Part shown: positions 1 through 64,000 of the stretch, piece by piece
Position numbering within the stretch: position 1 is the stretch's first letter
Layout of the letters: every line of letters begins with the position of its first letter
Source: Deltaproteobacteria bacterium
GTDB lineage: Bacteria; Myxococcota_A; UBA9042; DTJE01
Reading direction: 5' to 3'
Assembly (NCBI GenBank): GCA_029555025.1
Contig: JAKPTZ010000115.1
Coordinates: forward strand, 24,898-88,897
DNA: 64,000 nt
Position numbers and translations under genes: made by a program
The notes under the pieces: model-generated
The model's database searches: none
What the model was told of the DNA's origin: nothing
What the model saw: only the letters and a program-made list of their open reading frames with translations

Positions 1-1468
1 CGTTATTCAGAACGTCAATCGTCACGATGGCGTCAATATCCAGGATTCTTGCCTGCGTGCGCCCACCAAGCCGGAGAGCGGCGATCGCCTTGAATTCCCG
101 GGCGAAGTCATCGAACTCGGTCATCTTCAGCGACAGTCCCGCGGCCATCGGGTGTCCACCGTTTCGAAGCAGCATTCGATCCAGTTCCGCAAGTGCCGCG
201 CCCAGGTCGAAACCCTCGACGCTTCGACCAGAACCGGTTGCGATGCCCCCGTCTATAGAAAGGACGATTGAAGGGACGCGGAACTCCTCGACCAGCCGCG
301 CGGCGACGATGCCGAGCACGCCGGGGTGCCATCCCTCACCAGCAGCCACGATGGCAAAAGAGTCTTCCGTTCGCTCCGAAAGGACAGCGCGGCGGGCTTC
401 CTCAAGAACCTGGGCGCCGACTTCACGTCGCAGTGAATTGTCAACGTTGAGCCTGTCGGCCCATGCGGCGGCCTCTCGGTCGTCGCCCGCGACCAGCAGG
501 CTGAGGCTGGTGTCGGGGTGGCTCATGCGCCCGGACGCGTTAAGTCGAGGGGCCATCCTGAAGCTGATGCTTCCGGAGGTGATCGGGCCCCGGATCTCGG
601 AAACCGACCTGAGGGCCGCGATACCCGGTCTTGGCGCCCCGTTCATGCGCTCCAGGCCGGCCCGGACAAGAATCCGGTTGTCCTGAAGAAGCGGCATGAC
701 GTCGGCGACGGTTCCGATTGCGACCAGATCAAGGAACTGCCGGATGTCGGGCCCCGGAGCCGCAAGCCGGCCAGTGTCGATCATGTGTCTGCGGAGCGCC
801 CCGCAGAAGTAGAACGATATCCCGACCGCGGCGAGATCCTTGAACGGGAACGGACAGTCGTGCCGATGAGGATCAACGACGGCAACCGCCCGGGGCAGGA
901 CGGTTCCCGGCATGTGGTGATCCAGGATGACCAGATCCATTCCCAGGGATCCGGCGAATTCAACCGCATCGACCGCCTTGATGCCGCAATCGACGCAGAT
1001 GACGAGCCTGGTTCCCGACGCCGCGAGTTCGGCCAGCCGTTCCGTGTTCAGTCCATATCCGTCGGCTTCCCGATCCGGAAGAAAGGTCCGGGCATCAAGG
1101 CCCAGTTCCGCCAGGAAAAGCTTAAGGAGCGCCGTCGAGGTCATTCCGTCGGCGTCGTAGTCGCCATATATGCAGGTCGATTCGCGCATGGCGATCGCCT
1201 GGGCCACGCGTGCCGCGGCCGCTTCCATGTCCTTGAACAGGAACGGGTTGTTCAGTCGGGACAGGGAAGGATCCAGGAACGCGGAAATTTCAGCGTCGGA
1301 AACCAGCCCCCTGGCAAGCACGATTGAGGCGAGCGTCGGTGAAAGCCCGAATTCCGATTGGAGGCGGCCGACGGCTTTGGAGTCCGGCCCGAAAAATCTC
1401 CAGGAGTGGCTGATTGCGGGCTCATCCGGCATGGCCGGGATAGGTGGTGTTTCCCGCTCTATTGGCAT
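1..1468 (-). CDS. recJ: single-stranded-DNA-specific exonuclease RecJ (N-terminal ~489 codons; 3' end runs off the window)
   Basis: My own minus-strand translation from the ATG at 1468 stays open to position 1. It reads MPIERETPP...FLDPSLSRLNNPFLFKDM...IYGDYDADGMTSTALL...VILDHH...GTVADVMPL...FRMAPRLNASGR...GGHPMAAGLS, with DHH-family motifs in RecJ order. ATGA start/stop overlap with secF. Absent from the ORF track because no stop codon lies in the window. Confidence 0.9.
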   Translation of the reverse strand, partial: MPIERETPPIPAMPDEPAISHSWRFFGPDSKAVGRLQSEFGLSPTLASIVLARGLVSDAEISAFLDPSLSRLNNPFLFKDMEAAAARVAQAIAMRESTCIYGDYDADGMTSTALLKLFLAELGLDARTFLPDREADGYGLNTERLAELAASGTRLVICVDCGIKAVDAVEFAGSLGMDLVILDHHMPGTVLPRAVAVVDPHRHDCPFPFKDLAAVGISFYFCGALRRHMIDTGRLAAPGPDIRQFLDLVAIGTVADVMPLLQDNRILVRAGLERMNGAPRPGIAALRSVSEIRGPITSGSISFRMAPRLNASGRMSHPDTSLSLLVAGDDREAAAWADRLNVDNSLRREVGAQVLEEARRAVLSERTEDSFAIVAAGEGWHPGVLGIVAARLVEEFRVPSIVLSIDGGIATGSGRSVEGFDLGAALAELDRMLLRNGGHPMAAGLSLKMTEFDDFAREFKAIAALRLGGRTQARILDIDAIVTIDVLNN

Positions 1469-2778
1469 CAGACTTTTGCGGTGAGGCGGTTCCTGCGCAG
1501 GTACTTGTCGAGAACCAGCGTCAGCGGTGCCGCGACGAAGATCGATGAATACGTTCCAATCAGGATGCCCGTGAGCAGCACGAATGCGAAGTCGGAGGTC
1601 GTTCCGCCGCCCAGAAGCCAGATCGAAAGAACCGTAAGCAGGGTGGTTCCGGAGGTGATAATGGTTCTGGACAAGGTCTCGTTCAGTGCGACGTTGATAT
1701 GCGTCCTGAGGTCGTTGCCGCGACCCTTGCCGATGTTTTCACGGATTCGGTCATAAACGATGATGGTGTCGTTGATGTCGTAACCGATGAGTGTCAGCAG
1801 CGCCGCCACGATCGGCAGAGTGAACTTGACGCCGAAGACGATCATCAGGGCCATGACGATGATGACGTCGTGAACGATGCACAGGATCGCGCCCGGGGCG
1901 AATTTCATGTCGAAGCGGATCGCGATGTAGATGAGGATGCCGATGACGGCGTAGAACAGGGCCAGCATGGCGGTGTTGAACAGTTCGTGTCCGACGGACG
2001 GGCTCACCGATGCGGTCGATATGACGCTTACGAACTTGTCCCCGAACTCGGAAGCCATGCGATCCGAGACCATGTCCTTGATGGCCTGGACTTCAACGAT
2101 GAACCGCGAATCCGAAATGCCCGCAATCCTGCGGGTCGCGTCCGTCTCGACCTTTTCGGCCTCGGCCTTCATGTCGACGTCCGAAGACGAAAGAAGCAGA
2201 TCCTTTTCGCGAAGCATGTCGGCGCGGATCCGTTCCTCCTTGTCGGAAATGACGGAAACGTGCTCGTGGCCGTTGGCCGCGAAGACCTTGCCGATCTCGG
2301 TCATGGCGGCATCGCGTGGCCACTCGTTGTTCAGGTACAGGTAGAACTTGTCTCCAGCCTCGAAGGGCGACTCGACAACGGTGCCCTTGCCGAAATGCAT
2401 CTCAATCTTCTTCGACAGCGCCAGCTTGTCGGTGGGAGAAAGCAGGCTTGGCAGTTCGGTGAAGATCTGGAATTTGACAGTATCCGAAGAGCCGCCGGAA
2501 CCGACGTCGAAGTCCTGAACCTCGACCTGGCTGCCCTTGATGCTGGTGTTGCTCTGCACCAGTTCATCGACGACCTTCTTGATGGTGTCGCGGTCGATGT
2601 TGCCGTCGGCCTTGAACTCGGTGATGATCTTCGTTCCGCCCTTGAAGTCGATGCCCTGATCGAATCCGACACCGAAAATGATGCCGAGGGAGACGACCAC
2701 TGCAACGATGGATCCCGCGACGAAGTAGCGGGCAAGTCTCATGAAATCGATTTCGGAACCCGGTTTGATAAATTCCAT
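1468..2778 (-). CDS. secF: protein translocase subunit SecF
   Basis: 436-aa ORF starting MEFIKPGSEIDFMRLARYF..GIDFKGGTKI, with a C-terminal multi-TM block (LFYAVIGILIYIAIRFD...). It lies 15 nt downstream of secD. It seems longer than I would expect for SecF, which suggests an insertion in the periplasmic domain. Confidence 0.93.
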   Translation of the reverse strand: MEFIKPGSEIDFMRLARYFVAGSIVAVVVSLGIIFGVGFDQGIDFKGGTKIITEFKADGNIDRDTIKKVVDELVQSNTSIKGSQVEVQDFDVGSGGSSDTVKFQIFTELPSLLSPTDKLALSKKIEMHFGKGTVVESPFEAGDKFYLYLNNEWPRDAAMTEIGKVFAANGHEHVSVISDKEERIRADMLREKDLLLSSSDVDMKAEAEKVETDATRRIAGISDSRFIVEVQAIKDMVSDRMASEFGDKFVSVISTASVSPSVGHELFNTAMLALFYAVIGILIYIAIRFDMKFAPGAILCIVHDVIIVMALMIVFGVKFTLPIVAALLTLIGYDINDTIIVYDRIRENIGKGRGNDLRTHINVALNETLSRTIITSGTTLLTVLSIWLLGGGTTSDFAFVLLTGILIGTYSSIFVAAPLTLVLDKYLRRNRLTAKV

Positions 2779-2793
2779 GCTATTGCTCCCGCC

Positions 2794-4647
2794 TTAGATG
2801 CCCGTTGAAATCTGACTGGGGCGGAACTTGTCCAGGTACCAGTCGTAAATAATGCGTGTCACGAACACCTGGGTCAGGAATGTGACAGCGATGCCGATGA
2901 GCAGCGTGACCGAGAATCCATAGACAGGTCCGCTCGAGAAGTTCAGAAGGATGACGCCGGCAATGGCCGTGGTGATGTTGCCGTCGAAAATTGCGGTGAA
3001 GGCACGGCTGTAGGCAGCCTCGACGACTGCCCGCGGGCCTTTGCCCAGGCGCATTTCCTCGCGCATGCGTTCCAGAATCAGGACGTTCGCGTCAACCGCC
3101 ATGCCGATGGTGAGCACGATACCGGCAAGACCGGGCATCGTGAGCGCGGCGTTGAAGCCGACCAGAATGGCGAGCGTGAAAAGGACGTTAAGAAGCAGTC
3201 CGATATCCGCGATGATTCCACCGGCGCGGTAGTAAACAACCATGAAGACGAAAACCGATATGATGCCGACGAGCAGCGCCACGATACCGGAATCGATAGT
3301 GTCCTGACCGAGGGAAGGTCCGACCTCGAAGTCGTGAACCTTGTGAACCGGGGCCTTGTAGGCTCCGTGCGTCAGAACGGTCACGAGAGACTGCGCGTCG
3401 GCGAGGATCTCGTTCGCCGCCCGGGCTCCGCCAAGCGAAATCCTGGCACGCCCGCCACCGATCTTTTCCTTGATCACCGGTGCCGAATTGACTTCCTCGT
3501 CAAGCATGATCGCCATGTACTCGCCGACGTTGGCCGCGGTGACCTGCTCGAACGCCTTTGCCCCCTGGCTGTCGAATTCGATGCTGACCGACGGCTCGCC
3601 TGTCGTTTCAAACTGAACCATGGCCTGGGTCAGGTGGTCGCCGGTGACGTCCGCCCGTGAAAACAGGTAATGGGTGCGGAAGAAGCGCCTGCGAACCTGA
3701 TTGCCGTCGCGATCCTCGACCAGTTCGTAACCGACCAGGTGATCGTCGTCAACGTGAAGCGTCTTGACGAACGAGATGAGCGCGTTTTTCGCGAGCGCGT
3801 CGCCCTTGCCCCTTGTCAGGCCGGCTTCGGCCGCCACGAAGAACTGGCCGGTGGTCGTATCCTGATCAAGTCGGAGCAGGTTGCCCTTCTCAGGGAACTT
3901 CTGCTGAAATTCGACCAGCTTCGCTGAATTGTTCTGGAAGAAGTTAACGGCCGTCTCGCTGCGATCGACGATGCGGAACGCCAGGCGCGCGGTCTGCCCG
4001 ATACGTTCCCTGACCGCGGTCAACTGGGTTCCCTTGACGCCGGGGAGCTGGATGTCGATATCCGTGTCCCCATTTTTTCGGACGTCCGGCTCGACCAGTC
4101 CGAATGCCTCGACGCGCTGGCGAATGACATCGACGGTCTGGTTGACGACTTCGTCCCGGATCTGGGCCACCCTCTGTTCCGACATCTTCAGAACGACGGC
4201 ATTTCCCGACGGAACCTGCCTGACCAGGTCGGGGCGGGCCTCGCGGACCATTTCGTTCGTAACGACATCGACGTCGTCTTCATTCGTGAAAGTGATCTGA
4301 AGGGAATCGAAATCGTAGCGTTCGACAGTGAAAAGCGCGGCGAGTTCGGCCTTCTGCTGATCCGTCAGGTTTTCCGCGTCCATTCCTTTTTCGGACGCCA
4401 GCCCTTCGGTGACCACCCCGGCAATCACGTCCCTGGCCCGCAGCATGTTGTCGCTGATGGCCTTCTTGTAATCGACGGTGTAGCGGAGTTCAAGGCCGCC
4501 CTGAAGGTCGAGACCGAAGGACAGGCTCTTCTTCAGAGGATTCCATGACGGATTAGAGTCGCCCAGCAGCGTCGGCGATATGTAAATCAACGCCAGCGTT
4601 GCCAGTGCTGCCACGAGGAGCAGCTTCCACATTTTCCACTTGTTCAT
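2794..4647 (-). CDS. secD: protein translocase subunit SecD
   Basis: 617-aa ORF with an N-terminal TM (MNKWKMWKLLLVAALATLALIY) and LDLQGGLEL. The C-terminal SecD/F membrane domain contains GIVLTIGMAVDANVLILERMREE. Sits in yajC-secD-secF order. Confidence 0.95.
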   Translation of the reverse strand: MNKWKMWKLLLVAALATLALIYISPTLLGDSNPSWNPLKKSLSFGLDLQGGLELRYTVDYKKAISDNMLRARDVIAGVVTEGLASEKGMDAENLTDQQKAELAALFTVERYDFDSLQITFTNEDDVDVVTNEMVREARPDLVRQVPSGNAVVLKMSEQRVAQIRDEVVNQTVDVIRQRVEAFGLVEPDVRKNGDTDIDIQLPGVKGTQLTAVRERIGQTARLAFRIVDRSETAVNFFQNNSAKLVEFQQKFPEKGNLLRLDQDTTTGQFFVAAEAGLTRGKGDALAKNALISFVKTLHVDDDHLVGYELVEDRDGNQVRRRFFRTHYLFSRADVTGDHLTQAMVQFETTGEPSVSIEFDSQGAKAFEQVTAANVGEYMAIMLDEEVNSAPVIKEKIGGGRARISLGGARAANEILADAQSLVTVLTHGAYKAPVHKVHDFEVGPSLGQDTIDSGIVALLVGIISVFVFMVVYYRAGGIIADIGLLLNVLFTLAILVGFNAALTMPGLAGIVLTIGMAVDANVLILERMREEMRLGKGPRAVVEAAYSRAFTAIFDGNITTAIAGVILLNFSSGPVYGFSVTLLIGIAVTFLTQVFVTRIIYDWYLDKFRPSQISTGI

Positions 4648-4706
4648 TCAGGACCCCCAGGCATACCGGTGGCTGGAAAGGCCACCGGGGGTGATCAACA
4701 AAGACA

Positions 4707-5105
4707 TCACTCCGGTTTATCGGTCTCGGCCGATTCCGTGAAGTGGCTGACAACCTGGTTCTTGACGATGCGGACGCGGACGTCCCTGGCCAGTTCCAGA
4801 GTCACGACGTCACCGGTCATGGTGACGATTCTTCCAATGAGACCTGCCGCAGTGACGACCTTGTCACCGTTCTTCAGCGAGGCAAGGAATTCTTCCTGCT
4901 TTTTCCGCTGCTTCTGCTGCGGGCGGATAATCAGCAGCCAGAATATCAGGATCATCACGCCGAAGAAAATCAGAGTCTGCCACCACTGGCCGCCCTGTCC
5001 ACCACCGAGAAGTCCACCCTGAGCCTGGGCGGGTTCGGCCGGTGCCGACGGGGTGGTTACCGGGGCCGTCTGGGCAACGCGCAAAACACTGGTAATGAAT
5101 GACAT
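4707..5105 (-). CDS. yajC: preprotein translocase subunit YajC
   Basis: ORF 4707..5150. The internal ATG at 5105 (MSFITS...) is the likelier start. Single TM (WWQTLIFFGVMILIFWLLIIRPQQKQRKK) followed by the YajC core LKNGDKVVTAAGLIGRIV. Immediately upstream of secD. Confidence 0.85.
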   Translation of the reverse strand: MSFITSVLRVAQTAPVTTPSAPAEPAQAQGGLLGGGQGGQWWQTLIFFGVMILIFWLLIIRPQQKQRKKQEEFLASLKNGDKVVTAAGLIGRIVTMTGDVVTLELARDVRVRIVKNQVVSHFTESAETDKPE

Positions 5106-5319
5106 GAAACCTCCGTCCACAAAACGGACGCAGTCTTGTAGCAGAAACATCTTGAATCGTCAATCACATATACTTTCGACACGACTTGACTTCCCAGGCC
5201 CGGGCGGATAGTTTTTGCGGCACGTGCCGACCGCGATCCGGATCGCTTCCGGGATTTGCCGGGACGCCCTTTGATGGCCTTCGGTTCCCATCCGCAACGG
5301 CCAGGAGGTTACAGACAGC

Positions 5320-5916
5320 ATGGAAACTGGTTGCCCGGAAAGGGAAGAAAAGGGTGAGCAGGGCTCGCCGGCCGTCCAGGCCAGGCTTTTCGACAACAGA
5401 ACCATTGTTTTCGGATCGGAGGTTTCTCCGAAAACGGCGACCGCCTTGATCGAGCAGTTGCTTGCGATGGATGCGGCCGATCCGGCCGCACCGATCACAC
5501 TGTTCCTCAACTCTCCGGGAGGCGAGGTCAATTCCGGTTTCGCCATCTACGACGTAATCCGGTTCATCCGCCCTCCGGTCAGGATAGTGTGTACCGGGCT
5601 TTCGGCCAGCATAGCGGCGATCATTCTGCTTGCCGCCAGGCCCGAGCACAGGCTTGCCATGGCGAACGCCAGGCTTTTGCTTCACCAGCCGCTTTACAGT
5701 GGCGATGTAATCGGTCCCGCATCGGATCTTGAAATAACCGCGAACGAGATTCTGAAGTCGCGCGCCCGGATCAATTCGATAATCGCGTCGGCAACCGGTC
5801 GCGACCCTGATCAGGTTGGCGAAGACACCCAGCGGGATTTCTGGTTGACGGCCCCGGAGGCCGTGGAATACGGACTCGTTTCAAGAATCGTGTCGAGTTT
5901 TTCCGAACTGGGCTGA
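5320..5916 (+). CDS. clpP: ATP-dependent Clp protease proteolytic subunit (ClpP family)
   Basis: 198 aa with LFLNSPGGEVNSGFAIYDVIRFI. Ser-His-Asp candidates are in canonical order (GLSASIAA, LLHQP, QRDFWL). No clpX or clpA is adjacent. Confidence 0.85.
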   Translation: METGCPEREEKGEQGSPAVQARLFDNRTIVFGSEVSPKTATALIEQLLAMDAADPAAPITLFLNSPGGEVNSGFAIYDVIRFIRPPVRIVCTGLSASIAAIILLAARPEHRLAMANARLLLHQPLYSGDVIGPASDLEITANEILKSRARINSIIASATGRDPDQVGEDTQRDFWLTAPEAVEYGLVSRIVSSFSELG

Positions 5917-5927
5917 CAGGCCCTGTT

Positions 5928-7280
5928 TCATCTGAAAAGTCCCAGCTTTCCAACAAGATTGGCAGCGACCTGCCTGCCCGGGACGAGCGGATGCGCCGTC
6001 AGCGCATCGATCGCCAGTTCGACCGCCCGCGCATTTTCGCCCCGCATCGCCGCGGTAACCGACTGGACGGCCAGCCTTTCGTATTCCTTGACCCTGACGG
6101 TCAGCGTAGCGTCGGCGGCCGGCATCCTGGCGTGTCGTCCAGGGATGATTCCGGCCGACCCAACGGTGCAGTCGGTTTCCACCACGTCATCGTCGTCCAG
6201 CTCCGGAATCGAGCCGCCATTCCGGACATTGAGCGCCATAAGCCGACCGTTCGTGGACGCCGACGACGCCAGGAGTTCCATCGCGACTTCGGCGTATCCG
6301 CCGATTTCCGTCTCAAGGTATTGAAGGGCCTCCGCCATGGTTGACGGCCCCGGCGTGCCGTGCCTGTGGCCCAGCGCATACGACATATACGTGTCGTTGC
6401 GGGAGAAGAGATATCTGGCGTAGTGGATGGTCTTTTCCCGCGATCCCATTCCGGGAAGGCTTTCAAGCAGTTCGGAGTTGCTTCGAAGAACGGCCTCGCC
6501 CCTGGTCAACGGTTCCGCGGCCATGGCTGCCAGGGCCTGATCCGCCCGAAGATAGTAGAAAAGATATTCGACCGGCACAGCCCCTGTCACGGCTGTCTCC
6601 TCCGCGTGCCAGGGGACTGTCCGTTCAAGAAACTCCCTGTCGGCCAGCGCCGCCGAAAGTATGTCCCGACCGCCGGCGGTAACCTTCCTGGTCCAGGACA
6701 GATGGTTCAATCCCCCGACTTCGAAGACAACGTCATGAAACGGGATCCCCGCCCATCCAGCGGCCTTCCTCGCCGCGCCCGTCGCCGAATCGCAGATGCC
6801 GACGGCCCTGTCGTGACCCTGATCGATCAGTGCCTGGGTCACCATGCCGGCCGGGTTCGTGAAGATGACCGGAAGGTACCCGGGGGCCAGCCTCTCGGCC
6901 AATTCGCAGTAACCCGTGACCGCCGGGATCGTCCTGGTCGCGAATGCGAGGCCCGCAGGCCCGGTCGTTTCCTGGCCAATGACTCCAAGGTCAAGGCAGG
7001 CCCTTTCATCAAGTGCCCGCTGCTTCTCGAAGCCGGGCCGAATCGTAAGGATCATGGCCTGGCAGCCTTCAATCGCGTCGCTCGCGCCGGAGGCGATCCG
7101 GAACGGCACGCTGGCGCCCAGGAACGCACACAGTTCAAGTCCGACCGGCATCAGCGCCTTGATGCGATCCGGACGTATGTCGAAAAGTGTTACCTCGTCG
7201 AAAGAGAAACCCGACCTGGCCACCGACGCCATCATCAGAGGAAGGCGGCTTGAGCCCGCACCGACGATACATAGTTTCAT
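5928..7280 (-). CDS. glycoside hydrolase family 4 (NAD/Mn-dependent glycosidase)
   Basis: ORF 5928..7397. The start is preferred at 7280 (MKLCIVGAGSSRLP, a Rossmann N-terminus typical of GH4), which removes the overlap with nadK. Also contains IFTNPAGMVTQAL and GICDS motifs. Confidence 0.8.
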   Translation of the reverse strand: MKLCIVGAGSSRLPLMMASVARSGFSFDEVTLFDIRPDRIKALMPVGLELCAFLGASVPFRIASGASDAIEGCQAMILTIRPGFEKQRALDERACLDLGVIGQETTGPAGLAFATRTIPAVTGYCELAERLAPGYLPVIFTNPAGMVTQALIDQGHDRAVGICDSATGAARKAAGWAGIPFHDVVFEVGGLNHLSWTRKVTAGGRDILSAALADREFLERTVPWHAEETAVTGAVPVEYLFYYLRADQALAAMAAEPLTRGEAVLRSNSELLESLPGMGSREKTIHYARYLFSRNDTYMSYALGHRHGTPGPSTMAEALQYLETEIGGYAEVAMELLASSASTNGRLMALNVRNGGSIPELDDDDVVETDCTVGSAGIIPGRHARMPAADATLTVRVKEYERLAVQSVTAAMRGENARAVELAIDALTAHPLVPGRQVAANLVGKLGLFR

Positions 7281-7308
7281 TGGGTACTCCACCCCACGGG
7301 GTCGCAAA

Positions 7309-8175
7309 TCACCTGAAAAGCAGAAGCGGAGGGCCGTCGGGCGTAACCGTGATTCTGCTGCCGAAATCAACGGGAACCGCCGTTCGCCGGCCGTCAAGGT
7401 AAACCCCGGATCGAATCATGCGTGACTGCAAGACGATGCCTTCATCCCCCAGCATTCCGGAAACAAGCCGGTATCTGATCGAGTCCGGACGGCACCCGAA
7501 TGGTTCCCGGACAAGGTACTGCAGCCGGGTATCCTGCAGATCCTGAATCGAACCGCCCGCAGAGAGCATGGCGCCTGTTGAGCCGGCCGCCGTCGAGATC
7601 CAGACCCCCGAGCTCTTGTGGGTTTCGGACACCCCGGCCACCGTAATGACGTACCTGGATGTCGCCGACGGCACGACGTTGGCGAAAAGCACGTCGTTAA
7701 GGGCCGGCTGCGGGTGCCTTCTGCCGTCGATCGTGACGAAGGCGCGGGTCAGGCTTGCGGGCTGCTTCCGGTCGGAAAGGACAAGTTCCAGCAGCGACGG
7801 AAATCCTTCGGAGGTCGTGGCGCAGAAATGGCCGAAACTTGTCGATGGGGACGAGTTGACCGCCAGCAGCGGGGTGTTTCGGATGAACCTCGCGATGTCC
7901 AGGACGGTTCCGTCGCCGCCGACCGCAATCACGAGGTCGAATTTCTTCGACACGTTGTTTCTTCTGCGGGCGTGCGTGACTTCGATCCCGGCCTGCTCGA
8001 GTGTCCGCTTCACAACGGAAATCGTTTCAACAGTCTTGCGGTGTCCCGGTTCCTCGTCCGCCACCAGCGGATCCCCGGCATCAAGCAGCCGCTTCAGGGG
8101 CTGTGTCGCGTGCATGGATCTGCCCACGTCCATCAGCGTCGTCTTGGTGGCAAGCAGAACCCTTGAAATCTTCAT
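7309..8175 (-). CDS. nadK: NAD kinase
   Basis: 288 aa with DLVIAVGGDGTVL and NDVLF, a typical NAD kinase layout. The start lies 2 nt after the stop of the upstream Lon-like gene. Confidence 0.88.
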   Translation of the reverse strand: MKISRVLLATKTTLMDVGRSMHATQPLKRLLDAGDPLVADEEPGHRKTVETISVVKRTLEQAGIEVTHARRRNNVSKKFDLVIAVGGDGTVLDIARFIRNTPLLAVNSSPSTSFGHFCATTSEGFPSLLELVLSDRKQPASLTRAFVTIDGRRHPQPALNDVLFANVVPSATSRYVITVAGVSETHKSSGVWISTAAGSTGAMLSAGGSIQDLQDTRLQYLVREPFGCRPDSIRYRLVSGMLGDEGIVLQSRMIRSGVYLDGRRTAVPVDFGSRITVTPDGPPLLLFR

Positions 8176-8177
8176 CG

Positions 8178-10610
8178 TCAGGTCGTTTTCCGCTTTCCGG
8201 CCTTTCCAGGTCGGTCCCGTTCGGGCTTTTCCTTCTCGCTCATCGCCTTGACCGCAGCGTCGGTCGCGGCGAAAACCGAACCTTTTTCCCAGGTTCCGTC
8301 TTCCTGCCTGGTTCCGGCCGGCAAGCCGGTCATGATTTCGACCACTTCCTCGATGCGGCGAGCCGCCCAGATGTTGAAGCGTCGTTTCCTGACGGCCTCC
8401 TCGACCTCCGGTTCCAGAACCAGGTTGCGCTGGTTCGCGGCAGGAATGATCACACCCTGGCGTCCGGTCAGTCCGCGTTCACTGCAAATCTTGAAAAAGC
8501 CCTCGATCTTCTCGTTGACGCCACCGACCGCCTGCACGTCTCCGGTCTGGTTCAGGCTTCCGGTGACGGCGACGTCCTGCCTCAGCGGAATCCGGGAAAG
8601 CGAGGACAGAACCGCGCAGAATTCCGCGCATGAAGCCGAGTCCCCGTCGATGCGTCCGTACGACTGTTCGACCGTCAGGCTGACCGTGATGCCGGGAACG
8701 CGATTCTTTGCGAACATGTCGCCCAGAAGGCCGGAAATGATGAGGACGGCCTTGTTGAAGGTGTTTCCGGAAAGCCTTGCCTCGCGTTCGACGTTGATGA
8801 TTCCGGCGGAACCCCGGAATGATTTGGCGGTGATCCTCAGAGGCATCCCGAAAGTCTGGTCGGCCATCTGATAAACGGCAAGTCCGTTGATGACGCCGGG
8901 AATCGCGCCCTCGGAATCGATGATGACGGTTCCGTTCAGGACCATCTCGACGCCCTTGTCCCAGGAGAGCGAAACGCGATCCTTGCGCTGGCGGCGCGCG
9001 GCGATGATGTGCCTGGCGTCGATGATTGCCGATCCTTCCTGGCGTGCCAGGTGATCCGCCTCGATCAGCAGGTTCAGAACCAGATTGAACTGAAGCGTGA
9101 GTCTGTCGGACGCGTCGGCCATCCGCATGGAGTATTCGATCACGTCCGCGACGCCGGCCGACGAAACGGGAAGCAGTCCGTCACGTTCACTGGTCGTGGC
9201 TATGAACCTTGCATATTCCTGGAGCATGTCGTCGGAAACGGCGACTTCCGAGTCGAACTCCGCCTTGATCTGGAAGGCTTTTCCAAATTCCTCGTCTGCC
9301 TCGTGCAGAAGCTGGTACAGGAAATTGCTGCCTACCAGGATTACCTTGCAGGACATCGGGATCGGATTCGGCCGGATGGTCGTGGTAGGCAGGAACTGGT
9401 AGGCCTCGCCCATCTCGGCAATCTCCAGCAGCCTTTGACGCAGCACGGTCTTCAAGGCCTCCCACGCAAACGGATACGACACCAGTTCCCGGGTATGCAG
9501 AATCAGGAATCCGCCGTTTGCCCGAAGCAGAGAGCCAGCCTTGATCATCGTGAAATCGGTTGAATAGATGCCGTTTTCAACGCGCTTCTCGATGCGCCCG
9601 ACAAGGTTGTGGTAAGTCGGGGTGTTTTCGAAGACGACCGGCGCGCCCCTGACTTCGGAGTTGTCCACCAGCAGGTTGACCTTGTATTCGGTCATTGCCG
9701 CTTCGATGAGTTGTTTGGTCATGCCGTCGTCGGAGTCCTCGGCCAGGAATCGCGGGATGTTTTCAAGAATGCTGGCCCTGACCGCCTCCAGGTGGGCTAT
9801 CACTTCCGGACAAGATGAGTATTCGGCCAGCAGGGCCTTCATCGACTCATCCATCGTTTCGGCACACAGGCGGTTGTTGGCCACCTGAACCTTCGCATGG
9901 ACAATCTGCTCCGCTTCCTTGTTCTTTTCGAAAAACGCCGCGATTGCAGGCTCGATTGCCCTGCGGTTTTCATCGATGGTCTTCTTCTGGGCGTCCGAAA
10001 GCTTCGCGTATTCCTTGTTGCTGATGGCCTCGCCGTCAACCACGGGTATGGTGACCAGGCCTTCCTTTGTCTGCTTCACCTGGAAGTTGTTCCTGCCTGC
10101 CACCTCGTCCAGCCGTTCGAAGGCCTCGTTTTCGATGGCCAGTCCCTCGTTCAGGATTTCCTGAAGCGTTTCCTGGTGTTTCTGGGTGTGAAAGGCCCTG
10201 GGCAGGTTCTTCTTCAGCGAAGAAATGAACTCGTCCATCTGACCGCGGAACTGAAGCCCCTTGCCTGCCGGCAGGCTGAAAACCCTTGGGGTTTCGGGGT
10301 GCTTGAAGTTATTGACCATGCACCAGTCGGGGGGCGTGGGCATCTGCCTGGATGCCTCATCGACAAGTCTTTTGAGAAGGCTCGACTTGCCGGTTCCGGA
10401 GGCACCTGAAACGTAGATGTTGAAGTTTCGCTTCTGGATCGAAAGGCCGAGTTCGAGAGCTTTCTGGGCCCGGGCCTGCTCAACGACCCCGACAAGCTTC
10501 TCGACGTGCCTTGTGCTCCGGAACTTGAATATGGAAGGGTTGATGTGGCGATGTACCTGCTTCCAGCCCAGGCGGCAGTCTTTTTCAGCGGACGGTTTTT
10601 TCGCGGCCAT
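8178..10610 (-). CDS. Lon-family protease with AAA-like domain carrying a long helical insertion (LonC-like)
   Basis: 810 aa with Walker A VSGASGTGKSSLLK and a ~200-aa helical insert. The C-terminal Lon protease domain has a Ser-Lys dyad context (RIDGDSASCAEF ... GGVNEKIEGFF). The expected Walker B position reads GGFLILHTRE (no D-E by my manual alignment). Confidence 0.85.
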   Translation of the reverse strand: MAAKKPSAEKDCRLGWKQVHRHINPSIFKFRSTRHVEKLVGVVEQARAQKALELGLSIQKRNFNIYVSGASGTGKSSLLKRLVDEASRQMPTPPDWCMVNNFKHPETPRVFSLPAGKGLQFRGQMDEFISSLKKNLPRAFHTQKHQETLQEILNEGLAIENEAFERLDEVAGRNNFQVKQTKEGLVTIPVVDGEAISNKEYAKLSDAQKKTIDENRRAIEPAIAAFFEKNKEAEQIVHAKVQVANNRLCAETMDESMKALLAEYSSCPEVIAHLEAVRASILENIPRFLAEDSDDGMTKQLIEAAMTEYKVNLLVDNSEVRGAPVVFENTPTYHNLVGRIEKRVENGIYSTDFTMIKAGSLLRANGGFLILHTRELVSYPFAWEALKTVLRQRLLEIAEMGEAYQFLPTTTIRPNPIPMSCKVILVGSNFLYQLLHEADEEFGKAFQIKAEFDSEVAVSDDMLQEYARFIATTSERDGLLPVSSAGVADVIEYSMRMADASDRLTLQFNLVLNLLIEADHLARQEGSAIIDARHIIAARRQRKDRVSLSWDKGVEMVLNGTVIIDSEGAIPGVINGLAVYQMADQTFGMPLRITAKSFRGSAGIINVEREARLSGNTFNKAVLIISGLLGDMFAKNRVPGITVSLTVEQSYGRIDGDSASCAEFCAVLSSLSRIPLRQDVAVTGSLNQTGDVQAVGGVNEKIEGFFKICSERGLTGRQGVIIPAANQRNLVLEPEVEEAVRKRRFNIWAARRIEEVVEIMTGLPAGTRQEDGTWEKGSVFAATDAAVKAMSEKEKPERDRPGKAGKRKTT

Positions 10611-10692
10611 CGTCTGGCTCCAGAACGGTTTCGCGAAAGCCTATCACGATTGACGGAAAGCGGGGGACTCTCAAAGTTTGCCTTCCGGGGGA

Positions 10693-12318
10693 TCACCTTG
10701 CGGAGCCCTGACGGAGTTCAGGTGGAAGGTATCGCGAAAAGGCCCCGGCACCGGAGTTGGAACCGAAGCTTGCCCCCGATTCCAGCCCGCTTCCGGCGGT
10801 GGCCTTGACAGCGACCCCGCCGCGGGAGGCGTCGGTGACCGTCCAGTTCCTGCCGCCGATGATGACGTCGGCACCGGCGGCCGTCCTGGCCGACACCATG
10901 CCGACGGTGCGCCCTGTCCCCGCATCCACGACTTTGATCGAGGCGGAGTCGGCGATATTGGAGTGTATGCGTCCCCGTTCGCCCATGTCCATCAATCTTG
11001 ACGAGGCCCGAAGCACTTCGCCGGCGCTTTCGTCCAGGAAGCCTTCGGTACGCAGGTGATCGACGATCGCGTCGATGACCGGGCCAGGTGCGACGGGGTC
11101 AAGGATTCTTCGGATCGTGGCGCGTCGAAGTCCCTTTCTGTTTTCAAACAGAAGGGAAAATATCTGCTGAACCGCGACCGACAGGTCTGGCAGCCTTTCT
11201 GACTGCGGGAATGCCTGTTCGACGACGTCATTCATCAGCATCGCGAATCTTCCTTCATCCCCCGGTCCGTCCGGAACGAATATGGCCCTCATGCCGTCGC
11301 GCCGCCTGCAACCGCGGCCGACCCTCTGCTGGAGCGATGCGACCGTTTCGGGCGCTCCGAACAGAACGACTGCATCGACGTCACCGATATCGACCCCGAG
11401 TTCCATGGTGGATGTCGAGACCAGGATGCCTGCCTCGAAGTACCTGAAAGCCTTTTCAACGTCCTCGCGTTCCCGGCGGGCGAGGCTGGCGTGGTGCACC
11501 ATGACTCTCTCGGCCGGCCACGGGCCCGTCCTGAGCACCAGGGCCGCGGTTTCCTCGGTCTTCTTCCTGGTGTTGCAGAATATTATGGCCTTCGTGAGCC
11601 GTTCCGAACGCAGAAGCGCGAGTGCGGACGGGATGTCGGGGGACACCGTGGCATCCAGAGGCCTTCTTCTGTCATCCCGAACGACCTCGGGCCTTTCACC
11701 GAAAAGTCGCGTTCCCAGGCCGGCGGGATCCCCGACGGTCGCCGTTACGGCAATCAGCCGGGGCCTGGCCGCCGACCGTTTCATCTGAATCCGTCGAATC
11801 AGTATCCGCAACTGGTCGCCGCGCGCGGTACCGTCCATCAGGTGCGCCTCGTCGATGACGATCGCGTGAAGGTTGTCGAAAGCCGCCGGATGGCGGCAAA
11901 GCAGCGAATCGAAAGACTCCGGCGTCGTAATCAGGAGGTCGGTGTGATCCCTTCCAACCGGTGAAGGGCGGTCGCCGGTCCTGACCCGGCTGCTCATCTT
12001 CATTGCCGCGGCCGGCTCGCGAACGCGGTTTTCGATGTCGTTAGCCAGCGCCCTGGTGGGAACGATGTACAGAATGCCAACCTGCGGACGGGGATCTTCA
12101 ATGGCGGCCATTTCCTCGAAAAGCGGGGCGAGCACGGCCTCGGTCTTGCCGGAAGCGGCGGGCGCGACAACGACGGCATCCCGCCCCGAGGCAATGACCG
12201 GAATCGCAAGTTCCTGGATCCCGGTAAGGTTGCCGAAGCGGGCCAGAAATGCCGGAAACGCGCGCGGAAGGGATCTGGCGGCATCCATCCGGCTGAATCT
12301 GTCGATGCCCGGTTTCAA
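10693..12318 (-). CDS. Lhr-like superfamily-2 DEAH-box helicase (BrxHI-like)
   Basis: 541 aa. Motif I VVAPAASGKTEA, Ia YIVPTRALAND, Ib LLITTPESFDSLL, II VIDEAHLM, III AVTAT, VI QRVGRGCRR. ATGA start/stop overlap (12315-12318) with the upstream ATPase gene. Confidence 0.85.
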   Translation of the reverse strand: MKPGIDRFSRMDAARSLPRAFPAFLARFGNLTGIQELAIPVIASGRDAVVVAPAASGKTEAVLAPLFEEMAAIEDPRPQVGILYIVPTRALANDIENRVREPAAAMKMSSRVRTGDRPSPVGRDHTDLLITTPESFDSLLCRHPAAFDNLHAIVIDEAHLMDGTARGDQLRILIRRIQMKRSAARPRLIAVTATVGDPAGLGTRLFGERPEVVRDDRRRPLDATVSPDIPSALALLRSERLTKAIIFCNTRKKTEETAALVLRTGPWPAERVMVHHASLARREREDVEKAFRYFEAGILVSTSTMELGVDIGDVDAVVLFGAPETVASLQQRVGRGCRRRDGMRAIFVPDGPGDEGRFAMLMNDVVEQAFPQSERLPDLSVAVQQIFSLLFENRKGLRRATIRRILDPVAPGPVIDAIVDHLRTEGFLDESAGEVLRASSRLMDMGERGRIHSNIADSASIKVVDAGTGRTVGMVSARTAAGADVIIGGRNWTVTDASRGGVAVKATAGSGLESGASFGSNSGAGAFSRYLPPELRQGSAR

Positions 12319-13832
12319 ATCGCGTCGCCTTCGCCACCGGAAACGACCATCTGTTCCACGTCGCCATCGGGATAGAAGCGGACGTAGTCGAGGGCTTCGA
12401 TCACGGACTTGATGAACGTTCTGGTCGATTGTATCCGGTCGGCCGTGTACAGCAGCCTGAACAGCCTGTCCTGGCGCTTCTTCTCCAGTTTCACGCCGTA
12501 CGTGGTGTCATAAGTGCGGCATATCCTGCGGAAAAGCTCGCGAAGCTGATCCATTGAAAGGACATCGACCTGGACCCTTGTAATCGTTTCCCTGGTCCGG
12601 CTGAATTCATCCTGGAGCGTGCCCGGAGTAAGCGCGAACGCGACCTTCAGGGCACCGGGAATTCCGGTGGTGTATCTGACGGGGTGATGTGCCGAGTATA
12701 TCAGGCCGGATACCGCGCCCTGGATTGTTTCGGCTCGAATGAGTTCCTCGTCCATGAGTACGTCGTCATCGTTGGCTGTAAGGACAAGCCCGCGGAAGAA
12801 GTTCATTCCGCGCTGGGCCTGGTATCGGTACATTACGCTTCCGGCCACTTCCGCCTCGTCCAGAAGAACCAGCAGGCCCATCATTCCAAGGACTTCCGAT
12901 GCTGCCCTGGCAGTTGCCGAAAGTATGTTGCAGTAGATGTTGGCACAGGTCGAGTAATCGTAAAGCGTCTTCTTGCGCCCGATCCGGCCTTCCCCGCGGG
13001 CTTCGATGAAGTCCCATTCTTCCTCGGTAAGTCCTGGCCTTTCGTGCGGCTCCTCCTCCTGGAGCCGCTCCAGGACGCTTGCAAAAAGCCAGTGGTCGCC
13101 AAGGACATCCCGCCAGCCCGGCCGGGACGCCACTTCACGCCAGAATCCACGGAAGTTCAACACCCGGTCATCAACGACGGCCTTGAATCCGGTGACCAGA
13201 TGCCGGTAAGCCTTCTTGGGAAAAGCTGCCGATGCCTCGGATGGATCGAAACCCGCCATGGCGACCGCGTAGCCCAGTTGCTCCGCTTCGCCCGCCAGGA
13301 ATCGCAGCAGGTGGCTCTTGCCCGCGCCGTAGGCCCCTTCCACCAGGGCTGCGCCCTCGGCATGGTCGTGAAGGAATTCCATCAGTTGCCCGACTTCATC
13401 CTTGCGCCCGACCGTCCACTCCCCGATCGATGAAGATGGCACGATCCCAAGCCTGAAGGCCTCTATAGCCATGCTTGCACTGACCGGCCGGTTTTCCGGC
13501 AGCATTCGATACACCGGAGCCCGATGTTTCCTGGCTCCTGCAGGTTCCTCGCTCGCTGGAGCCTGTCCCCCAAGCAGGCGGAGGATTGCGTCAAGGGATG
13601 TGCTGGAGGGTGCCGTCGATCGAACAGCCGGAGCCTCGTCTTCGACGAGCTTCAGCCCTTCACCGGCACGGACAAGTTCCCGCGCCGGGATCCACAGGCT
13701 GTAAACCCCGAAGTTGACACGGAATTCAAATCCGCCAATCCGTGAACCAAGCACCGTGCCGTCGCCATATGTGGCATGCGTCACGGCATCGCCCTTTTCG
13801 AACCTATTCATAGATATCGTCCGGGTCGGCAT
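12315..13832 (-). CDS. BrxD-type (DUF2791-like) P-loop ATPase, paralog B, with N-terminal Tudor/SH3-like domain
   Basis: 505-aa ORF; alternative start ATG at 13811 (MNRFEKGD). Walker A VEGAYGAGKSHLL and Walker B LLVLLDEAEVAGS. The N-terminus FEKGDAVTHATYGDGTVLG resembles the PcrA/UvrD C-terminal Tudor motif. Overlaps the stop of paralog A. Confidence 0.78.
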   Translation of the reverse strand: MPTRTISMNRFEKGDAVTHATYGDGTVLGSRIGGFEFRVNFGVYSLWIPARELVRAGEGLKLVEDEAPAVRSTAPSSTSLDAILRLLGGQAPASEEPAGARKHRAPVYRMLPENRPVSASMAIEAFRLGIVPSSSIGEWTVGRKDEVGQLMEFLHDHAEGAALVEGAYGAGKSHLLRFLAGEAEQLGYAVAMAGFDPSEASAAFPKKAYRHLVTGFKAVVDDRVLNFRGFWREVASRPGWRDVLGDHWLFASVLERLQEEEPHERPGLTEEEWDFIEARGEGRIGRKKTLYDYSTCANIYCNILSATARAASEVLGMMGLLVLLDEAEVAGSVMYRYQAQRGMNFFRGLVLTANDDDVLMDEELIRAETIQGAVSGLIYSAHHPVRYTTGIPGALKVAFALTPGTLQDEFSRTRETITRVQVDVLSMDQLRELFRRICRTYDTTYGVKLEKKRQDRLFRLLYTADRIQSTRTFIKSVIEALDYVRFYPDGDVEQMVVSGGEGDAI

Positions 13833-15093
13833 CTTCGCCGGGCGAAAGCATTCGCGTGGCGAATTCCTCGTCGATCACGGTGTCCGGTTCGAACCGCAGC
13901 GCGTGCATTGCCCGCACGACGGCCTGGACGAACATTCTCTTGTACCCTATGTCGCCAAAGGCGCGTTCGGCGGTCGCATCCGCGAGAACCCTTACCAGAT
14001 TGCGGGTCTGATCGGCCGGCATGCGGAACTGGTAGGCGTTTTCATAGACGCCGCACAGTTTTCTTCCGATGTCGTTCATCAAGGTCTTCGGATCCCTTGC
14101 GATTCGATCAAGCCGGACTTTGACGCCGGTGGGGTTCGTGTAGTCGAATACCGTCTGAATTCTCTGGCGAAGCGCTTCGTAAGCCGGAGATCGGCCCTCG
14201 GTCAGGAACTGCTCGTTTGGAATGGCATAAAAGACCATCGTGTTCGCGAACGAGGAAGCCCCGCACTGATCAACCATCTCGCGCAGGTTGGCCAGCATCA
14301 GTTCCTTCTGCTTGGAAGTCATCGAGCCGGCCTGTTCGGCCTCGTCGAACAGGATGATGATGCCGCCGAAGCGCAGGTTCCGAACCCACGTCACCAGTGA
14401 TCTGATCGTGGCGAACGCCTGGGATCTGTCAATCGGCTGCAGAACCCCTCCAGCCTTGTGCGACAGCCGATCCCAGCCATCGACGGTAAGGTACTGCAGC
14501 ATTGCGTCGAACTGATCCTGGTCATTGCGGGTCAACGCTTCAATGGCAAGTCGGACGGCCTTCCCGAAATTCGGGTTTTCGCAGCCACGAACCGAATCGG
14601 CCGCAATTGCCCTGATGCGATCTTCCAGTTGTTCGCCGGCGATGCCTTCCTCTTCGGCGATGGCGGTCTTCATGTCGTGATAGACCGCCTTGATGAAGGC
14701 GCCGAGCCCGCGCTCCCCGCCGGTCAGGAGTTCATCCGGCGTCAGTGGACGCATCAGGTTGACCGCGATGGACTTGTAAACCATGTCCAGGCGGTGGAAC
14801 GGCGACGATTCCGCCGAAAGCGGGCAGTATGTGACCAGGTAGTCATGACGCCAGGCAAGCTCGCGGACGCTGTACAGGAAGTGTGTCTTGCCGCCGCCAT
14901 ACGTTCCGACGACGACTTTGAACGACGACCCGCCTTCGCGGACGAATGACTTGAGGTAATCGTCCTCGATCACCTTCAGGTACCCGTCAAGGCCCGAGGA
15001 AAAGAACTGGAAACCCCATTCGGGCGGGGTTCCGGACGAACCGACCACTTCGATAATGTGGCGGGCCTGCCTGGCGGTCAGGTTGTCAACCAT
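13804..15093 (-). CDS. BrxD-type (DUF2791-like) P-loop ATPase, paralog A
   Basis: ORF 13804..15243. The start is preferred at 15093 (MVDNLTARQARHIIEVVGSSGTPPEWG), which leaves a 31-nt gap to the upstream gene. Walker A VVGTYGGGKTHFL and Walker B IIILFDEAEQAGS. Family assignment is from memory of BrxD/DUF2791 sequences, not from a search. Confidence 0.78.
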   Translation of the reverse strand: MVDNLTARQARHIIEVVGSSGTPPEWGFQFFSSGLDGYLKVIEDDYLKSFVREGGSSFKVVVGTYGGGKTHFLYSVRELAWRHDYLVTYCPLSAESSPFHRLDMVYKSIAVNLMRPLTPDELLTGGERGLGAFIKAVYHDMKTAIAEEEGIAGEQLEDRIRAIAADSVRGCENPNFGKAVRLAIEALTRNDQDQFDAMLQYLTVDGWDRLSHKAGGVLQPIDRSQAFATIRSLVTWVRNLRFGGIIILFDEAEQAGSMTSKQKELMLANLREMVDQCGASSFANTMVFYAIPNEQFLTEGRSPAYEALRQRIQTVFDYTNPTGVKVRLDRIARDPKTLMNDIGRKLCGVYENAYQFRMPADQTRNLVRVLADATAERAFGDIGYKRMFVQAVVRAMHALRFEPDTVIDEEFATRMLSPGEDADPDDIYE

Positions 15094-15124
15094 CTGAAAT
15101 CTCCCGTTCCTGAGTCGTCCAAAC

Positions 15125-15988
15125 TCAGGCAGTAACCTTAACAAACCGGAGCGTTGCGAAGTTAACGCCCTCAAGGATTCCAGGTCTCGGCACCCAGAGG
15201 TGATCCCCGGCATTCCTTGTCTGGGACATCGTCGCCACGTCAAGCCTCAGTTCCATTCCCCGGATGATCCGGTTTCTGAGCCTTGACAGATCCGCCGCGA
15301 ATTCCACCCTTCCGTACGACCTGAAGGTCTCCTTTCGCGGATCAATCAGGAAGGCCGGCTTCTGGCGCATAAAGGCGATTTCCGGGATCAGCGACGTGAC
15401 CGGCACGCGGCCCCCGGACTCGGCACCGGTGCGTATCACGGCCAGCCGGTAAGCCTTTTCAAGTTCGGCAAGGAAAGCCGGCTCGTCGAAAGAATCCGGA
15501 AAGAGCCTGCCGTTCTGTTCCCGGATCTGCGCGCAGATGTCTTCGGGATCCAGAGAAGCCGCCGCCAGCCTGTATTTGCCGGGTCCAAGCCATATGGTGC
15601 ACAGGCCCTTTGAACCGAATGTGAATTCCAGCGAGAAAGGCCCGGCCGTCAGCGTGGGAAGGTTTCCGGACACCTTGAAGTCTTCTTCGTTCAGGCGTTT
15701 TGCGACCGCTCCCGCAAGCAGCGCCTTCTCGCGATCAAGGCGGCTGCGGGATTCCGACAGCGTCGCCGCAATCGCCGCCTTCATTGCCGCGGCGCCCGTT
15801 TCCAGCCCGGCGATGTCCCCGATTGCCCGCAACGCCCTTTCGGCCATGTCGATTGATGATGCCAGGTTCCCCTTGCGGTGTTCCCTGGAGAATTCCTCAA
15901 CCGACTTTCCGGCGTTGGCGGCAGCCTTGATGGCCTTCAGGAACGTCTTGACCTGTTCTTCCATGGGCTTCCCCCGGGGTTGCTTCAT
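15125..15988 (-). CDS. hypothetical protein (first gene of the ATPase-helicase cassette)
   Basis: 287-aa ORF with normal amino-acid composition and no TM or signal peptide. Same strand as paralog A and tightly spaced with it. I recognise no family. N-terminal helical part (EEQVKTFLKAIKAAANAGKS), C-terminal mixed part. Confidence 0.62.
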   Translation of the reverse strand: MKQPRGKPMEEQVKTFLKAIKAAANAGKSVEEFSREHRKGNLASSIDMAERALRAIGDIAGLETGAAAMKAAIAATLSESRSRLDREKALLAGAVAKRLNEEDFKVSGNLPTLTAGPFSLEFTFGSKGLCTIWLGPGKYRLAAASLDPEDICAQIREQNGRLFPDSFDEPAFLAELEKAYRLAVIRTGAESGGRVPVTSLIPEIAFMRQKPAFLIDPRKETFRSYGRVEFAADLSRLRNRIIRGMELRLDVATMSQTRNAGDHLWVPRPGILEGVNFATLRFVKVTA

Positions 15989-16074
15989 CCGATCCGGGTC
16001 GCCCCGGCCGCGCAGTATTATAAGGCCAAATCAATTTATGGCGATTGAAAGCGTGTAACCTGTCGGGAACTTCG

Positions 16075-17076
16075 TCAGCGCGCGGCCTCGCGGGACAGGA
16101 GGTCTTTCCATTGATCACCGAAGAGTCCATCCAGCATCCTGCGGAAATCGCCCGGAAGCGGGGCGGTGATATCCATCTGTTGTCCGGTGACGGGGTGGGC
16201 GAAGCGAATGTTCCAGGCATGAAGGGCATGACGCTTGATCATTTCCAGGGCGGCCACCTCGGATTCGGGGCGGCTTCCCCTGCGGGGCCATCCGCGGCCA
16301 TAGACGCGATCGCCGACAATCGGGTGCCCGGCCTCGGACAGGTGAACCCTTATTTGATGTGTTCTTCCGGTCATCGGTTTGGCCGCCACGAGCGCGCACA
16401 GGTTGGCGCGCATAAGCGTCCGGTATCCGGTCACCGCGTCGCGGCCGTCGCGCACGCGCCCGGTGAACTGGCGTCTGTCCCCGGTTCGTCTGCCGAAGGA
16501 TGTCTCGATGAGTCCCTGGTCGTCGATGCCTGGTCCAAGCACCACGGCCAGGTACGTCTTGTTGATTGTGCGCTCGCGGAACATGTCCCCGAGAAGTTCG
16601 TGTGTGTGATTGTCCCTTGCGACGATCATCACGCCCGAAGTGTCCTTGTCCAGCCGGTGTACTATTCCCGGCCTGTCCGGTCCGCCGAAGTTCGAAAATG
16701 TGCGGCCGGACGCCAGGAGCTGGTTCACAAGTGTTCCCGAGCCGTGTCCCGCGCCCGGGTGAACGACCAGTCCGGCCCGCTTGTTGATCACCATCAGGAA
16801 TTCATCCTCGAAAAGGATTTCCAGTTCCGGGCCACCGTGTTCGGGAGCGGGACCGGCATGGTCGGACGGCGGCGGCGGAGTCAGTTCCACCTGCATTCCG
16901 GCTGCAAGCCTGAAGCCTGCCGGTCGTTGCCTTCCGTTGACCAGCGCCGCCCCGTTCTTGATCAATTTCTGGGCGAGCGACCTGGAGATGGCGGGGAATC
17001 TGGCCGCGATGACCATGTCAAGCCTTGCGCCGTTTTCGTGATCCCCCGTTTCAAATCGCAGCAGATCTTCTTTCAT
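16075..17076 (-). CDS. rluD: RluA/RluD-family 23S rRNA pseudouridine synthase
   Basis: 333 aa with an N-terminal S4 domain (RLDMVIAARFPAISRSLAQKLIKNGAALVNG). Catalytic motif HRLDKDTSGVMIVA. Also contains TGRTHQIRVH. Confidence 0.9.
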   Translation of the reverse strand: MKEDLLRFETGDHENGARLDMVIAARFPAISRSLAQKLIKNGAALVNGRQRPAGFRLAAGMQVELTPPPPSDHAGPAPEHGGPELEILFEDEFLMVINKRAGLVVHPGAGHGSGTLVNQLLASGRTFSNFGGPDRPGIVHRLDKDTSGVMIVARDNHTHELLGDMFRERTINKTYLAVVLGPGIDDQGLIETSFGRRTGDRRQFTGRVRDGRDAVTGYRTLMRANLCALVAAKPMTGRTHQIRVHLSEAGHPIVGDRVYGRGWPRRGSRPESEVAALEMIKRHALHAWNIRFAHPVTGQQMDITAPLPGDFRRMLDGLFGDQWKDLLSREAAR

Positions 17077-17309
17077 CGGCCAAATCCGGGTTGTCCATTT
17101 TCGGACAAGTGAAAAAGTACGTCGCGGATTGTAACATGGATCCGTCCGGGCCGGGCCGGACGCCTTCGCGCGCCATGCCGTCAGCCAGAGTGCCGGCCCT
17201 TGTCTGGCGGCGCGTTTCGGGCGATCATGCCGGCTGAAGCGGTCTGAATGTTGTGCGGGGATTGTCTGCCGGGCGTCGCAAGTCGATCGCCGGGCATCGG
17301 AGATTCCAG

Positions 17310-20300
17310 ATGCGAACCGGGTCTTCCGGGATGTTGCCGGTCGTTGCGATGGCGTGTCTATTTGTGTCGTCGTGCGGCAGCCATGTGGAGAAGGCCGATA
17401 TCGGGGGCTCCTGCCGGGAAGACTCCGATTGTCAATCCGCCCTCTGTTTCGCAGACGTATGCATCGATCCCCTGGCGGACCAGGATTGGGACGGTCTTTC
17501 GGCGGGCGATGAAGTTGAAATCGGGCTGGATCCGTTTCACCCGGACAGTGATCGCGACGGCATTCCCGACGGCCTGGAAGTGGGCCCCGAGCTTGCGACT
17601 CCGGCGGATTATGACGGGGACGGCGTCATCGACGCTCTTGAGTCCGCTTTTTCGGATTCTGACGGGGACTGCCTTCCGGATCAGTATGATCCTCTCGATG
17701 CGCTCGGGCCGGCCGGCTCAAGTCAGATGGTGCCGGTGCTGTGCATGACAGCCGGGGTCTGCGGGGCCGCAATGAACACCATTGTCGCTACCTGCGACGG
17801 CTCGAAGGTAACGTGCAGCTATGAAGGCGTGCCAGGCTGGAACGCCGCGGAATGGATGTGTGACGGAAAGGACAACAACTGCGACGGTCGAACCGACGAA
17901 GGTTTTCTTCACGAAGGCTTGTCCATCGGACTTCCCTGCCTTGGGGCAGGAAGTTGTGGCCCGGGTATCGTCGAGTGCGATGACTCGGGCTTTTCGACCA
18001 GGTGTTCGTCAAACCCCGGCGCTTCTGGCGACAGATCCATGCCCGAGGTGTGCGACGGTCTCGACAACGATTGCGACGGCTTGACCGACAACGGCATGTC
18101 GTGGAAGGGCGTGCCCCTCGGGGAACGTTGTGACGGCGAAGGCGAGTGCGGCATCGGCAAGGTCGAATGCCTGGCCGACAGGACGGCTTCCTGTTCAACC
18201 ATGAAGGGTGGAAGTCACGAACAGATCCAGGAGGAATCCTGTGACAACCTTGACAACGACTGTGATGGACGAACCGACGAGACATTTTTCGGCAACGCTT
18301 CCGAACTGTGCGTTCCCCGCGGCGTCTGCGCCCTGTTCCCCAACATGATTTCGTTGAAGTGCGAGCAGGGGATCCTGAAATGCGACTTCAGTGCTGTGCC
18401 TGGGTATTCGGGAAGTTCCGAGATGTTCTGTGATGGACAGGATGACGATTGCGACGGGCTGGTTGACGAGGAACTGTCGTTCGCGGTGACCGAACCTGGC
18501 GCCGTGATAAGGCTTCCCGGCCAGTCCTGCGGTTCGGGCGCCTGTGCCGGCGGGGTCGTCACGTGCTCGCCGAGTTCGATGTCCGGCATGTGTTCCACCA
18601 CGCCCCTTGCCGCGCCGGAGAAGTGCGATGGAATCGATGACGACTGCGACGGGTACATAGACAACGGTTTCGCCCTGAGTTGGAAGCCGGCGCTTGAAAC
18701 CATCATGGACAGGGAGCCGCAGGCGCTTGTTTCGTCGCGGATGGCCGTGGTCGAGTATTCCCTGGAGGATCCGCCTGAACCAGGTGAACCGCCTGCCGGC
18801 ATATATGTATGCGGCGGGGCCGTTGGAAGTCCTGAGAACGGTTCGTCCGGGATTTCAAGGCGTTGCTGGCTGTACAGCTTTGATTCGCATCGTTTCGATC
18901 GACTTCCCGACGGGCCCGAAGTCGATTCGGGGGCGATGGTTCATGACAGGGCGGGCGGAAGCCTGCTGATGGTGGGTCGTCTGTTCGCGTCCGGCGAAGT
19001 CGCCGTTTTCCGGATGAACGGAATCGATTTCGGATGGAGCAGGCTGCCCTGGGAACTGGAAAGTGGCGAGGTTCTTGCCGCCGGAGTGGATCCGGTTGAA
19101 AACACCCTGAATATCCTCACGAATGGTGATTCCGGGCTTCTGGTGAGCATGGTCGGGCTGTCCGATGGCTCCGTCCTGACCGTTCAGGCGGGCGAGCGCG
19201 TCTCTGCCGGCTCCTTTGCCGCCGGTTCGCCCTCCGGGGGGTTTGTCCTGTTTCATGCCTGCAACGAGCTTGCCGGCACTGTGGTCGAACATGTCTCGCC
19301 GGACGGGCAGGTCAACGGGCTGCCGCTTGCAGGACAGAGTCCATGCATGTCCTTCGGCGCGGCGGTCATGCCGATCCCGGGACGCATCGTCGCGATTGAG
19401 GGCAGGGCACTTGACGGCTCGGTCCAGGCCACAAGGGAATTCCTGCTGGGCGATGACCTGTGGCACCACGAAAGGATCACGGTTCCCGGCGGCCAGGGAT
19501 CCGTCATGCATCCCGCGATGGCCTCCTCTGGCGACACCGTCTATGCATTTTCCGGGGAGTATGGTGATGGAGGGGCACTGCGGCGTGTGATCCGGCTGGA
19601 TCGCGAATCGACGGAATGGCTGGTTGACAGCTTCGTAAGCGGTCCATCTCCCAGGGCGGGCGGCGTTGCGTTCGTTTCGCGCCTGACGGCGGCGGCCTAT
19701 TTCATTGGCGGCTATTCGGATGAACCGGGCGGGCCTCAGCCAGTCCAGGATGTGTGGAAGATTGATCTGGTCAATCCGCGGATTGGACAGATTGCGGTGT
19801 CGGGCGAACCAGGGGCGGTTATAGGTGCTGCTGCGGCCATCAATGATTCCGGCCAGACCGCCTACATTTTCGGGGGGCTCGATTCGCCGCCGGGGCCCGA
19901 CTCCAGGCCGGTTAGCAGGTTCCTTCGGTTCAACTGCATTCAGTCGAGGTTTGATTCGATTCAGTCGGGGGAAGGCGGTCCGACGGCACGTTATGGACAC
20001 TCGCTTGTCTGGGCCGGTGACAGGTTGCTTCTTTACGGCGGCCTGAACGACACCGGTTTCCTTTCCGATCTCTGGTCCTGGGCTCCGGACGAAGGCTGGA
20101 TCTTCATTGGATATTTCGAACTCAGCTATGGCCACCAGGCGTTCTGGGACAATCCCGGCAAGCGCATGCTGGTCGTCGGGGGCAGGCCAGGTGGGGGCCT
20201 TCGCGCATACTATCCCGCCACATCCACGTGGAAAAGCCTGCTGTCCGGGGTTCTGTTCGATTCGTATGAAGGCCACGGCTGGTTTGACGAGCAATCCGGC

Positions 20301-20522
20301 AGCGTGCTTTATCTTTCATCGACATCCAGCGACGCGGTGGTCGTGACTTTCCTTGAAGACGGGCTTGTCGATCAGGTCATCCCCGGACTGCAGCCGGATT
20401 TGATCGATGCGTTCGTGGTTTATGATCCGTTCGGGCGCCGGGCCATGATGCTCGGTGGCAGGGATCCCTCGAACGGGACCGTCGGAACCGTTTCGCAAAT
20501 CGATCAGTCCTGCGGGCGATGA
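17310..20522 (+). CDS. lipoprotein with thrombospondin-type-3-like Ca-binding repeats, five MopE-type CDGxDNDCDG motifs and a C-terminal Kelch-like propeller
   Basis: ORF 17253..20522; start preferred at 17310 or 17331. Lipobox LFVSSCGS and DxDxDGxxD repeats. Five MopE-type motifs: CDGKDNNCDGRTDEG, CDGLDNDCDGLTDNG, CDNLDNDCDGRTDET, CDGQDDDCDGLVDEE, CDGIDDDCDGYIDNG. Kelch-like ARYGHSLVWAGDRLLLYGG. Confidence 0.8.
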   Translation: MRTGSSGMLPVVAMACLFVSSCGSHVEKADIGGSCREDSDCQSALCFADVCIDPLADQDWDGLSAGDEVEIGLDPFHPDSDRDGIPDGLEVGPELATPADYDGDGVIDALESAFSDSDGDCLPDQYDPLDALGPAGSSQMVPVLCMTAGVCGAAMNTIVATCDGSKVTCSYEGVPGWNAAEWMCDGKDNNCDGRTDEGFLHEGLSIGLPCLGAGSCGPGIVECDDSGFSTRCSSNPGASGDRSMPEVCDGLDNDCDGLTDNGMSWKGVPLGERCDGEGECGIGKVECLADRTASCSTMKGGSHEQIQEESCDNLDNDCDGRTDETFFGNASELCVPRGVCALFPNMISLKCEQGILKCDFSAVPGYSGSSEMFCDGQDDDCDGLVDEELSFAVTEPGAVIRLPGQSCGSGACAGGVVTCSPSSMSGMCSTTPLAAPEKCDGIDDDCDGYIDNGFALSWKPALETIMDREPQALVSSRMAVVEYSLEDPPEPGEPPAGIYVCGGAVGSPENGSSGISRRCWLYSFDSHRFDRLPDGPEVDSGAMVHDRAGGSLLMVGRLFASGEVAVFRMNGIDFGWSRLPWELESGEVLAAGVDPVENTLNILTNGDSGLLVSMVGLSDGSVLTVQAGERVSAGSFAAGSPSGGFVLFHACNELAGTVVEHVSPDGQVNGLPLAGQSPCMSFGAAVMPIPGRIVAIEGRALDGSVQATREFLLGDDLWHHERITVPGGQGSVMHPAMASSGDTVYAFSGEYGDGGALRRVIRLDRESTEWLVDSFVSGPSPRAGGVAFVSRLTAAAYFIGGYSDEPGGPQPVQDVWKIDLVNPRIGQIAVSGEPGAVIGAAAAINDSGQTAYIFGGLDSPPGPDSRPVSRFLRFNCIQSRFDSIQSGEGGPTARYGHSLVWAGDRLLLYGGLNDTGFLSDLWSWAPDEGWIFIGYFELSYGHQAFWDNPGKRMLVVGGRPGGGLRAYYPATSTWKSLLSGVLFDSYEGHGWFDEQSGSVLYLSSTSSDAVVVTFLEDGLVDQVIPGLQPDLIDAFVVYDPFGRRAMMLGGRDPSNGTVGTVSQIDQSCGR

Positions 20523-21565
20523 ATCCAGCACAGCAGTTGCTGCAAAGCCTGATCCACCGAACCCTTCATCGCGACCCGGCCCTTGATGAAAAGCGCGGCG
20601 CCGCCCGGAGTTCCAACGATTGCCGCATCGGCGCCTGCGGCTTCGCCCGGACCGTTCACCACGCATCCCATTACGGCGATAACCAGTTCCGGCGGTTCAC
20701 GGCTTGCGTCCAGTCCCTCAAGGGCCGCCTCGATTCCAGCCGCGATCGATTCGGTGTCCAGGCATGCCCTGCCGCAGGTCGGGCATGCCCGAACCTGAAT
20801 GCCCGGTTTCCGGAGGCCGATTGATTCCAGAATCTGCCTGGCGACCTTGACTTCGGGTAATGGCGAACCTGCAAGCGAAACCCTGATCGTGTCCCCGATT
20901 CCCCGGGAAAGCAGGGCGGCGATGACCGCGGCGGATCGAACCGCCCCCGAGGCCGGTGTGCCGGATTCCGTGACGCCTACATGAAGCGGGACGTCCAGCC
21001 GGGATGCCGCAAGTTCGCAAGCAAGCATGGTTACTGTCGGCGAACTGGACTTCACCGATACAACGATGTCCTCAACCCCCAGTTCCCGCATGTCCGAAAC
21101 GGCCCGCGTGGCAGCTTCGACCAGCACGGTCGCCGGATCTCCGGTTGCCGCCGCCAGGTCCTCGGGAAGGGAGCCCGAGTTGATCCCGATTCTTACGGGG
21201 GTTCCCGTGTCCAGAAGGGCCGCCGCCGTCTCGCGCAGGGCCGCTTTCCCCTTCAGGGTTCCCGGATTGATTCTGATCTTGTCGATGTGGCCGCACATGG
21301 CGATGGCGACCCTGTGATCGAAATGCACATCCGCCACCAGAGGAATGCCGGCCGTCATTTCCCTGACCCTGATGGCCGCCGGCACTGCGTCAAGGCGCGG
21401 AACCGATATCCGGACAATGTCGCACCCGGCAGCGTGCAACTGACGAACCTGAGCGGTTACCGCGTCATGGTCATAGGGATCGGCGTTGCACATGCTCTGG
21501 ATCGATATCGGGGCCCCCCCGCCCATCTCAATTCCGCCGATGTTCACCGTCCTTGTCGAACCCAT
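20504..21565 (-). CDS. ispG: 4-hydroxy-3-methylbut-2-en-1-yl diphosphate synthase (IspG/GcpE)
   Basis: ORF 20504..21622. The start at 21565 (MGSTRTVNIGGIEMGGGAPISIQSM) fits the IspG N-terminus. C-terminal Cys ligands CPTCGR...MGCVVNGPGE. The stop region overlaps the previous gene convergently by 19 nt. Confidence 0.9.
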   Translation of the reverse strand: MGSTRTVNIGGIEMGGGAPISIQSMCNADPYDHDAVTAQVRQLHAAGCDIVRISVPRLDAVPAAIRVREMTAGIPLVADVHFDHRVAIAMCGHIDKIRINPGTLKGKAALRETAAALLDTGTPVRIGINSGSLPEDLAAATGDPATVLVEAATRAVSDMRELGVEDIVVSVKSSSPTVTMLACELAASRLDVPLHVGVTESGTPASGAVRSAAVIAALLSRGIGDTIRVSLAGSPLPEVKVARQILESIGLRKPGIQVRACPTCGRACLDTESIAAGIEAALEGLDASREPPELVIAVMGCVVNGPGEAAGADAAIVGTPGGAALFIKGRVAMKGSVDQALQQLLCWIHRPQD

Positions 21566-21688
21566 CTGAAGACCTCGTGGCGTCAGTCCGACGCATGATC
21601 GGTTCGGCCAATCGTATATCATTTTGCCGGTTGCGTGCCCGCCCCCGACTGGAATATGCTGACCGGTGCCTCATCATCGGGGGCTTTC

Positions 21689-22381
21689 ATGCGCGGTCCC
21701 GCGGTTATCTTCGACCTTGACGACACGCTCTATCCCTCGAATTCATTCGTGGCCGGCGGCATTCGCGCGGTTGCTGTCCTGCTCCGGGATGACGGATTCA
21801 CCGATCCCGATCCTTGCGATGTCCTGATGGAGGTTCTCGAGACCGAAGGTCCATTTTCCCTTTTCGACTCGGCATTTGCACGTCTTGGAGTCCGAAGGAC
21901 GCCTGAACTGGTTTCCAGGCTGGTCGCGGCGTTTCGTGCCCACAGTCCGTCCATATCGCCGTACCCCGGCATCGTTGACCTGCTTTGCTCACTTCGAAAT
22001 CACGGCGTTGGCCTTGGGCTTGTTACCGACGGTTATCCCCAGGTCCAGAGATCCAAGTGGACCGCTCTTGGGCTCGGGCACCTCTTTGACGCGGTGGTTT
22101 TTTGCCGGGACATCGACGGAGGCGACCATCCAAAGCCTGATCCCTTCCCTTTCGCCAGGGCCCACCACCTTCTCGGGGAACCTGATTCCGTTGTCTTCGT
22201 CGGTGACAATCCGTCGGCCGATTTTCCGGCTCCCGATGCTTTTGGCTGGCGCACCGTAAGGGTGTGCTGGCCCGAAGCGACGCACATCCTTGACGGGGAC
22301 ACCGTAATAAACAGGCCGGTTGCCCGAAATGCGGCCGAGCTGCGGGCTATCCTTTCAAGAATCCTCGATTTTCCGTCCTGA
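21689..22381 (+). CDS. HAD-superfamily hydrolase
   Basis: ORF 21635..22381. Start preferred at 21689 (MRGPAVIFDLDDTLY, HAD motif I near the N-terminus), which leaves room for divergent promoters with ispG. Motif IV is FVGDNPSAD. Confidence 0.75.
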   Translation: MRGPAVIFDLDDTLYPSNSFVAGGIRAVAVLLRDDGFTDPDPCDVLMEVLETEGPFSLFDSAFARLGVRRTPELVSRLVAAFRAHSPSISPYPGIVDLLCSLRNHGVGLGLVTDGYPQVQRSKWTALGLGHLFDAVVFCRDIDGGDHPKPDPFPFARAHHLLGEPDSVVFVGDNPSADFPAPDAFGWRTVRVCWPEATHILDGDTVINRPVARNAAELRAILSRILDFPS

Positions 22382-22419
22382 TCCGGATCGGTTGACCTGA
22401 AAAGGTTGTGGAATGGCAA

Positions 22420-23958
22420 TCAGTCCTCGACCGGCAATGGATCGGTGAACGCGGAGAATCCGGGATTCGCGACGGAGCACATGGTGAAGGTTGCCCGATA
22501 GTCAAGGTTGCCGGAAATCTGGATTGGTCTTTTGAGGCTTTCGGTCGATGTCACGAAAACCTCCCGGTCAATCAGGTGCTGCTGGGTCGCGGCGGTAAGC
22601 GGCTGGCCTGATGAATCGCGGATGGCCGTCCCGACAAATGACAGGAAGCGCCCGGACGGGGAAAGCGACATGCTGTCCGGCGACACCGAAATCATTTCCG
22701 GCGCCCCAACCTTTGGAAAGTCCGTGATCTTTCTGAATATGTCCGTAAGATTCGCGTCCGTGCCGATGTCGCTGACGGAGAATGCCAGGATGTTGGTCCA
22801 TGTCTTCCCGGGGGCGCCGTCACAGGTCGATGCCGCGGCGACGATCAGTTCCCGGCCGTCGCGGGAAAGCAGCAGGGGCTGCATGATCGAGGTGTACGGC
22901 CAGTCCCTGTTCAGGTTGTAACATGCGTTTGAAGCGTATCGCGACGGAGTCCTGACCAGCGTCACCGATTCAATTGAACCACTTTCCACGTCCATCTTCG
23001 CCAGCCGGAGTTCGCGCGCGTCGAAGACGTGGGCGAACAGCAGGGTTCGCCCATCCGCTGAAAGGATCGCCGGGATGTCGTCCGAAAGCTGGGGGGCATC
23101 CTGGGAATACATGCACTTGCCCTGAAGGTCAATCGCCTGGCACACCGGTACGCCGGCCTTTCTAAGGCCTGCCTTTTCGTTGAACAGGTAAAATGTCAGG
23201 GATTCAAGTTCCAGATTCTGCAGAACCAGCGTGACACCGTCCGCGCCGAGCCTGAACCTTCCGGTGTAGTTGGAGCTGCCCGCAAGATCCGGCCCCGGGA
23301 ACTCAAACAACTCCTGGATTTCAAAAACGGGATCATCAAGGTCGATCCGACCGAAGCGATAGCAGGTCCGTATTCCGCCATCCTTTGATTCGCAATCATT
23401 TTTTACCCTGGAAACGTAAAGTGACCTTCCCGAAAAGACTGCCTGGCGAACGGCCGGGATCGGCTGCTCCGTAACGATTGTCGGTTGTCCTGTCTCATCG
23501 ATGGCGATAAGCCTGGCGTCCTGTCCCGGTGTGCCGACGCCCGTTGTCGTCGCCACGAGCAGGAAGTTGAGGGCGGGTTCCGTCACGCAGCCCAGGGAGC
23601 AGTCGAGTCCCAGAGGGGCGAGGATCCTTGCGTTAACCTGGAAGTTGTCCTTCCATGCCGGGAAGCCGGGCTGCCCCTCGCCGTCGAGCGGGTTGGAAAT
23701 CCCGAGGTCGCCGGGCCTGTCGCCCGCCGTGGCCGCGTATCCGTAGATAACGCGAAAGTCTTCATCGACCTCGACCGGATCAAGGTTCGGAATGTCAGGG
23801 CCGGCGTCGGTAATCACGGTGTCCGTATCGCCGCCGACATCGCTTTCCGATTCCTGCCCGGCGCACCACGGGGCCGAAACAAGAGTGGCCGTGGCAAGCA
23901 GGAATGTCGGCCATGACGCGACCCTGCGGCCCGAAACGGTGGCAATGCGCTTCCTCAT
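22420..23958 (-). CDS. secreted hypothetical protein (beta-propeller-like)
   Basis: ORF 22420..24072. Start preferred at 23958 (MRKRIATVSGRRVASWPTFLLATATLVSAPWCAG, a signal peptide). Repetitive beta-strand-rich body with SxDG(R/K)xL strings as in TolB-like propellers. Function unknown. Confidence 0.62.
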   Translation of the reverse strand: MRKRIATVSGRRVASWPTFLLATATLVSAPWCAGQESESDVGGDTDTVITDAGPDIPNLDPVEVDEDFRVIYGYAATAGDRPGDLGISNPLDGEGQPGFPAWKDNFQVNARILAPLGLDCSLGCVTEPALNFLLVATTTGVGTPGQDARLIAIDETGQPTIVTEQPIPAVRQAVFSGRSLYVSRVKNDCESKDGGIRTCYRFGRIDLDDPVFEIQELFEFPGPDLAGSSNYTGRFRLGADGVTLVLQNLELESLTFYLFNEKAGLRKAGVPVCQAIDLQGKCMYSQDAPQLSDDIPAILSADGRTLLFAHVFDARELRLAKMDVESGSIESVTLVRTPSRYASNACYNLNRDWPYTSIMQPLLLSRDGRELIVAAASTCDGAPGKTWTNILAFSVSDIGTDANLTDIFRKITDFPKVGAPEMISVSPDSMSLSPSGRFLSFVGTAIRDSSGQPLTAATQQHLIDREVFVTSTESLKRPIQISGNLDYRATFTMCSVANPGFSAFTDPLPVED

Positions 23959-24080
23959 CCGGTCATGCTCCGCGCAATTCAAGGTCAATCTTACCGTTGT
24001 TTGCCATTTGAGTTCCATCTGAAAGGTGATATAATATCGACCCTTTTTCCCCTTTGGCCTTGCGCCTGGCACTGGAGTTT

Positions 24081-25583
24081 ATGACCCTTAACATCACTGA
24101 ACTTGAATCGGTTATCCCGGAGATTCAACTTGCCGTTCGCGGTTCCATTCTTACGGGTGTCGAAAGTCCCGATCAATGGACCTGCATTCTTTCCTTCTCC
24201 AGCGTTGACGGCGGGCCCGTGAAGCGGGTCTTCTTCTCAAGGCGTCCCAGGCTGACCAGGTTAAACCTGCTTCCGGACGGCTGGACCTCGCCCGCGCAGA
24301 ACATCGGTCGCCGGTCAATCGAGGCCGTAAAGTTCGTCGATGCCGTCTCCCGTGCATTGAAGGGCGCCGAGGCGGGTCCGATGAGGACCCGTTTCCGTGA
24401 CCGGGTCGTTTCGATGGAAATGTATCTGCCGAAGGATTCGGGCCGTTCGGACGGGTCGGATGACCAGCCGGTCAGGATGTTCCTGCTTTTCGAATGCACC
24501 GGAATGCATGCGAATCTGTTTCTTCTCGATGAGAGGCAGGTCATTCAGGCAGTGTTCGGGCGTTCGACGTCGCGCAGGCGTCCCCTGGACGTCGGCTGCA
24601 GGTACCAGCAGCCCGCCGAAATCGAAGGGCCCAGGCCTGTCGGGCGGCGTGTCGATGTGATGCGCTTCGTAAGGTCGGACATGTCCCTGGGACATCAGAT
24701 AAGCGAAATGTACGATCCCCTGGATCAGGTTGACGACCGCAAGCGCGAGCTTTCCTCGCTTGCCGAGGAACTGTCGTTCGTGGTCGAGGAAAGGCGCAAG
24801 GTTGCGGAGTCGGTTCGCAGGGATCTGGCCGAGCCGGTTCGTCCGGGGCGGCCTGCGGATCTTCCAGAGCGTCTGCGGGAACGGCTTGACCGCGTCGATT
24901 CAGAGGTGCGCGAGCTTCAGGAACTGCTTCATGGCGTACGCAAGGGCGACGTCAGCGTTTTTGATCGCGCGACGGAACTTGTTACAGAGTACCGCGCGAA
25001 GATCCAGGAAATCGAGCGTCGCAGGGCTGAACGTCCGGCCCGTCCCGACTGGAGGCCGCGTGAAGGCGGATACCAGCGCCGCGACGACTCGCCGCGTCCA
25101 CCCAGGGAAGGCGGTTACAAGCCGCGCGAAGCCGGACACCAGCGCCGCGACGATTCGCCGCGTCCACCCAGGGAAGGCGGTTACAAGCCGCGTGAAGGCG
25201 GATACCAGCGCCGCGAAGATTCGCCGCGTCCACCCAGGGAAGGCGGTTACAAGCCTCGTGAAGGCGGATACCAGCGCCGCGACGATTCGCCGCGTCCACC
25301 CAGGGAAGGCGGATACAAGCCTCGTGAAGGCGGATACCAGCGCCGCGACGATTCGCCGCGTCCACCCAGGGAAGGCGGTTACAAGCCACGCGAAGGCGGA
25401 TACCAGCGCCGCGACGATTCGCCGCGTCCACCCAGGGAAGGCGGTTACAAGCCACGCGAAGGCGGATACCAGCGCCGCGACGACTCGCCGCGTCCACCCA
25501 GGGAAGGTGGTTACAAGCCGCGCGACGGCGGCGCTCGCGGAACGCGGTCGGCTTCGGGCCGCACCGTCAGGCGGTCAAAGTGA
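24081..25583 (+). CDS. NFACT-N (RqcH/FbpA N-terminal) domain protein with coiled coil and R/G/Y/P-rich tandem-repeat tail
   Basis: ORF 24054..25583; start preferred at 24081 (MTLNITELESVIPEI). The block ...DRVVSMEMYL...MFLLFECTGMHANLFLLDERQVIQAVFGRS..RRPLDVGCRYQQP follows the NFACT-N pattern (E.mGrhsNl.L.D....I). A charged helical segment follows, then 7 x 22-aa repeats. I see no NFACT-R/DUF814. Confidence 0.75.
   Translation: MTLNITELESVIPEIQLAVRGSILTGVESPDQWTCILSFSSVDGGPVKRVFFSRRPRLTRLNLLPDGWTSPAQNIGRRSIEAVKFVDAVSRALKGAEAGPMRTRFRDRVVSMEMYLPKDSGRSDGSDDQPVRMFLLFECTGMHANLFLLDERQVIQAVFGRSTSRRRPLDVGCRYQQPAEIEGPRPVGRRVDVMRFVRSDMSLGHQISEMYDPLDQVDDRKRELSSLAEELSFVVEERRKVAESVRRDLAEPVRPGRPADLPERLRERLDRVDSEVRELQELLHGVRKGDVSVFDRATELVTEYRAKIQEIERRRAERPARPDWRPREGGYQRRDDSPRPPREGGYKPREAGHQRRDDSPRPPREGGYKPREGGYQRREDSPRPPREGGYKPREGGYQRRDDSPRPPREGGYKPREGGYQRRDDSPRPPREGGYKPREGGYQRRDDSPRPPREGGYKPREGGYQRRDDSPRPPREGGYKPRDGGARGTRSASGRTVRRSK
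25056..25517. repeat. seven tandem 66-bp coding repeats (unit ccgcgtgaaggcggataccagcgccgcgacgaytcgccgcgtccacccagggaaggcggttacaag; PREGGYQRRDDSPRPPREGGYK)
   Basis: Units counted by eye at 25056, 25122, 25188, 25254, 25320, 25386 and 25452. Each differs from its neighbours by only a few bases. A degenerate partial unit follows. Confidence 0.95.
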
Positions 25584-25629
25584 CCACGTCATCTCCGATT
25601 GATCTTTTTTTTATTAATTTCAGTTTGAA

Positions 25630-26160
25630 TCAGTCGAGGGTCTGCCAGGACTTTCCAAGCGTTCCGTGCTTCACGGAAGTCCGCCGGCTTTCACCGTCCG
25701 GCCCCTTCAGAAGCAGGAAGTAGGTCACGTCAAGGCCATTCCTGCCCTGGCGGGCCTGGCTCGTCGTCACGCTTCCGGTCCAGTTCGCGTACTTGCCGCC
25801 GAGCAGTTTGACCGCGGCACCCTTCGGCACGATTGAAGCGGGCGCGACTGGTGTTGCCGAGCGTGAACCCTTTCTTCGGCGAACTACCGTCTTGTGGCCG
25901 GCAGTCGCCAGGTTGTCGATTGTCAGGAATTTTGATGCCGATTTGGAAAGGCCGCAGTCGGCAAGGGCATCAAGGAAGCTGGATTCTCCATGCGCGCCTT
26001 TGAGGAAGTCGATCAGGTTCCTGATTATCCGGCTTTTGGATCTTCTGGCCTCCGAAAGTTCGGTGAACTGCGCGTCGATGACATTGAAGTCCTCGATGTG
26101 CTTCTTCAGATCCTTCAGATAGACGTCGGCGATGGTGCTTTCAGGAGTATCGGGTTTCAT
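25630..26160 (-). CDS. hypothetical protein (orphan, flanked by AT-rich spacers)
   Basis: ORF 25630..26211; start preferred at 26160 (MKPDTPEST). N-terminal helical half. The C-terminal half, KGAAVKLLGGKYANWTGSVTT, is reminiscent of a KOW/SH3-like motif. No family recognised. Confidence 0.5.
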   Translation of the reverse strand: MKPDTPESTIADVYLKDLKKHIEDFNVIDAQFTELSEARRSKSRIIRNLIDFLKGAHGESSFLDALADCGLSKSASKFLTIDNLATAGHKTVVRRRKGSRSATPVAPASIVPKGAAVKLLGGKYANWTGSVTTSQARQGRNGLDVTYFLLLKGPDGESRRTSVKHGTLGKSWQTLD

Positions 26161-26469
26161 CAATATTCCCCACGTGAGAAGTCGTTGTCGTGGCGGCCGG
26201 TTGCCGCGCATCCTGAATCATATTCTATTGGCTGACCGTTGATGTCTGTATATGTCAATTTTACAACTGCTTGGATTGACAACAGTATCACAGGCGGTCA
26301 ACTGTTTACCGTCCGGTCTGATTGACGGTTTGTTTACATTTGCATAACAAGGGTGAAGGTCGATTGACTGTGGGTTGTATTCCGGACTATTCTTCGGGCG
26401 GGAGCCCCATGCCGATCAAGGCGCGTTGCCATTGATTTCGCGGGGGTGTGAAGTCATCTGGAGGTTTTC

Positions 26470-27792
26470 ATGGACGGTTCCGGCGGCGGCCAGGGAAAAG
26501 GCGGGGACAGGGGCATCGGCAGCAGGCGCGCAACCAGGCTCATCCATGGTCGTTCGCAGTCGAGCATGTGGGAATACAGTCATCATGCGATTCCACCGAT
26601 CACCGCATCCACGACCTTCAGGCTTTCTTCGGTTTCCCGCGGGCAGAAGGGTTTCCTTGCTTTCGGCAGCCCGGATCTGGGCCATGGCGAAAGTCCGACC
26701 TACATCTATGACAGGCTTGACGAACCGACCACATCGATGCTGGAAGAAGTGCTGGCCGACGGGGAAGGCGGGGATCGCGCCGTCGCGTTCGCCTGCGGCA
26801 TGTCGGCGATCTCCTCGACTCTGATGGCCTGTTGTTCCGTCGGACAGTCAATCGTGGCACACCCGGTCATGTATGGGTGTACTTACAGCCTGTTGACCAA
26901 ACAACTCCCCAGGTTCGGAATCACGACGGTTTTTGCCGACATGAGGGATCCTGAAGCGATCCGACTGGCGATTACGGCCGATACAAGGGTCGTGTATTTC
27001 GAGACCCCGGCCAATCCGACGCTTGAGTGCATCGACATCCAGAACGTCGCCACGGTGGTCGGCGCCATAAACGCCGCCCGTCCGGTGGAACAGAGGGTCA
27101 GGATTGTCGTTGACAACACCTTCCAGACGCTGTGGGGACAGCGTCCAATCGAGTCCGGCGCCGATATCGTGGTGGCAAGCCTTACCAAGAACGTCGGGGG
27201 CTTCGGCGTCGATATGGGTGGCGTTGCGGTCGTTCCCCGGGAACTTTGCGGGCCACTGAAGGGGATTCGCAAGGATTTTGGCGGAGTACTTCCACCGGCG
27301 TCCGCCTGGGATTTCCAGGTTTACGGGCTTTCGACCCTTCCCGTCCGCCTTGCCAGGCAGGTGCAGACGTCCCGGGCCGTGGCCGAATTCCTTGCGTCGC
27401 ACCCGGCTGTCAGCAGGGTTTCCTATCCCGGTCTTCCTGATTATGAATTCAGGGAAATCGCGGAAAAGCAGATGCGGACGCCCGAGGGCGAGTTCTGTCC
27501 CGGTCACATGATTTATTTCGAGCTGGCCGGCGATCCCGAAATCTCCGCGAATCGTCGGGAAAGGTTCATCAACTACCTTGCCGAGCACGCCTACTCGATT
27601 ATGCTGGCTGTCAGTCTCGGCATGACCAAGACCTTGATCGAGGCCCCCGGACTGATGACGCACTCGTCGTTTGATCCAGAAACACAGATGAAGCTTGGCA
27701 TTCATCCCGGCGGAATCAGGCTGGCAATCGGACTGGAAGACGCCCGCGACGTGATTTCGGATCTTTCAGAGGCCCTCGAGAATTCAATTTGA
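26470..27792 (+). CDS. Cys/Met-metabolism PLP-dependent enzyme (methionine gamma-lyase / O-acylhomoserine sulfhydrylase family)
   Basis: 440 aa containing TRLIHG, PITASTTF, YDRLDEPTTSMLEEVLA, VYFETPANPTLE and the PLP-lysine context VVASLTKNVGG. Confidence 0.87.
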   Translation: MDGSGGGQGKGGDRGIGSRRATRLIHGRSQSSMWEYSHHAIPPITASTTFRLSSVSRGQKGFLAFGSPDLGHGESPTYIYDRLDEPTTSMLEEVLADGEGGDRAVAFACGMSAISSTLMACCSVGQSIVAHPVMYGCTYSLLTKQLPRFGITTVFADMRDPEAIRLAITADTRVVYFETPANPTLECIDIQNVATVVGAINAARPVEQRVRIVVDNTFQTLWGQRPIESGADIVVASLTKNVGGFGVDMGGVAVVPRELCGPLKGIRKDFGGVLPPASAWDFQVYGLSTLPVRLARQVQTSRAVAEFLASHPAVSRVSYPGLPDYEFREIAEKQMRTPEGEFCPGHMIYFELAGDPEISANRRERFINYLAEHAYSIMLAVSLGMTKTLIEAPGLMTHSSFDPETQMKLGIHPGGIRLAIGLEDARDVISDLSEALENSI

Positions 27793-27910
27793 AGCATTGC
27801 CGTTCAGGCGTTGAACATACCGACGAATCCAGTGAAGATGCGGTCGGGGAACCGAAACGGCCTGGCGCCCGGCATGAAGGCACCCACAAACGCGGAAATT
27901 GTCGCTTAAG

Positions 27911-27983
27911 CGACCCCAACGGGAGTCGAACCCGTGTCGCGGGCGTGAAAGGCCCGTGTCCTAGACCACTAGACGATGGGGTC
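27911..27983 (-). tRNA. tRNA-Glu (anticodon UUC)
   Basis: Minus-strand sequence GACCCCATCGTCTAGTGGTCTAGGACACGGGCCTTTCACGCCCGCGACACGGGTTCGACTCCCGTTGGGGTCG folds by hand into a cloverleaf. It has a 7-bp acceptor stem, a 5-bp anticodon stem CGGGC/GCCCG, the loop CTTTCAC and a T-arm ACGGG-TTCGACT-CCCGT. CCA is not encoded. Confidence 0.85.
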
Positions 27984-27995
27984 ACGGAAAAAAAG

Positions 27996-28068
27996 TGAGC
28001 CCAGCGAGATTTGAACTCGCGACCAACGGCTTAAAAGGCCGCTGCTCTACCGGCTGAGCTATGGGCCC
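27996..28068 (-). tRNA. tRNA-Lys (anticodon UUU)
   Basis: Minus-strand GGGCCCATAGCTCAGCCGGTAGAGCAGCGGCCTTTTAAGCCGTTGGTCGCGAGTTCAAATCTCGCTGGGCTCA. D-arm GCTC/GAGC, anticodon loop CTTTTAA, T-arm GCGAG-TTCAAAT-CTCGC. Confidence 0.85.
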
Positions 28069-28138
28069 AGCAACGAAACGCGGGATATGGTATTTGCTGG
28101 GTCGAATTGTGTCAATGGAATTTTTCTGCAACAACGAA

Positions 28139-29533
28139 TTATTCTTCGTCGCCAAGTCCGTATTTTGCCAGTTTGTACCTGATCGACCTGAAGCTGATGC
28201 CCAGAAGGTCGGCAGCATTCTTGCGCACCCCGCCACATCGGGACAGCGCGTCGAGCAGCAGCCGCCTTTCAATGTCGGCCAGCAGCGCTTCCAGATCCAT
28301 TCCGTCCTCGGGAACCCTGAAGATGGAATCCTGCTGACTCCTGTCCGACCTGGATGATGTTCGGAGGCCTTCCGGAAGCGCGTCGGGGGTGATCCTGTCG
28401 TCAGAGGCGAACGTCATCGCATGCTCGACGATGTTTTCAAGTTCGCGCACGTTGCCCTTGAATTCGTGGGCGGAAAGGATGTCCATGACTTCCGGCGAGA
28501 CTCCCCTGATATCGTCCCGTCCAAGCTCCTTGCGGTACTTCTCGATGAAGTGCATGACAAGAACCGGGATATCCTCGCGTCGCTCCCGAAGGGGCGGAAG
28601 GTGGAGGCCGATGACGTTAAGCCGGTAGAACAGGTCTTCGCGGAAGGCGCCAGCCTGCACAAGTTGGGAAAGATCACGGTTGGTGGCAGCGACGACCCTG
28701 GTATCGACGGAGATTTCCTGCACCCCCCCGACCATTCGGATCTTGTGATCCTGCAGGAATCGAAGGAGCTTCACCTGCATGGCCAGGGACAATTCGCCGA
28801 TTTCGTCAAGGAATATGGTTCCGCCGTCGGCCGACTCGAACAGGCCGTGTCTGGTCGCGTGGGCACCGGTAAACGCGCCCTTGACGTGCCCGAAGAGCTC
28901 CGATTCCATCAACTGGTCGGGAATCGCGCCGCAGTTCACAACCACGAACGGCTTGTCCTTCCGGTTCGAGTTGAAGTGAACGGCGCGCGCGACCAGTTCC
29001 TTGCCGGTTCCGGATTCACCGGTAATCAGGACGCTGGTCTTGGTCGGCGCGACCTTGATGATCTTTTCGAATACCTTGTGCATCGTCTGGGACTTGCCGA
29101 CGATGTGGGCGAAGCTGTACTTGTCAGACAGCGCGATCCGCAGCCGGATGTTTTCCAGCGACAGATTGCGTCGCTCCAGGGCTTTCTGCAGGGTGATGCT
29201 GATTTCTTCGAGCTTGAACGGCTTGCCGATGTAGTCGAAGGCGCCCCTGCGCATGGCGTCGATTGCGGTTTCGACTGTCGAGAAGGCCGTCATCATGATG
29301 ACTTCGGTCTGGGGCGAATGTTCCTTCACGAACGTAAGAATTTCGAGTCCGGTCACCGCACCAAGGCGCAGATCGGTCAGAACCAGGTCGAATTCATCCT
29401 CGGATGCGACCAGTTTCAGGGCCTTGTCGCCTTCCCCGCAGACCGTCACGTCGTGACCGCTCTTGTTCAGGAACATCCGCAGGACTTCGCGCAGCGACTG
29501 GTCGTCCTCGACTACCAGAATGCGGGCCATCAT
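28139..29533 (-). CDS. sigma-54-dependent response regulator (NtrC family: REC + AAA+ + Fis-type HTH)
   Basis: 464 aa. REC domain (RILVVEDDQSL...LVLTDLRLG). AAA+ domain with GESGTGKELVARAVH, GAFTGA and DEIGEL. C-terminal HTH (KNAADLLGISFRSIRYKLAKYGL). Confidence 0.92.
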   Translation of the reverse strand: MMARILVVEDDQSLREVLRMFLNKSGHDVTVCGEGDKALKLVASEDEFDLVLTDLRLGAVTGLEILTFVKEHSPQTEVIMMTAFSTVETAIDAMRRGAFDYIGKPFKLEEISITLQKALERRNLSLENIRLRIALSDKYSFAHIVGKSQTMHKVFEKIIKVAPTKTSVLITGESGTGKELVARAVHFNSNRKDKPFVVVNCGAIPDQLMESELFGHVKGAFTGAHATRHGLFESADGGTIFLDEIGELSLAMQVKLLRFLQDHKIRMVGGVQEISVDTRVVAATNRDLSQLVQAGAFREDLFYRLNVIGLHLPPLRERREDIPVLVMHFIEKYRKELGRDDIRGVSPEVMDILSAHEFKGNVRELENIVEHAMTFASDDRITPDALPEGLRTSSRSDRSQQDSIFRVPEDGMDLEALLADIERRLLLDALSRCGGVRKNAADLLGISFRSIRYKLAKYGLGDEE

Positions 29534-29570
29534 TCCTCCAGGGGCGTGTCATGCGACGGTTTGTGTGGTT

Positions 29571-29645
<75 letters not shown>

Positions 29646-29917
29646 GCAGTCACCAAAGCGAGGGATAAATTACATTCCGCGCATGCCTGCTGTCAAGAGA
29701 TTTTTGCGTGGCGAACGACTACTGGCGTGGAGTTATTGAAGGACGCGGTGCGTGCTTCCGGATACGCCCCCGCTTGCGGCGCCGCCAACCAGGTAGATGT
29801 ATCCGAAGGCACGGGTCAGTCCGTAATAGCCCGGCCTTCATTCCGGCCTCAAGATGTCCGTTGACACCATGCGTTACATGGAAGAATCTTTACACAGTCT
29901 TAATCAGGGGTGTCCCC

Positions 29918-31516
29918 ATGGCCTGCAAAGAGATTGACAGGGAACGTCAGGTGCTGGTGTCCATGAATCCGGCTACTTTCGAGACTCTTGGAGAGGTTCA
30001 TCTTTGTTCGGCCGACGAGGTCAGGGGCGCCGTCGATTCCGCGCAGGCGGCGTTTCCCGGGTGGGCGGCCCTTACGGTCCGTGAAAGGGCCGGGTACCTG
30101 CTGAAGGCACGCGATTACATGCTCGAGCATGCCGACGAGATAGCGATGCTGATTTCCCGCGAAAATGGCAAGCCGCTTTCCGAGGCCCTGAATGCCGAGG
30201 TGCTTGTCGCTTCGGAACTGATCACCCGCTATGCGGCCAGGGCCCCCGAACTTCTGCGGGATCGTCCTATTGAACTCGGCAATCCAATGATGAATTTTCT
30301 GAAGGAATCCAGGCTGGTCTATCGTCCGCTTGGCGTCATTTCGGTGGTTTCGCCGTGGAACTATCCGTTCTCCATTCCGATTGGCGGCCTTGTCTTTTCG
30401 CTTATCACAGGTAACACGGTGGTCTTCAAACCGGCCTCTGACGTCGCCATGGTCGGAATGAAGATTGACGAAATCCTCAATGTCGGCGGTCAGTTGCCAA
30501 AGGGTGTCCTTAACACGGTCATCGCATCAGGGCGCACCATCGGCGAAACCCTGTTTTCGCCGCCAGTCCGCAGGATAGTCTTCACGGGAAGTACGGAAGT
30601 CGGCCGGACAATCCAGGGAATCGCCGCGAAGAACTTCATTCCGACCTCGATGGAACTTGGCGGCAAGGATCCGATGGTGGTGCTTGAAGACGCCGACCTC
30701 GACCTTGCGACGTCTGGGGCGGTCTGGGGCGCCTTCACCAACTGCGGCCAGGTATGCGCCTCGGTCGAGCGTGTGTATGTCGCGAAAAAGATTTACGACA
30801 GGTTCGTCGAAATGGTCGTGCGGAAGACGCGGGCCCTTCGGGTCGGTGTCGGCCAGTCGTACGACATTGATATCGGCGCGATGGCGAACGAGGAACAGTA
30901 CAACCAGGTCCTGGACCACATCAGGGAAGCCGTCGAGATGGGGGCGAAGATTGAATGCGGCGGAAAGAGGCCGGAAGGCGCCGGGCCGGGCTATTTCATC
31001 GAGCCGACGGTGCTGACGAACGTCACGCACGACATGAAGGCCGTGCGGGATGAGACCTTCGGCCCGCTGATGCCGATCATCCCGTTCGATACCGTCGATG
31101 AAGCGGTTCGGATGGCGAATGATTCCGTCTATGGGCTCTGCGCGTCGGTCTGGACGAAGGATCGCCGTCTGGGGCGCGAGGTGGCGAAGCGCATCGAATC
31201 CGGAACGGTGGCGGTCAATGACGCCGTCTTCACTTTTGCCCTGGTCGAGACCCCGTGGCAGGGAATGAAGGAGTCCGGCGTCGGCCGTTCGCATTCCGAC
31301 GAGGGGCTGCTCGAGTTCGTATTTCCGCAGCACATCAACGAGGACAGGTCTCCCGGATTCATGCGCCGCAGGATGTGGTGGTTCCCGTACTCAGAGCATT
31401 CCTACAACCTTCTGAAGTCGGCCATGCACGCTTTCGCCAACATGGCGAAATTCCCGTCCCTGGGATGGCAGGTCATGACAAAGAAGTCCTACCGCAACAT
31501 GTTCCTGAAGGACTAG
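29918..31516 (+). CDS. NAD(P)-dependent aldehyde dehydrogenase
   Basis: ORF 29708..31516. Start preferred at 29918 (MACKEIDRERQVLVSMNPATFE), preceded by a GGGG-rich SD-like string. Motifs VSPWNYPF, FTGSTEVG, ELGGKDP and the catalytic-Cys context FTNCGQVCASVERVYV. Confidence 0.88.
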   Translation: MACKEIDRERQVLVSMNPATFETLGEVHLCSADEVRGAVDSAQAAFPGWAALTVRERAGYLLKARDYMLEHADEIAMLISRENGKPLSEALNAEVLVASELITRYAARAPELLRDRPIELGNPMMNFLKESRLVYRPLGVISVVSPWNYPFSIPIGGLVFSLITGNTVVFKPASDVAMVGMKIDEILNVGGQLPKGVLNTVIASGRTIGETLFSPPVRRIVFTGSTEVGRTIQGIAAKNFIPTSMELGGKDPMVVLEDADLDLATSGAVWGAFTNCGQVCASVERVYVAKKIYDRFVEMVVRKTRALRVGVGQSYDIDIGAMANEEQYNQVLDHIREAVEMGAKIECGGKRPEGAGPGYFIEPTVLTNVTHDMKAVRDETFGPLMPIIPFDTVDEAVRMANDSVYGLCASVWTKDRRLGREVAKRIESGTVAVNDAVFTFALVETPWQGMKESGVGRSHSDEGLLEFVFPQHINEDRSPGFMRRRMWWFPYSEHSYNLLKSAMHAFANMAKFPSLGWQVMTKKSYRNMFLKD

Positions 31517-31549
31517 TCCGGATTTTCGGTAATATCCGGTGGTCGTCTG

Positions 31550-33742
31550 ATGAATGAACGCGCAATGAACGAACTTCAAGAGATCCGATCGTTGACGTCG
31601 GGATACATGCCGGGCGCCGATCTGCAAAGGGTCGAGGATGTCCTTGAACTGGCGCGGGTCGAATCCGGCGGCGATCCGTCGGTGCTTGCTGCCGCGATGC
31701 GGATTGTTCGACCGGTGTGCCGTTTGAAGCTGGACGTGCCGTCGATATGCGCCGCCATCGCGCTGGCAATGCCGCCCGGGCCGGACGGCGGTCCATCCAC
31801 GCGTGGCCTGGACGAGGATTCGGCGCGCCTGGCCGAGGGCGTCATCGGTCTTGGTCGTTTCCAACTCCTTTCCAGCAAGTCCGGGCAGGCGGAGGCATTC
31901 AAGAGGATGCTGGTCGCGCTTGCCGGCGACATCCGCGTGTTGCTGGTCAAGATGGCCATGCGCCTGGCGGAGCTTCACCAGACCTCGGACGATCCAGGGG
32001 CCGAGCAGATCCGGGTCGCCGAGGAAGCGATGATGATTTACGGCCCGCTGGCGGAAAGGATGGGTATTTCCTGGCTGCGGACCGAGATCGAGGACGAGGC
32101 GTTCCGCGTCATGAGGCCGACCGAATACGCTTCCCTGAAGCTGGCGGCGGATCGGCGTCTGGCCGAGCGGCAGGAATTCATCGCGGGCGTCGTCGGGCGG
32201 CTTCAGGCGATGATCGTTCAGGGCGGGCTGGCGGGGTTCGAGGTTTTTGGACGCCAGAAGAACCTTTACGGCATCTGGAAGAAGATGCAGATCCAGGGCA
32301 TCGAGCTTGAACAGGTCTATGATTTCGTGGCCTTCCGCGTGATCGTGCAGAAGCCGGGCGACTGCTGGCAGGTGCTTGGGCTGGTTCACGATACATGGAC
32401 GCCCATTCCGGCGCGCTTCAAGGATTTCATCAACGTTCCAAAGCCGAACGGCTACCGGTCGCTTCATACGTCGGTATTCGGCCCGCTTGGCGAGCCGATG
32501 GAAATCCAGATCCGTACATGGGAAATGCATCGCGAGGCAGAGTCGGGAATCGCCGCGCATTGGTCGTACAAGGAGTCGGGCCGAATCGAGGTTCGGGATT
32601 CCGAGCGCCTGGGCTGGATGAAGCAGGTTGTTGAATGGGCCCGCGAGATTCAGTCGGGCCGTGAGACCGAGCAGGGGCCGCTGATCGAGGAAGCGCGGGA
32701 AGGACTGCTGGTCGATCAGGTGTTCGTGTTCACCCCGCAGGGCGACCTCAGGGTTCTTCGGCAGGGGGCCACCTGCCTGGATTTCGCGTACGACGTTCAT
32801 ACCGAGGTCGGTCATTCGTGCACCGGCGTGCGGGTTAACGGCCGGCTGGTGCCGTTGTCAACCGAACTGGTTTCAGGAGACGTGGTCGAGGTGATGACGT
32901 CCAGGACGGCCAGGCCCCGCAGGGACTGGCTGAATTTCGTGGTTTCGTCCAAGGCCAGGGCGAAGATACGAAGCTGGTTCCTGGAACAGGACAGGCGCGA
33001 GGCGCTCGAGGTCGGCCGCCAGCTCCTGGAAAAGGAGTTCCGTCGGGCCGGCGCCCATGTAGTCAAGTATTTCAAGGAACTGCTTCTTGACGAAGAAAAG
33101 GGCCGGAAGGTTGCCGAGTCTTTCCGCATCGGAAGCCGTGACGAACTCATCAGGGCGGTCGGTCACGGTCGCGTGTCGGCGGCCGATGTCGTAAAGGCGG
33201 TTGTTCCAGTCGCCGCCCCGGGGGTTCCCGAACCGGAAAGGCCCGAAATCCTTCCGAAGAAGCTGCGCAGTCCGACTGGGATTGAGGTTGACGGGATTGA
33301 CGGCATGATGGTGCACATTGCGCGTTGCTGCAACCCGATCCCGGGCGACGGAATTGTCGGATACGTCACCAGGGGAAGGGGGGTGACAATTCACACGGTT
33401 TCCTGCCGGTCGGTTCTGGACGGTGATCCGGAGAGGGTGCTTCCGGCAACCTGGAACAGTGGCTCTGGCGGTACCTTCAACGTGCCGGTAAGGATTACGG
33501 TGCGCGATGTCCCGGGCATTCTGGCCGGCGTCACCACCGAGATCGGCAGGCAGGGCGCGAACATCGCCGGGGTCTCGACGAAGCGGGACGACAGTGGATT
33601 GCAGCAGGTTGACGTGGTTCTGCAGGTTGCCGATCAGTCCATGCTGGACGGAATCGTCCGTTCGGTTCGACGGCTGCGCGGGGTCGTCGAGGTCATGCGG
33701 GTTCGCGGGCCCGGTGTCTCGGCGGTCGCCGAACGGCGCTGA
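31550..33742 (+). CDS. relA: long RSH (p)ppGpp synthetase, RelA-type (hydrolase motifs not visible)
   Basis: 730 aa. Synthetase core GYRSLHTSVFGPLGEPMEIQIRTWEMHREAESGIAAHWSYKE. TGS domain (VFVFTPQGDLRVLRQGATCLDFAY...VNGRLVPL). C-terminal ACT (ITVRDVPGILAGVTTEI). Confidence 0.9.
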   Translation: MNERAMNELQEIRSLTSGYMPGADLQRVEDVLELARVESGGDPSVLAAAMRIVRPVCRLKLDVPSICAAIALAMPPGPDGGPSTRGLDEDSARLAEGVIGLGRFQLLSSKSGQAEAFKRMLVALAGDIRVLLVKMAMRLAELHQTSDDPGAEQIRVAEEAMMIYGPLAERMGISWLRTEIEDEAFRVMRPTEYASLKLAADRRLAERQEFIAGVVGRLQAMIVQGGLAGFEVFGRQKNLYGIWKKMQIQGIELEQVYDFVAFRVIVQKPGDCWQVLGLVHDTWTPIPARFKDFINVPKPNGYRSLHTSVFGPLGEPMEIQIRTWEMHREAESGIAAHWSYKESGRIEVRDSERLGWMKQVVEWAREIQSGRETEQGPLIEEAREGLLVDQVFVFTPQGDLRVLRQGATCLDFAYDVHTEVGHSCTGVRVNGRLVPLSTELVSGDVVEVMTSRTARPRRDWLNFVVSSKARAKIRSWFLEQDRREALEVGRQLLEKEFRRAGAHVVKYFKELLLDEEKGRKVAESFRIGSRDELIRAVGHGRVSAADVVKAVVPVAAPGVPEPERPEILPKKLRSPTGIEVDGIDGMMVHIARCCNPIPGDGIVGYVTRGRGVTIHTVSCRSVLDGDPERVLPATWNSGSGGTFNVPVRITVRDVPGILAGVTTEIGRQGANIAGVSTKRDDSGLQQVDVVLQVADQSMLDGIVRSVRRLRGVVEVMRVRGPGVSAVAERR

Positions 33743-33834
33743 CTCCCGCATTCCTCGATTATCAGCAAGCTTTTGGGATTTATAGAAGTGGTCCGTTTGT
33801 GTACAATACACCGGACCGGATTTCGGGGTCATAA

Positions 33835-36567
33835 ATGAAGCGTTTTCAATATGTCATCTGTCTGACCTTTGCGGTGTCTGGATTTGCCGGCTGCGGTGGC
33901 GGCAATCAGATTGGCGACGTGGTCGGGGATGTTCCGGACGAGGATAGGATTGTCGAGTTGGACGTCACGCATGACGAAGGTCAGCCTGACGAAGGCAGGG
34001 ACATCGGAAGGGACGAAGGCGAGCCTGGCGATTCCGTGGATGACCGCTTCGTGGATGATTCCGACGTAAACGGCGATATCGACGACATCGACGGCGGTGA
34101 CGAGTCCGGGGGCGATACCCCTGAAACGGACGGGTGCCCCGGCGAGACGTGCGAGCCGTGCCCGGACGACGGCCTGTTCTGCACCGAGGAGTATCGCGAT
34201 TCGCTGGGCGAATGCCAGATTCGCGTGAAGCCCGAATTCTGCATGATTGGCGGCGAATGCCTTTTCGAGAACCAGCCTTCCCCCGATGACATGTGCCTGG
34301 CTTGCAGGCCGGCCGTCAGCGGTTCCGAGTATTCCCCCGCGGAAGGGATGCCGTGCGACGACGCGGATCCGTGCACTGCCGGCGACACCTGCGATGCGGA
34401 CGGCATTTGCCAGCCGGGCGCCGGTTTCGGATGCGATGACGACAACGAGTGCACCATCGACCGTTGCGACCCCAATTTCGGATGCACGAACACCCCGCGG
34501 GCTTCCACGTGCGACGACCACGATTCGTGCACGTACCAGGATCAGTGCAATGTCCAGACCGGCGTCTGCAAGGGTTTCCCGGTCAACTGCAACGATGGTA
34601 ACGAATGCACCCGTGACTATTGCGATTCGTTCGACGGTTGTCAGCACGAGCCCATTTCGAAGGCTTGCAACGACTTCGACGGGTGCACCTTGAATGATAT
34701 GTGCAATGAAGACGGCGTCTGCCAGGGCACTCCGATGGACTGTTCGGACGGTATTGAATGCACCGTCGATTCCTGCATGTCCGGCGTCTGCCTGAACGAC
34801 TGGCATTACGGCCCGTGCAACGACGGCGACATGTGCACGGATAACGACTTCTGCAATGGTTATCACGAGTGTGCCGGCATCCCGAAGACATCATGCGACG
34901 ATTACAACGTCTGCACCACGGACTACTGCGACCCGGCGGTCGGATGCGTGAACGAATTCAATACGGTCGAGTGCGAGCCCGATTCGGCATGCGAGATAAA
35001 CGGCGTGTGCGCCGGCGGCGTGTGCGTCGGCCAGCCAAGGAACTGTGACAAGGGCAATCCGTGCATGATCTATTCGTGCAATCCGGACACGGGCTGCAAG
35101 GAAATTCCGACAACCGGCGTGTGTGACGACCACAACGCATGCACCATCAACGAAAATTGTTCGACCGGAGCATGCATTCCGCCTGAAGGGCCGGCCGGCG
35201 TCACGAACTGCGACGACTTGAACGACTGCACCGTTGACAACTGCGTTCCGGCCGTCGGTTGCGTGCATACCCCGCAGGAAGGCGAATGCCAGGATCCGAA
35301 TCCGTGCAGCCTGACCGGAACCGGTTTCTGCAGGAACGGCGAGTGCATTTCGAACGTCAGGGACTGCGATGACAACCAGCCGTGCACGCTCGACACGTGC
35401 GACGGCGCGGGCAACTGCATCCATCCGCCGATTTCGGGATTCTGCGATGACGGCAATCATTGCACGTTCGACGAGGTCTGCATCGGCGGCGACTGCATCG
35501 AGGGAAAGAAGGTAGATTGCAACGACTCAAACGTATGCACGCTGGACGAATGCAACCCGGATTACGGATGTGTCTATACGCCGACCGGCGGTTCGTGTTC
35601 CGACGGTGACGTCTGCACCATCAACGACGGGTGCGCAAACGGCACCTGCGTCGGGACGGTCAGGGCATGCGAGGACTACAACGTCTGCACCGACAACGGC
35701 TGCAACAAGACTTCGGGATGCTTCTTCACGCCGAATTCGGTGGAATGCGACGACTTCAACATCTGCACATTCGACGACATCTGCGGCGCCGGTGAATGTC
35801 ACGGCGTGTCGGTGTTCGAGGATCCGGCGACCAAGGCCGCGACTTTGACTTATGGCGTCAACGGCAATCTCGGCCAGGGCGTCGATGTTGATGACGACCC
35901 GTCCACATGCGCGCCGAAGGGCAGTTGCGTCCAGGGTATCGACAACGCGTTTTCCAGGCTGCACTGGCTGTTCAACACCGAGATGTTGAACGCGTCGTCG
36001 GACGGCTCGTGGTCGCTGCTGCTGGAACACGACGGGTTGAAGGTGAACGGCACTGCGTATAACCTGAACCTTTACTGGGGCGCCAGGATTGACCCGGTGA
36101 CCTGTGACCCGACGACTTCCGGATGCAACTACGGCGTCTATACGTCGTCGTTGTCGCCAACCTGCGGGCCGCTTGACGTGTTCGACAACGCGGTGATCAA
36201 CGGCACGAAGCTGAAGGCGGGGGGTGCCACTTACGAAGTCCCGGTCAGCATCGTCTTCGGCGACACCAGGCGCGAACTGGTGCTTTACCGGGCCAAGGTC
36301 ACTGCCAACGTGTCGCTTGCGGGCGGCAAGGTCGTTGGCGGGGCCGGCGCGCTTGGCGGGGCATTCGTTGTCCAGCAGTTGGTCGAAGCGCTTGAATCGA
36401 TGCCGGAAAGCGCGTTCCTGCCGCGTTACAACAAGGAAATCATTCTTGCGTATATCGACATATACCTGAAGCCGGACATCGATCTTGACGGTGACGGAAC
36501 CGATGAGTCGGTTTCCGTCGGAATGCCGTTTTCGATTGTGACAGGTCACCTCATTGGCCCGATTTAA
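33835..36567 (+). CDS. lipoprotein with ~20 tandem 4-Cys modules (Myxococcus-type cysteine-rich repeat) and an unrelated ~290-aa C-terminal domain
   Basis: 910 aa with lipobox AVSGFAGCGGG and an acidic linker. Repeated CxDxNxCTxDxCxxxxGCxxxP modules alternate with CxDxxxCTxxDxCxxGxCxG modules, for example CDDDNECTIDRCDPNFGCTNTP and CDDHDSCTYQDQCNVQTGVCKGFP. Confidence 0.85.
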   Translation: MKRFQYVICLTFAVSGFAGCGGGNQIGDVVGDVPDEDRIVELDVTHDEGQPDEGRDIGRDEGEPGDSVDDRFVDDSDVNGDIDDIDGGDESGGDTPETDGCPGETCEPCPDDGLFCTEEYRDSLGECQIRVKPEFCMIGGECLFENQPSPDDMCLACRPAVSGSEYSPAEGMPCDDADPCTAGDTCDADGICQPGAGFGCDDDNECTIDRCDPNFGCTNTPRASTCDDHDSCTYQDQCNVQTGVCKGFPVNCNDGNECTRDYCDSFDGCQHEPISKACNDFDGCTLNDMCNEDGVCQGTPMDCSDGIECTVDSCMSGVCLNDWHYGPCNDGDMCTDNDFCNGYHECAGIPKTSCDDYNVCTTDYCDPAVGCVNEFNTVECEPDSACEINGVCAGGVCVGQPRNCDKGNPCMIYSCNPDTGCKEIPTTGVCDDHNACTINENCSTGACIPPEGPAGVTNCDDLNDCTVDNCVPAVGCVHTPQEGECQDPNPCSLTGTGFCRNGECISNVRDCDDNQPCTLDTCDGAGNCIHPPISGFCDDGNHCTFDEVCIGGDCIEGKKVDCNDSNVCTLDECNPDYGCVYTPTGGSCSDGDVCTINDGCANGTCVGTVRACEDYNVCTDNGCNKTSGCFFTPNSVECDDFNICTFDDICGAGECHGVSVFEDPATKAATLTYGVNGNLGQGVDVDDDPSTCAPKGSCVQGIDNAFSRLHWLFNTEMLNASSDGSWSLLLEHDGLKVNGTAYNLNLYWGARIDPVTCDPTTSGCNYGVYTSSLSPTCGPLDVFDNAVINGTKLKAGGATYEVPVSIVFGDTRRELVLYRAKVTANVSLAGGKVVGGAGALGGAFVVQQLVEALESMPESAFLPRYNKEIILAYIDIYLKPDIDLDGDGTDESVSVGMPFSIVTGHLIGPI

Positions 36568-37201
36568 GTTTCGGCGCAAGCCGTCAGTGGGGGTTGCATT
36601 GCGAGTCCAGAACGGATCAATCCTGGCTGTTCTGCCTTTGCTGGCGGTCATCGGGGCGTCGTGCGGCGGCAGTTCGGACGCCGATCTTGTCGAGGCTGCC
36701 TTTCTGGAGTTCCAGACCGGGCTTGCCGAGGCCAAGGGCGACGTACTCTGGGGCATCGTCGATGATTCCACCAGGACTTACTTCGAGGAACTGGCCAAGT
36801 CGATTCGCGAAACCTGTCGTCTTGTATCCGAGGCCTACCCTTCGGACGATCGCGCGGCAACGCTGCGATCCGTCGGCGGGGACATCCTGGCGTCGGCACG
36901 GGATGGAAAATCCCTGTTTGTTTATATGCTTGACGCGAGAAGGCTGGTTCCACCGAAGGATCCAGATTCCGCGAAGGTCCTGGAGATCAAGTTGAACGGC
37001 CGGGATGCGACCGTTGTGACCAGATCCGGCGAGGTCGTCGCATTTGCCAGGAACGCCGACGGCAAGTGGGGAACCAGGATGTTCCTGGAGGCCTTCCGGG
37101 AACTGCCGGCGATTGCCACGCTTAAGGACAACATACGGACGGCCCACGAGAACTGCCGGATGCTTGGAATCGACGTTGACGCTTACGTCACCGGCAAATG
37201 A
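36554..37201 (+). CDS. hypothetical lipoprotein
   Basis: 215-aa ORF starting at a TTG that overlaps the end of the previous gene; a later start is possible. Lipobox LLAVIGASCGG. No family recognised. Confidence 0.6.
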   Translation: MARFKFRRKPSVGVALRVQNGSILAVLPLLAVIGASCGGSSDADLVEAAFLEFQTGLAEAKGDVLWGIVDDSTRTYFEELAKSIRETCRLVSEAYPSDDRAATLRSVGGDILASARDGKSLFVYMLDARRLVPPKDPDSAKVLEIKLNGRDATVVTRSGEVVAFARNADGKWGTRMFLEAFRELPAIATLKDNIRTAHENCRMLGIDVDAYVTGK

Positions 37202-37231
37202 CGTCACGTCGCGTCGGGGCGGTATATCCAG

Positions 37232-38146
37232 TTGCAAAAGCCTTCATGCCTGCGACAGGGCGACACCGTAAGAATCATCGCCCCGGCTTCCCCCTTTTCA
37301 CGCCAGAAGTTCATGGCCGGTGTCACGATTCTTCGCGAGCTTGGGTTGAAGCCGGTCTGGCGTGACGACATCTTTTCTTCCTGCGATTATCTGGCCGGGG
37401 ACGATGCCCGTCGCGCCGGTGAAATGGTTCAGGCCTTTCGCGACCCTGACAGCGCCGCGGTCTTCCCTGCCCGGGGCGGGTTCGGGTGTGCCAGGACGTG
37501 CATCGCGATCGGAAACGAAGTCGAATTGCCGCCAAAACTGCTGGTCGGGTTTTCGGACATCACCGCGCTTCATGCATTTTTTGGTCGCAAGGGTGTTGTC
37601 ACCATTCATGGCCCGAACGTCACGACGCTGCCTTCGATGGAACCGGACACGCTTGAGCAGTATCGCAGAACCATCTTCGGCCTGGATCGTGGAAGGGATC
37701 AGGCATGGGACGGGCTTCGCCCCGTTACCCCGGGCAGGGCCGCGGGCAGCGTGCTTGCGGCGAATCTCACCGTTCTCGTTTCCCTGGCCGGGACGTCGCT
37801 TATGCCTGACCTTCGAGGCAGGATCCTGGTGCTGGAAGACCTGAACGAAAAGCCGTACAGGCTTGACAGGATGCTGTTCCAGCTTTCCCTTCAGCCGGGC
37901 TTCGGTCAGGTCGCCGCCGTCGTTTTCGGCGATTTCATGCTGGAAGGCGACGATATCCCCCTGTTTGAAAGGACGGTGGCAGGATTTGCGGGCAGGTGGG
38001 GCGTCCCCGTGGTGACCGGCTTCCCGCTGGGTCACGGGCGGGCCAACGACTGTATCGGGGAAGGTGTCGATGCCGAGCTCGACGCCGCCGACGGCCGGCT
38101 GGTTGCCCGGGCGCCGGTCAGCCCCCGGGGGCCGGTGAATTCATGA
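37232..38146 (+). CDS. ldcA: LD-carboxypeptidase (peptidase S66, muramoyltetrapeptide carboxypeptidase-like)
   Basis: 304 aa with GDTVRIIAPASP, DYLAGDDARRAGEM, the nucleophile context VGFSDITALH and a C-terminal GHG. Confidence 0.85.
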   Translation: MQKPSCLRQGDTVRIIAPASPFSRQKFMAGVTILRELGLKPVWRDDIFSSCDYLAGDDARRAGEMVQAFRDPDSAAVFPARGGFGCARTCIAIGNEVELPPKLLVGFSDITALHAFFGRKGVVTIHGPNVTTLPSMEPDTLEQYRRTIFGLDRGRDQAWDGLRPVTPGRAAGSVLAANLTVLVSLAGTSLMPDLRGRILVLEDLNEKPYRLDRMLFQLSLQPGFGQVAAVVFGDFMLEGDDIPLFERTVAGFAGRWGVPVVTGFPLGHGRANDCIGEGVDAELDAADGRLVARAPVSPRGPVNS

Positions 38147-39285
38147 AGTTCGACGAAGTCGCGACGATACTTCAGTCGTTCACTGGTGTCGCTTGTCCGG
38201 GATATGCCTTCGAGGCCAGGCGGAACGGTGACGTCCTGGCCCGCATCTGCGGCGGCTTTTCGGCTGGCATCGGGTGTGGCGGGCGCAAGCCTGTTGACGA
38301 GGAAACGGTTTTCGACCTGGCGTCCCTGACCAAGCCCCTTTCGACGGCGCTGCTTGTGGCGATTCTTTGCGATCGCGATGCAGTCGTTCTTTCGACCACG
38401 CTTGACGACTTTTTCGGCGCGGATGACCTGGGCCACCAGTTGTCAGCCGGACAGATGTCGGCATGGCGGTCATGCGACGTTTCGGCCCTTCTGGGCCATC
38501 GTGCCGGATTCGTTCCATGGCTTCCTTTCGCGCGTGAACTTTCGGCCAGCCTGGGCATTTCGGCGGCTGGAAGTCCGCAGGCCGAGTCGGGCGTTATTCG
38601 GATGGCCCTGGACTCGCTGCCGGTGGAACCGTCCGATCGTATCGTCTATAGCGATGTCGGTTATATCCTGCTGGGCATGATCCTTGGCAGGGTCAGCGGC
38701 CGAAAAATCGCCGGGCTCTTTCATGACCTTGTGGCCGGGGAACTGGGGCTTGGTTCAACCGGATTCAGGCCGATTGTTCCCGTTGTCGGTTCGGTCCCGT
38801 CCGATGCCCGGTTTGCGGCAACAGCCTGGTGCGGAATGCGGGGGCGGATCCTGCAGGGCGAGGTGCATGACGACAATGCCTGGTTCCTTGGCGGCGCGGC
38901 CGGCCATGCCGGACTGTTTTCGACGATTTTCGGGACCGCATCGTTGGTCGATGAATGGATTAAGGCCATTCAGGGGCGATCCGCAATCCTTGGCAGGGAC
39001 ACGGCAAGACGGTTCGTGTTCGATGATTTCGGGCCTCGGGACGCGCTTCGCACACCCGGTTTCGACAGGCCGGCGGCCATCGGATCGAACGCGGGCGACC
39101 ATGCCCCGGCAGGCACCGTCGGTCACCTTGGATTCACGGGGACCTCTTTCTGGTTTGATCGAGATTCCGGCTTGTCGATTACCCTTCTTACGAACCGGGT
39201 AAACCCGGAAATGCATGGGCGCAAGGATGAAATCAAGGCCATGCGCAGGGCCGTCTATGATGCGGCCTGGAAGGCGCTTGCGTGA
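38143..39285 (+). CDS. serine hydrolase, beta-lactamase/PBP4-like family
   Basis: ORF 37996..39285. Start preferred at 38143 (MKFDEV), which makes an ATGA overlap with the ldcA stop. SxxK motif DLASLTKPL, YSDVGYILLG and HLGFTGTSFWFD. Confidence 0.8.
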   Translation: MKFDEVATILQSFTGVACPGYAFEARRNGDVLARICGGFSAGIGCGGRKPVDEETVFDLASLTKPLSTALLVAILCDRDAVVLSTTLDDFFGADDLGHQLSAGQMSAWRSCDVSALLGHRAGFVPWLPFARELSASLGISAAGSPQAESGVIRMALDSLPVEPSDRIVYSDVGYILLGMILGRVSGRKIAGLFHDLVAGELGLGSTGFRPIVPVVGSVPSDARFAATAWCGMRGRILQGEVHDDNAWFLGGAAGHAGLFSTIFGTASLVDEWIKAIQGRSAILGRDTARRFVFDDFGPRDALRTPGFDRPAAIGSNAGDHAPAGTVGHLGFTGTSFWFDRDSGLSITLLTNRVNPEMHGRKDEIKAMRRAVYDAAWKALA

Positions 39286-40853
39286 TCTGAAACGGCGTTT
39301 TTCCCCGTGGCCCCAAGTCCCCTGAATATCTGGCCGGAAAGGCCGCGTCCCGTTGTCGAGAGCGTGCGATAGACGATATTCGGTGCAAGCACCGATGTGA
39401 ATCTTGCCCCGGCCCTTTTCAGGGCGTGACCGTCCCTTCCTCCGGCGCGGGCGTACCTTGCGGCGCGCCGAACGATCGCAAGCGGCGAATAAATCTGCGA
39501 AATCATGCGTGAGTACGCGGTCTCCAGATCCAGCGCGTTCAGTCGATCCGGCTTGATGACGACGTGCGTGATGTCATAAAGCGACCAGTCGTCGCAAAGA
39601 ATGCGTTCGTCCCGATGAAGCTGGTAAAAAAGCGGTGTTCCGGGATAAGGGGTAAGGACGCTGACCTGTGGAATATCGACATGCCGCTCGATGAAGTCCA
39701 GGGTCGGCTGGAAGGTCTCGGGGCCATGTCCGTCAAGGCCCATTATGAAGCAGCCGATATTCGATATCCCGTGGTCGTGCAGAACTTCAAGCGATCTTGC
39801 GTAAGTATCTGATTTCATGCTCGCCTTTCCAAGTCGTCCCAGGCCTGCCGGGCTCACCGTCTCAAGGCCGACAAGAAGGGTGTGACAACCGGACTCGGCC
39901 ATCATCGCAACAAGGCCGGGATCCTGGCCGACCGTGATTTCCCCCTGTCCGACCCACGTGATTCCAAGAGGCTTCAGGGCCAGAAAAAGGCTGCGCGCAT
40001 ATCGGGTGTCCCGGATGCCGTTTCTGTGGTCGCTGTCCGAGACGATGTTGTTGTCGGTGAAGAACACGGTCTGGTCGGGGCCGATGACTCCATTTGCCTT
40101 CAGCGTCCGGATTTCGTCCGCAATTTCGGCCACCGGCCGGTGGCGCCTTGCCGCGCCCTGGAACCTGGTCGTCGAGCAGAAAGCGCATGCGTTCCTGCAG
40201 CCGCGACTTGTCTGCACCGGCACGACCCACTGGGCGTATGGAACCGCTTTTCCCGTCCGCCTGGTTCTTCCCGGACCTTTCACAAGGGGGGTAACCCCGA
40301 GTTCCCACGCCGGAACCGGCAGCCCTTCAAGCGTGGTTCCGTGCCCACCGTCATAGATTGGTGCAGGCGTTCCGGAGTCGTAGTCGTCAAGCATCCGGCC
40401 AAGGATCGTCTCGGCTTCCCCCCGTGCCACAGAGTCCGCGTGGGCAAGGCATTCTTCCGGCATGACCGAAGGGTGGATGCCGCCCATGACCACCTTCACG
40501 CCAAAGTGCCTTGCACGATCGGCGACACGGAAAGTCGCCGGTGCGTTCGATGTCGAAACGGTGAACATCGCCATATCGACGTCCCAGTTCCAGCCGGAAA
40601 AGCCTGCCTCCGGTTCGTCGACAAGGATGTACTCGCGCCTGATTCCCCGGGCGGCATCGGCCTTGCCGCACAGTGCTGCAATGTATGGAAGCGCCATTGC
40701 CGGCATGTACGTCCGGCCTTTTCCGGCCTTGACCAGCCTTCCGATGCGCGAAAGCCCGAGAACGGGCGACAGCGCCGTTACAAGCGCCGACGGCGCGAAT
40801 TCAACGTCCTGGCTGCCCCTGACCCTTACGATTGCGATTTTTTTCAATTTCAT
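39255..40853 (-). CDS. B12-binding-domain radical SAM protein (class B)
   Basis: ORF 39255..40901; start preferred at 40853 (MKLKKIAIV). N-terminal cobalamin-binding-like domain (VVMGGIHPS). Radical SAM cluster motif SRGCRNACAFCS. C-terminal DDWSLYDITHVVIKP tail. Confidence 0.85.
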   Translation of the reverse strand: MKLKKIAIVRVRGSQDVEFAPSALVTALSPVLGLSRIGRLVKAGKGRTYMPAMALPYIAALCGKADAARGIRREYILVDEPEAGFSGWNWDVDMAMFTVSTSNAPATFRVADRARHFGVKVVMGGIHPSVMPEECLAHADSVARGEAETILGRMLDDYDSGTPAPIYDGGHGTTLEGLPVPAWELGVTPLVKGPGRTRRTGKAVPYAQWVVPVQTSRGCRNACAFCSTTRFQGAARRHRPVAEIADEIRTLKANGVIGPDQTVFFTDNNIVSDSDHRNGIRDTRYARSLFLALKPLGITWVGQGEITVGQDPGLVAMMAESGCHTLLVGLETVSPAGLGRLGKASMKSDTYARSLEVLHDHGISNIGCFIMGLDGHGPETFQPTLDFIERHVDIPQVSVLTPYPGTPLFYQLHRDERILCDDWSLYDITHVVIKPDRLNALDLETAYSRMISQIYSPLAIVRRAARYARAGGRDGHALKRAGARFTSVLAPNIVYRTLSTTGRGLSGQIFRGLGATGKNAVSDHASAFQAAS

Positions 40854-40996
40854 GATGACATCCCCTGTGCGTGGTGGTCCTTGCCGCCACGACCGCGTCA
40901 ATGGCGGTCGAGTCCATGTACAGAGTCTGGATCTTCGATGTCATCGACGTGTCACGGGATGTCCGGATTGTGCGCGATGGCGGACGGATCCGCGGC

Positions 40997-41707
40997 TTAT
41001 GGCCTGCCGCCGGGCCTGAACATGTATCCGGCACCGAATACCGTCACGAAGAATTCAGGGTCGGTCGGGTCGGTTTCAAGGCTGGCCCTGATTGCCCGGA
41101 TGAAGTTATCGACGGTCCGTTCGGTTCCCTCGTAGTCCCATCCCCAGACCGCCTTCAGGATCTGGTCCCTTGAAAAGACGTGATCGGGATGGGTTGCCAG
41201 GAACATCGCGAGATCGAATTCCCTGGCCGACATTTCCTTCGGGATTCCAGCCTTCTGCGCGGTTCGCGACGCGGGATCAAGCACGACGTCCTTGAATGTC
41301 ACAGGTCTTGCCGCGTGTTCGGCGCGTTCCAGTCGAAGGCGCCGCAGCAGGGCGTTGACCCGGGCCACAAGCTCCCGAACCGAGAACGGCTTCGTCATGT
41401 AATCGTCGGCGCCCAGGCCAAGTCCGCGCACCTTGTCTTCGTCGGTTCCCCTGGCGGTCAGCATCATGATCCGGAGTTCAAGGCCGGCGCGCCTGATTTC
41501 TGCCAGGACGTCGAATCCGTTCATTCCCGGAAGACCCACGTCAAGGATCACAAGATCGGGACGTTCGCTGAAGGCAAGGGTCAGGCCCTTGTCACCGTCC
41601 CGGGCGATCAGCACGTCGAAGCCTTCGTACTTCAGGTTGTGGACAAGGCCCATCGCCAGCGATGCGTCGTCCTCGATAACCAGGATCTTTTCAAGTTGCG
41701 GTTTCAT
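40997..41707 (-). CDS. OmpR/PhoB-family response regulator
   Basis: 236 aa. REC domain (ILVIEDDASL...LVILDVGLPGMNG...TARG). Winged-helix output domain (REFDLAMFLATHPDHVFSRDQIL...VFGAGYMF). 4-nt overlap with the kinase gene. Confidence 0.92.
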   Translation of the reverse strand: MKPQLEKILVIEDDASLAMGLVHNLKYEGFDVLIARDGDKGLTLAFSERPDLVILDVGLPGMNGFDVLAEIRRAGLELRIMMLTARGTDEDKVRGLGLGADDYMTKPFSVRELVARVNALLRRLRLERAEHAARPVTFKDVVLDPASRTAQKAGIPKEMSAREFDLAMFLATHPDHVFSRDQILKAVWGWDYEGTERTVDNFIRAIRASLETDPTDPEFFVTVFGAGYMFRPGGRP

Positions 41708-42768
41708 TCATGTTCACCGTGGCCCTGGCAAGCAGCGGTTTCGCCGCTGTCGGCCTGGTGCGCCGGAAGCGTCAACCTGAAGGTTGCCCCGCCCCCCGGA
41801 GTGTCTTCAACGGTCACAATCCCGCCGGACGCCCGGGCGAATCCGCGAACTATCGACAGGCCGAGCCCCAGTCCGGGAACGTCGGTCTGGCTTGCGGCCT
41901 TTCCGCGGCAGAAGCGGTCGAAAATCATGCTGGTCTCGTCAGACGCCACCCCGGGGCCCTGGTCGGCAACCGAAATGACGACCTCGCCGAACGGCGCAAG
42001 GACTTCGTGAAGCCGGACACCGGGAAAGAAAACCTCGATTCCGACGCGCACCGGCTTTTCGTGATTCGCCCGTCCGTGCGTAAGGGCATTTGAGACCATG
42101 TTGACGACTGCCCCGGCAAACGCGTCGAAATCGACCGATACGTTGTCATTGCATGGGCCTTTGATGTCATGCGCCGCAAGAAGGACGACCGAATCCCTTG
42201 TGGCCGGGGACGCCAGGATTCCGGCCAGCGCGTTTTTGACAAGTTCCGATGCGCACCCGCTTGTCGCCGCGTTGGGGGCGGCCTTTCCCGATTCCCGGTC
42301 CGCCGACAGTTCGTAACCGACCGCCTTTTCCACCAGCGACGAAAGACGGCGCGATTCGATCTCCAGCATCTGCAGAAATTCGCGGCGTTCGTCTTCCGAA
42401 TGGAACCTTTCGTCCCTCAGGGTTTCGATGCCCATCCGGATGGATGCCATCGGGGTGCGCAGTTCATGGCTGACGAACGCGATGAAGTCGGCCTGGGCCC
42501 GCGCCATCCTGTTCTGACGAAGAAGAAGCCCCAGGCTGGTGAACGTGCCGGCGATGACGGCAAGACCCATCACGATGACAAGGACGCCAAGCGCGATGTC
42601 CCCGGCCTGGCGCCAGAACACAAGGACAAGTATGCCTGCCACCGCGGATCCGGCGGCTGGAAGCAGCACGGATCCGAAAAGCAGCCACGGAATCGCCCTT
42701 ATGACGGCAGCCCTGAAAGCACCGGCCATGCCATACCCCCGCCAGCAATCATCCCGCACCGATGTCAT
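41704..42768 (-). CDS. sensor histidine kinase
   Basis: 354 aa with two N-terminal TM segments. H-box FIAFVSHELRTPMASI. HATPase motifs NALTHG, DQGPGV and GLGLSIV. Confidence 0.88.
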   Translation of the reverse strand: MTSVRDDCWRGYGMAGAFRAAVIRAIPWLLFGSVLLPAAGSAVAGILVLVFWRQAGDIALGVLVIVMGLAVIAGTFTSLGLLLRQNRMARAQADFIAFVSHELRTPMASIRMGIETLRDERFHSEDERREFLQMLEIESRRLSSLVEKAVGYELSADRESGKAAPNAATSGCASELVKNALAGILASPATRDSVVLLAAHDIKGPCNDNVSVDFDAFAGAVVNMVSNALTHGRANHEKPVRVGIEVFFPGVRLHEVLAPFGEVVISVADQGPGVASDETSMIFDRFCRGKAASQTDVPGLGLGLSIVRGFARASGGIVTVEDTPGGGATFRLTLPAHQADSGETAACQGHGEHE

Positions 42769-42838
42769 GCAATTGTAACCGGGCCGGCGGAAATGCCGTA
42801 GTGCGGAGCTTCAGGGATTGGGGCAGGAGTGCTGAACC

Positions 42839-42942
42839 GCTGCGGGCGGATGTAATCCGCCCATACAGGGACAGTCGTGCCAGGCGCTGCGGGCGGATGT
42901 AATCCGCCCATACAAGGCGTACGGGCGAATGAAAATTCGCCC
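42839..42942. repeat. intergenic hairpin repeats: 29-nt direct repeat x2 (47-nt period), each containing a GGGCGGA/TCCGCCC stem, plus a third hairpin GGGCGAAT-GAAA-ATTCGCCC
   Basis: gctgcgggcggatgtaatccgcccataca occurs at 42839-42867 and again at 42886-42914. The third stem-loop is at 42923-42942. The repeats lie between the divergent kinase and CNNM genes. Confidence 0.6.
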
Positions 42943-42964
42943 GGGGCGGTGACGTTGACCGCTG

Positions 42965-44329
42965 GTGCCTGACGGTGATAGCATTGACACGACTGAGTAC
43001 GGGGGCAGCCTGCAACGCGTGGGCCCTACTGAATTTCAACTTCTTGTCGTTTTTATCCTGATCCTGCTTTCCGCGCTGGCATCGGCCACCGAGACCGCAT
43101 TGTTGTCCCTTGGGCAGGCCGACATTCATGCCATTCTGAAGGTGGAAAAGCGCAGGTCGCGCATGCTCGCCTGGTGGGATGAAGACCCGAACCGGGTGTT
43201 GACGGCCATCCTTATCACAAACAACCTGATTAACATCCTGGCCTCGTCGCTGGCGACCGGCATTACGCAGGACTACCTGCACCGGATGGGCGTCGATGCC
43301 TCGATTGGACTTGGTGTCGCGGTGGCGGTCGGCGTCATGACGTTCATGATCGTGATGTTTGGCGAAGTAGTGCCGAAGACGTTCGCCAGGAACAATCCCA
43401 GGTCGATGCTGCCTTTCCTTCCTTTGATGTGGCTTCTTTGCAAGTTGTTTTCGATGCCGGCACTGGCCCTGCAGCGCGCCAGCAGTCGTTTCATCAGGGC
43501 GGTCGGCGGGTCGGTCGACAACCGTGAAAAGGTGACCGAGGCCCAGATCGATTCGCTTATCCGCATCGGGGCCGAGCAGGGCTCGCTGGCCGGCGAAACC
43601 GGCGACCTTCTTTCGTCGGTGATGGAATTTTCGGAAACCCGATCCATGGAAATCATGGTTCCAAGAACCGACGTCGTGGCGTTCGAAGTCAACGATTCCC
43701 TTCAGGAAGTGCTTCGCGTGATGAACGAGCAGAAGTACTCGCGCTATCCGGTCTATGAGGAAGACCTGGACACTATACTGGGCATCCTCACCACCAAGGA
43801 CGTGCTCGAGTTCCTGTCGAAAGGCCCCGAGGGCAAGTTCAGCGTCCGCGAAATGGCCATGCGCCACAAGGCGATGATATTCCCGGAAGTGATCAAGATT
43901 GGCGCGCTGCTGAAGGATATGCAGAAGGAGCGCGTGCAGATGGCCTTCGCGTTCGACGAGTTTGGCGGGATGGCCGGCATCGTGACCGTCGAGGACATTG
44001 TCGAGGAAATCGTCGGCGAGATCTGGGATGAACACGAAAAGGCCGAGGAGCCGGTCAAGTCTTCGGCCGATGGATCCTGGATCGTCAAGGGCAGGGCGGC
44101 CGTCGAGGAACTTGCCGAGGAAACGGGCATCGAGATTCCCGATCAGGATCTGTACGAGACGGTCGGGGGAATGGTGATGACCCTGGCCGGCAAGGTTCCG
44201 TTGAAGGGCGACAGGGTTTCCTTTGCCGGTTTCGAGTTCGAGGTGCTGGATCGAACCAGGACCAGGGTGATATGCCTTTCGGTTCGAAAGGTTCCGGACA
44301 CCGGACAGGATCCGGATGAGCAGGACTGA
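42965..44329 (+). CDS. CNNM/CorB-type protein (DUF21 membrane domain + CBS pair + CorC_HlyC domain; hemolysin-family annotation)
   Basis: 454-aa ORF from a GTG; the true start may be a later GTG near 43019. DUF21 TM region (LSALASATETALLSL), a CBS pair (VPRTDVV...RYPVYEEDLD) and a C-terminal transporter-associated domain. Confidence 0.87.
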   Translation: MPDGDSIDTTEYGGSLQRVGPTEFQLLVVFILILLSALASATETALLSLGQADIHAILKVEKRRSRMLAWWDEDPNRVLTAILITNNLINILASSLATGITQDYLHRMGVDASIGLGVAVAVGVMTFMIVMFGEVVPKTFARNNPRSMLPFLPLMWLLCKLFSMPALALQRASSRFIRAVGGSVDNREKVTEAQIDSLIRIGAEQGSLAGETGDLLSSVMEFSETRSMEIMVPRTDVVAFEVNDSLQEVLRVMNEQKYSRYPVYEEDLDTILGILTTKDVLEFLSKGPEGKFSVREMAMRHKAMIFPEVIKIGALLKDMQKERVQMAFAFDEFGGMAGIVTVEDIVEEIVGEIWDEHEKAEEPVKSSADGSWIVKGRAAVEELAEETGIEIPDQDLYETVGGMVMTLAGKVPLKGDRVSFAGFEFEVLDRTRTRVICLSVRKVPDTGQDPDEQD

Positions 44330-44380
44330 CGGCGGCGTCGCGGGGGCGGGCCGCATCTTTCATTTTCTTCCTGGTGAATC

Positions 44381-45697
44381 ATGAAAGTCGGTGTTATCGG
44401 TACCGGGTATGTTGGGCTTGTGCTTGGCGCGGGGCTTGCCGAAACCGGGAATCACGTCATCTGCGGCGATATTGATGCCGAAAAGATCCGGATTCTTAAC
44501 GAGGGCGGCATCCCGATATGGGAGCCCGGCCTTGACGGCATGGTGCTGCGTAATCGCGAAAAAGGCCGGTTGCGCTTCACGACGGACATCCAGGGGCTTG
44601 TCCGGGACTCCACCGTCGTGTTCATTGCAGTCGGAACCCCACCGCAGGAAGACGGAAGCGCCGATCTTCACCATGTGCTGGGGTGCGCGCAGACGATTGC
44701 CACGACGATGGACGGTTATCGACTGATTGTGGTCAAGTCAACGGTGCCGGTCGGGACGTGCGACAAGGTTCGCGATATTGTTGCCGCAAACACGACACAT
44801 CCGTTCGATATCGCGTCCAATCCGGAATTCCTGAAGGAGGGGGATGCGATCCAGGACATGATGAAGCCCGATCGCATCGTGTGCGGCGTCGATTCGCCGC
44901 GTGCCCGTGAGCTTCTGGAAGACGTCTATCAGACGTTCATGAGAACCGGAAATCCAATCCTTTTCATGGACGTGAAATCGTCCGAAATGACCAAATACGC
45001 CAGCAACGCAATGCTCGCGACCAGGATTTCCTTCATGAACGAGATGGCCGCCCTCTGTGATTCGCTGGGTGCCGATATCGACTGCGTTCGGCGCGGGATG
45101 GGCGCGGATCCCAGGATTGGTTCGAAATTCCTTTTTGCCGGCGTGGGATACGGTGGATCGTGTTTTCCCAAGGACGTAAAGGCCCTGGCATCGACCGGCC
45201 GTGAATGCGGTCTTCCCATGAAGGTGCTCAACGCGGTCGAGGAAGTGAACGCGGCGCAGAAGAGGCTTCTTGTGGAAAAAGTCGTCGGTCATTTCGGGCC
45301 GGATCTTTCCGGGTTGAAGCTGGCGGTCTGGGGGTTGGCCTTCAAGCCGAATACCGACGACATGCGCGAGGCCCCGTCGATTGAAGTGATTTCAGGTCTT
45401 ACGGAGTTGGGCGCGACCGTTTCGGCTTACGACCCCGTTGCTTTGACGACTGCGGCACGTGTTCCGGAAATTGGCGGCAATCGAGGCTGCACGATAGTGA
45501 CGACATGCGCCGAGGACGCCCTCGACGGCGCGGACGCGCTTCTTCTGGTGACTGAATGGGGCGAGTTCAGGAATCCGGATTTCGACGAACTGAAACGTCG
45601 AATGAAGGGTAACGTCATCTTTGACGGGCGAAACATATTCGATTCGTGCCGCGTCAGGGATGCCGGGTTCCGTTATTACAGCATCGGCCGCCCCTGA
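44381..45697 (+). CDS. ugd: UDP-glucose 6-dehydrogenase
   Basis: 438 aa with MKVGVIGTGYVGLV, NPEFLKEG, the catalytic-Cys context GYGGSCFPKDV and GLAFKPNTDDMREAP. Confidence 0.92.
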   Translation: MKVGVIGTGYVGLVLGAGLAETGNHVICGDIDAEKIRILNEGGIPIWEPGLDGMVLRNREKGRLRFTTDIQGLVRDSTVVFIAVGTPPQEDGSADLHHVLGCAQTIATTMDGYRLIVVKSTVPVGTCDKVRDIVAANTTHPFDIASNPEFLKEGDAIQDMMKPDRIVCGVDSPRARELLEDVYQTFMRTGNPILFMDVKSSEMTKYASNAMLATRISFMNEMAALCDSLGADIDCVRRGMGADPRIGSKFLFAGVGYGGSCFPKDVKALASTGRECGLPMKVLNAVEEVNAAQKRLLVEKVVGHFGPDLSGLKLAVWGLAFKPNTDDMREAPSIEVISGLTELGATVSAYDPVALTTAARVPEIGGNRGCTIVTTCAEDALDGADALLLVTEWGEFRNPDFDELKRRMKGNVIFDGRNIFDSCRVRDAGFRYYSIGRP

Positions 45698-45835
45698 CAT
45701 ATCCTGAAATCTGTTCACCCCCGGCCGGGCATTACTCCAGCTCGACGATTCCTGATTCCAGTCCGTGAAGACGGTTTGAAACGACTTAAGTGGCCGGGAT
45801 TACACAGGGATGCGATTTGGATCGGGCCGGTGCGG

Positions 45836-48800
45836 TTACTGGCAGGCGGCGACGCCCATTCCGGCGAAGTAGTTGTTGCCGTAGCTGGTCCACTGGAGGG
45901 CCGGGTCGAACACGTCGTTGATGATTGTATCCGGAACGCGCACGGATCTGCACAGGGTGTCGTCAGCCGTCGTAGGCCCAGGCGTTGTTCCCCATTCGGT
46001 TCCAGGGTCGAAGCCGACCTGCCCGAACGAGTCGATGACCTCGCCGTCGCAGCGCAGGACAACCGCGTCGTCCCCGTTGAACTGAAGCACGGTGCCGGCG
46101 ACCTGGTCGCAGTTCGGAAGCGCCGTCGCGTCCAGGCCGCTGTGGCAGACGACCCAGGTGTCCCCGGCCGCAAGTGACGATGCGGTCAGGTTGATCGTGT
46201 ATCCGACCGTTGAAGCCCCGTTCTGGTATCCGGTAATGGTGCAAGAGGTCAGGTCGGTTGCAACGGTGCCGATGTTCAGGATCTCGATGAACTTGTTGCT
46301 GCTGGAACCTTCCCCGTATTCGCTGAAGATCAACTGCGGCGGGGGCGTGCAGATGTCGGTTGTGGCGCATTCGGTTTCGTCGCAGTCGGATATGCCGTCG
46401 AGATCGTTGTCCAGGCCGTCGGAACAGCACGCATCGGTGGCCTTTTCATGTCCGTCCTGGTAACAGGCGTCCGAACATTCGTACGTTCCAAGTCCAAGAT
46501 AGTTGTCGGCCGCGAAGTGAATCCAGCCCGCTGTCGGAATGAAGGCATCGTCGCGCACCCTGTCGCCGACCGAAACATAGCATTCCCGACGCATGGTCGT
46601 GTCAACAGTGGTCTTCCCGGAGTCATCCCAGCCACCGGCGCCGGGATCGGTGCCGATCTGGCCGAATACGTCCATCAGGGAGTTTTCGCACCTAAGGACG
46701 ATCGTGTCGTTGCCGTTGACCGAGAAGAGGCCTGACAGGGCGTCGCAGTATGGCGCCAGCGCAAGGTCGGCGTCGTCGTCGCAAACGACCCATGTGTCGC
46801 GGTCATGCAATATTCCGTCACGCGCGATCGCCATCGCGTAAGCCATTTCCGATGTTCCGTCGGGGTATCCCTCGAGGACGCAATTGTTCAGCATCACGTC
46901 GCGTCCCGACAGGTTGGTGATTTCAATCGCATTGTTGACCCCGGTGCCTTCCACGTATTCGCTGATCACCAGGTTGGGGGCGTCGTTGGCGACAATCATC
47001 CGTCCAGCCTGGTTATCCTGGTCGAAGCCGGTGTCCGAACCGTCAAGGTCGCACAGGGTCCATGAACGGCCGCTGTCGGCGCTGAAACGGATGGCGAAGT
47101 CGTATTCGCCGGCAGTCGTCGGCAGGAAAAGGTTGTAGTAGTAAGTATCGGCGTCCTCGTACGGGGAATTGTTTCCCAGGCCGACGAATGCTGCCGTCCA
47201 GGACCATGTGTCGGGAGAACTGCCCTTCGGGCCATATCCGACTTCGGCCTTGACCGCTGGCGGGTTGTCGTTGCCTGTGGTCACATCCGTCATGCCCGCC
47301 TCGATGATCCAGCCGAAAACCTGGAAATAGGTTCCGGTCTGGGAGATGAACGGCGAGTCGGCCTTCAACTGGCAGAAATCAACCGGTTCCTGGCATACGG
47401 GATCGTCGTCGCAGTCGGAATCGTCGCAGTCGGTTACCCCGTCGTTGTCCTCGTCCGTGCCATCATCACAGTCGGTTTCCTCGGTCGGTTCGATGCAGTA
47501 AGGATCAGTCGCGCAGTCCGGGTCGTTGCAGTCGGTCTGGAGGTCGCCGTCGTTGTCCGCGTGGTCGTCGCATGCGGTTTCGACCCCGGCGGTCACAACG
47601 ATCGAACCGGTGGTCGCCGCCGAGTAGCCGTCGATGGTGCCGGCCGGTTCAAGATCCGCGTAAGTCCACGTGTCGCCGCCGTCGGTGCTGAAACGGAACG
47701 CGTAGTCGAAGGTTCCGACCGGAACGTCGTCGAAGGAAACCCCGTACCTGTCGTCCGAACCGTCAATGTCGTCGAAATAGACCGCGTCGTACCAGGACCA
47801 CAGGATATGTCCGTCGGGGTTGCTGCCGTCAGGGCCCCATCCACCCTGGGCCATCACTCCCAGGCCCTGGCCCGCGACGTTGGTGATGCCCTGCACGAAT
47901 ACCCTGCCGAAAAGTACTTCAGGGATCTCGGCGAAGACCCAGGCGCCGGTGCCGGGCATCATGACGGCCGCGTACCCGATGACCGGCGGCAGGCATTCGA
48001 CCGCCTCGTCGCAGTCGGGATCCATGCAGTCCTTCAGTCCGTCAAGATCGTCGTCATTCAGGTTGTCGCAACAGGTTTCCCTGCCACCCACATGGCATGC
48101 CTGGGCGCAGAGGTTTGAACCAAGATCCAGGAAGGAGTCCCGCGGGAAAGACCACCATTCGAGCCCGGGATCGAACTCGTTCGAAAGGTCGGTGTCCCCG
48201 AAGATTACATCACAATGACGGCGCAGGGTGTGTCCGACGCTGGTGACTTCGCCCGTTCCCCATCCCGAGGCGCCCGGGTTTTCCCCGCGCCGGCCGAACG
48301 AATCCATCAGCTTGTCTTCGCACGTCAGGCTGATTGTGTCGTTGCCGTTGAAATTCAAGAGGGATCTGAATTCGTCACAGTAAGGGGTAAGGTCGGTCGA
48401 GACCCCGGTCTGGCACATCACATAGGACGCCGCATCCTGAAGAACGCCGTCCTCGACATTGAAGATGGTCGATGGGCTGACCGCCCCGTCGGTGTAAATG
48501 GATATCGCGCAGTTCTCAAGGTTGAGGTCACGGCCGCTCAGGTTCAGCAACTCGATCGCCTTGTCGTTCCCCGTGCCGTCAACGTATTCGGTGATGAGCA
48601 CGATCGGATCCGACACGATTTCCAGCTTGCCGGCGTCCGCCACGTCGTATCCGTCGTCGGTTCCGTCAAGATCGCAGTACTTCCAGGAATATCCGCCGTC
48701 GGCCGAGAACCTGAAAGCCATATCGTAATGGCCTTCATCCGCGACCGGCACCACGAATGAATACCGGTAGCTGTCGGCGTCGTCCCTTCCGCTCAGGTTG

Positions 48801-51187
48801 CTTGCGGTCGGAGAAGCGTTGTCCCATGTCCAGTCGTTGCCGGGAATCGAGTCCGCCGGGCCGTAGCCGTACTGTCCAACCAGGCCGGCCGGGTTGTCGT
48901 TGCCGTTCGTGACATCGGTCTTGCCAGCGACGAAGACGTACCCGATGGCGTTGACCGTCATTCCCGTGGAACCGCGAACCATGGCCGGCTCGAAAGTCCT
49001 GCACCAGTCAACCGGAATGAAGCAGGTCTCGGTCGCCTTGCAATCCGGATCGTCGCAGTCGGCAAGGCCGTCACGATCCGAGTCAAAGGTGTTGGCGCAG
49101 CAGGTTTCCTTTTCGTTGGCATAGCAGTCGCCCTCACACAGCCGGAATCCGAATCCCTGCCACACATCCTGGGGAAGGGACATCCATTCCACGGCTTTGA
49201 AGGCCGTTGCCGCGGCGCCGGTGCCGGCGGTGACCGAGCAGTCACGACGCAGCGTGTGATTCAGGGTGGTCAGCGGCTCGATTCCCCAGCGGTCGCCTGG
49301 ATCCACGCCAATGACGCCGAAGACGTCCTGAACCGCTTCACCGCACTTGAGTTCGATTGCATCGTCACCGTTGAAGTTGAGCCGGCTTGAAAGCAGGTCG
49401 CAGAATACGGCGGAGCCGGCCGCAAGTGCATCGTGGCAGACTGTGAACATCGCGCCCGGGGCAAGATCAAGAGCCGGCAGCGTGATGACGCTGCTGGTCG
49501 TCAAGGCACCGTTGAAGAACACCGACACGGTGCATTCGCCCAGCGGTGCCGGGAAAGCCCCCGCGTTGATGATTTCGATTGCCTTGTTGTTGCCGGATCC
49601 TTCCATGTATTCCGAAATCAGCAGTTGGTGCGGCGGCTTGATGGTGATGCTTCCGGCATTTTCGGCCGCGTATCCGTTGTCGCTGCCATCGGTGTCGCAG
49701 TAAATCCACGTTGCGCCGTCGTCGCCCGATACCCTGAACGCGAAGTCGCGGGCCAGCGACATGTCGGTGATGGCCGGAACGGTCACGACACCGTTCCAGA
49801 TGTCCGAAGACGCATCGACCGCGTCCATGTCGGGGGTTGCCGGAAGCCAGTCACCCCAGGCGAATCCGGTCGGATCGCCAGCATCCGGCCCAATCCCATA
49901 CTGAACATGTACCTTTGGATGGGCATCGTATTTGTCCGTCGTGTCGGTGATTCCGGGCGCCGTCACCTTGACGACCGCGGTGAACGTGTCCCCGGAAGGT
50001 CCGGTATGGGTGGTTGGCGATTCAACGATGCAGGAAACATTATCGACCGGGCATACGAATTTGCAGGATTCCTCCTCGCAGTCGGTTTTGCCGTTTTCGT
50101 CGTTGTCCATCTCGTCTTCGCAGCACGTCTCGAACCGGGCAAGACAGGATCCTTCCATGCAGTAATCGCCGCCGGTGCAGTCGTTTCCGTCGTTGCAAAG
50201 GGAATCGACCAGGTTTTCGTGAACGCATCCGGTTTCCGTGTCGCAAAGATCGCTGGTGCATTCGTTGCCGTCGTCGCAATCAATGTCGGTTCCGGCAGAG
50301 CATGAACCGTTCAGGCAGAAATCGTTTTCGGTGCAGGCGTTTCCATCCTGGCAGGCCCCGTCGTTGAAGACCATCGTGCAACCGGCCTGGGCATCGCAGG
50401 CATTATCAGTGCAGACGTTGCCGTCATCGCACAGAAGCGCGTCCGGCACCCCGACGCATTCGCCGTCGGCGCATGAGTCGCCTGTCGTGCAATCGACGCC
50501 ATCCTGGCAGGGTTCGCCCTGGTGGATGCTGATGTTGATGCAGTCGCCGGTTTCAGGATCGCAGCCGACAGTCCGGCAGAAAAGGCCGAGGGTATCTTCG
50601 CAGACCGGGATGGTTTCTGCCGGAATGTGGCAGACAGAAGGTGTCACGGCCAGGTTGCACCTGTACGAACCGTTGCACTTGTTTTTGTCGTCGTACCACG
50701 CGCAGTCGCTGTCAGTGCTGCAGTTGCAGTTGTTCTGGCCCGGCTGGCAGACGTGATCCGCATCGCACTTGTCGTCTATGGTGCAAAGGTCGCCGTCCTC
50801 GCATGTCGCGTCCGCTTCAAGCCAGACACGAACACACGCGCACCGGTCGCAGGATGCCCTCTCACACAGGCCGAGGTCGTCGAACGCATCCTCGCATTCC
50901 TCATCCTGCGTGCATTCGCACACTTCGGGCATTTCAAGGGGGACATCGGTGACGCCCTCGTCCGGCACGTCCTGGACTGCATCGGGATCGATCGTTTCCT
51001 GGAAAATTTCTTCCCTGGGCTCGTCGCCGGTGTCCGGAATCAGGATTTCCGGCGCGGTGTCCAACTGGACATCCGGCATAACGTCATCACCCGGAAGTTC
51101 GGATACATCCGGCTGACCGCCGCCGCCGCCGCATGAAAGCAGCATTGAAGCAAGGATGAGCGCGGTGACTCTGGCTGTTGATTTCAT
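45836..51187 (-). CDS. giant surface lipoprotein: Cys-rich repeats + four beta-sandwich modules + four lamin-tail-domain (LTD) modules joined by DxDxDG/Cys linkers
   Basis: ORF 45836..51199; start preferred at 51187 (MKSTARVTALILASMLLSCGGG, a lipobox). LTD-like cores LLISEYMEGSGNNKAIEIINAG, VLITEYVDGTGNDKAIELLNLSG, LVISEYVEGTGVNNAIEITNLSG and LIFSEYGEGSSSNKFIEILNIG. Each module carries an FNGDD/FNGND/VNGND string followed about 12 residues later by (D/S)(V/S)FG. Confidence 0.85.
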   Translation of the reverse strand: MKSTARVTALILASMLLSCGGGGGQPDVSELPGDDVMPDVQLDTAPEILIPDTGDEPREEIFQETIDPDAVQDVPDEGVTDVPLEMPEVCECTQDEECEDAFDDLGLCERASCDRCACVRVWLEADATCEDGDLCTIDDKCDADHVCQPGQNNCNCSTDSDCAWYDDKNKCNGSYRCNLAVTPSVCHIPAETIPVCEDTLGLFCRTVGCDPETGDCINISIHQGEPCQDGVDCTTGDSCADGECVGVPDALLCDDGNVCTDNACDAQAGCTMVFNDGACQDGNACTENDFCLNGSCSAGTDIDCDDGNECTSDLCDTETGCVHENLVDSLCNDGNDCTGGDYCMEGSCLARFETCCEDEMDNDENGKTDCEEESCKFVCPVDNVSCIVESPTTHTGPSGDTFTAVVKVTAPGITDTTDKYDAHPKVHVQYGIGPDAGDPTGFAWGDWLPATPDMDAVDASSDIWNGVVTVPAITDMSLARDFAFRVSGDDGATWIYCDTDGSDNGYAAENAGSITIKPPHQLLISEYMEGSGNNKAIEIINAGAFPAPLGECTVSVFFNGALTTSSVITLPALDLAPGAMFTVCHDALAAGSAVFCDLLSSRLNFNGDDAIELKCGEAVQDVFGVIGVDPGDRWGIEPLTTLNHTLRRDCSVTAGTGAAATAFKAVEWMSLPQDVWQGFGFRLCEGDCYANEKETCCANTFDSDRDGLADCDDPDCKATETCFIPVDWCRTFEPAMVRGSTGMTVNAIGYVFVAGKTDVTNGNDNPAGLVGQYGYGPADSIPGNDWTWDNASPTASNLSGRDDADSYRYSFVVPVADEGHYDMAFRFSADGGYSWKYCDLDGTDDGYDVADAGKLEIVSDPIVLITEYVDGTGNDKAIELLNLSGRDLNLENCAISIYTDGAVSPSTIFNVEDGVLQDAASYVMCQTGVSTDLTPYCDEFRSLLNFNGNDTISLTCEDKLMDSFGRRGENPGASGWGTGEVTSVGHTLRRHCDVIFGDTDLSNEFDPGLEWWSFPRDSFLDLGSNLCAQACHVGGRETCCDNLNDDDLDGLKDCMDPDCDEAVECLPPVIGYAAVMMPGTGAWVFAEIPEVLFGRVFVQGITNVAGQGLGVMAQGGWGPDGSNPDGHILWSWYDAVYFDDIDGSDDRYGVSFDDVPVGTFDYAFRFSTDGGDTWTYADLEPAGTIDGYSAATTGSIVVTAGVETACDDHADNDGDLQTDCNDPDCATDPYCIEPTEETDCDDGTDEDNDGVTDCDDSDCDDDPVCQEPVDFCQLKADSPFISQTGTYFQVFGWIIEAGMTDVTTGNDNPPAVKAEVGYGPKGSSPDTWSWTAAFVGLGNNSPYEDADTYYYNLFLPTTAGEYDFAIRFSADSGRSWTLCDLDGSDTGFDQDNQAGRMIVANDAPNLVISEYVEGTGVNNAIEITNLSGRDVMLNNCVLEGYPDGTSEMAYAMAIARDGILHDRDTWVVCDDDADLALAPYCDALSGLFSVNGNDTIVLRCENSLMDVFGQIGTDPGAGGWDDSGKTTVDTTMRRECYVSVGDRVRDDAFIPTAGWIHFAADNYLGLGTYECSDACYQDGHEKATDACCSDGLDNDLDGISDCDETECATTDICTPPPQLIFSEYGEGSSSNKFIEILNIGTVATDLTSCTITGYQNGASTVGYTINLTASSLAAGDTWVVCHSGLDATALPNCDQVAGTVLQFNGDDAVVLRCDGEVIDSFGQVGFDPGTEWGTTPGPTTADDTLCRSVRVPDTIINDVFDPALQWTSYGNNYFAGMGVAACQ

Positions 51188-51318
51188 CTGTTCCCCCAAA
51201 AGATTTCCACAATGACCAGAGGATGATAACCCCGTGCACGCGCGCGTTCAACAACGGCGGGGAAAAATGCGTTGATCTCGGCAGGCTTGCGATACGGAAG
51301 TAGTTCGGGGTGAGCCGG

Positions 51319-51753
51319 TCAGCGCCTTCCCTGAAGTGCCCTGGAAGCAAGCCTGGTCACTGATTCCTCGGGATCCTCGGCCGCAAGCCTGGCAAGTTCG
51401 GCGCGTATCTGGGGAACATCGCGCAGCGGCCTCATGCAGCGGACGGCGAACATCCTTACCGCGACGGCCTCGTCCCTGGAAAGAACCTTCAGTATTCCGA
51501 TTTTTTCAAACAGGGGCTGTCTTTGAAGGATTTCACGCGCCTGGGCTGGGCGCTTGTCCGCCAGGGCGGCCGACACCCGATTCAGGGATTCGCCCTTGAA
51601 GCTGACGTGGAACATGGCGATGCGATCCAGGCTTGTCTCGTGCCACCAATAGACCGCGTATCCGGCCCCCGCGCAGATTGCGAAGAAAAGCAGGATCAAA
51701 GCCATCTGTCTGTTGCTGACCGTCATCCCAGCAGCCTCCGTCGGCGCGCGCAT
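51319..51753 (-). CDS. hypothetical single-pass membrane protein
   Basis: 144-aa ORF; alternative start at 51726 (MTVSNRQMALILLFFAICAGAGYAVYWW, a TM segment). Helical C-terminal part. 120 nt upstream of the giant lipoprotein gene, on the same strand. Confidence 0.5.
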   Translation of the reverse strand: MRAPTEAAGMTVSNRQMALILLFFAICAGAGYAVYWWHETSLDRIAMFHVSFKGESLNRVSAALADKRPAQAREILQRQPLFEKIGILKVLSRDEAVAVRMFAVRCMRPLRDVPQIRAELARLAAEDPEESVTRLASRALQGRR

Positions 51754-51860
51754 TATAGCAGCACGATGCGTTCGTGTTCAAATCACCGGTGCCGGTCAAA
51801 GGCGGTTGGGCGGTACGTCACTTTGTCATGATGTTCGATGTGCGTGCAGAATAGGTTGCC

Positions 51861-53255
51861 ATGATGCGCCCTTATTACAGCATTGCCGCGGTTTTTTTGA
51901 TGTTCCTGGCCGGGGCCGCGCATGCTTCCCAGAATCCGGGGTCCGACAAGTCGGCCAAATCCGGTTCGAGTGAATCCGAATGGGGTCGGCCCTTTGCCGA
52001 ACTCCAGTTTTCCGGGGTCGCCGGCGGCAGCCACGAATCATGGCGAGCCGGTTTTGACTTCGCGCTTTCCGGCGGCAGGGATGGTTTCGAGGTATCCGTA
52101 ATCGCGCCGATACGTTTCGATCCGGACGGCTTTCGGATGCGGGAATGGGATGAGCCGAACGACTTCGGCCGTCTTCTGTCCAGATTCGGCTGGACCGACA
52201 GAACCGGTCAATTCGATGTTTCCATCAAACCAGTCCAGAATTTCAACCTGGGCATGGGTAACCTTGTTTCCATGTTCAACGGAGTCATCGACGGGGATCA
52301 TTTCAGAACCGGAGTCAGCGCCAGACTTCACTGGGATGTTGCTGGCGGAGACCTGTTTCTTGACGGTGTCGCCGGGCCGTCCGTGATCGGCGGTCGGGTC
52401 TATTTCAGGCCGCTGTGGTTCGTCGATCGATCGGGACAGATCGGGCGGCTTGAGATCGGTGCTTCGTTTGCCGGCGATATCAACGCACCTTCAAACCTGG
52501 GAGCGTCCACCCCGGAAAACCCGACGTCATCGGTTCCCGGTCCGAACGGCCTGGTTGCGACCGACCCCTCGCCGTTGACCGCCTGGTCGATCGATGTTTC
52601 CTGGCCGGTTCGGCCGGCGCGGGCCATCCAGATAAAGCCCTGGGCGTCATGGTCAAGGATCGGATGGTCGGATGCATCCCACGTCGGCCTTGAACTCGCG
52701 TTCAACATCAGGTCGAAGGTCGTCCTTACCGTGACAGGCCGGTACGACTTCATGGAATCCGGGTTCGTGACCGGTTATTTCGACAATATCTACATGGCCG
52801 ATCGATACGACTTCAATGCCTTCAGGGACGCGGCGGAAGGTCCGGTGTCCAAGAGGGTAGTCACCGGGACATCACGTCCCGCGAGGCATGGGGGCGCATT
52901 TGGAGTGATGGTCGGCTGGGATCCCTGGCTGACGACGTGGATCGGTGCCGACGTCGATCAGTACGGGGCATTTTCCAGGATTCGCGCGGGCCTGACGGTC
53001 AAGGTGCCGGACAGGCTCCTTCTGACCGGAACCGTCTATGCAAGGGGATTCGGGATTGACGGCCGCCAGCGCCTGGCGGACAGGATCTTCTGTTCCGTGG
53101 CCGCCGACGTCACCGTCTGGAAGTACATCGGTGTGTTCGCCCTCTACTCCCGGGATCTGTTCGTTCCCGACTCCGGTTCCGATCGCTTCAGGTACGTTTC
53201 CGGAAATACCGGCCTGGCCGGAGTACGCTTTTCATTTGGACTGCTGAAGGATTGA
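51861..53255 (+). CDS. hypothetical outer-membrane beta-barrel candidate
   Basis: 464 aa with signal peptide MMRPYYSIAAVFLMFLAGAAHAS. Alternating-polarity strands throughout. C-terminal region GLAGVRFSFGLLKD has an aromatic-rich terminal strand. Confidence 0.58.
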   Translation: MMRPYYSIAAVFLMFLAGAAHASQNPGSDKSAKSGSSESEWGRPFAELQFSGVAGGSHESWRAGFDFALSGGRDGFEVSVIAPIRFDPDGFRMREWDEPNDFGRLLSRFGWTDRTGQFDVSIKPVQNFNLGMGNLVSMFNGVIDGDHFRTGVSARLHWDVAGGDLFLDGVAGPSVIGGRVYFRPLWFVDRSGQIGRLEIGASFAGDINAPSNLGASTPENPTSSVPGPNGLVATDPSPLTAWSIDVSWPVRPARAIQIKPWASWSRIGWSDASHVGLELAFNIRSKVVLTVTGRYDFMESGFVTGYFDNIYMADRYDFNAFRDAAEGPVSKRVVTGTSRPARHGGAFGVMVGWDPWLTTWIGADVDQYGAFSRIRAGLTVKVPDRLLLTGTVYARGFGIDGRQRLADRIFCSVAADVTVWKYIGVFALYSRDLFVPDSGSDRFRYVSGNTGLAGVRFSFGLLKD

Positions 53256-55061
53256 CGGCCATTCACCCCCGGCAGGCGCCCATTCCCAGATCTGGCGCCC
53301 GGCAATCTGGCGAACAAGCCGCAGACCGTCGGCGCGCGGCATTTTTCCAAGTTGCATCTCGCGTGGCCCGTAAAGAATCCACCTGATTCCGGCGTTGTTC
53401 AGGAAGCCGGCCGTCCGCGCCTCATCCGGTTCATCGGAATAAAACCAGCGCACAAGGGCGGCCTTTTCCTGATACCGCGTCGAAAGGAACCACTGGCCGA
53501 CAAACACAGGCTTCCCGGCTTTCCACGGAACAATCTGGGCATCGAAAGGGTCGCACAGGACCCCACCGTCCGGAAGCGTTTCAAGTTCCTTCAGGAGTGC
53601 AAGGTGATCCTTTCCGGCCCGCGCCGCCGTCCTTGTCGCCGTCGGGTTGACGTCCAGCACCAGCCCCGCGGCCGAATTCAGCGACGCCAGAACCACGAAG
53701 GCGGCAATGGCGCCGCCCGGCCATGAAGTCCGCCCGCCCGCCGCCTGCCGCCTTTGAACCAGGGCGAACAGTCCGGCAATCTGCAGGATCAGGAATGGAA
53801 CCAGGAACGAAAACTGAAATTTCACCCCGGTCACAAACGGGTTGGCCATCATCGCGAAACCGGTGACGAACCACAGCAGCAGCCATCGCATGACGTGGCG
53901 ATCAATCGTGTTGCGGCGCATCACCAACCCCAGCGGAAGCAGCATCCACGGTCCATAGACTATCGGATAGATTATCGGGGGATAGCCCAGCTTCCACAGA
54001 CCGGTCTGTGCGTTTGACGCCGCGACCACCGGATCCTGCTGGGACCAGGTGATGAAGACGGCCACCAGTGCCGGTCCGGCGAGCGCCGGCAAGTTGATGA
54101 ACAGCGACCTTTTAAGGCTGGTGCCCATCGGCGGAACGACCACCGCGACAGCGACCAGCAAGCCCCAGACGATTGCCGAATATGGGTGTATGAACCACAG
54201 TGCCGCGAACACCATTCCGCGAACCACTCCGGGCAGAAAATCGGCCGGTTTCGAGACGGTGTCCATGCTTCCGACTCGATGATCCCCGGTCTGCGCGCGA
54301 ATCCTGGCAAGCTCGGCCGATCTGTCGGCATTCTTCACCGCGGCCTGTTCAAGCCACCTGATTTCCAAAAGGATCATCAGGGTAATCAGTGTCATCGGGA
54401 TCGCCCAGACAAGGTTGGTCGAAGCCCAGAACACGCTGAAATTCCAGGGGTTGTCAATGAAATTGACCCAGTCCAGCCCGGTCGATGCCATCCTGTCCCG
54501 GAAGAATGGACGGACAAGCCAGTCCAGCCCGCCGGCAAAGAGAACAAATGCGTGGGCCGCGACGGCCTTCCTGCCTTCCTTGAAGACGGCCTGGACAAGT
54601 TTCCACAGCACCAGGCAGAAAGCGGCCAGAACCAGCAGCCGGAGTCCGTGCCATACAACCGGGTCGGGAAGGCCGGTGATGCCCCTGACCGCGCCCGCGA
54701 TAACCAGGCCGACCATCAGGAATCGTCCGTCCTGCCTGGCGGTGGTAAATAAATTTTTTGTCAGCAGCGACCCGTCGCGGGCGGTCTGGGTCGAATACAT
54801 CATATAGGCGAAATGGTCGGTCGGAAGATGCCTGAACCCCAGGAAGGATGAACTTGAATCGTGGGTTCCTGCAAGGGGGGCAGCGCAGATCCAGGCCTGG
54901 GCGATGATGAACGTGGCCGAAAGCGCCAGGGCGATATTACGGTACCGACGGGGAGAGGCCACTGTTACCCCCTGCCTGGTTTGCTGCATCGGTGCCGGTC
55001 GGTTCGGTCGAACCGGAATCGAGGCCCGAAAGTATTTCGTCCGCAGCATCCTGGTTGCCAA
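53232..55061 (-). CDS. polytopic integral membrane protein (function unknown; GT-C-like glycosyl/lipid transferase is only a guess)
   Basis: 609-aa ORF with more than 10 hydrophobic segments and a soluble C-terminal ~130 aa. The true start is probably internal (for example ATG at 54989), because the first 125 nt overlap the upstream gene. Confidence 0.62.
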   Translation of the reverse strand: MATRMLRTKYFRASIPVRPNRPAPMQQTRQGVTVASPRRYRNIALALSATFIIAQAWICAAPLAGTHDSSSSFLGFRHLPTDHFAYMMYSTQTARDGSLLTKNLFTTARQDGRFLMVGLVIAGAVRGITGLPDPVVWHGLRLLVLAAFCLVLWKLVQAVFKEGRKAVAAHAFVLFAGGLDWLVRPFFRDRMASTGLDWVNFIDNPWNFSVFWASTNLVWAIPMTLITLMILLEIRWLEQAAVKNADRSAELARIRAQTGDHRVGSMDTVSKPADFLPGVVRGMVFAALWFIHPYSAIVWGLLVAVAVVVPPMGTSLKRSLFINLPALAGPALVAVFITWSQQDPVVAASNAQTGLWKLGYPPIIYPIVYGPWMLLPLGLVMRRNTIDRHVMRWLLLWFVTGFAMMANPFVTGVKFQFSFLVPFLILQIAGLFALVQRRQAAGGRTSWPGGAIAAFVVLASLNSAAGLVLDVNPTATRTAARAGKDHLALLKELETLPDGGVLCDPFDAQIVPWKAGKPVFVGQWFLSTRYQEKAALVRWFYSDEPDEARTAGFLNNAGIRWILYGPREMQLGKMPRADGLRLVRQIAGRQIWEWAPAGGEWPSILQQSK

Positions 55062-55875
55062 TCTGGTTCAGAAGATCGCTCAGGTCGCGAATCCAGGCCT
55101 GGTGCCTGATCCCCCAGCTTCCGGCCCTCAGGGAATCCGCCGCGGCTTTCGCAATCTCAAGCGCGGAGTCCTCGTCCTCGTCGGCTTCCCAGAGGCCCCT
55201 GGCAAGATAAATCCGGTTCGGCGGATAATCGGGAAACTGCTCGACTGCCTTGCGAAGCATCTCGATTCCCTTTTCGGGATCGCCGATTCCGGCCGGCCAC
55301 GGCGGCGCCTTGATCAGGAGGTAACCCATGGTCCGCAGGGGCCCGCCGCTGTCGAGTTCCGGCGCCTCGCGCACGGCCCTGCCAAGGTGGCGCTGAAGTC
55401 TTCCCAGATACTTCATTGCGGTCAGAATGCTGTCACGAACCGCGATTCCAAGGTTGATCGAGTAGTAATACGATGTCGCAGGGTCGATGGCCAGTCCTGT
55501 TCCCATCGAGTATTCGGCCCACGCGACGCCTTCCCAGGCAAGCGACTTCCTGCGTTCGTCACCGGCTGCCCCCGCCGGGCTGGATTCCGCAAGGAGGCTG
55601 CAAATCCGGGATGCCGTCAGCGCCTCGTGCGCACGGGGCTGCCTTTCGGGCGGCTGCATGTTCCTGACTGCCTGCAGGGCGCAACGCAACTGATCCTGGC
55701 CTGCCGTCAACGGATCCGTCCTGTCACGGGTCAGTGCTTCTTCGTTCCCGGGACAATCGTCCGGAAGATCAAGTTTGAAAAGGTTGCCTTTGTAGGCCGG
55801 GCTGCAGCCGGCGAGGAAAAGAACCGTGACGGAGAAGATGAACAGAACGGCGTGCCTTCCGGGAGCTATTTCCAC
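54937..55875 (-). CDS. TPR-like lipoprotein (possibly TatT-family)
   Basis: 312 aa with lipobox VLFLAGCSP and a helical-repeat body. The segment GYLLIKAPPWPAGIGDPEKGIEMLRKAVEQFPDYP resembles my memory of TatT-family proteins. Family assignment is tentative. Confidence 0.6.
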   Translation of the reverse strand: MEIAPGRHAVLFIFSVTVLFLAGCSPAYKGNLFKLDLPDDCPGNEEALTRDRTDPLTAGQDQLRCALQAVRNMQPPERQPRAHEALTASRICSLLAESSPAGAAGDERRKSLAWEGVAWAEYSMGTGLAIDPATSYYYSINLGIAVRDSILTAMKYLGRLQRHLGRAVREAPELDSGGPLRTMGYLLIKAPPWPAGIGDPEKGIEMLRKAVEQFPDYPPNRIYLARGLWEADEDEDSALEIAKAAADSLRAGSWGIRHQAWIRDLSDLLNQIGNQDAADEILSGLDSGSTEPTGTDAANQAGGNSGLSPSVP

Positions 55876-56681
55876 AGTCCTCTCGCCTCGTTAAGGAGAG
55901 CGTTGTCGGCTTTGACGAATCCGGAAATTCCAAACAGCTTGCAGAACTGCTTTCCTTCCTTGTCGTCGCAGAATCTTTCCATGGTCCTGATGAAACCTTC
56001 CCGATCCTTCGCCGTGGTCTTTGCCTTGCTGGCAACCAGAGGCATGATCGGCAGGGCCTTCGATGTGAAGATTACTTCAAGGTCGCGTGCCCAGTCCAGA
56101 GACTTTGACGCGTTGAACTGCTGCTCGGTCACCAGCACGGCGTCAATCTTGCTTCCGGTCAGGTCGCGCAGTGCCTTGATCGAGCCGCGCGCCTTTTCCG
56201 CGACGAACGAGGAAAGCGGGTATTTCCCGGCCAGAACGACCTTCTCGACGAACGCGGGCTCGGCCAGCGGCGTGCCGCTGATCTTTTTTCCCTTCAGTTC
56301 GTCCATCGTCTTGAACGTGCCCTTGCGGACAAGGACGCGGAATGTTTCCGTCGTCTTGCCGTCCATCTTCGGCTGGACGACCGGCTCGAGGCCTTCCGGG
56401 TTCTGAAGCAGGAATCCAAGCGAGACGATGGCGTAGTCGGGCTTTGCGGCCATCAGGGCGCCACACTTCGTCATGTCCGAAGTGAACTCGGAAGTGAACG
56501 AGCCGGAATCCCAGCCCGACATCTTCTCCATCACGCGCAGCATCTGGTCGGTGGCCGGTTTGGCGTCGGCCTCGCGGACGCTGCCGCCGGGATAGCAAAG
56601 GACAAGTGTCTTTCCGGCTGCCGGGACACAAGCCGCGACCGCAATCAACGCAACAATGGATGCCGTGAAAAACCTGTTCAT
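55866..56681 (-). CDS. periplasmic substrate-binding-protein-like lipoprotein/secreted protein (PhnD/PBP2-like)
   Basis: ORF 55866..56747. Start preferred at 56681 (MNRFFTASIVALIAVAACVPAAG), which makes an ATGA overlap with the MMPL stop. PBP2-like strings LVLCYPGG and MDELKGKKISGTPLAEPAF, plus GSKIDAVLV. Confidence 0.68.
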   Translation of the reverse strand: MNRFFTASIVALIAVAACVPAAGKTLVLCYPGGSVREADAKPATDQMLRVMEKMSGWDSGSFTSEFTSDMTKCGALMAAKPDYAIVSLGFLLQNPEGLEPVVQPKMDGKTTETFRVLVRKGTFKTMDELKGKKISGTPLAEPAFVEKVVLAGKYPLSSFVAEKARGSIKALRDLTGSKIDAVLVTEQQFNASKSLDWARDLEVIFTSKALPIMPLVASKAKTTAKDREGFIRTMERFCDDKEGKQFCKLFGISGFVKADNALLNEARGLWK

Positions 56682-59467
56682 TTCTTTCTCCTGTCGGTCA
56701 GTTGTGCCATCAGCGGCGCAAGCAGAAGCGCGCACGCAAGGCAGCATGCAAGGCCGATCGTAACACCCAGGCCAAGCGTCGAGATGCCCCTGTATTCGGC
56801 AAGCGAAAGGGCACCGATACCGGCTATCGTGGTCAACGCAGCCACAAGTATAGGAATTCCCGCGACGCGGATGATCTGCCAGGGTCCGTACTGGCGCATT
56901 TCATCGAACCGGTGGGCGAACCAGATGCCGTAATCCAGCGCCAGCGCCATCAGCAGCGGCAGGGCGATGATATTCGCGTAGTTGTACATGTAGCCATGAG
57001 TCTTGTTCAGGATTGCCAGGATTCCCAGCATGATTCCCTCGCCAATCAGAAGCGGAAGAGAGGCGACGAGGAAGACCGGGATGCTGCGCAGAACCAGCAT
57101 CAGGAATGCCATCGCAACAATAATCGCCAGGGCCGTGCCGCTGAAGAAGCTTGAACGCGCAAGCTCCGCCTGGACGTTGTGCGTGGTCGGGAAACCGGTC
57201 GCCGCCGGGTTGATTTCGTAGATGTCCTTCATCAGGCGCTGAAGGAACGAAATGTTATAGACGGAATCGGCCGGATAGACGTAGGTGGCGATACTTCCGT
57301 CATTTCCGAAGAACCTTGAACGAAGGTTGTCGGGAAGATCAGTCGGTTCCAGAACCTTGGCGTCCTTCCACTTCGCCAGTTCCCGAAGCATGTATCTGGC
57401 GTCCCCGACGATCGCGGTCAGGAAAGCCTGGTTAGCCGTCCCCGCCTTCTCCGGATCTGCCTGGAGCCTTTCGATGATCCTGGCAAGGCGATCCCGGACG
57501 CCGTCGATGGCCCCGACCAGATCGGCATGTCCGGCGCTGGAGGCTGATTCCTGGTAATCGTCAATCATGTCCATAACCTTTTCAAGGATTGCCGCAATCC
57601 GCAGCGGCGCGCCGTTTTCCGGCAGCACGAAGTTCTTTTCGTCCATGATGTATCTGGCCACGTCCGATTCCGACAGGATTCGGCCGACCTTGCGGGCGGG
57701 TTCCACCCTTTCTGCCGCATCGGACGGGAAGAACTGCATCGGGCTCTGCACCTTGGCAACGGTGTTCAGCTTCTGGGCCTTATCGCCGATCTCGCGAGCT
57801 TCCTCCTGGGTCTTCGCCACAAGGATGACGACTTCCGACTGGTAATCGCTTTCCTTGACCATCCGTTTGGAATAGATCGCGGTTTCCGAATCCGCTGGCA
57901 GCATGTTAAGGACGTCGTAATCAAACGGCAGGTTGATGCCCTTGTAGGCACCGACTGCGGCGAGAATGACGGCCACCGTGACGATTGCCGCCGCGATCGG
58001 CTTCGGGATTTTCTTTCCCGGGTCGTCCTTTCCTTCCATGCCGGTGTCCTGTCCGAGTGCCTCGGCAGGCCTCGGCTTCAGCAGCGCGAACAGCGCTGGA
58101 AGCAGGGTGAACGTCGAAATCTGGACGGTTGCCACGCCGCACAGGGCAACGATTCCCAGTTCTGAAAATCCGGTGAATTCAACGGTTCCAAGTGCCCCGA
58201 ACACCATCATCGAAGCAAGTCCGGAAGTCACGACCGGTCGGGCCGAAGCCCCGGTTCCGACGCGGATGGCGTCCATCAGCGGCAGTCCGCGCTTCATCTC
58301 CTCGATGATCCGCGATGAGATGAAAACCCCGTAGTCAACGCCAAGCCCGAACAGCACCGCCGTGAAGGCGGTGGTAACCATGTTCATGTGGCCGACGGTG
58401 AAGTACATCATCGAGAAGGCCCAGACCGACCCGAAGCCCATGGCGCCGAATACGACCAGTCCGCGGCGGAACGAACGCATGACGAAAGTGATGATCAGAA
58501 GGATCAATATGCCTGCGCCGGCGATTGTCCAGGTGACGCCCTTCTGGATGTAGCTGAATTCCTCGTAGATTGTGGCAGGCATTCCGGCAAGGCCCGTCGT
58601 CGGAACCGCGCGTCCGGCCGCCTTCCATTCCGCCTTCAGCGCGTCGTTGGTTGATCTTACGTTCTCATAGAAAGGCTTGATTGCGGTGAATTCCTCGGAG
58701 CCGATGGCCTTTCGTACGAACACGAAAAGCATCGAACCGTCGTGGGAATCGTAGAAGCCGTTGCCGGTGACCATCTTGCGTGCTTCCGGCTGATCGGCCA
58801 GCATCTTTTCCCACGCGATCCTGGTCGCCTTGCTGTCCGGTTCAAGCCAGCGCAGCCATTCGTCCAGGAAGAACTGCATGCCGTTCAGTGAAGCTCTGGC
58901 CGAATCCATGTCGATTTCGCCCATCGGGATGGCCGGGGGCTCCTCGAAATAGCGGTTGGCCGCGTCAAGCGCCTCGTCCAGGCTTGACGGCATCTTTCCA
59001 TCCATCGACAGGAGTCCGTCCATGAATGTCGCAGCCTTGTCGAACTGCTCGTGGGGAAGGATGGTGTATGCATGGGAAACGAAAAAGTTCAGGTCAAGAC
59101 GGCTGTCGGCGGCGGACACCTCGGGAAGCTCTTCAAGTCGGGACGCCAGTTCCGCGGCGTACTTCTCCAGTTCCGGCCGTTCGATGCCTTCGATTGCGAT
59201 TATCAGGTCCGAGGCGGCGCCGAAGTTTTCCATGTAGTGTTCGAAACGTTCAACTTCCGGGCTGGTTCTGTCCAGCAGCGCCGTGCGTGATGTAAGGAAA
59301 GGCATCTGGCTCAGCAGATAGAGGGACAGCGCGCACAGGGCCAGGCCTATACCCACAAATACAAGTGGACGTCTCGAGGAGGCCGCGGCAATCGTCTGGA
59401 AAAAATGCTCGAATCGCTTTTCGAAATTCTTCAACATGTTAAGACCTGGGCGAGTTAATAATTTCAA
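56678..59467 (-). CDS. MMPL/RND-superfamily exporter (HpnN-like architecture)
   Basis: 929 aa with two 6-TM bundles, each preceded by a large periplasmic loop. Repeated RND-type motif GLGVDYGVFISSRIIEEM / ALALDYGIWFAHRFDEM. Confidence 0.88.
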   Translation of the reverse strand: MKLLTRPGLNMLKNFEKRFEHFFQTIAAASSRRPLVFVGIGLALCALSLYLLSQMPFLTSRTALLDRTSPEVERFEHYMENFGAASDLIIAIEGIERPELEKYAAELASRLEELPEVSAADSRLDLNFFVSHAYTILPHEQFDKAATFMDGLLSMDGKMPSSLDEALDAANRYFEEPPAIPMGEIDMDSARASLNGMQFFLDEWLRWLEPDSKATRIAWEKMLADQPEARKMVTGNGFYDSHDGSMLFVFVRKAIGSEEFTAIKPFYENVRSTNDALKAEWKAAGRAVPTTGLAGMPATIYEEFSYIQKGVTWTIAGAGILILLIITFVMRSFRRGLVVFGAMGFGSVWAFSMMYFTVGHMNMVTTAFTAVLFGLGVDYGVFISSRIIEEMKRGLPLMDAIRVGTGASARPVVTSGLASMMVFGALGTVEFTGFSELGIVALCGVATVQISTFTLLPALFALLKPRPAEALGQDTGMEGKDDPGKKIPKPIAAAIVTVAVILAAVGAYKGINLPFDYDVLNMLPADSETAIYSKRMVKESDYQSEVVILVAKTQEEAREIGDKAQKLNTVAKVQSPMQFFPSDAAERVEPARKVGRILSESDVARYIMDEKNFVLPENGAPLRIAAILEKVMDMIDDYQESASSAGHADLVGAIDGVRDRLARIIERLQADPEKAGTANQAFLTAIVGDARYMLRELAKWKDAKVLEPTDLPDNLRSRFFGNDGSIATYVYPADSVYNISFLQRLMKDIYEINPAATGFPTTHNVQAELARSSFFSGTALAIIVAMAFLMLVLRSIPVFLVASLPLLIGEGIMLGILAILNKTHGYMYNYANIIALPLLMALALDYGIWFAHRFDEMRQYGPWQIIRVAGIPILVAALTTIAGIGALSLAEYRGISTLGLGVTIGLACCLACALLLAPLMAQLTDRRKK

Positions 59468-59647
59468 ATGGTTGTGCGACCTGCCGTGTTCATTGAACCG
59501 ATCCGGCAGGTCGGAATTCGGTGCAGATTGTCACCGTTCTGGCGGTCGAAAGTCAAGGAAGGCACCCCCAGTCCGGTCAGCGCCATCAAAGGCCATATCG
59601 ACCCTGACCATGTTAGTCCCCGAAATCACTTGTTGACTGGCGTCGGC

Positions 59648-61492
59648 ATGCAAAATACCCTCTTCCGGGTCTTTGTCCTGGAGCAGATGATGCGACATCA
59701 CCCCCTTCCAACGCTTCTGATTCCCCTGATGATGATGGCCGCCTGCGGTTCCGCCGGTTCAAGCCCGGATCTGGCCGGGGATGTCCCCGACGTGGGCGTG
59801 CCCGATTCGATCCAGGGAGACTTGATGCCGGACGATCCCGGCGGGCCGGACGTTCCGGTCGTTTCCGACGCATCCGATGCCGTCGAGCCGGTCGATTCAC
59901 TTGACGCGGTCGATGCCGCCGATTCGGTCGGGGATGAGGGCGCTCCGTTCGACTTCAGGGTTCGGTGGAATGCGCCGGCCGGTCCGTGGCCGGTCTGCGA
60001 CGAGGTGGCTGGAACATCGAAGACGCTGGCCGCCAAGGCCGCCTATTACGACTGGATCGGGCCGAAGCTGCACCAGGAACCGAAGTCCGGATCGCACGAA
60101 GACACCGCAAGGATGTACAACGTGGATTGTGACGGCCCGGTACCGGTGGAAATCGTGCCGGACGACCAGTTGCCGAACTGCGTTCTTCGCAGCAGCGAGA
60201 ACAACGGGCTGTGGACGTCGATGTACGTTGCGTCCCAGTGCTTCAGGTACGGCGCGACCGGGGATGCGGAAGCACTTGCAAATGCGCTGCGCACCCTGAA
60301 GGGCACGTACGAGTTGATGCAGATCACCGGGCGTCCCGGTCTTTACGCCCGCGAGGCTTCGGATCCCGGGATCGCCCCAATCCAGACTTGTCCCGAAGAC
60401 CCGATGGAGTACCGACCGCCCGAGGAAGGCACCAGGAAGGGCAATTACTGGGTGAAGGTCGATACCGACGGGTGCATGCTGGATTACCACTCGGACTCGG
60501 CGGAATGGGTGAAGCACCCGGATGTCTGCACGGACGTCAAATATGCCGGGCGCTGCTGGAAGCGCAACGTGTCCAAGGATGAATACAGCGGCCATGCATA
60601 CGCGGCCGGCGTGTGCGCCAAGGTTGTCGATGATCCCGCCGTTCGCGGGCTGGCGACCGAAATCCTTTCGAAGATTGCGCATCATCTTAAGGACAATGCC
60701 TACTGGCTGACAGATTACGACGGTCTCGAGACCAGGTACGGTTCGATCCATGCCATGTCCCTTGACCACATCCCGGGTTTCAACGCGAAGCTGGCGCTTG
60801 TCTGGGTCAAGTCGGCCGCGATGGCATCAGGCGAGCAGGAACTGATTGACGAATACTATAAGTGCCTTCTCCAGTCCGACGGCGAACTGCGGTGTATCGA
60901 AAGGGAGACCGAATTCCCGGTCGATTACACCACCTTCCTGGACGAACTCGGGTTGAAGATTGGTTGCCAGACCAACTTCGACAACGTCAGCATGATGATG
61001 CTTGCGTACCTGAACGAGATCTGGTTCGAGCCGTCGAAGGCGGAGCGTGCGCGTTTCCGTGCCCTGTTCGAACAGGCCAGTCGAGGCCCGGATACCGATG
61101 ACAGGGACATCTGGTCGATGAAGGTGCCCTTTTACAATTTCATGATCGCCGCGGCCGAAGGCGATGAAGCGATGACCGCGGAACGAAGGAACCTTATCGA
61201 GTCCATGGTCAACGATGGAATCTGCGTCCTCAAGAATTTCCAGGAAACCCAGATCGAGCGAGATGAAGACACCACCGTGCTTGAATCGGTGTGCGAGTCC
61301 GACCGCCACGGTTCGTTGATTGACGGCATAGTTCCAATCGAGGATCGCTGTCCGGCGACGTTTGAATGGTGGGGCGACCCTTCATCGGTTGAAAAGTGCA
61401 GCTTCAACCCGAACGTCGCCGACAACCCGGCCGGCTTCCTTGCCCCTTACTGGATGGGGCGATACTTCGGGTTCATTTCGGAAGACATGTGA
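59648..61492 (+). CDS. hypothetical lipoprotein, paralog 1 (C-terminal PYWMGRYFGFI)
   Basis: ORF 59468..61492; start preferred at 59648 or 59687. Lipobox LMMMAACGS and an acidic linker. The ~520-aa body shares ordered motifs with the next gene. Confidence 0.7.
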   Translation: MQNTLFRVFVLEQMMRHHPLPTLLIPLMMMAACGSAGSSPDLAGDVPDVGVPDSIQGDLMPDDPGGPDVPVVSDASDAVEPVDSLDAVDAADSVGDEGAPFDFRVRWNAPAGPWPVCDEVAGTSKTLAAKAAYYDWIGPKLHQEPKSGSHEDTARMYNVDCDGPVPVEIVPDDQLPNCVLRSSENNGLWTSMYVASQCFRYGATGDAEALANALRTLKGTYELMQITGRPGLYAREASDPGIAPIQTCPEDPMEYRPPEEGTRKGNYWVKVDTDGCMLDYHSDSAEWVKHPDVCTDVKYAGRCWKRNVSKDEYSGHAYAAGVCAKVVDDPAVRGLATEILSKIAHHLKDNAYWLTDYDGLETRYGSIHAMSLDHIPGFNAKLALVWVKSAAMASGEQELIDEYYKCLLQSDGELRCIERETEFPVDYTTFLDELGLKIGCQTNFDNVSMMMLAYLNEIWFEPSKAERARFRALFEQASRGPDTDDRDIWSMKVPFYNFMIAAAEGDEAMTAERRNLIESMVNDGICVLKNFQETQIERDEDTTVLESVCESDRHGSLIDGIVPIEDRCPATFEWWGDPSSVEKCSFNPNVADNPAGFLAPYWMGRYFGFISEDM

Positions 61493-61531
61493 CGCCGGCC
61501 TTTTTCCGGCGCGTGTCCGTCCTGGCATTCA

Positions 61532-63391
61532 ATGACGCTGGAGGTACCAATGTTCAGGTTTGGCCCGTCGGTTGCCGCGATTGTAGCTACCCTTGTCCTT
61601 GGCTGTTCCGGCGGGCCTGGAAACCCGGATGCGGTTGAACCGGACGATGTCCCGGGCGACATTTCCGGCGATGACGTTCCTTCGGTTCCCGACACCGGTA
61701 ATCCAGCGGATGCGTTCGATGCCGGTTCGGATTCGGAGCCGGGCGATCTTCCGCGAAATGACGGCCAGGAAGTCGCCATCCCTGATGATGGCTCATCTGA
61801 AGATGTCCCGGTTCTGCCCGAGCTGGTTCTTACAAGGACAGTCGTGCCCGTCGTGGATGCCGGCTTGTCATTGAACCATGCCCTCGAAGCGACGGGTGGC
61901 CAGCCGCCTTATTCAGACTGGACCATAGTGAAGGGGAGCCTGCCTGCCGGCGTCGAACTGGATGCCGAAACGGGGATCATTTCAGGGGTGCCTTCGGAAA
62001 GGGGGTTTTCCTGGTTTGTCGTCGAGGTTGGTGACTCGGCCGGCAACCGCGCCTCCGAGCTCTTCGGCATCCGGGTCGGGGATCCCGTTTCGACAGGCCC
62101 GCTGCGCGAAAGGGCGGACGCATACCAGGCCGTCTATGAAGCCAGGCACGACTGGGGCGGCTTCAGCTACAACTGCAACACGCCCGACGATCCGGACGGC
62201 AACCTGCGCCTGACTACCCTTGGCGACGCGACTTTCCAGTCTGGTCAGTGCACGATGGCGATGGCTTACAGGGACGCGGTCGAACGTACCCAGCAGACTT
62301 CGGCTTACCTGAAGAAGCAGGTTGACGGCTGGCGGTTTTTCCAGAACCTGACGGGTGTTCCGGGGCTTATCGGAAGAAGCTGGGGCAAGGTCGATTATCC
62401 GTGGGAAGACAACCACCACCGTGACGGATTCTGGCCGGACAACCCGGATTCGCACAGTTACCGCGCCGAAGGCGATTACGAAGGGTACATATGGGTTGGC
62501 GATGTCAGTCGGGATCAGGCAAGCGGCGCCGTGCTCGGTGTCGCGGCCGCGTACGACCTGGCCGACGACCCGGAGACGAAGGCGACCGCGGCCGCCTTTC
62601 TTACCGATCTGGTCGATCATGTCTGGGAAAACAATCTCGATTTCAAGGACAGGAACGACAAGCCGCCAAGGTACGGGAACATCGACGGCGACAACTTCGA
62701 AGGCTGGCCGTATCCAAACGGCCTGAACGCGGCGTGCTCGCTTGCATGGTTCAGGATCGCGGCACACGTGGCCGAGGCTGAAGGGCTCGACGATGCGGGC
62801 CGGTTCCGCGAAAGGTACCAGGAACTGGTGTCTCGCGGGTATATCGGATACATGCGCGACTACATGTGGGTTTATGACGGATACAACACGAAGCACTACA
62901 ACACTTACATGGCGTATGAAAATCTTTTCCATCTGGCACGTCTTGAAGACGACCCCGTTCTTGGCCCCCAGATCGACGACATCTTCCGGGACACGCTGTG
63001 GCTGAACCTGGACGACAACACGCCGAACCGCAAGGGCGTGAAGGAAGGAAATCCGGTCAAGACCACATGGTACCTGTATTCGACCGGGGATCGGGATCCG
63101 GTTGCCCTCTGGGATGCGCTCTGGCAGGTAGTCGTCTTCCCGGACGCGCCGCTTCGCGACCGTTACGTGAAAAACAGCGACGACCCTGAAATCGTGGTCA
63201 ACCCGGATGAGCCGACGGAATCCCTTTACCCGCTTCCTTCAAACCGGCTTCAGCCCGACATGGTCATCTGGCACCGCAGCACGTTCCTTCTGGACGGCGG
63301 AGTCGATTCGGGCGAGGAAAGAACCGGTTGCGATTACCTTCTGCCTTACTGGATGGGGCGTTACTACGGCTGGATCGATGCGGCCTGGTGA
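61532..63391 (+). CDS. hypothetical lipoprotein, paralog 2 (Ig-like insert; C-terminal PYWMGRYYGWI)
   Basis: 619 aa with lipobox ATLVLGCSG and an acidic linker. Ig-like segment (ATGGQPPYSDWTIVKGSLPAGVELDAETGIISGVP). The body is collinear with paralog 1. Confidence 0.7.
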   Translation: MTLEVPMFRFGPSVAAIVATLVLGCSGGPGNPDAVEPDDVPGDISGDDVPSVPDTGNPADAFDAGSDSEPGDLPRNDGQEVAIPDDGSSEDVPVLPELVLTRTVVPVVDAGLSLNHALEATGGQPPYSDWTIVKGSLPAGVELDAETGIISGVPSERGFSWFVVEVGDSAGNRASELFGIRVGDPVSTGPLRERADAYQAVYEARHDWGGFSYNCNTPDDPDGNLRLTTLGDATFQSGQCTMAMAYRDAVERTQQTSAYLKKQVDGWRFFQNLTGVPGLIGRSWGKVDYPWEDNHHRDGFWPDNPDSHSYRAEGDYEGYIWVGDVSRDQASGAVLGVAAAYDLADDPETKATAAAFLTDLVDHVWENNLDFKDRNDKPPRYGNIDGDNFEGWPYPNGLNAACSLAWFRIAAHVAEAEGLDDAGRFRERYQELVSRGYIGYMRDYMWVYDGYNTKHYNTYMAYENLFHLARLEDDPVLGPQIDDIFRDTLWLNLDDNTPNRKGVKEGNPVKTTWYLYSTGDRDPVALWDALWQVVVFPDAPLRDRYVKNSDDPEIVVNPDEPTESLYPLPSNRLQPDMVIWHRSTFLLDGGVDSGEERTGCDYLLPYWMGRYYGWIDAAW

Positions 63392-63467
63392 TGGCACGCC
63401 CCAGCATGGATCCCGCTTCAACGCACATGTATAATGAACCGATTCTTTACAATACAAGGGGTCGCCC

Positions 63468-64000
63468 ATGGACAGAGTCCTGCCTTTCGAAGTGTCTCCG
63501 GCTTCCGCCCGTGTCGCGCTGACTTCACGTCATCGGCCACGCAACTGCGTCTGGGAACTGACCCTTGACTGCAACCTGAACTGCGTTCATTGCGGTTCGT
63601 CGGCCGGCAGGGCACGCCACGCCGAGCTTTCGACCGAAGAGGCCCTCGACGTGGTTCGGCAGCTTCGGGATCTGGGCTGCGAACTGGTGACGCTTTCCGG
63701 CGGCGAGCCGCTTCTGCGGCCTGACTGGTTTGAAATCGCCCGCGCGATTGCCGATTCCGGAATGTACGTCAACATGGTCACCAACGGCCTGCTGGTTGAC
63801 GACGAGGTCGCCGCGAAGATATCGCGTTCCGGGATGTGCAACGTTGGCGTAAGCATCGACGGGCCGCGTGACGTGCACGACAGGATCCGCGCCCCCGGAT
63901 CGTTCGACAAGTCGATGGCCGGCATCCGGACGCTGGTGAAAAACGGCGTCAGCGTCGGCGTGATGACCACAATCAACCGCTGGAACATGGCCAGGCTCGA
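63468..64000 (+). CDS. radical SAM protein (partial; 3' end beyond window; N-terminus of the type often followed by a SPASM domain, which is not visible here)
   Basis: My own translation from the ATG at 63468: MDRVLPFEVSPASARVALTSRHRPRNCVWELTLDCNLNCVHCGSSAG...LSGGEPLLRPDWFEIA...VSIDGPRDVHDRIR. Contains a CxxxCxxC cluster and a GGEP motif. Open to the window end, so it is not in the ORF track. Confidence 0.85.
   Translation, partial: MDRVLPFEVSPASARVALTSRHRPRNCVWELTLDCNLNCVHCGSSAGRARHAELSTEEALDVVRQLRDLGCELVTLSGGEPLLRPDWFEIARAIADSGMYVNMVTNGLLVDDEVAAKISRSGMCNVGVSIDGPRDVHDRIRAPGSFDKSMAGIRTLVKNGVSVGVMTTINRWNMARL

Follow-up and report, generated by a model that had tools for sequence, protein, structure and literature searches.

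A conserved four-gene cassette of two BrxD-family ATPases, a Tudor domain and an Lhr-like helicase at a fixed chromosomal position in Myxococcota

Four co-directional open reading frames, g1 to g4, occupy positions 10693-15988 of the 64,000-nucleotide window (the whole stretch of DNA that was analysed; every feature located below is on its minus strand) and constitute a real, tightly packed operon. With the same order of genes found again in about 40 independent loci, chance cannot plausibly account for the arrangement. The cassette is an uncatalogued variant of the BrxD-BrxHI/SngB-SngC ATPase-helicase pair, since it comes with no BREX core gene or TerB and since its first ATPase falls under the NCBI equivalog cutoff for BrxD. 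We tentatively favor, at somewhat less than even confidence, the reading that g1-g4 specify a loader-helicase machine, tethered by a Tudor domain, that in this genome serves genome maintenance from a fixed place on the chromosome and is not a mobile anti-phage island. The original prediction of an NTP-driven nucleic-acid module stands, in that the four genes are a genuine co-conserved unit with intact catalytic motifs; on its alternative of defense or genome maintenance the evidence is split, fixed position and purifying selection pointing to maintenance, ancestry and two defense islands elsewhere pointing to defense.

Rereading the sequence and re-verifying the coordinates bears out the predicted packing, including a 31-nt gap between g1 and g2 and a g2/g3 overlap of 8 or 29 nt, depending on which of two possible g3 starts is used. 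The g3/g4 junction, which had been given as ATGA, is in fact TTGA, with g4 starting at TTG. The motifs quoted at the outset are all present, save that the Walker B context of g3 reads VLLDEAEVAGS where LLLDEAEVAGS had been given. The spacer between rluD and g1 contains a candidate operon promoter, TCGCCA-16-TATAAT (16017..16044), with 10 of 12 consensus matches; it is a consensus match only, the three promoter-like sites of the scanned region not exceeding the 2.4 expected from shuffling. At the other end, a LonC-type AAA+ protease gene (8178..10610; Pfam AAA_32, LonB_AAA-LID, LonC_helical and Lon_C) lies 82 nt downstream of g4, no terminator-like site was found on the minus strand between the two, and LonC may be co-transcribed with the cassette. 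LonC adjoins the cassette in all Myxococcota loci and is absent beside it in other lineages, where it does not belong to the core cassette. Its PADLOC match to BrxL is marginal (E 7e-4) and confined to the protease domain.

The product of g1 is a basic protein (pI 9.4) of about 279 amino acids (15125..15964). A longer reading frame, 15125-15988, opens with an ATG at 15988 and specifies 287 residues, but translation probably begins at the ATG at 15964, because homologues are almost all 279 amino acids long and begin MEE...; this ATG has a GGGGGAAG Shine-Dalgarno sequence. The protein, which has no match in Pfam, PADLOC or NCBIfam, is not the orphan it had been taken for: it belongs to an unannotated family of about 280-residue proteins with 684 representative clusters. 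Three long N-terminal helices are followed by an alpha/beta domain. Foldseek found no fold relative for g1, its structural matches staying within noise. Of the two roles first proposed, sensor or effector, that of effector enzyme is not supported: conservation falls mostly on G, P, L, F and W, the protein shows no catalytic signature, and some relatives contain an inserted Rho_N/SAP domain. Judged by these features and its charge, g1 looks like an adaptor or nucleic-acid binder.

g2 (13804..15093, 429 amino acids) is a full-length BrxD-family P-loop/AAA+ ATPase, matching PF10923 (BrxC_BrxD) over the full length of the profile at 131.6 bits, against a gathering cutoff of 22.2; its best PADLOC profile is BrxD, at 124.7 bits. 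The description of both ATPases as BrxD-type accordingly holds at the level of the family, g3 also passing PF10923, but not at that of orthologues: g2 scores 125 bits on NCBIfam BREX_BrxD, below its 350-bit equivalog cutoff, and is 26% identical to the genuine BrxD of Streptomyces BREX type 2. The Walker A motif GGGKTH (14881..14898) is invariant in 28/28 orthologues, as are the D and E of Walker B, LFDEAE (14335..14352). The predicted paralogy of g2 and g3 is real but very deep, with 27% BLASTP identity over only 98 amino acids and a profile-profile HHalign E of 1e-27.

The second ATPase, g3 (12315..13811, with an alternative start at 13832; 498 amino acids), comprises a Tudor head, a disordered linker and a divergent BrxD-family AAA+ domain of initiator/loader type. 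It scores 55.8 bits against the N-terminal part of PF10923 (same cutoff), and its best PADLOC profile is again BrxD. G, G, K and H of Walker A (GAGKSH, 13311..13328) and DEAE of Walker B (LLDEAE, 12849..12866) are invariant in 25/25 orthologues. The modeled g3 fold is nearest to those of ORC/Cdc6, DnaA, clamp-loader and transposition-target ATPases of the TnsC and MuB type. The Tudor-like head that had been proposed for one ATPase copy is confirmed at residues 9-48 (13668..13787), which form a five-strand beta-barrel in the AF2 model. The seven best PDB matches of a profile built from 31 heads are all UvrD/PcrA entries, most of them the isolated C-terminal Tudor domain (best E 5.4e-4), and this comparison makes the head a homologue of the UvrD/PcrA Tudor domain; the single g3 sequence scores 12.2 bits on PF21196, under the cutoff. 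Conservation is 95% or more at H12, G16, G18, F34 and W40, and H12 and Y15 align with H681 and W684 of PcrA, which are needed for RNA polymerase binding. The PcrA lysine that pairs with the partner's glutamate (K712 in Geobacillus, K727 in B. subtilis) has no clear counterpart in g3. PcrA's Tudor domain docks on hairpins of RpoB and UvrB, and PcrA suppresses R-loops (PMC8318588). Between head and ATPase runs a flexible linker (residues 49-109; 13485..13667) of low pLDDT (below 50 at residues 57-70), mostly devoid of secondary structure and variable among homologues in length and sequence.

The last gene, g4 (10693..12318), whose TTG start overlaps the g3 stop, encodes a 541-residue SF2 DExH helicase consisting of a helicase core, a winged helix and a C-terminal barrel, with Pfam DEAD and Helicase_C domains. 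Its Lhr-like character, surmised from motifs, is upheld by the best PDB matches, the Lhr core 5v9x (E 2.8e-23) and YprA, and by PADLOC, which ranks BrxHI (245.7 bits) ahead of SngC (189.8 bits). Identity to Streptomyces BrxHI is 29% over 534 amino acids, but BrxHI has an extra C-terminal domain that the shorter g4 lacks. Among 25 orthologues motif I (ASGKTE, 12139..12156), the D and H of motif II (DEAH, 11842..11853; its E in 24) and Q, R, G, R, G, R and R of motif VI (QRVGRGCRR, 11302..11328) are invariant. The coordinates of these and of the Walker motifs have been verified; g4 motif III is invariant among orthologues as well, and together with the invariant Walker A and B motifs of g2 and g3 and motifs I, II and VI of g4 this suggests that all three proteins are catalytically competent. 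A conserved hairpin-like segment of g4, VDAGTGRTV (10903..10929), recalls the PcrA-partner motif [VIL]-D-x-x-T-G-E-[VIL]-[VILT] in its first half, with Arg in place of Glu; [VI]D..[TS]G is kept in 24/25 orthologues and the key Glu in none. The resemblance offers a lead only to a possible Tudor docking segment.

As anticipated, nothing answering to the cassette was found in PADLOC 2.0, NCBIfam, Pfam or the literature. BREX type 2 has a BrxD-BrxHI accessory pair, whereas here two BrxD-family ATPases accompany a BrxHI-like helicase without BREX core genes; Shango joins SngB-SngC to TerB/SngA, whereas here the TerB protein is missing, the ATPase is duplicated and g1 is added. The module stands alone, the reported absence of PglX, PglZ, PglW, PglY and TerB having been sustained, with no PADLOC match to BREX core proteins among the neighbors and the ten largest other ORFs. 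The flanks are indeed housekeeping genes (rluD, LonC-type protease, NAD kinase, secDF, ispG, relA/spoT), and the window contains no defense or mobile-element genes.

Neighborhood comparison, which had been proposed as a check, establishes that the four genes are co-conserved in several phyla. The g1-g2-g3-g4 order recurs in Myxococcota (16 genome and 11 metagenome loci), WOR-3, Poribacteria and Dehalococcoidia, with one-to-one orthology for every component and with junctions that overlap or almost abut in all loci of this order; the distant loci L019-L024, L045, L048 and L049 have it between unrelated flanks. The rluD-g1-g2-g3-g4-LonC-nadK block stays collinear down to 38% g1 identity, and with LonC as bait no empty site was seen: every contig keeping rluD-LonC synteny carries the cassette. 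A fixed core-genome position is occupied in three lineages: this one, a WOR-3-like one, and a third beside thrS-infC-rpmI-rplT-pheST. Across Myxococcota loci g2 identity is 62-83%, first of seven genes in every locus; its mean, 74.9%, exceeds those of rluD (64.2%) and LonC (66.9%), and it is also above nadK. Purifying selection on the cassette is strong. The argument for maintenance is made from this fixed housekeeping position in three lineages, the lack of an empty site, and a g2 more conserved than its neighbors.

The strongest competing explanation, only slightly less probable than maintenance, is an undescribed anti-phage or anti-plasmid system, sibling to Shango and to the BREX type 2 accessory pair, in which g1 would replace TerB/SngA as sensor or adaptor, the ATPases would recognize foreign DNA or replication/transcription intermediates, and the BrxHI-like helicase would disrupt the recognized targets, aided in some genomes by an added nuclease. 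On this view Myxococcota would merely have come to inherit the system stably. Ancestry favors it: BrxD and BrxHI, then SngC, are the best PADLOC profiles, all characterized relatives of the pair (BREX type 2 BrxD-BrxHI and Shango SngB-SngC) belong to anti-phage systems, and the helicase clade to which BrxHI and SngC belong has been described as defense-specific (PMC12278908). The patchy distribution over phyla implies, and is what one would expect of, horizontal transfer. Of about ten independent contexts, two are defense islands: in L048 type I restriction-modification (MTase_I, 705 bits) and a GajA/OLD-like ATPase (149 bits) come after the cassette, and in L049 Csx1 and type III CRISPR-Cas genes lie upstream while a DrmC-like PLD nuclease starts 29 nt after g4, apparently in the same operon. 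A STAND-like AAA_16/TPR protein and a PIN toxin-antitoxin pair are near the cassette in L020. Against this, seven of the roughly ten contexts have housekeeping or metabolic flanks only, their unannotated neighbors being without significant PADLOC matches. Defense genes usually turn over and diverge fast, but the cassette keeps one position across deep divergence in three lineages, with no empty site and with g2 outdoing rluD, LonC and nadK in conservation. The core cassette also has no nuclease or other toxic effector, and Tudor domains like the one fused to g3 are known from helicases of repair and transcription. No plasmid, phage or viral contig was found to carry the cassette; g1 relatives are absent from 72,556 plasmids, 50,697 phage records and IMG/VR, which is weak evidence, the carrier taxa being uncultured and poorly represented in those collections.

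Much less probable is a replication- or recombination-linked helicase-loading module (replication restart, origin-independent initiation, chromosome or plasmid processing) having no link to transcription, its ORC/Cdc6-like pair marking a DNA structure and loading the helicase while the Tudor domain binds a cassette protein or replisome component. The predicted kinship of g3 with initiators and clamp loaders and the hairpin of g4 would suit it, but the Glu of the docking motif is absent, replication genes are not consistently adjacent, and g1 contributes no structural match above noise. Nor does a missing Tudor head go together with a missing helicase: L045 has a helicase but no head, and L043 a head but no helicase. 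That the genes are merely adjacent without joint action, or are what is left of a decaying BREX type 2 or Shango locus, is very unlikely indeed: missing BREX core genes and TerB, a g4 shorter than BrxHI, and lineages that have lost g1 or the helicase could be so construed, but conservation already contradicts it, in the order and tight coupling kept across phyla, the invariant catalytic motifs, the strong purifying selection, and the identity of g2 to distant cassettes (L017-L024), which at 38-50% is far above the 26% to BrxD.

Counted against maintenance are the anti-phage relatives, the two defense islands, the patchy distribution, the missing PcrA-Lys counterpart, the PF21196 score, and the missing helicase of L017, L046, L043 and L047. 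Because these four loci are without it, helicase loading is not the whole function. In the genome-maintenance reading that we favor, g1-g4 would be one ATP-driven nucleic-acid remodeling machine. The translationally coupled deep paralogues g2 and g3 may assemble on DNA as an ATP-dependent hetero-oligomer, with the basic, non-enzymatic g1 aiding nucleic-acid binding or bridging, and the ATPase pair would recruit or load the Lhr-like 3'-to-5' helicase on single-stranded DNA or an RNA:DNA hybrid. The Tudor domain, on its linker of about 60 residues, could dock the assembly to a partner with a beta-hairpin; analogy points to RNA polymerase beta or UvrB. Docking would bring g4 to stalled transcription complexes, R-loops or damaged DNA as its sites of action.

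The cassette is a real, multi-phylum and uncatalogued four-gene module, a variant of the ATPase-helicase kind represented by BrxD-BrxHI and SngB-SngC. It occupies positions 10693-15988 of the window and consists, as had been predicted from the sequence, of four co-directional and tightly packed genes, all on the minus strand: g1 (15125-15988), g2 (13804-15093), g3 (12315-13811, with an alternative start at 13832) and g4 (10693-12318, with a TTG start). The ATG at 15964 is probably the true start of g1, since the homologues of its product are nearly all 279 aa long, beginning MEE..., and since a Shine-Dalgarno sequence, GGGGGAAG, lies upstream of it. The junctions are those of the original prediction (a gap of 31 nt between g1 and g2, an overlap of 8 or 29 nt between g2 and g3, and one of 4 nt between g3 and g4), except that the sequence of the last is TTGA and not ATGA; the Walker and helicase motifs that it quoted are all present. 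The GC content and skew of the cassette are the same as those of its surroundings, a likeness that had also been claimed, and there is thus no trace of recent acquisition. The rest of the window is ordinary chromosome, with genes for secreted repeat proteins and tRNAs as well as secDF, ispG and relA/spoT; when it is scanned with Rfam and for tRNAs, the only RNA elements found are three tRNAs, well away from the cassette. Three of the window's proteins are very large and probably secreted or surface-exposed: one of 1089 aa with MopE metal-binding motifs and Kelch propellers (17253-20522), one of 910 aa with Dicty_CTDC repeats (33835-36567) and one of 1787 aa with Dicty_CTDC and lamin-tail domains (45836-51199). 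Their eukaryote-like repeats are typical of Myxococcota and unconnected with the cassette. Four further ORFs of 535-674 aa (22420-24072, 42749-44356, 53232-55061 and 59468-61492) have no Pfam match at E <= 1e-5, and all of these other than 42749-44356 have no PADLOC match either; some of the four may be spurious frames, the sequence being high in GC.

The products of g2 and g3 are ATPases of the Pfam family PF10923 (BrxC_BrxD, formerly DUF2791), scoring 131.6 bits (g2, profile positions 3-409 of 414) and 55.8 bits (g3, through its N-terminal part), both above the gathering threshold of 22.2 bits. Their description as BrxD-type ATPases holds at this level but not at that of the NCBIfam BrxD equivalog NF033438, on which the scores are 125.2 bits for g2 and 41.5 bits for g3, with a cutoff at 350 bits. 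BrxD is the top PADLOC profile for each protein, the SngB profile scoring lower (51 bits for g2 and 34.6 bits for g3), and g2 is 26% identical to a Streptomyces BREX-2 BrxD over 363 aa (E 2e-25). No meaningful PDB match to g2 is found from its single sequence or from a 36-sequence profile. The relatedness of g2 to g3 is barely visible by BLASTP; comparison of the two families by HHalign reveals homology over the full length (99.8% probability, E 1e-27, 336 columns), which establishes the predicted duplication and makes g2 and g3 ancient paralogues. The two genes are translationally coupled and their catalytic motifs are intact.

That one ATPase copy carries a Tudor-like head is confirmed by a profile of the head and by an AF2 model of g3. 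The head comprises residues 9-48, modeled as a five-strand barrel (strands 9-12, 16-24, 29-33, 38-42 and 46-48; pLDDT ~86-92) and followed by a linker that is poorly ordered up to ~residue 109; it is present in ~81 of 95 g3 homologues, with the consensus V.H..YG.GTV...R..G.E..V.F....LW.P..EL. When a 31-sequence profile of the head is compared with all PDB sequences, the top seven matches are all to UvrD/PcrA (best E 5.4e-4), and most of them to the C-terminal Tudor domain in isolation, whereas the g3 head as a single sequence falls below the cutoff of PF21196 (12.2 against 23.9 bits, E 0.17). The PcrA/UvrD Tudor domain docks on a β-hairpin motif of RpoB and UvrB, and R-loops are suppressed by PcrA/UvrD (PMC8318588); in PcrA, the four residues whose mutation abolishes RNAP binding are H681, W684, K712 and L714 (PMC5397179). 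The first two of these align in g3 with His12, which is invariant, and with an aromatic residue, at position 15; K712 and L714 have no clear g3 counterpart by alignment, and the corresponding g3 strand contains an invariant Trp. The g3 head is, like that of PcrA, joined to its motor by a flexible tether, but it is N-terminal on an AAA+ ATPase, whereas that of PcrA is C-terminal on an SF1 helicase. A docking partner within the cassette was considered, because of the resemblance of a conserved g4 segment, VDAGTGRTV, to the PcrA-partner motif, but is not supported and is at most a lead: the essential Glu of the motif is always R, K, Q or C in g4, and loci without the head are not consistently those without the helicase.

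The product of g4 is an SF2 helicase of the DExH class, in which a putative winged helix and a C-terminal barrel accompany the core. On PADLOC it is matched best by BrxHI (245.7 bits over positions 21-519 of 698, on a profile without curated cutoff) and then by SngC (189.8 bits). Its alignment with Streptomyces BrxHI (29% identity over 534 aa, E 3e-40) covers core, winged helix and barrel; the C-terminal domain of BrxHI, of ~170 aa, is missing from g4. Among proteins of solved structure, the mycobacterial Lhr core 5v9x is nearest to g4 in sequence (E 2.8e-23), with YprA second. Lhr and g4 have the DExH core, the barrel and probably the winged helix in common, but g4 lies far under the cutoff of the NCBIfam Lhr/ligase-associated helicase equivalogs (183 against 850 bits) and, unlike Lhr, is always encoded with the ATPase pair. 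The winged helix gives only a weak match to SelB-wing_2 (E 0.003-0.009), and Lhr Domain 4 (PF08494) is not detected in g4 by Pfam, which places the protein in the "Lhr-like" group of helicases, defined by the want of a Pfam-detectable Domain 4 (PMC8301817). At its extreme C-terminus (window 10696-10755), a GAF.RYLPPEL tail is kept in orthologues of every length; the F..YLPPEL part of it is similar to FSEALPPRL, which lies close to the C-terminal end of Streptomyces BrxHI, and the tail may be a docking peptide.

The g1 protein had been taken for an orphan, and this it is not: an exhaustive profile search yields 684 representative clusters, 416 of them at E <= 1e-10, with lengths that are nearly all 270-295 aa, although no match is found in Pfam or PADLOC (E <= 0.1 for both) or in NCBIfam. 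In the AF2 model, which is confident (pLDDT 87.3), three long N-terminal helices precede an α/β domain; the helices are weakly conserved across 157 family members, in which most conserved positions are G, P, L, F or W, along with a few polar residues, and the pI is 9.4. Four longer relatives (P0186, P0190, P0203 and P0227; 354-469 aa) carry, inserted within the N-terminal helical region, an HeH domain of the Rho_N/SAP type, a nucleic-acid-binding module; their PF07498 scores are 20-25 bits, above the cutoff in P0186 only. The insertion suggests nucleic-acid binding by g1, and, taken with the basic pI and the character of the conserved residues, makes g1 look from its sequence like an adaptor or nucleic-acid binder and not like an enzyme. 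Likenesses of g1 to winged-helix, ORC and Cdt1 proteins are rejected as weak matches within noise.

The signature partners of BREX and Shango are absent, as the original prediction had it, when the ORFs of the window are searched with PADLOC and Pfam. PglZ has no PADLOC match in the neighbors of the cassette or in the ten largest other ORFs of the window and stands beside the cassette in none of the related loci; PglX, PglY/BrxC and PglW are found in none of the large window ORFs (PADLOC, Pfam); g1 does not match the TerB-domain protein SngA, and no TerB domain is called beside related cassettes. By contrast, a genuine BREX-2 locus of Streptomyces (L044) has pglW, pglX, pglZ and brxD together with a helicase. 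Nor is the cassette already catalogued, as far as PADLOC, Pfam, NCBIfam and the literature searched extend: the g1 family is not in PADLOC, and no description of the four-gene arrangement is found in that literature, which includes the BREX-diversity survey of 2026, a survey of YprA helicases and the Shango papers, as well as modularity-network, Hachiman and Lhr-phylogeny work. For these reasons the cassette, judged by its sequences, falls outside both BREX type 2 and Shango and represents a third arrangement of the same ATPase-helicase pair.

With BREX type 2 the cassette shares the tight linkage of a PF10923 ORC/Cdc6-class ATPase to an Lhr-like SF2 helicase, the alignability of g2 with BrxD and of g4 with BrxHI, and the C-terminal tail motif common to g4 and BrxHI. 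It differs, beyond the absence of the Pgl proteins and BrxC, in having two ancient ATPase paralogues, one of them Tudor-headed, where BrxD, according to PMC12839542, is an ATPase that stands alone; in its extra conserved partner, g1; in the lack from g4 of the C-terminal domain of BrxHI and the sub-cutoff BrxD score of g2; and in being fixed in the core genome, the BREX-2 loci compared with it being on Streptomyces and Rhodococcus plasmids. The resemblance to Shango is that of a stand-alone operon in which a small non-enzymatic protein accompanies a PF10923-type ATPase and an Lhr-like helicase, with neither methyltransferase nor nuclease. The differences are that g1 has no TerB domain and a predicted architecture other than that of SngA, that there are two ATPases instead of one, one with a Tudor head, that the BrxD and BrxHI profiles outscore SngB and SngC on g2, g3 and g4, and that the cassette has a fixed position whereas Shango sits in variable defence hotspots (10.1101/2022.11.11.516204).

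The four genes are, as the original prediction required, co-conserved across genomes, in the order g1-g2-g3-g4 in Myxococcota and in distant loci alike. Scanning species-representative genomes with the g1 profile finds 16 loci, all in Myxococcota MAGs, and rluD-g1-g2-g3-g4-LonC-nadK is collinear in every locus of sufficient length, down to 38% identity of g1. Among 15 metagenome contigs that were retrieved with LonC as bait and have informative upstream sequence, the cassette lies directly upstream of LonC in 11; in one (L043), g2-g3 abut LonC, the helicase is absent and the g3 head is kept; in the remaining three, from which the cassette and rluD are both missing, the synteny is therefore another one. 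An empty rluD-LonC site is found in none of 27 syntenic Myxococcota loci. In some Myxococcota genomes the block, though collinear in other respects, has additional DNA inserted at its borders: ~2.7 kb separates rluD from g1 in L007 and L016, and ~0.9 kb separates g4 from LonC in L014, L015, L029 and L038. Distant homologues of g3 and g2 lead to loci with the same gene order and wholly different flanks (L019-L024, L045, L048 and L049), where each component has a one-to-one orthologue (identity 26-38% for g1, 38-50% for g2, 28-47% for g3 and 36-41% for g4). By their source names, the carriers are Myxococcota, WOR-3, Ca. Poribacteria, Dehalococcoidia and Ca. Desulfofervidus, all of them MAGs. Natural variants lack one part or another: g1-g2-g3 occur without helicase in L017, L018 and L046, and g2-g3 alone in L047 (Ca. 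Desulfofervidus); g3 is headless in L045, which has the helicase, and in L046 and L017, which do not. The Tudor head and the helicase are thus lost independently, and, since the reduced forms dispense with helicase, head or g1, the ATPase pair, usually with g1, is the minimal conserved core.

LonC does not belong to that core. It was considered as a BrxL-like fifth component and rejected, the PADLOC match to BrxL being marginal (E 7e-4) and confined to the Lon protease domain; by Pfam it is an ordinary LonC-type protease, and it adjoins the cassette in Myxococcota only. LonC (window 8178-10610) and the NAD kinase gene (7309-8175) are also linked in the cassette-less contigs in which nadK is visible (L032 and L042), and are therefore a conserved pair of their own. 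No terminator-like site is found between g4 and LonC, so that read-through transcription is possible; LonC is best regarded as a lineage-specific neighbor, possibly co-transcribed with the cassette.

An NTP-driven module that surveys or remodels nucleic acid had been proposed, with a possible function in defence or genome maintenance. The module is real and uncatalogued; the evidence on its role points both ways. Genome maintenance in this lineage is the function to which we tentatively give most weight, while holding it short of probable. The cassette keeps a fixed housekeeping position across deep divergence in three separate lineages: between rluD and LonC-nadK in Myxococcota, between TetR-RND and glycosyltransferase genes in a WOR-3-like lineage, and beside thrS-infC-rpmI-rplT-pheST in a third. 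Of the seven syntenic genes, none is as well conserved as g2 in any locus (mean identity 74.9%, against 64.2% for rluD and 66.9% for LonC). The core cassette encodes no nuclease or toxin, and the Tudor domain fused in g3 belongs to a type that repair and transcription helicases are known to carry. Relatives of g1 are found in no plasmids, no phages and not in IMG/VR, and the only two plasmid matches to g2 are BREX-2 BrxD proteins; this absence is weak evidence, because the carriers are uncultured and poorly represented in such collections.

A role in defence is also possible, and is only slightly less favored. Every characterized relative of the ATPase-helicase pair is a defence component, BrxHI and SngC falling in an SF2 clade that is described as defence-specific (PMC12278908), and the distribution of the cassette at phylum level is patchy. 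Two of ~10 independent contexts are defence islands (L048 and L049), but seven are housekeeping and one (L020) is ambiguous, and a sample of this size is too small to settle the matter. In the first of these islands (L048:6396-11133, Dehalococcoidia), the cassette is directly followed by a type I restriction-modification system (HsdM, HsdS, HsdR) with a GajA/OLD-like TOPRIM ATPase gene between hsdS and hsdR. In the second (L049:11959-13664, Ca. Poribacteria), a DrmC-like PLD nuclease gene begins 29 nt after g4 and is overlapped by 4 nt by a gene for RNase HII, and type III CRISPR-Cas genes with Csx1 lie upstream of the cassette; the PLD nuclease and RNase HII may be added effectors, and the latter hints at RNA:DNA hybrid substrates. 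Improbable, by comparison, is a loader linked to replication or recombination. A small part of the weight goes to none of the readings named here. That the cluster is non-functional or coincidental scarcely merits consideration, the Walker A and B motifs of g2 and g3 and the helicase motifs I, II, III and VI of g4 being invariant throughout.

How such a machine might work can be sketched. The g2 and g3 proteins would form an ATP-dependent hetero-oligomer of initiator or loader type on nucleic acid, with g1, basic and in some relatives HeH-bearing, contributing binding or bridging, and would recruit or activate g4 on single-stranded DNA or an RNA:DNA hybrid; the ATPases may thereby load the helicase. 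With the initiator/loader systems ORC/Cdc6-MCM, DnaA/DnaC-DnaB, TnsC and MuB the cassette shows no orthology at sequence level, and g4 is of the monomeric SF2 kind, where a ring hexamer would be expected of such systems. The Tudor head, on its tether, would anchor the assembly to a partner that bears a hairpin (RNAP β or UvrB, by analogy), and so send it to R-loops, lesions or transcription complexes that have stalled. A machine of this kind would fit defence as well if the recognized intermediates were to sit on invading DNA, and maintenance and defence roles need not be mutually exclusive. The boldest version of the maintenance reading, that a pair of the BREX/Shango type, either domesticated or ancestrally housekeeping, has become a core-genome machine docked on RNAP or UvrB through a Tudor-AAA+ fusion, we consider unlikely as it stands.

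To our knowledge, few parts of BREX type 2 and Shango are as poorly understood as BrxD-BrxHI and SngB-SngC, and we know of no account of what these pairs sense or do. The cassette provides a third, self-contained context for the pair, in which hypotheses become testable through two paralogous ATPases, which imply a heteromeric loader, a tethered and putatively partner-docking Tudor domain, an unannotated g1 family that merits a Pfam or DefenseFinder/PADLOC candidate model, and natural variants without helicase, head or g1. The fusion of Tudor domain and AAA+ ATPase and the new g1 family make follow-up worthwhile, as does fixation in the core genome, and a locus that is fixed in the core genome of three lineages and also has defence-island copies is a rare case in which the relation between defence and maintenance can be approached. 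Binding of RNAP or UvrB by the Tudor domain would link this class of helicase to transcription-coupled surveillance. Were the docked-machine proposal true, the cassette would represent an unrecognized pathway by which bacteria remove R-loops, stalled transcription complexes or conflicts between transcription and replication, and would suggest that the defence versions, located in restriction-modification and CRISPR islands and sometimes joined by a PLD nuclease, sense the same aberrant transcription or replication intermediates on invaders.

Follow-up and report, generated by a model that had tools for sequence, protein, structure and literature searches.

A probable RqcH descendant and its surroundings

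The window analyzed here, a 64-kb stretch of DNA, carries on its forward strand a gene (24081..25583, stop codon included) for a protein of 500 residues that, as argued below, very probably descends from RqcH. An alternative TTG start at 24054 would add 9 residues (ORF 24054..25583, + strand, 509 aa). The ATG at 24081 is the likely start because the residues MTL open every ortholog; the sequence GGAG lies ahead of it, at 24074-24077. About 45 nt upstream of this ATG is a promoter-like site (24008..24035, + strand), recognized by consensus match only, in which TTGAGT and a TATAAT hexamer preceded by TG are separated by a 16-nt spacer and 10 of the 12 consensus positions are matched. It sits in the divergent intergenic region between the RqcH-derived gene and a minus-strand ORF of 550 aa. 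On the other side, a conserved convergent ORF runs from 25630, 47 bp past the stop codon. Pfam has no match for either of the conserved neighbors (the 550-aa ORF and a 193-aa ORF).

Two off-frame ORFs cross the repeat that ends the gene (24730-25602, + strand, and 24982-25497, − strand); we regard both as by-products of the GC-rich repeat, and the Pfam "TRH" match of the former as a low-complexity artefact. Of the context clues sought in the window, tRNA-Ala is absent (the tRNAs present are Glu, Lys, and Gly), and neither an RqcP/Hsp15-type S4 protein nor MutS2 was found, the sole S4 domain lying within an RluD-like pseudouridine synthase. No second NFACT gene was found in the 64 kb.

Head, hairpin, and repeat tail

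Residues 1-160 (24081..24560, + strand) form an NFACT-N domain, a module with an FPG/MutM-like fold, according to Pfam, profile alignments, AF2, and Foldseek. The original prediction had assigned the N-terminal ~190 residues to NFACT-N; the domain is indeed there, but its fold is confined to approximately residues 1-160 and gives way to an unstructured linker at 161-202. Recognizing it required profiles, as a single-sequence search of the PDB with residues 1-335 yielded no significant match. Pfam PF05833 aligns to residues 7-217 over profile positions 4-204 of 456, with an E value of 3.8e-6 and a score of 26.4 bits, below the gathering cut-off of 31. A profile of five tail-clade sequences retrieves the NFACT-N crystal structures 3DOA and 6PON from the PDB at E 2e-6, and a profile of 35 family sequences matches Bacillus subtilis RqcH (7AS8) at E 2.4e-76. 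When the AlphaFold model was compared with the PDB by Foldseek, all 11 significant matches were PavA, FbpA, RqcH, NEMF, or Rqc2 (6pon at E 2.3e-9). AF2 models the domain as a β-rich fold with pLDDT mostly 76-91, dipping at residues 72-75 and 122-126.

Profile alignments place D107-R108 on D97/R98 of RqcH, the tRNA-contacting "DR" motif, and E138 on E121 of its "EIM" motif (E121/I122/M123). The counterpart of the latter reads E-C-T here, I-M having become C-T, or C-S in relatives. Over the 35 clusters of the family R60, R108, E138, N145, S164, R167, and Y175 are invariant, and D107 is nearly so (≥90%); these invariant NFACT-N residues are common to members with and without the C-terminal NFACT-R domain. 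Over residues 1-320, dN/dS against orthologs is about 0.11-0.24, indicating purifying selection.

The 42-residue linker (aa 161-202; 24561..24686, + strand) is predicted to be unstructured from AF2 pLDDT, which stays below 50 over residues 163-207. It contains a family-conserved pair, R195-F196, and stands in place of the ~95-residue double helix-hairpin-helix (HhH) module of RqcH: the family profile aligns to RqcH 12-170 and resumes only at 268, leaving the HhH stretch 171-267 unmatched. The two HhH motifs are thus missing from the window protein and from its whole subfamily.

Next comes a two-helix coiled coil, in agreement with the helical region of the original prediction. Helix 1 (aa 203-250; 24687..24830, + strand) appears in both AF2 models, with pLDDT below 50 at residues 203-211 and climbing to ~90 at 220-250, and aligns by the family profile to CC1 of RqcH from residue 268. 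Helix 2 (aa 261-317; 24861..25031, + strand) is kinked at 288-290, so that it consists of segments 261-287 and 291-317, both with pLDDT of ~90 in two independent AF2 models. The helices are shorter than those of RqcH. Between them, a 10-residue loop in the AF2 model, E-P-V-R-P-G-R-P-A-D (aa 251-260; 24831..24860, + strand), occupies the site of the M (middle) hairpin of RqcH. The M-hairpin motif (phi-x-phi-[DN]-P...) is not in the window protein and is present in relatives P0013, P0015, and P0006. P252, R254, G256, R257, P258, D260, and L261 are invariant in five tail-clade orthologs.

The remainder (aa 318-500; 25032..25580, + strand) is predicted, from composition and AF2, to be a disordered C-terminal tail, modeled at pLDDT 30-35 without secondary structure. 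Its ~180 residues comprise seven 22-residue units, [K/R]PREGGYQRRDDSPRPPREGGY, followed by a basic end, ...RDGGARGTRSASGRTVRRSK. Underneath lies a tandem DNA repeat with a 66-bp period (25055..25531, + strand), for which Tandem Repeats Finder reports 7.2 copies, 95% matches, 0% indels, and a score of 842, far beyond chance; the seven-fold Arg/Gly/Tyr/Pro-rich repeat read by eye is therefore borne out. Codons that vary among the units do so synonymously in 6 cases and nonsynonymously in 4.

The original prediction had likened this tail to RGG/Y-type regions, and here we disagree. RGG triplets number zero in its 180 residues, and there is only one RG and one GR, both within the last 20 residues; elsewhere Arg and Gly are held apart, as in R-E-G-G-Y. 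Residues 321-500 contain 23.9% Arg, 17.2% Gly, 16.7% Pro, 16.6% Asp plus Glu, and 7.2% Tyr, with a net charge of +21. The tail is a D/E-R-Y-G-P polyampholyte and lies outside the RGG-box class. In composition and disorder it fits the DRYG type, which is a compositional class and not a homologous family.

Loss of NFACT-R and turnover of the tail

In agreement with the original prediction, NFACT-R (DUF814), the RNA-binding domain with the DxWxH motif, is missing: Pfam PF05670 and PF18297 have no match in the 500-residue protein, and an NFACT-R HMM built from 15 relatives finds nothing at E≤1e-3 in the six frames of the window. Nor is NFACT-R found within 10 kb on either side of nine independent truncated loci (L001-L009, of which L001, L007, and L009 cover only ~2-4.5 kb downstream). 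The prediction had nevertheless understated the extent of loss, as the HhH motifs and the M hairpin are gone too.

An exhaustive search of representatives defines a subfamily of RqcH proteins without HhH in Myxococcota MAGs, comprising 35 clusters at 50% identity. NFACT-R is kept in 13 of these and missing from the other 22. The order HAD, 550-aa ORF, NFACT gene, 193-aa ORF, Cys/Met-PLP enzyme is common to loci with NFACT-R (L010, L012) and without it (L001-L009), the 193-aa ORF being missing in some. This conserved synteny marks the window gene as the positional ortholog of NFACT-R-bearing relatives, and NFACT-R was therefore lost in place. In a neighbor-joining tree, which carries no support values, the window clade is nested inside the subfamily. 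Its sister lineage has also lost NFACT-R and has only a 21-residue basic end, and several relatives that keep NFACT-R bear Arg/Pro-rich tails as well; domain loss and tail expansion thus were separate events. The earlier proposal that the tail replaces NFACT-R consequently holds for its position in the chain, but is contradicted by a sister that lost the domain without gaining a long tail and by relatives that have domain and tail together. Taking these observations together, we are highly confident that the gene is the native RqcH descendant (NEMF/NFACT family) of its lineage, an uncultured myxobacterium resembling the Anaeromyxobacteraceae (Myxococcota), with the history just described.

Long D/E-R-Y-G-P repeats, of 100-350 residues, occur only in the clade of the window gene, L001-L004, L014-L017, P0002, and P0004, where intact ORFs are found in five or more species-level lineages (48-59% identity). 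Every ortholog in this clade has an analogous tail, which settles the concern that the tail might be missing from homologs, and a D/R/Y/G tail of this kind was seen in no other ORF of the window or of 17 loci. The ortholog units have like composition and other sequence: 17-residue PRPEGGYQRRDDNDRRP, GGYPRRDDRxxRPPRPE, and RGYAPRSDAPRSSEG. The survey of repeat number that the original prediction had called for reveals 4 versus 7 units in assemblies whose N-termini are identical, and counts of 8, 10, or at least 12 for the sister species. Tail unit and copy number therefore shift quickly between and within species, while the GGY / PR / acidic pattern and the composition persist through the turnover of units.

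Possible functions of the truncated protein

What such a protein does can be said with less confidence. The best explanation, at about even odds, is that this RqcH descendant still acts on tRNA at the large subunit, with the tail supplying RNA affinity or self-association. The substrate would be an obstructed 50S subunit with peptidyl-tRNA, or a related state. In this arrangement the anticodon stem-loop would be recognized by NFACT-N and the stalk base contacted by the conserved tip of the hairpin, and the tail would emerge exactly where NFACT-R would meet the A-site finger. There it could provide non-specific, multivalent affinity for rRNA or tRNA, and/or self-associate through Arg-Tyr and Arg-Asp contacts, so standing in for a folded RNA-binding domain. 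That the tail in particular serves as a ribosome anchor we consider somewhat less likely than not. The geometry is that of RqcH, whose NFACT-N and HhH contact only the anticodon stem-loop of the P-tRNA and which has just two contacts with the 50S subunit, made by NFACT-R at the A-site finger and by the CC-M tip at uL11/H44 (bioRxiv 10.1101/2020.09.03.281279).

Several considerations weigh against this reading. First, in B. subtilis, 50S binding needs the contact between NFACT-R and the A-site finger, and mutation of the NFACT-R DWH motif abolishes 50S association (bioRxiv 10.1101/2020.09.03.281279); loss of the whole domain could therefore mean no ribosome binding at all. Second, the coiled coil is shorter than that of RqcH and so may not reach the stalk base when starting at the P-site tRNA. 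Third, the sister lineage and many other relatives without NFACT-R have short tails, and a long tail is therefore not needed for whatever task the truncated proteins perform. HhH, which helps to hold the tRNA, is also missing, and the window holds no RQC partner gene near this one; both observations count against an action on the ribosome.

A stronger form of the ribosomal reading, which we consider speculative and rather unlikely, is that of a minimal RqcH, in which NFACT-N and a short hairpin would suffice for tRNA-directed activity on the large subunit and the disordered Arg/Tyr/Asp repeat tail would take the place of the folded NFACT-R as a fuzzy rRNA anchor or would condense obstructed 50S subunits. 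If true, this would overturn the view, based on B. subtilis, that 50S binding cannot do without NFACT-R, and would mean that a factor of bacterial translation quality control works with a self-associating region of the DRYG-like, eIF4B-style kind.

Among the alternatives, the one that survives best is that the protein, an NFACT-N head with a sticky disordered tail, has been neofunctionalized to bind tRNA or RNA away from the 50S subunit, as a factor that binds or sequesters tRNA, as an RNA chaperone, or as the scaffold of an RNA-protein condensate. We consider this possible, although the probability seems low. In its favor, NFACT-R and the M hairpin, the two elements by which RqcH contacts the 50S subunit, have been lost or changed, and the tRNA-contacting residues of NFACT-N are conserved. 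The compositional resemblance of the tail to the DRYG-rich region of eIF4B (PMC11464913) points the same way, and frequent loss of NFACT-R (22 of the 35 clusters) is expected if an ancestral ribosome role had already been relaxed. Strict conservation of the hairpin tip in the tail clade, however, suggests that the tip docks specifically onto some partner, such as the stalk base. Moreover, the gene has stayed at its ancestral place in the chromosome with an NFACT-N under purifying selection, as have the NFACT-R-bearing orthologs, and no off-ribosome function of NFACT-N is known in bacteria.

A second alternative, which we judge improbable, is a split or redundant system, with NFACT-R function supplied in trans, either from an NFACT-R protein with its own gene or from a second full-length RqcH elsewhere, so that the truncated protein would be an accessory subunit or a competitor/regulator. 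Eukaryotes do have stand-alone NFACT-R proteins, CCDC25/Jlp2 (PMC4075521), and the family profile also matches CCDC25. By our reading of its table columns, one survey records rqcH in 61 of 72 Myxococcota genomes (PMC11633108), and the genome in question was examined here over 64 kb only. Nevertheless, NFACT-R is lacking in the window and around the nine truncated loci over the ranges given above, and by position the truncated genes are orthologs of the NFACT-R-bearing genes rather than paralogs, and therefore the lineage's inherited copy.

A third alternative, that of a decaying remnant whose 3′ end has been filled by a functionless, slippage-prone, GC-rich repeat, seems very unlikely. The DNA repeat is young, as its 95% identity indicates, its copy number varies between assemblies, and its unit sequence turns over fast between species, all as decay would have it. 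But purifying selection and the retained DR and Glu tRNA-contact residues argue against decay of the gene, as do the intact ORFs across at least five species-level lineages and the invariant functional residues of NFACT-N and the tip loop. The tail, moreover, has a composition and a GGY / PR / acidic pattern that outlast unit turnover, synonymous changes exceed nonsynonymous ones among its units, and a strong promoter-like site serves this gene alone.

Finally, an assembly or frameshift artefact masking a normal RqcH C terminus, a concern raised in the original prediction and a reasonable one in that short-read assemblers mishandle tandem repeats, N-runs interrupt the tail at three genome loci, and one contig ends within it, can be set aside almost entirely because the same architecture recurs in independent NCBI, ENA, and JGI assemblies, no frame matches the NFACT-R model, and a conserved convergent gene begins 47 bp past the stop. 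An adhesin (fibronectin-binding) role was also rejected; no signal-peptide-like hydrophobic N-terminal stretch is visible by eye, and the conserved role of the family is ribosomal (PMC4075521).

The closest known counterpart of the window protein is B. subtilis RqcH (YloA; PDB 7AS8, 7AQC, and 7OPE), a bacterial homolog of Rqc2/NEMF by which poly-Ala tails are added on 50S subunits that are obstructed. The two share a homologous NFACT-N with the DR motif and the EIM Glu, a homologous coiled-coil hairpin, and a matching fold. The window protein differs in lacking the two HhH motifs (RqcH 171-267), the M hairpin, and NFACT-R (RqcH about 446-565), in its shorter coiled coil, and in the 180-residue disordered repeat tail, of which RqcH has no equivalent. 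Short RqcH proteins without HhH in Myxococcota MAGs, annotated "NFACT RNA binding domain-containing protein" (for example HOE83004.1, 405 aa; L012/P0025, L010, L013), share with it the subfamily, the chromosomal neighborhood, and the signature FEC[ST]G[HM]HPN in NFACT-N, but have NFACT-R. Truncated proteins annotated "NFACT family protein," also from Myxococcota MAGs (for example HOU52933.1, 361 aa; P0009/L005, P0010/L009, P0012), consist like it of NFACT-N and a coiled coil without NFACT-R; they often have a short Arg/Pro-rich basic end, but not the long tandem-repeat tail of the window clade.

For the tail, the nearest described region is the DRYG-rich region of human eIF4B (about residues 214-327), a likeness by composition, with no alignment and no homology claimed. 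That low-complexity, disordered region of a translation-associated protein is reported to self-associate and oligomerize in a Tyr-dependent manner, to undergo phase separation, and to have a part in RNA binding (PMC11464913), behavior on record for eIF4B only; the tail, in contrast, is Pro-rich, strictly periodic, and bacterial. A bacterial parallel is found in the RNA degradosome, whose Arg-rich disordered segments bind RNA and condense (PMC13462270), although the C-terminal AR motifs of RNase E and the phase-separating RhlB belong to unrelated proteins with other sequence patterns and offer an analogy only. CCDC25/Jlp2, with a stand-alone NFACT-R and a short coiled coil, demonstrates that the NFACT architecture is separable into pieces (PMC4075521). 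It is the reciprocal fragment, containing only NFACT-R, through which the family profile matches it, and no such partner lies near the window gene.

The NFACT core, consisting of NFACT-N, two HhH motifs, the coiled coil, and NFACT-R, has been described as universal, reaching back to LUCA, and "resistant to domain accretion" (PMC4075521). Against this background, a whole Myxococcota subfamily lacks HhH, and most of its members also lack NFACT-R, at the ancestral locus and with NFACT-N under selection; after these losses, one clade gained a long DRYG-like repeat tail. If these proteins are still engaged in ribosome quality control, they would represent the minimal functional unit of the pathway, in which a disordered tail takes over what an RNA-binding domain normally does. 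If not, the tRNA-reading head of NFACT-N would have found a job off the ribosome. Either way, they are natural deletion variants for structure-function work on RqcH and NEMF, and a test of which modules are dispensable.

The NFACT-N head and the modules that are missing

Taken alone, residues 7-217 of the window protein align with positions 4-204 (of 456) of the Pfam profile NFACT_N (PF05833; E 3.8e-6) at 26.4 bits, less than the 31-bit gathering score, and nothing significant comes up when aa 1-335 are compared with PDB sequences by phmmer. A profile built from the closest five orthologs recovers two crystal structures of NFACT-N, 3DOA and 6PON (E 2e-6), and one built from 35 family representatives recovers Bacillus subtilis RqcH (7AS8, 7AQC; E 2.4e-76). 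An AlphaFold2 model of aa 1-340 has a mean pLDDT of 72.9 (mostly 76-91 over aa 11-160, with dips at 72-75 and 122-126, and about 90 in the helices), and all 11 of its significant Foldseek matches in the PDB are PavA, FbpA, RqcH, NEMF or Rqc2 (6pon, E 2.3e-9). The N-terminal domain thus scores as NFACT-N, as the original prediction held. In profile alignments, D107-R108 corresponds to RqcH D97-R98 and E138 to E121, residues of the "DR" and "EIM" loops; these loops come close to the tRNA anticodon, and mutating them eliminates tRNA binding (bioRxiv 10.1101/2020.09.03.281279). Across the 35 representatives, L3, R60, R108, E138, N145, S164, R167 and Y175 are invariant, and D107 nearly so (at least 90%).

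The remainder of the architecture given in reviews, namely HhH, CC-M and NFACT-R after NFACT-N (PMC8012679), is largely missing. The protein has no Pfam match to NFACT-R, and an HMM trained on that domain from 15 relatives, which readily detects the domain at the related loci L010, L012 and L013, finds none at E≤1e-3 in the six frames of the 64-kb window; NFACT-R is therefore absent, as predicted, and no frameshift hides it downstream. The HhH pair is likewise gone: the family profile aligns with RqcH residues 12-170 and picks up again at residue 268, and in the window protein only 42 residues, predicted to be unstructured (pLDDT <50), separate NFACT-N from the first long helix. The expected coiled coil is modelled by AlphaFold as a hairpin of helices 203-250 and 261-317, shorter than its counterpart in RqcH. 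Whereas RqcH bears a small M hairpin at the coiled-coil tip, the window protein has a 10-residue loop, EPVRPGRPAD, and the M-hairpin motif seen in several relatives (e.g. ILLDPKISPSEN in P0013 and LQLDPRLPPAQDL in P0006) is not present in it. In five orthologs with long repeat tails, P252, R254, G256, R257, P258, D260 and L261 of the tip loop are invariant. Because the protein shares NFACT-N, the coiled coil and descent with RqcH and lacks HhH, M and NFACT-R, we class it as an RqcH-derived variant and not as RqcH.

The gene and its surroundings

The reading frame is open from a TTG (24054..25583, plus strand, 509 aa), but the predicted start, the ATG at 24081 (500 aa, beginning MTLNITELESV), is the likely one because every recovered ortholog begins with MTL and a GGAG lies ahead of it at 24074-24077. 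A promoter-like site at 24008-24035 (TTGAGT, 16-nt spacer, TG-extended TATAAT) is a consensus match only. The upstream gene (22420-24072, minus strand, 550 aa) is divergent and a convergent ORF (25630-26211, minus strand, 193 aa) begins 47 bp past the stop, so the NFACT gene is monocistronic, with no downstream room for an extra domain. The 550-aa protein has no Pfam match and looks like a lipoprotein, with an N-terminal hydrophobic stretch ending in Cys; it is the divergent neighbor at 11 of 13 genome loci, some with NFACT-R among them, and is missing from this position only at L013 and at L008, where the contig stops; this probably reflects merely conserved gene order. The 193-aa conserved hypothetical protein, also without a Pfam match, is kept in L001-L004 and L007-L010. 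Two ORFs through the GC-rich repeat, one off-frame on the plus strand (24730-25602) and one on the minus strand (24982-25497), are spurious, and the "Thyrotropin-releasing hormone" Pfam match of the former (E 4.6e-10) is a misleading low-complexity artefact.

The window is otherwise ordinary chromosomal DNA, encoding SecDF, an RluD-like pseudouridine synthase, IspG, a HAD hydrolase, a Cys/Met-PLP enzyme, tRNA-Glu/Lys/Gly, an NtrC-type regulator and an aldehyde dehydrogenase; no RqcP-like or MutS2-like gene lies within its 64 kb. A co-directional minus-strand block (8178-15243) comprises a Lon-like protease (810 aa; LonB AAA, LonC helical and Lon_C), a DEAD/Helicase_C protein (541 aa) and two BrxC/BrxD-family ATPases (505 and 479 aa), and resembles a defence module, BREX-related or of another type; its ORF 13804-15243 is syntenic in L002-L004 and L007. 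Full-length RelA/SpoT (31550-33742, plus strand; HD, RelA_SpoT, TGS and ACT), another ribosome-associated stress factor, is encoded in a separate transcription unit 6 kb downstream of the NFACT gene. Of several giant Cys-rich repeat proteins, three carry MopE metal-binding motifs with a Kelch propeller (17253-20522), Dicty_CTDC repeats (33835-36567) or Dicty_CTDC with three lamin-tail domains (45836-51199); secreted proteins of this kind appear to be common in Myxococcota.

The repeat tail and the loss of NFACT-R

The predicted Arg/Gly/Tyr/Pro-rich tail is encoded by a 66-bp unit in 7.2 copies (25055-25531; 95% matches, no indels, score 842), translated as seven copies of [K/R]PREGGYQRRDDSPRPPREGGY and then ...PRDGGARGTRSASGRTVRRSK. 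Residues 321-500 contain 23.9% R, 17.2% G, 16.7% P, 8.3% D, 8.3% E and 7.2% Y, with a net charge of +21; a full-length AlphaFold model gives aa 320-500 a pLDDT of 30-35 and no secondary structure. Likening the tail to RGG-type elements does not survive, as it has no RGG triplet and so is not an RGG box. Variant codons among the seven units are synonymous in six cases and nonsynonymous in four, as expected under reading-frame selection. Orthologs have the same kind of tail built from different units: a 17-aa PRPEGGYQRRDDNDRRP (P0002, P0003, L002, L014, L015, L017), GGYPRRDDR[DAT]xRPPRPE in about 17 repeats (P0004, L016), PEGGYR/PDGGYRRRDDDAPRSPRPPRP (L003) and RGYAPRSDAPRSSEG / DRGSSYAPRDAAPRGDRP (L004). 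Unit number varies, with 4 (P0001) versus 7 (window) in near-identical genes of the window species and 8, 10 or at least 12 across assemblies of a sister species, but these counts are unreliable because the repeat breaks assemblies. N-runs or contig ends fall inside it in L002, L003, L004 (around 11.2-11.4 kb) and at the end of L015, so that in short-read MAGs even the C-terminal reading frame is uncertain.

An exhaustive HMMER scan of aa 1-335 against 1.84 billion cluster representatives (E≤1e-3) found only 35 proteins; word-indexed searches from family alignments gave 5 matches and 1 match, and with the tail included low-complexity words filled the candidate list. All 35 relatives match NFACT_N and only 13 match NFACT-R_1, the others (187-376 aa) having nothing beyond the coiled coil but, often, a short stretch rich in Arg and Pro. 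NCBI names the truncated members "NFACT family protein" and the complete ones "NFACT RNA binding domain-containing protein"; source MAGs are labeled uncultured Anaeromyxobacteraceae, Myxococcales, Myxococcota, "Deltaproteobacteria" and one "Oligoflexales." The order HAD hydrolase, 550-aa ORF (minus), NFACT gene (plus), 193-aa ORF (minus; absent from some loci) and Cys/Met-PLP enzyme is common to L001-L009, which lack NFACT-R, and L010 and L012, which have it. The truncated genes are thus positional orthologs of the complete ones, and gene order indicates that NFACT-R was lost in place at the ancestral locus. In a rough neighbor-joining tree of NFACT-N domains, without support values, NFACT-R-bearing proteins are basal and NFACT-R-less forms scatter around a nested NFACT-R-bearing group, a pattern suggesting that the domain was lost more than once.

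In this tree, L001-L004, P0002, P0004 and the window protein form a monophyletic clade whose members all have long repeat tails; L014-L017, found later and outside the tree, share the clade's N-terminal domain and tail. The sister group (P0012/L011, 271 aa) has a basic end of only 21 aa, and tails rich in Arg, Pro and Gly also occur at the C-terminus of some members that have NFACT-R (P0005, P0017, L010). Thus, the proposal that the tail replaces NFACT-R holds for position, since the tail starts as the second coiled-coil helix ends, exactly where NFACT-R would, but not for history, since loss and tail growth were separate events.

Possible function and comparison with known systems

We regard the anatomy and evolutionary history of the window protein as secure and infer its function. 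B. subtilis RqcH makes only two 50S contacts, both of them required: NFACT-R meets the A-site finger (H38), and the distal tip of CC-M meets uL11/H44. NFACT-N and HhH contact only the tRNA anticodon stem-loop (bioRxiv 10.1101/2020.09.03.281279). The tRNA-reading head is still present in the window protein, as is a conserved hairpin tip. In the simplest reading, the protein would still dock on a large subunit that carries tRNA, its invariant Pro/Arg/Gly tip would stand in for the M hairpin at the stalk base, and the basic multivalent tail would give non-specific rRNA or tRNA affinity and perhaps add Tyr/Arg-driven self-association.

The main rival is an off-ribosome role in tRNA or RNA binding, because B. 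subtilis RqcH without functional NFACT-R no longer binds 50S, the window protein lacks HhH, its coiled coil is shortened, and many truncated relatives do without a long tail. Second, NFACT-R could be supplied in trans, or a canonical paralog could exist in the genome outside these 64 kb. A pseudogene or assembly artefact is argued against by pairwise Nei-Gojobori estimates over aa 1-320 against four orthologs (dN 0.26-0.47, dS saturated, dN/dS 0.11-0.24 in computable pairs), by intact ORFs in independent NCBI, ENA and JGI assemblies, and by the conserved functional residues.

The NFACT core has been called universal and "resistant to domain accretion" (PMC4075521), and our full-text literature search returned no paper describing RqcH homologs without NFACT-R or HhH. 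By our reading of its table columns, one survey places rqcH in 61 of 72 Myxococcota genomes and does not discuss architecture (PMC11633108). In its composition, though not by homology, the tail most resembles the DRYG-rich region of eIF4B, a disordered stretch reported to help bind RNA and to drive Tyr-dependent oligomerization and phase separation (PMC11464913).

Follow-up and report, generated by a model that had tools for sequence, protein, structure and literature searches.

What does a very large surface protein do with four copies of the lamin-tail domain (LTD) when no enzyme accompanies them? The question is raised by a gene in the window analysed here, a 64,000-nt stretch of DNA. Bacterial LTDs were first noticed twenty years ago and, to our knowledge, have yet to be assigned a role. 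The domain is repeated and enzyme-free in this protein and its relatives, which are therefore cleaner material than the nucleases ExeM or Xds for probing LTD ligands. We propose, with slightly more confidence than doubt, that the gene product is a non-enzymatic fibre of the cell envelope, with an adhesive or scaffold role, in an uncultured Myxococcota resembling Anaeromyxobacteraceae.

The ORF (45836..51199, reverse strand) was present, and its probable start is the ATG at 51187, preceded by GGGGGAA; the resulting product of 1783 aa is the one that the preliminary description had assigned to 45836-51187. Full-length orthologues showed 97% (P0001) and 49-52% identity (P0002-P0005), and those at 49-52% sit in conserved synteny in Anaeromyxobacteraceae/Myxococcota MAGs. 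Paralogous modules within the protein shared 27-44% identity in amino acids and 43-54% in nucleotides. Modules were closer to their positional orthologues (45-61% identity) than to paralogues in the same protein, with the exceptions of B4 and L3 compared with P0005, where these two positions lack an equivalent. The intact orthologues and diverged repeats rule out a pseudogene or an assembly artefact, and the earlier remark that the internal modules had diverged at the DNA level was confirmed.

Modules were delimited by MAFFT alignment and HMMs; self-BLAST of the protein returned the identity match only. Three module types, the LTD (L), a second beta-sandwich (B) and a linker (K), follow one another in the order K-B-L, K-B-L, K-B, K-K-B-L, K-L, which agrees with the order B-L, B-L, B, B-L, L given previously. 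Together with the N-terminal regions they tile the whole protein with no residue left over. Pfam and NCBIfam scans of the protein revealed no catalytic domain, and because the modules cover the full sequence there is no room for one. The absence of a nuclease, protease or glycosidase module, as first described, was thus upheld.

Table 1. Features of the LTD gene, its product and the region upstream, in window coordinates.
Feature	Residues (aa)	Position (nt)	Strand	Evidence
Whole CDS, 1783 aa and stop, ATG at 51187	1-1783	45836..51187	-	ORF; full-length orthologues
Predicted lipoprotein signal peptide MKSTARVTALILASMLLS/C (Cys19, predicted lipidated residue)	1-19	51131..51187	-	inspection; orthologue lipoboxes
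Acidic Cys-free tether, probably disordered, net charge -20	20-89	50921..51130	-	composition
Cys-rich region, 41 Cys	90-352	50132..50920	-	Pfam Dicty_CTDC
K1, linker	353-386	50030..50131	-	NF033662; custom HMM
B1, Asp-box-bearing E-set/Ig-like sandwich	387-519	49631..50029	-	alignment; custom HMM
L1, ExeM-type LTD	520-690	49118..49630	-	PF00932 31.8 bits, E 2e-7; custom HMM
K2, linker	691-729	49001..49117	-	NF033662; custom HMM
B2	730-860	48608..49000	-	AF2 model pLDDT 94; custom HMM
L2, LTD	861-1033	48089..48607	-	PF00932 32.9 bits; structure model; custom HMM
K3, linker	1034-1068	47984..48088	-	alignment; custom HMM
B3, sole B without LTD partner and without Cys pair	1069-1201	47585..47983	-	alignment; custom HMM
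K4a + K4b, tandem linker pair	1202-1272	47372..47584	-	NF033662 55.9 bits, 2 stretches; custom HMM
B4	1273-1403	46979..47371	-	alignment; custom HMM
L3, LTD	1404-1581	46445..46978	-	PF00932 36.6 bits; custom HMM
K5, linker	1582-1616	46340..46444	-	alignment; custom HMM
L4, C-terminal LTD without B partner	1617-1783	45839..46339	-	PF00932 50.9 bits; custom HMM
Promoter-like sequence (TTGAAC-17-TATCAT), ~36 nt 5' of the start codon		51223..51251	-	consensus match only
144-aa protein upstream, one hydrophobic segment		51319..51753	-	syntenic in four relatives

The whole protein matched the LTD family PF00932 with 134.6 bits summed over four stretches (E 2e-39). Scanned singly, the four L modules gave E values of 2e-7 to 2e-13; two of them alone fall just below the gathering cut-off of 34.3 bits, with E about 1e-7. 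A custom module HMM placed the LTDs at nt 49136-49630, 48107-48607, 46475-46978 and 45842-46339, in agreement with the four positions originally proposed. Each L module is an ExeM-type LTD of about 165 aa, and the terminal position of L4 is kept in all orthologues. In the structure model of a K-B-L unit, L2 is an all-beta, Ig-like sandwich with pLDDT mostly 85-95. Fold searches with the models gave Ig-type matches only, and no lamin structure was among the top matches of this model, which were dominated by the B domain. By sequence, the L modules are closest to small stand-alone secreted LTD proteins and not to nucleases, a point absent from the preliminary description. All 120 of the closest LTD homologues are acidic, the acidity of this LTD type spans many phyla, and 106 of the 120 have even Cys counts.

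Pfam holds no model for the B module. In its AF2 model (pLDDT 94), B2 folds as a generic E-set/Ig-like sandwich that carries one Asp-box, and this fold excludes a hidden catalytic domain within B. A sialidase-type BNR/Asp-box beta-propeller was also rejected: each B carries a single Asp-box (S.D.G..W) in a sandwich, and the sialidase matches (E>=0.09) reflect the motif only. PDB sequence searches with the B and L profiles returned chance-level matches only (sialidase Asp-boxes, MD-2). The best AF2 model of K-B-L (pLDDT 87.5, pTM 0.78) is all-beta, with B directly abutting L; the other four models reached a confidence of 71-77, which leaves the rigidity of the B-L junction uncertain. An exhaustive HMMER search showed that B belongs to a large unnamed family of 2684 clusters at 50% identity; a word-indexed search with the B profile retrieved only 4 proteins. 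B usually alternates with LTDs or forms tandem arrays, and a single protein may contain as many as 18 B-LTD pairs; neither this habitual pairing nor the size of the family is in the preliminary description. Among 18 large proteins that contain B, 16 also have LTDs, and Pfam detected no nuclease, protease or glycosidase domain in any of these 18 relatives.

The linkers between modules, first described by the pattern CC..D.D.DG..DC.DPDC, proved to be the acidic double-disulfide repeat acid_disulf_rpt (NF033662, CC.D..DND.DG..DC.D.DC), a 4-Cys unit of about 30 aa. The whole protein scored 46.1 bits over 5 stretches against a cut-off of 41 bits, and the K4a+K4b pair scored above it by itself. The custom HMM found six copies where NCBIfam found five stretches, and in the alignment DxDxDG motifs are present in six linker copies. 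The Pfam models TSP_3, EF-hand and dockerin did not match the linkers. The DxDxDG loops may well bind Ca2+. Disulfide stabilisation is suggested by the two Cys of the B domain, which are both present in B1, B2 and B4 and both missing in B3; gain or loss together is the pattern expected of a disulfide pair. The predicted bonds are one in B, between its N-terminal Cys and the Cys of a YCD motif, three in each L module and two in each K linker.

At the N-terminus, inspection revealed a lipoprotein signal with a basic n-region (MKSTAR), a hydrophobic h-region (VTALILASM) and a lipobox (LLSC, in the context ASMLLSC). Its Cys19, counted from the ATG at 51187, corresponds to Cys23 in the TTG-start numbering and would be the lipidated residue. 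All 4 orthologues inspected have lipoboxes (LALSC, FALSC, TAAAC, FAVSC). The lipobox and acidic linker of the preliminary description both stand. All 41 Cys of the region beyond the tether fall within C90-C348. Its C-terminal half consists of about five repeats of about 25 aa each, C.DGN.CT.D.C....GC, which match Dicty_CTDC (PF00526, cut-off 27 bits) with 29.9 bits in the whole protein and 38.7 bits over 4 stretches in aa 86-356. These repeats had been called Myxo-type. More than 3000 proteins, chiefly from Myxococcota MAGs, do share the region, which fits that label in distribution; however, the NCBIfam scan of aa 86-356 gave no model at E<=1, TIGR02232 included, within HMMER filters that may hide very weak matches.

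The protein contains 18% Asp+Glu and has a pI of about 4. Every module is poor in Lys and Arg and carries a net charge of -8 to -22; that of the mature protein amounts to -256. Halophily was rejected as the source of this acidity because cytoplasmic-type neighbours have an ordinary pI of 5-9.

Among known proteins, the ExeM/Xds/NucH nucleases (NF033680) have an N-terminal LTD of about 150-165 aa of the same subtype as the L modules, with the signature sEYvEGssnNKA.Ei.N ... fNGDDA ... GQ.G.DPG.eW ... TlRR ... FdP..eW. The L modules keep 29-34 of the 38 most conserved residues of the ExeM LTD, and both proteins are exported and envelope-associated, as predicted for the present one. The likeness ends there: the match to NF033680 (262 bits over four stretches, against the 1300 required for full length) covers only positions 25-174 of 884, Pfam and NCBIfam found neither the OB-fold region nor the EEP nuclease domain in the protein, there is no GlyGly-CTERM, and the LTD is fourfold and B-paired. 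Stand-alone secreted LTD proteins (about 200-240 aa, some with PEP-CTERM) are 36-54% identical to L over the whole module, as acidic, and also without a catalytic domain. They are annotated 'lamin tail domain-containing protein' or 'predicted extracellular nuclease'. They differ in having a single domain and different anchors and in occurring in many phyla, and many are Cys-free, compared with 6-7 Cys per L module. Giant non-catalytic proteins of Myxococcota and other bacteria (P0125, 6922 aa; P0152, MCA9557179.1, annotated as a 'lamin tail domain-containing protein' of a Myxococcales bacterium) show the same B/LTD alternation in up to 18 pairs. Their spacers of about 240 aa contain an EGF-like PC.PNPC Cys stretch and a classical LTD (..TE.M.DP....D..GEW.EL.N), in place of the combination of K linkers with ExeM-type LTDs. 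Eukaryotic lamin tails share the Pfam family and the beta-sandwich fold with the L modules, which differ from them in their presumably extracellular and disulfide-bonded context, an additional C-terminal extension of about 55 aa and the lack of a coiled-coil rod. Searches of the literature for LTDs in Myxococcus or for tandem LTD surface proteins found nothing relevant.

The ExeM-type LTDs raise the possibility, suggested in the preliminary description, that the protein is a scaffold capturing extracellular DNA, in which the LTDs would bind DNA, possibly via Ca2+ or Mg2+ bridges, and tether the cell to matrix DNA or retain DNA for nucleases encoded elsewhere. The strong match to the ExeM LTD segment speaks for it, as does the recurrence of LTDs in DNA-handling exoproteins, namely ExeM/Xds, archaeal ComA-like MBL proteins, Hvo_1477 and Izemoplasma nuclease loci (PMC6085458, PMC5118699, PMC8289736). 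Against it, the modules and the closest LTDs are uniformly acidic with few basic residues, those closest relatives stand alone without nuclease domains, and scans of the protein and of window ORFs revealed no OB fold, HhH or nuclease. Moreover, in vivo the LTD is fully dispensable in Xds and not required in ExeM for extracellular DNA degradation, which proceeds near wild type; the activity of ExeM without its LTD is slower in vitro but not abolished, and membrane association of Xds does not need the LTD (PMC6085458, PMC6746945). Given the strongly acidic modules and these deletions, DNA binding is unsupported, and we regard this scaffold as unlikely.

Sugar binding is a further candidate role. 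Among the best structural matches to B are CBM21, which binds starch and glycogen, the E-set domains at the N-terminus of GlgE and amylases, a CBM that binds agarose, and cellulase modules of the X1/Fn3-like type; a UDP-glucose dehydrogenase gene lies directly downstream. A fibre in which B or the LTD is a carbohydrate-binding module, anchoring to the cell's own or prey polysaccharide, would be consistent with these observations; we nevertheless consider it improbable. The charge itself could be the function: a polyanionic envelope protein might act as a cation sink, or nucleate minerals, by binding Ca2+, Mg2+ or metal ions at the cell surface. The extreme acidity and the DxDxDG motifs would fit, as would further Cys-rich lipoproteins of very high acidity encoded in the window and a MopE-type metal-binding motif in another of its proteins. 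However, the position-specific conservation of folded modules exceeds what a charge reservoir needs, and LTDs of this type are generally acidic across many phyla. We consider this function very unlikely.

The most likely reading is a surface fibre with a structural or adhesive role, of a general kind already known. Domain content and full tiling support the scaffold interpretation of the preliminary description, with a modular lipoprotein that is large, non-enzymatic and rich in Cys and Asp. The protein would be exported and lipidated on Cys19, with the outer membrane as its most likely destination; its outer-membrane or surface location, its rigidity and its adhesive or scaffold role are what we infer from this architecture. 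The 70-residue acidic tether and the presumably disulfide-knotted Cys-rich region would then lie near the membrane. Beyond them would extend a chain of 'beads', each a beta-sandwich (four B and four ExeM-type LTDs). These would be spaced by the acidic double-disulfide linkers, whose DxDxDG loops would stiffen the chain on probable Ca2+ binding. The four LTDs, especially the conserved distal one, may act as multivalent low-affinity binding units, whose target would be either a polymer outside the cell or the surface of a neighbouring cell; as neither ExeM nor Xds needs its LTD to degrade extracellular DNA (PMC6085458, PMC6746945), the term 'binding unit' is an assumption. The protein would thus work like Ca2+-rigidified Ig-repeat adhesins and matrix proteins.

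RTX/BIg adhesins (SiiE, LapA, MpIBP) are chains of Ig repeats that are rigidified by Ca2+ and project binding modules. The likeness lies in the proposed mode of working and not in descent: they are non-homologous, RTX repeats, a T1SS signal and BIg Pfam domains were not found in the present protein, and its anchor is a predicted N-terminal lipid. To a specialist, it would be an ordinary further multi-LTD surface protein and hold no surprise.

A more far-reaching reading, which we think quite unlikely, is that B and the LTD form a fixed two-domain 'supermodule' that defines an undescribed class of giant non-enzymatic surface fibres, with the LTD as a multivalent matrix-organising binder. Such fibres may have thousands of members with up to 18 B-LTD pairs, and may be stabilised by Ca2+ and disulfides at least in the clade studied. 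If so, the LTD would organise the matrix, for example via cation-bridged DNA or self-association, as an extracellular prokaryotic counterpart of the lamin-tail meshwork, and this would be the first defined function of a bacterial LTD. The unnamed B family, with its about 2700 clusters, could in any case become a family model.

The orthologues keep the architecture but have between 2 and 4 B-L units and between 5 and 11 K linkers, a variation typical of stalk-like surface proteins. The LTD protein is 49-52% identical to its orthologues, compared with 72-80% for the adjacent BstA-like and UDP-glucose dehydrogenase genes, and such faster divergence is usual for exposed proteins. The relatives come from MAGs, some possibly of anaerobic habitats, where about 51 disulfides would need a suitable oxidation system. 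Functional coupling to the UDP-glucose dehydrogenase was rejected, since its gene is convergent and extra genes intervene in L001. The window also encodes the acidic Cys-rich lipoproteins and the MopE-motif protein mentioned above, and the LTD protein belongs with several other lipoproteins, very acidic and rich in Cys, which together probably give the surface of uncultured Myxococcota cells its character. The gene for the 144-aa protein upstream is syntenic with the LTD gene in all 4 relatives, and a functional link between the two is putative.

The minus strand of the window carries one long open reading frame (ORF) at 45836..51199, and its first in-frame ATG, at 51187 and just preceded by GGGGGAA, yields a product of 1783 aa. 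As read from the sequence, the N-terminus (MKSTARVTALILASMLLSC) starts with a basic n-region, continues with a hydrophobic core, and then has the lipobox LLSC, after which comes GGGGG. An equivalent lipobox with the Gly after it is kept in all four distant orthologues, and the protein is presumably lipidated at its N-terminus. A promoter-like TTGAAC-17-TATCAT, a match to consensus only, lies ~36 nt upstream of the ATG. The product contains 103 Cys, 13.2% Asp, and just 4.1% Lys+Arg.

Using MAFFT and HMMs built on the internal repeats, we derived an architecture of lamin-tail domain modules (LTD; L), Asp-box Ig-like sandwich modules (B), and acidic double-disulfide linkers (K). The modules tile the protein completely, which leaves no stretch where a catalytic domain could hide, and none is present, as the preliminary description had stated. 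Its coordinates for the four L modules agree with the HMM placement, and its ORF, lipobox, modules, and LTDs were all recovered. Identity between paralogous modules is 27-44% at the protein level and 43-54% at the DNA level; hence the repeats are old and, as had been proposed, not an assembly artefact.

Coordinates of the modules of the LTD protein and of other features in the window
Feature	Position	Strand	Remarks
Signal peptide	aa 1-19
Acidic tether	aa 20-89
Cys-rich region	aa 90-352
Module chain	after Cys-rich region		K1-B1-L1, K2-B2-L2, K3-B3, K4a-K4b-B4-L3, K5-L4
L1	nt 49136-49630	-	internal-repeat HMM
L2	nt 48107-48607	-	internal-repeat HMM
L3	nt 46475-46978	-	internal-repeat HMM
L4	nt 45842-46339	-	internal-repeat HMM
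144-aa protein	nt 51319-51753	-	directly upstream of LTD gene
bstA/bstB/bstC-like cluster	nt 54937-59467	-	two genes upstream of LTD gene
910-aa lipoprotein	nt 33835-36567	+
1089-aa acidic protein	nt 17253-20522	+
Helicase-like and BrxD-like ORFs	nt 10693-13832	-	adjacent ORFs
Lon-related protease homologue	nt 8178-10610

The protein passes the thresholds of three families. Pfam annotation, proposed earlier as a check, scored the modules as LTD (PF00932; 134.6 bits, E 2e-39, four stretches; 31.8-50.9 bits for single modules) and also matched Dicty_CTDC; the third is the NCBIfam acidic double-disulfide repeat NF033662. The N-terminal Cys-rich repeats had been called 'Myxo-type', which is right only in that they occur in over 3000 proteins, most of which come from Myxococcota MAGs; the Pfam match is Dicty_CTDC, and no NCBIfam model matched them. 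The ExeM model NF033680 matched partially (262 bits; cut-off 1300), over positions 25-174 of 884, its LTD part. Membership in the ExeM/NucH family was rejected because the OB fold and EEP domain are absent and the score is far under the cut-off.

The L unit spans ~165 aa, compared with 109 positions in the Pfam model, and is the counterpart of the LTD part in the ExeM model. Outside the orthologues, its nearest relatives in a profile search were small stand-alone secreted proteins of many phyla, annotated 'lamin tail domain-containing protein' or 'predicted extracellular nuclease', some with a PEP-CTERM anchor. We aligned 120 of these with the four L modules and obtained the signature sEYvEGssnNKA.Ei.N ... 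NG ... fNGDDA.vL ... D..GQ.G.DPG.eW ... T..nTlRR ... GD ... FdP..eW ... gLG, and the L modules retain 29-34 of its 38 positions conserved at ≥90%. Finding stand-alone, non-enzymatic proteins as the nearest relatives of these LTDs is a useful addition. These widespread ExeM-type LTD proteins (P0292-P0411; ~200-240 aa) are all acidic, some have a W..IK.LYR-like tail, and many bear the nuclease name yet lack any nuclease domain.

The B modules matched nothing in Pfam or NCBIfam; all that stands out in their sequence is one Asp-box (FRFSADGGxSW), with weak motif-level sialidase matches. Two Cys (VDWC ... YCD) are both present in B1, B2, and B4 and both absent from B3, which holds in all orthologues and fits a disulfide. 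The best K2-B2-L2 structure model (pLDDT 87.5, pTM 0.78; other models 71-77) is all-beta, with B passing straight into L. Fold searches with the K-B-L unit returned only two-Ig-domain matches and the lipoprotein BT_1938 (DUF4876). The six K linkers (E-T-C-C-x-D-x-x-D-N-D-x-D-G-x-x-D-C-x-D-x-D-C-x(4-5)-C) account for the NF033662 match. Their DxDxDG loop resembles known Ca2+-binding loops and may bind Ca2+; the protein had no match to TSP_3, EF-hand, or dockerin in Pfam.

In an exhaustive HMMER search, the B profile matched 2684 representative proteins at E≤1e-3 (1735 at ≤1e-10, 374 at ≤1e-30), and single proteins carried as many as 31 copies. This Asp-box E-set sandwich is not covered by a Pfam model, even though its clusters at 50% identity number 2684. 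The best 148 proteins showed two patterns: pure tandem B arrays (such as P0126, 4592 aa, 31 copies), with an N-terminal TIG domain in two of the three scanned, and B alternating with ~240-aa spacers (such as P0125, 6922 aa, 18 B-LTD pairs). The spacers contain classical LTDs by Pfam, preceded in the consensus by an EGF-like PC.PNPC stretch. Among 18 large B-containing proteins, 16 had LTDs; PKD, Big_5, TIG, PPC, Kazal, beta-helix, and MopE motifs also occurred, and domains of nucleases, proteases, or glycosidases were not detected. Non-catalytic B/LTD repeat proteins therefore form a broad class, in which the LTD protein is of medium size and differs by having LTDs of the ExeM type and K linkers. 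Defining this B family and its habitual pairing with LTDs is a further useful result. LTDs were reportedly noted in bacteria by Mans et al. In outline, bacterial proteins with several LTDs were known already, and 'lamin tail domain-containing protein' is the name that NCBI gives to relatives.

Five full-length orthologues (P0001, 97% identity; P0002-P0005, 49-52%) come from 'uncultured Anaeromyxobacteraceae bacterium' and 'Myxococcota bacterium' MAGs among GTDB genomes, and NCBI names them hypothetical proteins of Myxococcota. The comparison of module numbers suggested in the preliminary description revealed a kept architecture with variable counts: two to four B-L pairs and five to eleven K linkers, one to five of them before the last LTD, but always an unpaired B3-type module and an unpaired terminal LTD. 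Each module is nearest to its positional orthologue (45-61%), except B4 and L3 in the comparison with P0005, which lacks counterparts there. Conservation is even along the chain.

The scaffold or adhesion reading of the preliminary description is favoured, and we consider a structural or adhesive fibre somewhat probable. It would start from an N-terminal lipid anchor and an acidic tether, pass into a base knotted by disulfides, and extend as a chain of sandwich domains that double-disulfide linkers would stiffen by binding Ca2+. The LTDs would serve as multivalent binding units for some extracellular polymer or surface. We infer the protein's lipidation, location, disulfides, Ca2+ binding, and ligand alike. 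Such a fibre would work like Ca2+-rigidified Ig-repeat adhesins, to which it is not homologous.

The role of bacterial LTDs, in the words of the literature, 'has not yet been elucidated'. The idea of eDNA binding derives from their recurrence in DNA-handling exoproteins (PMC5118699, PMC8289736) and has no other basis. However, the net charge lies between -8 and -22 in every module and is -256 for the mature protein, which speaks against direct DNA binding. This acidity is a trait of the LTD family (-9 to -25 in all 120 closest LTDs) and not of the proteome, since neighbouring proteins have pI 5-9. Moreover, ExeM without its LTD degraded extracellular DNA in vivo at near wild-type level, and in vitro slowly yet significantly (PMC6085458), and removal of the LTD from Xds left both nuclease activity and membrane association unchanged (PMC6746945). 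The strong acidity and these deletions therefore favour the structural or adhesive fibre over direct DNA binding; eDNA binding stays unsupported, and the argument against it is itself useful. Capture of eDNA through cation bridges is unlikely, glycan or EPS binding via B or L equally so, and a polyanionic cation sink appears more doubtful still.

All relatives share the gene order bstA-like, bstB-like, bstC-like, 609-aa ORF, divergent 464-aa ORF, 144-aa membrane protein, LTD gene. Downstream are convergent UDP-glucose dehydrogenase and CNNM/CorC genes, separated from the orthologue by three extra genes in one related locus (L001). The LTD protein is conserved at ~50%, compared with 72% for the BstA-like neighbour and 78-80% for the dehydrogenase. 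The bst-like cluster is syntenic in four related Myxococcota MAG loci. Because all scores lie under the equivalog cut-offs (BstA NF045600, 979 bits full-length against 1400; BstB NF045601, 275, and BstC NF045602, 188, against 350), its products are classed as homologues and putative sterol transporters. The 144-aa protein has one hydrophobic segment and no family match, and is found beside the LTD gene in all four relatives (47-58% identity); it may be a partner of the LTD protein or merely reflect conserved gene order.

Elsewhere in the window, the 910-aa protein is a second very acidic Cys-rich lipoprotein (10.1% Cys, pI 4.05); its lipobox, FAGC, precedes GGG, and it carries five Dicty_CTDC repeats and no B, L, or K modules. 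In the 1089-aa protein, a Kelch beta-propeller occurs together with Cys motifs of the MopE type, which are putatively metal-binding. Adjacent ORFs weakly match a DEXH helicase (ligase-associated or Cas3-like core) and BREX BrxD and, with the Lon-related protease homologue, may form a defence-type gene neighbourhood.
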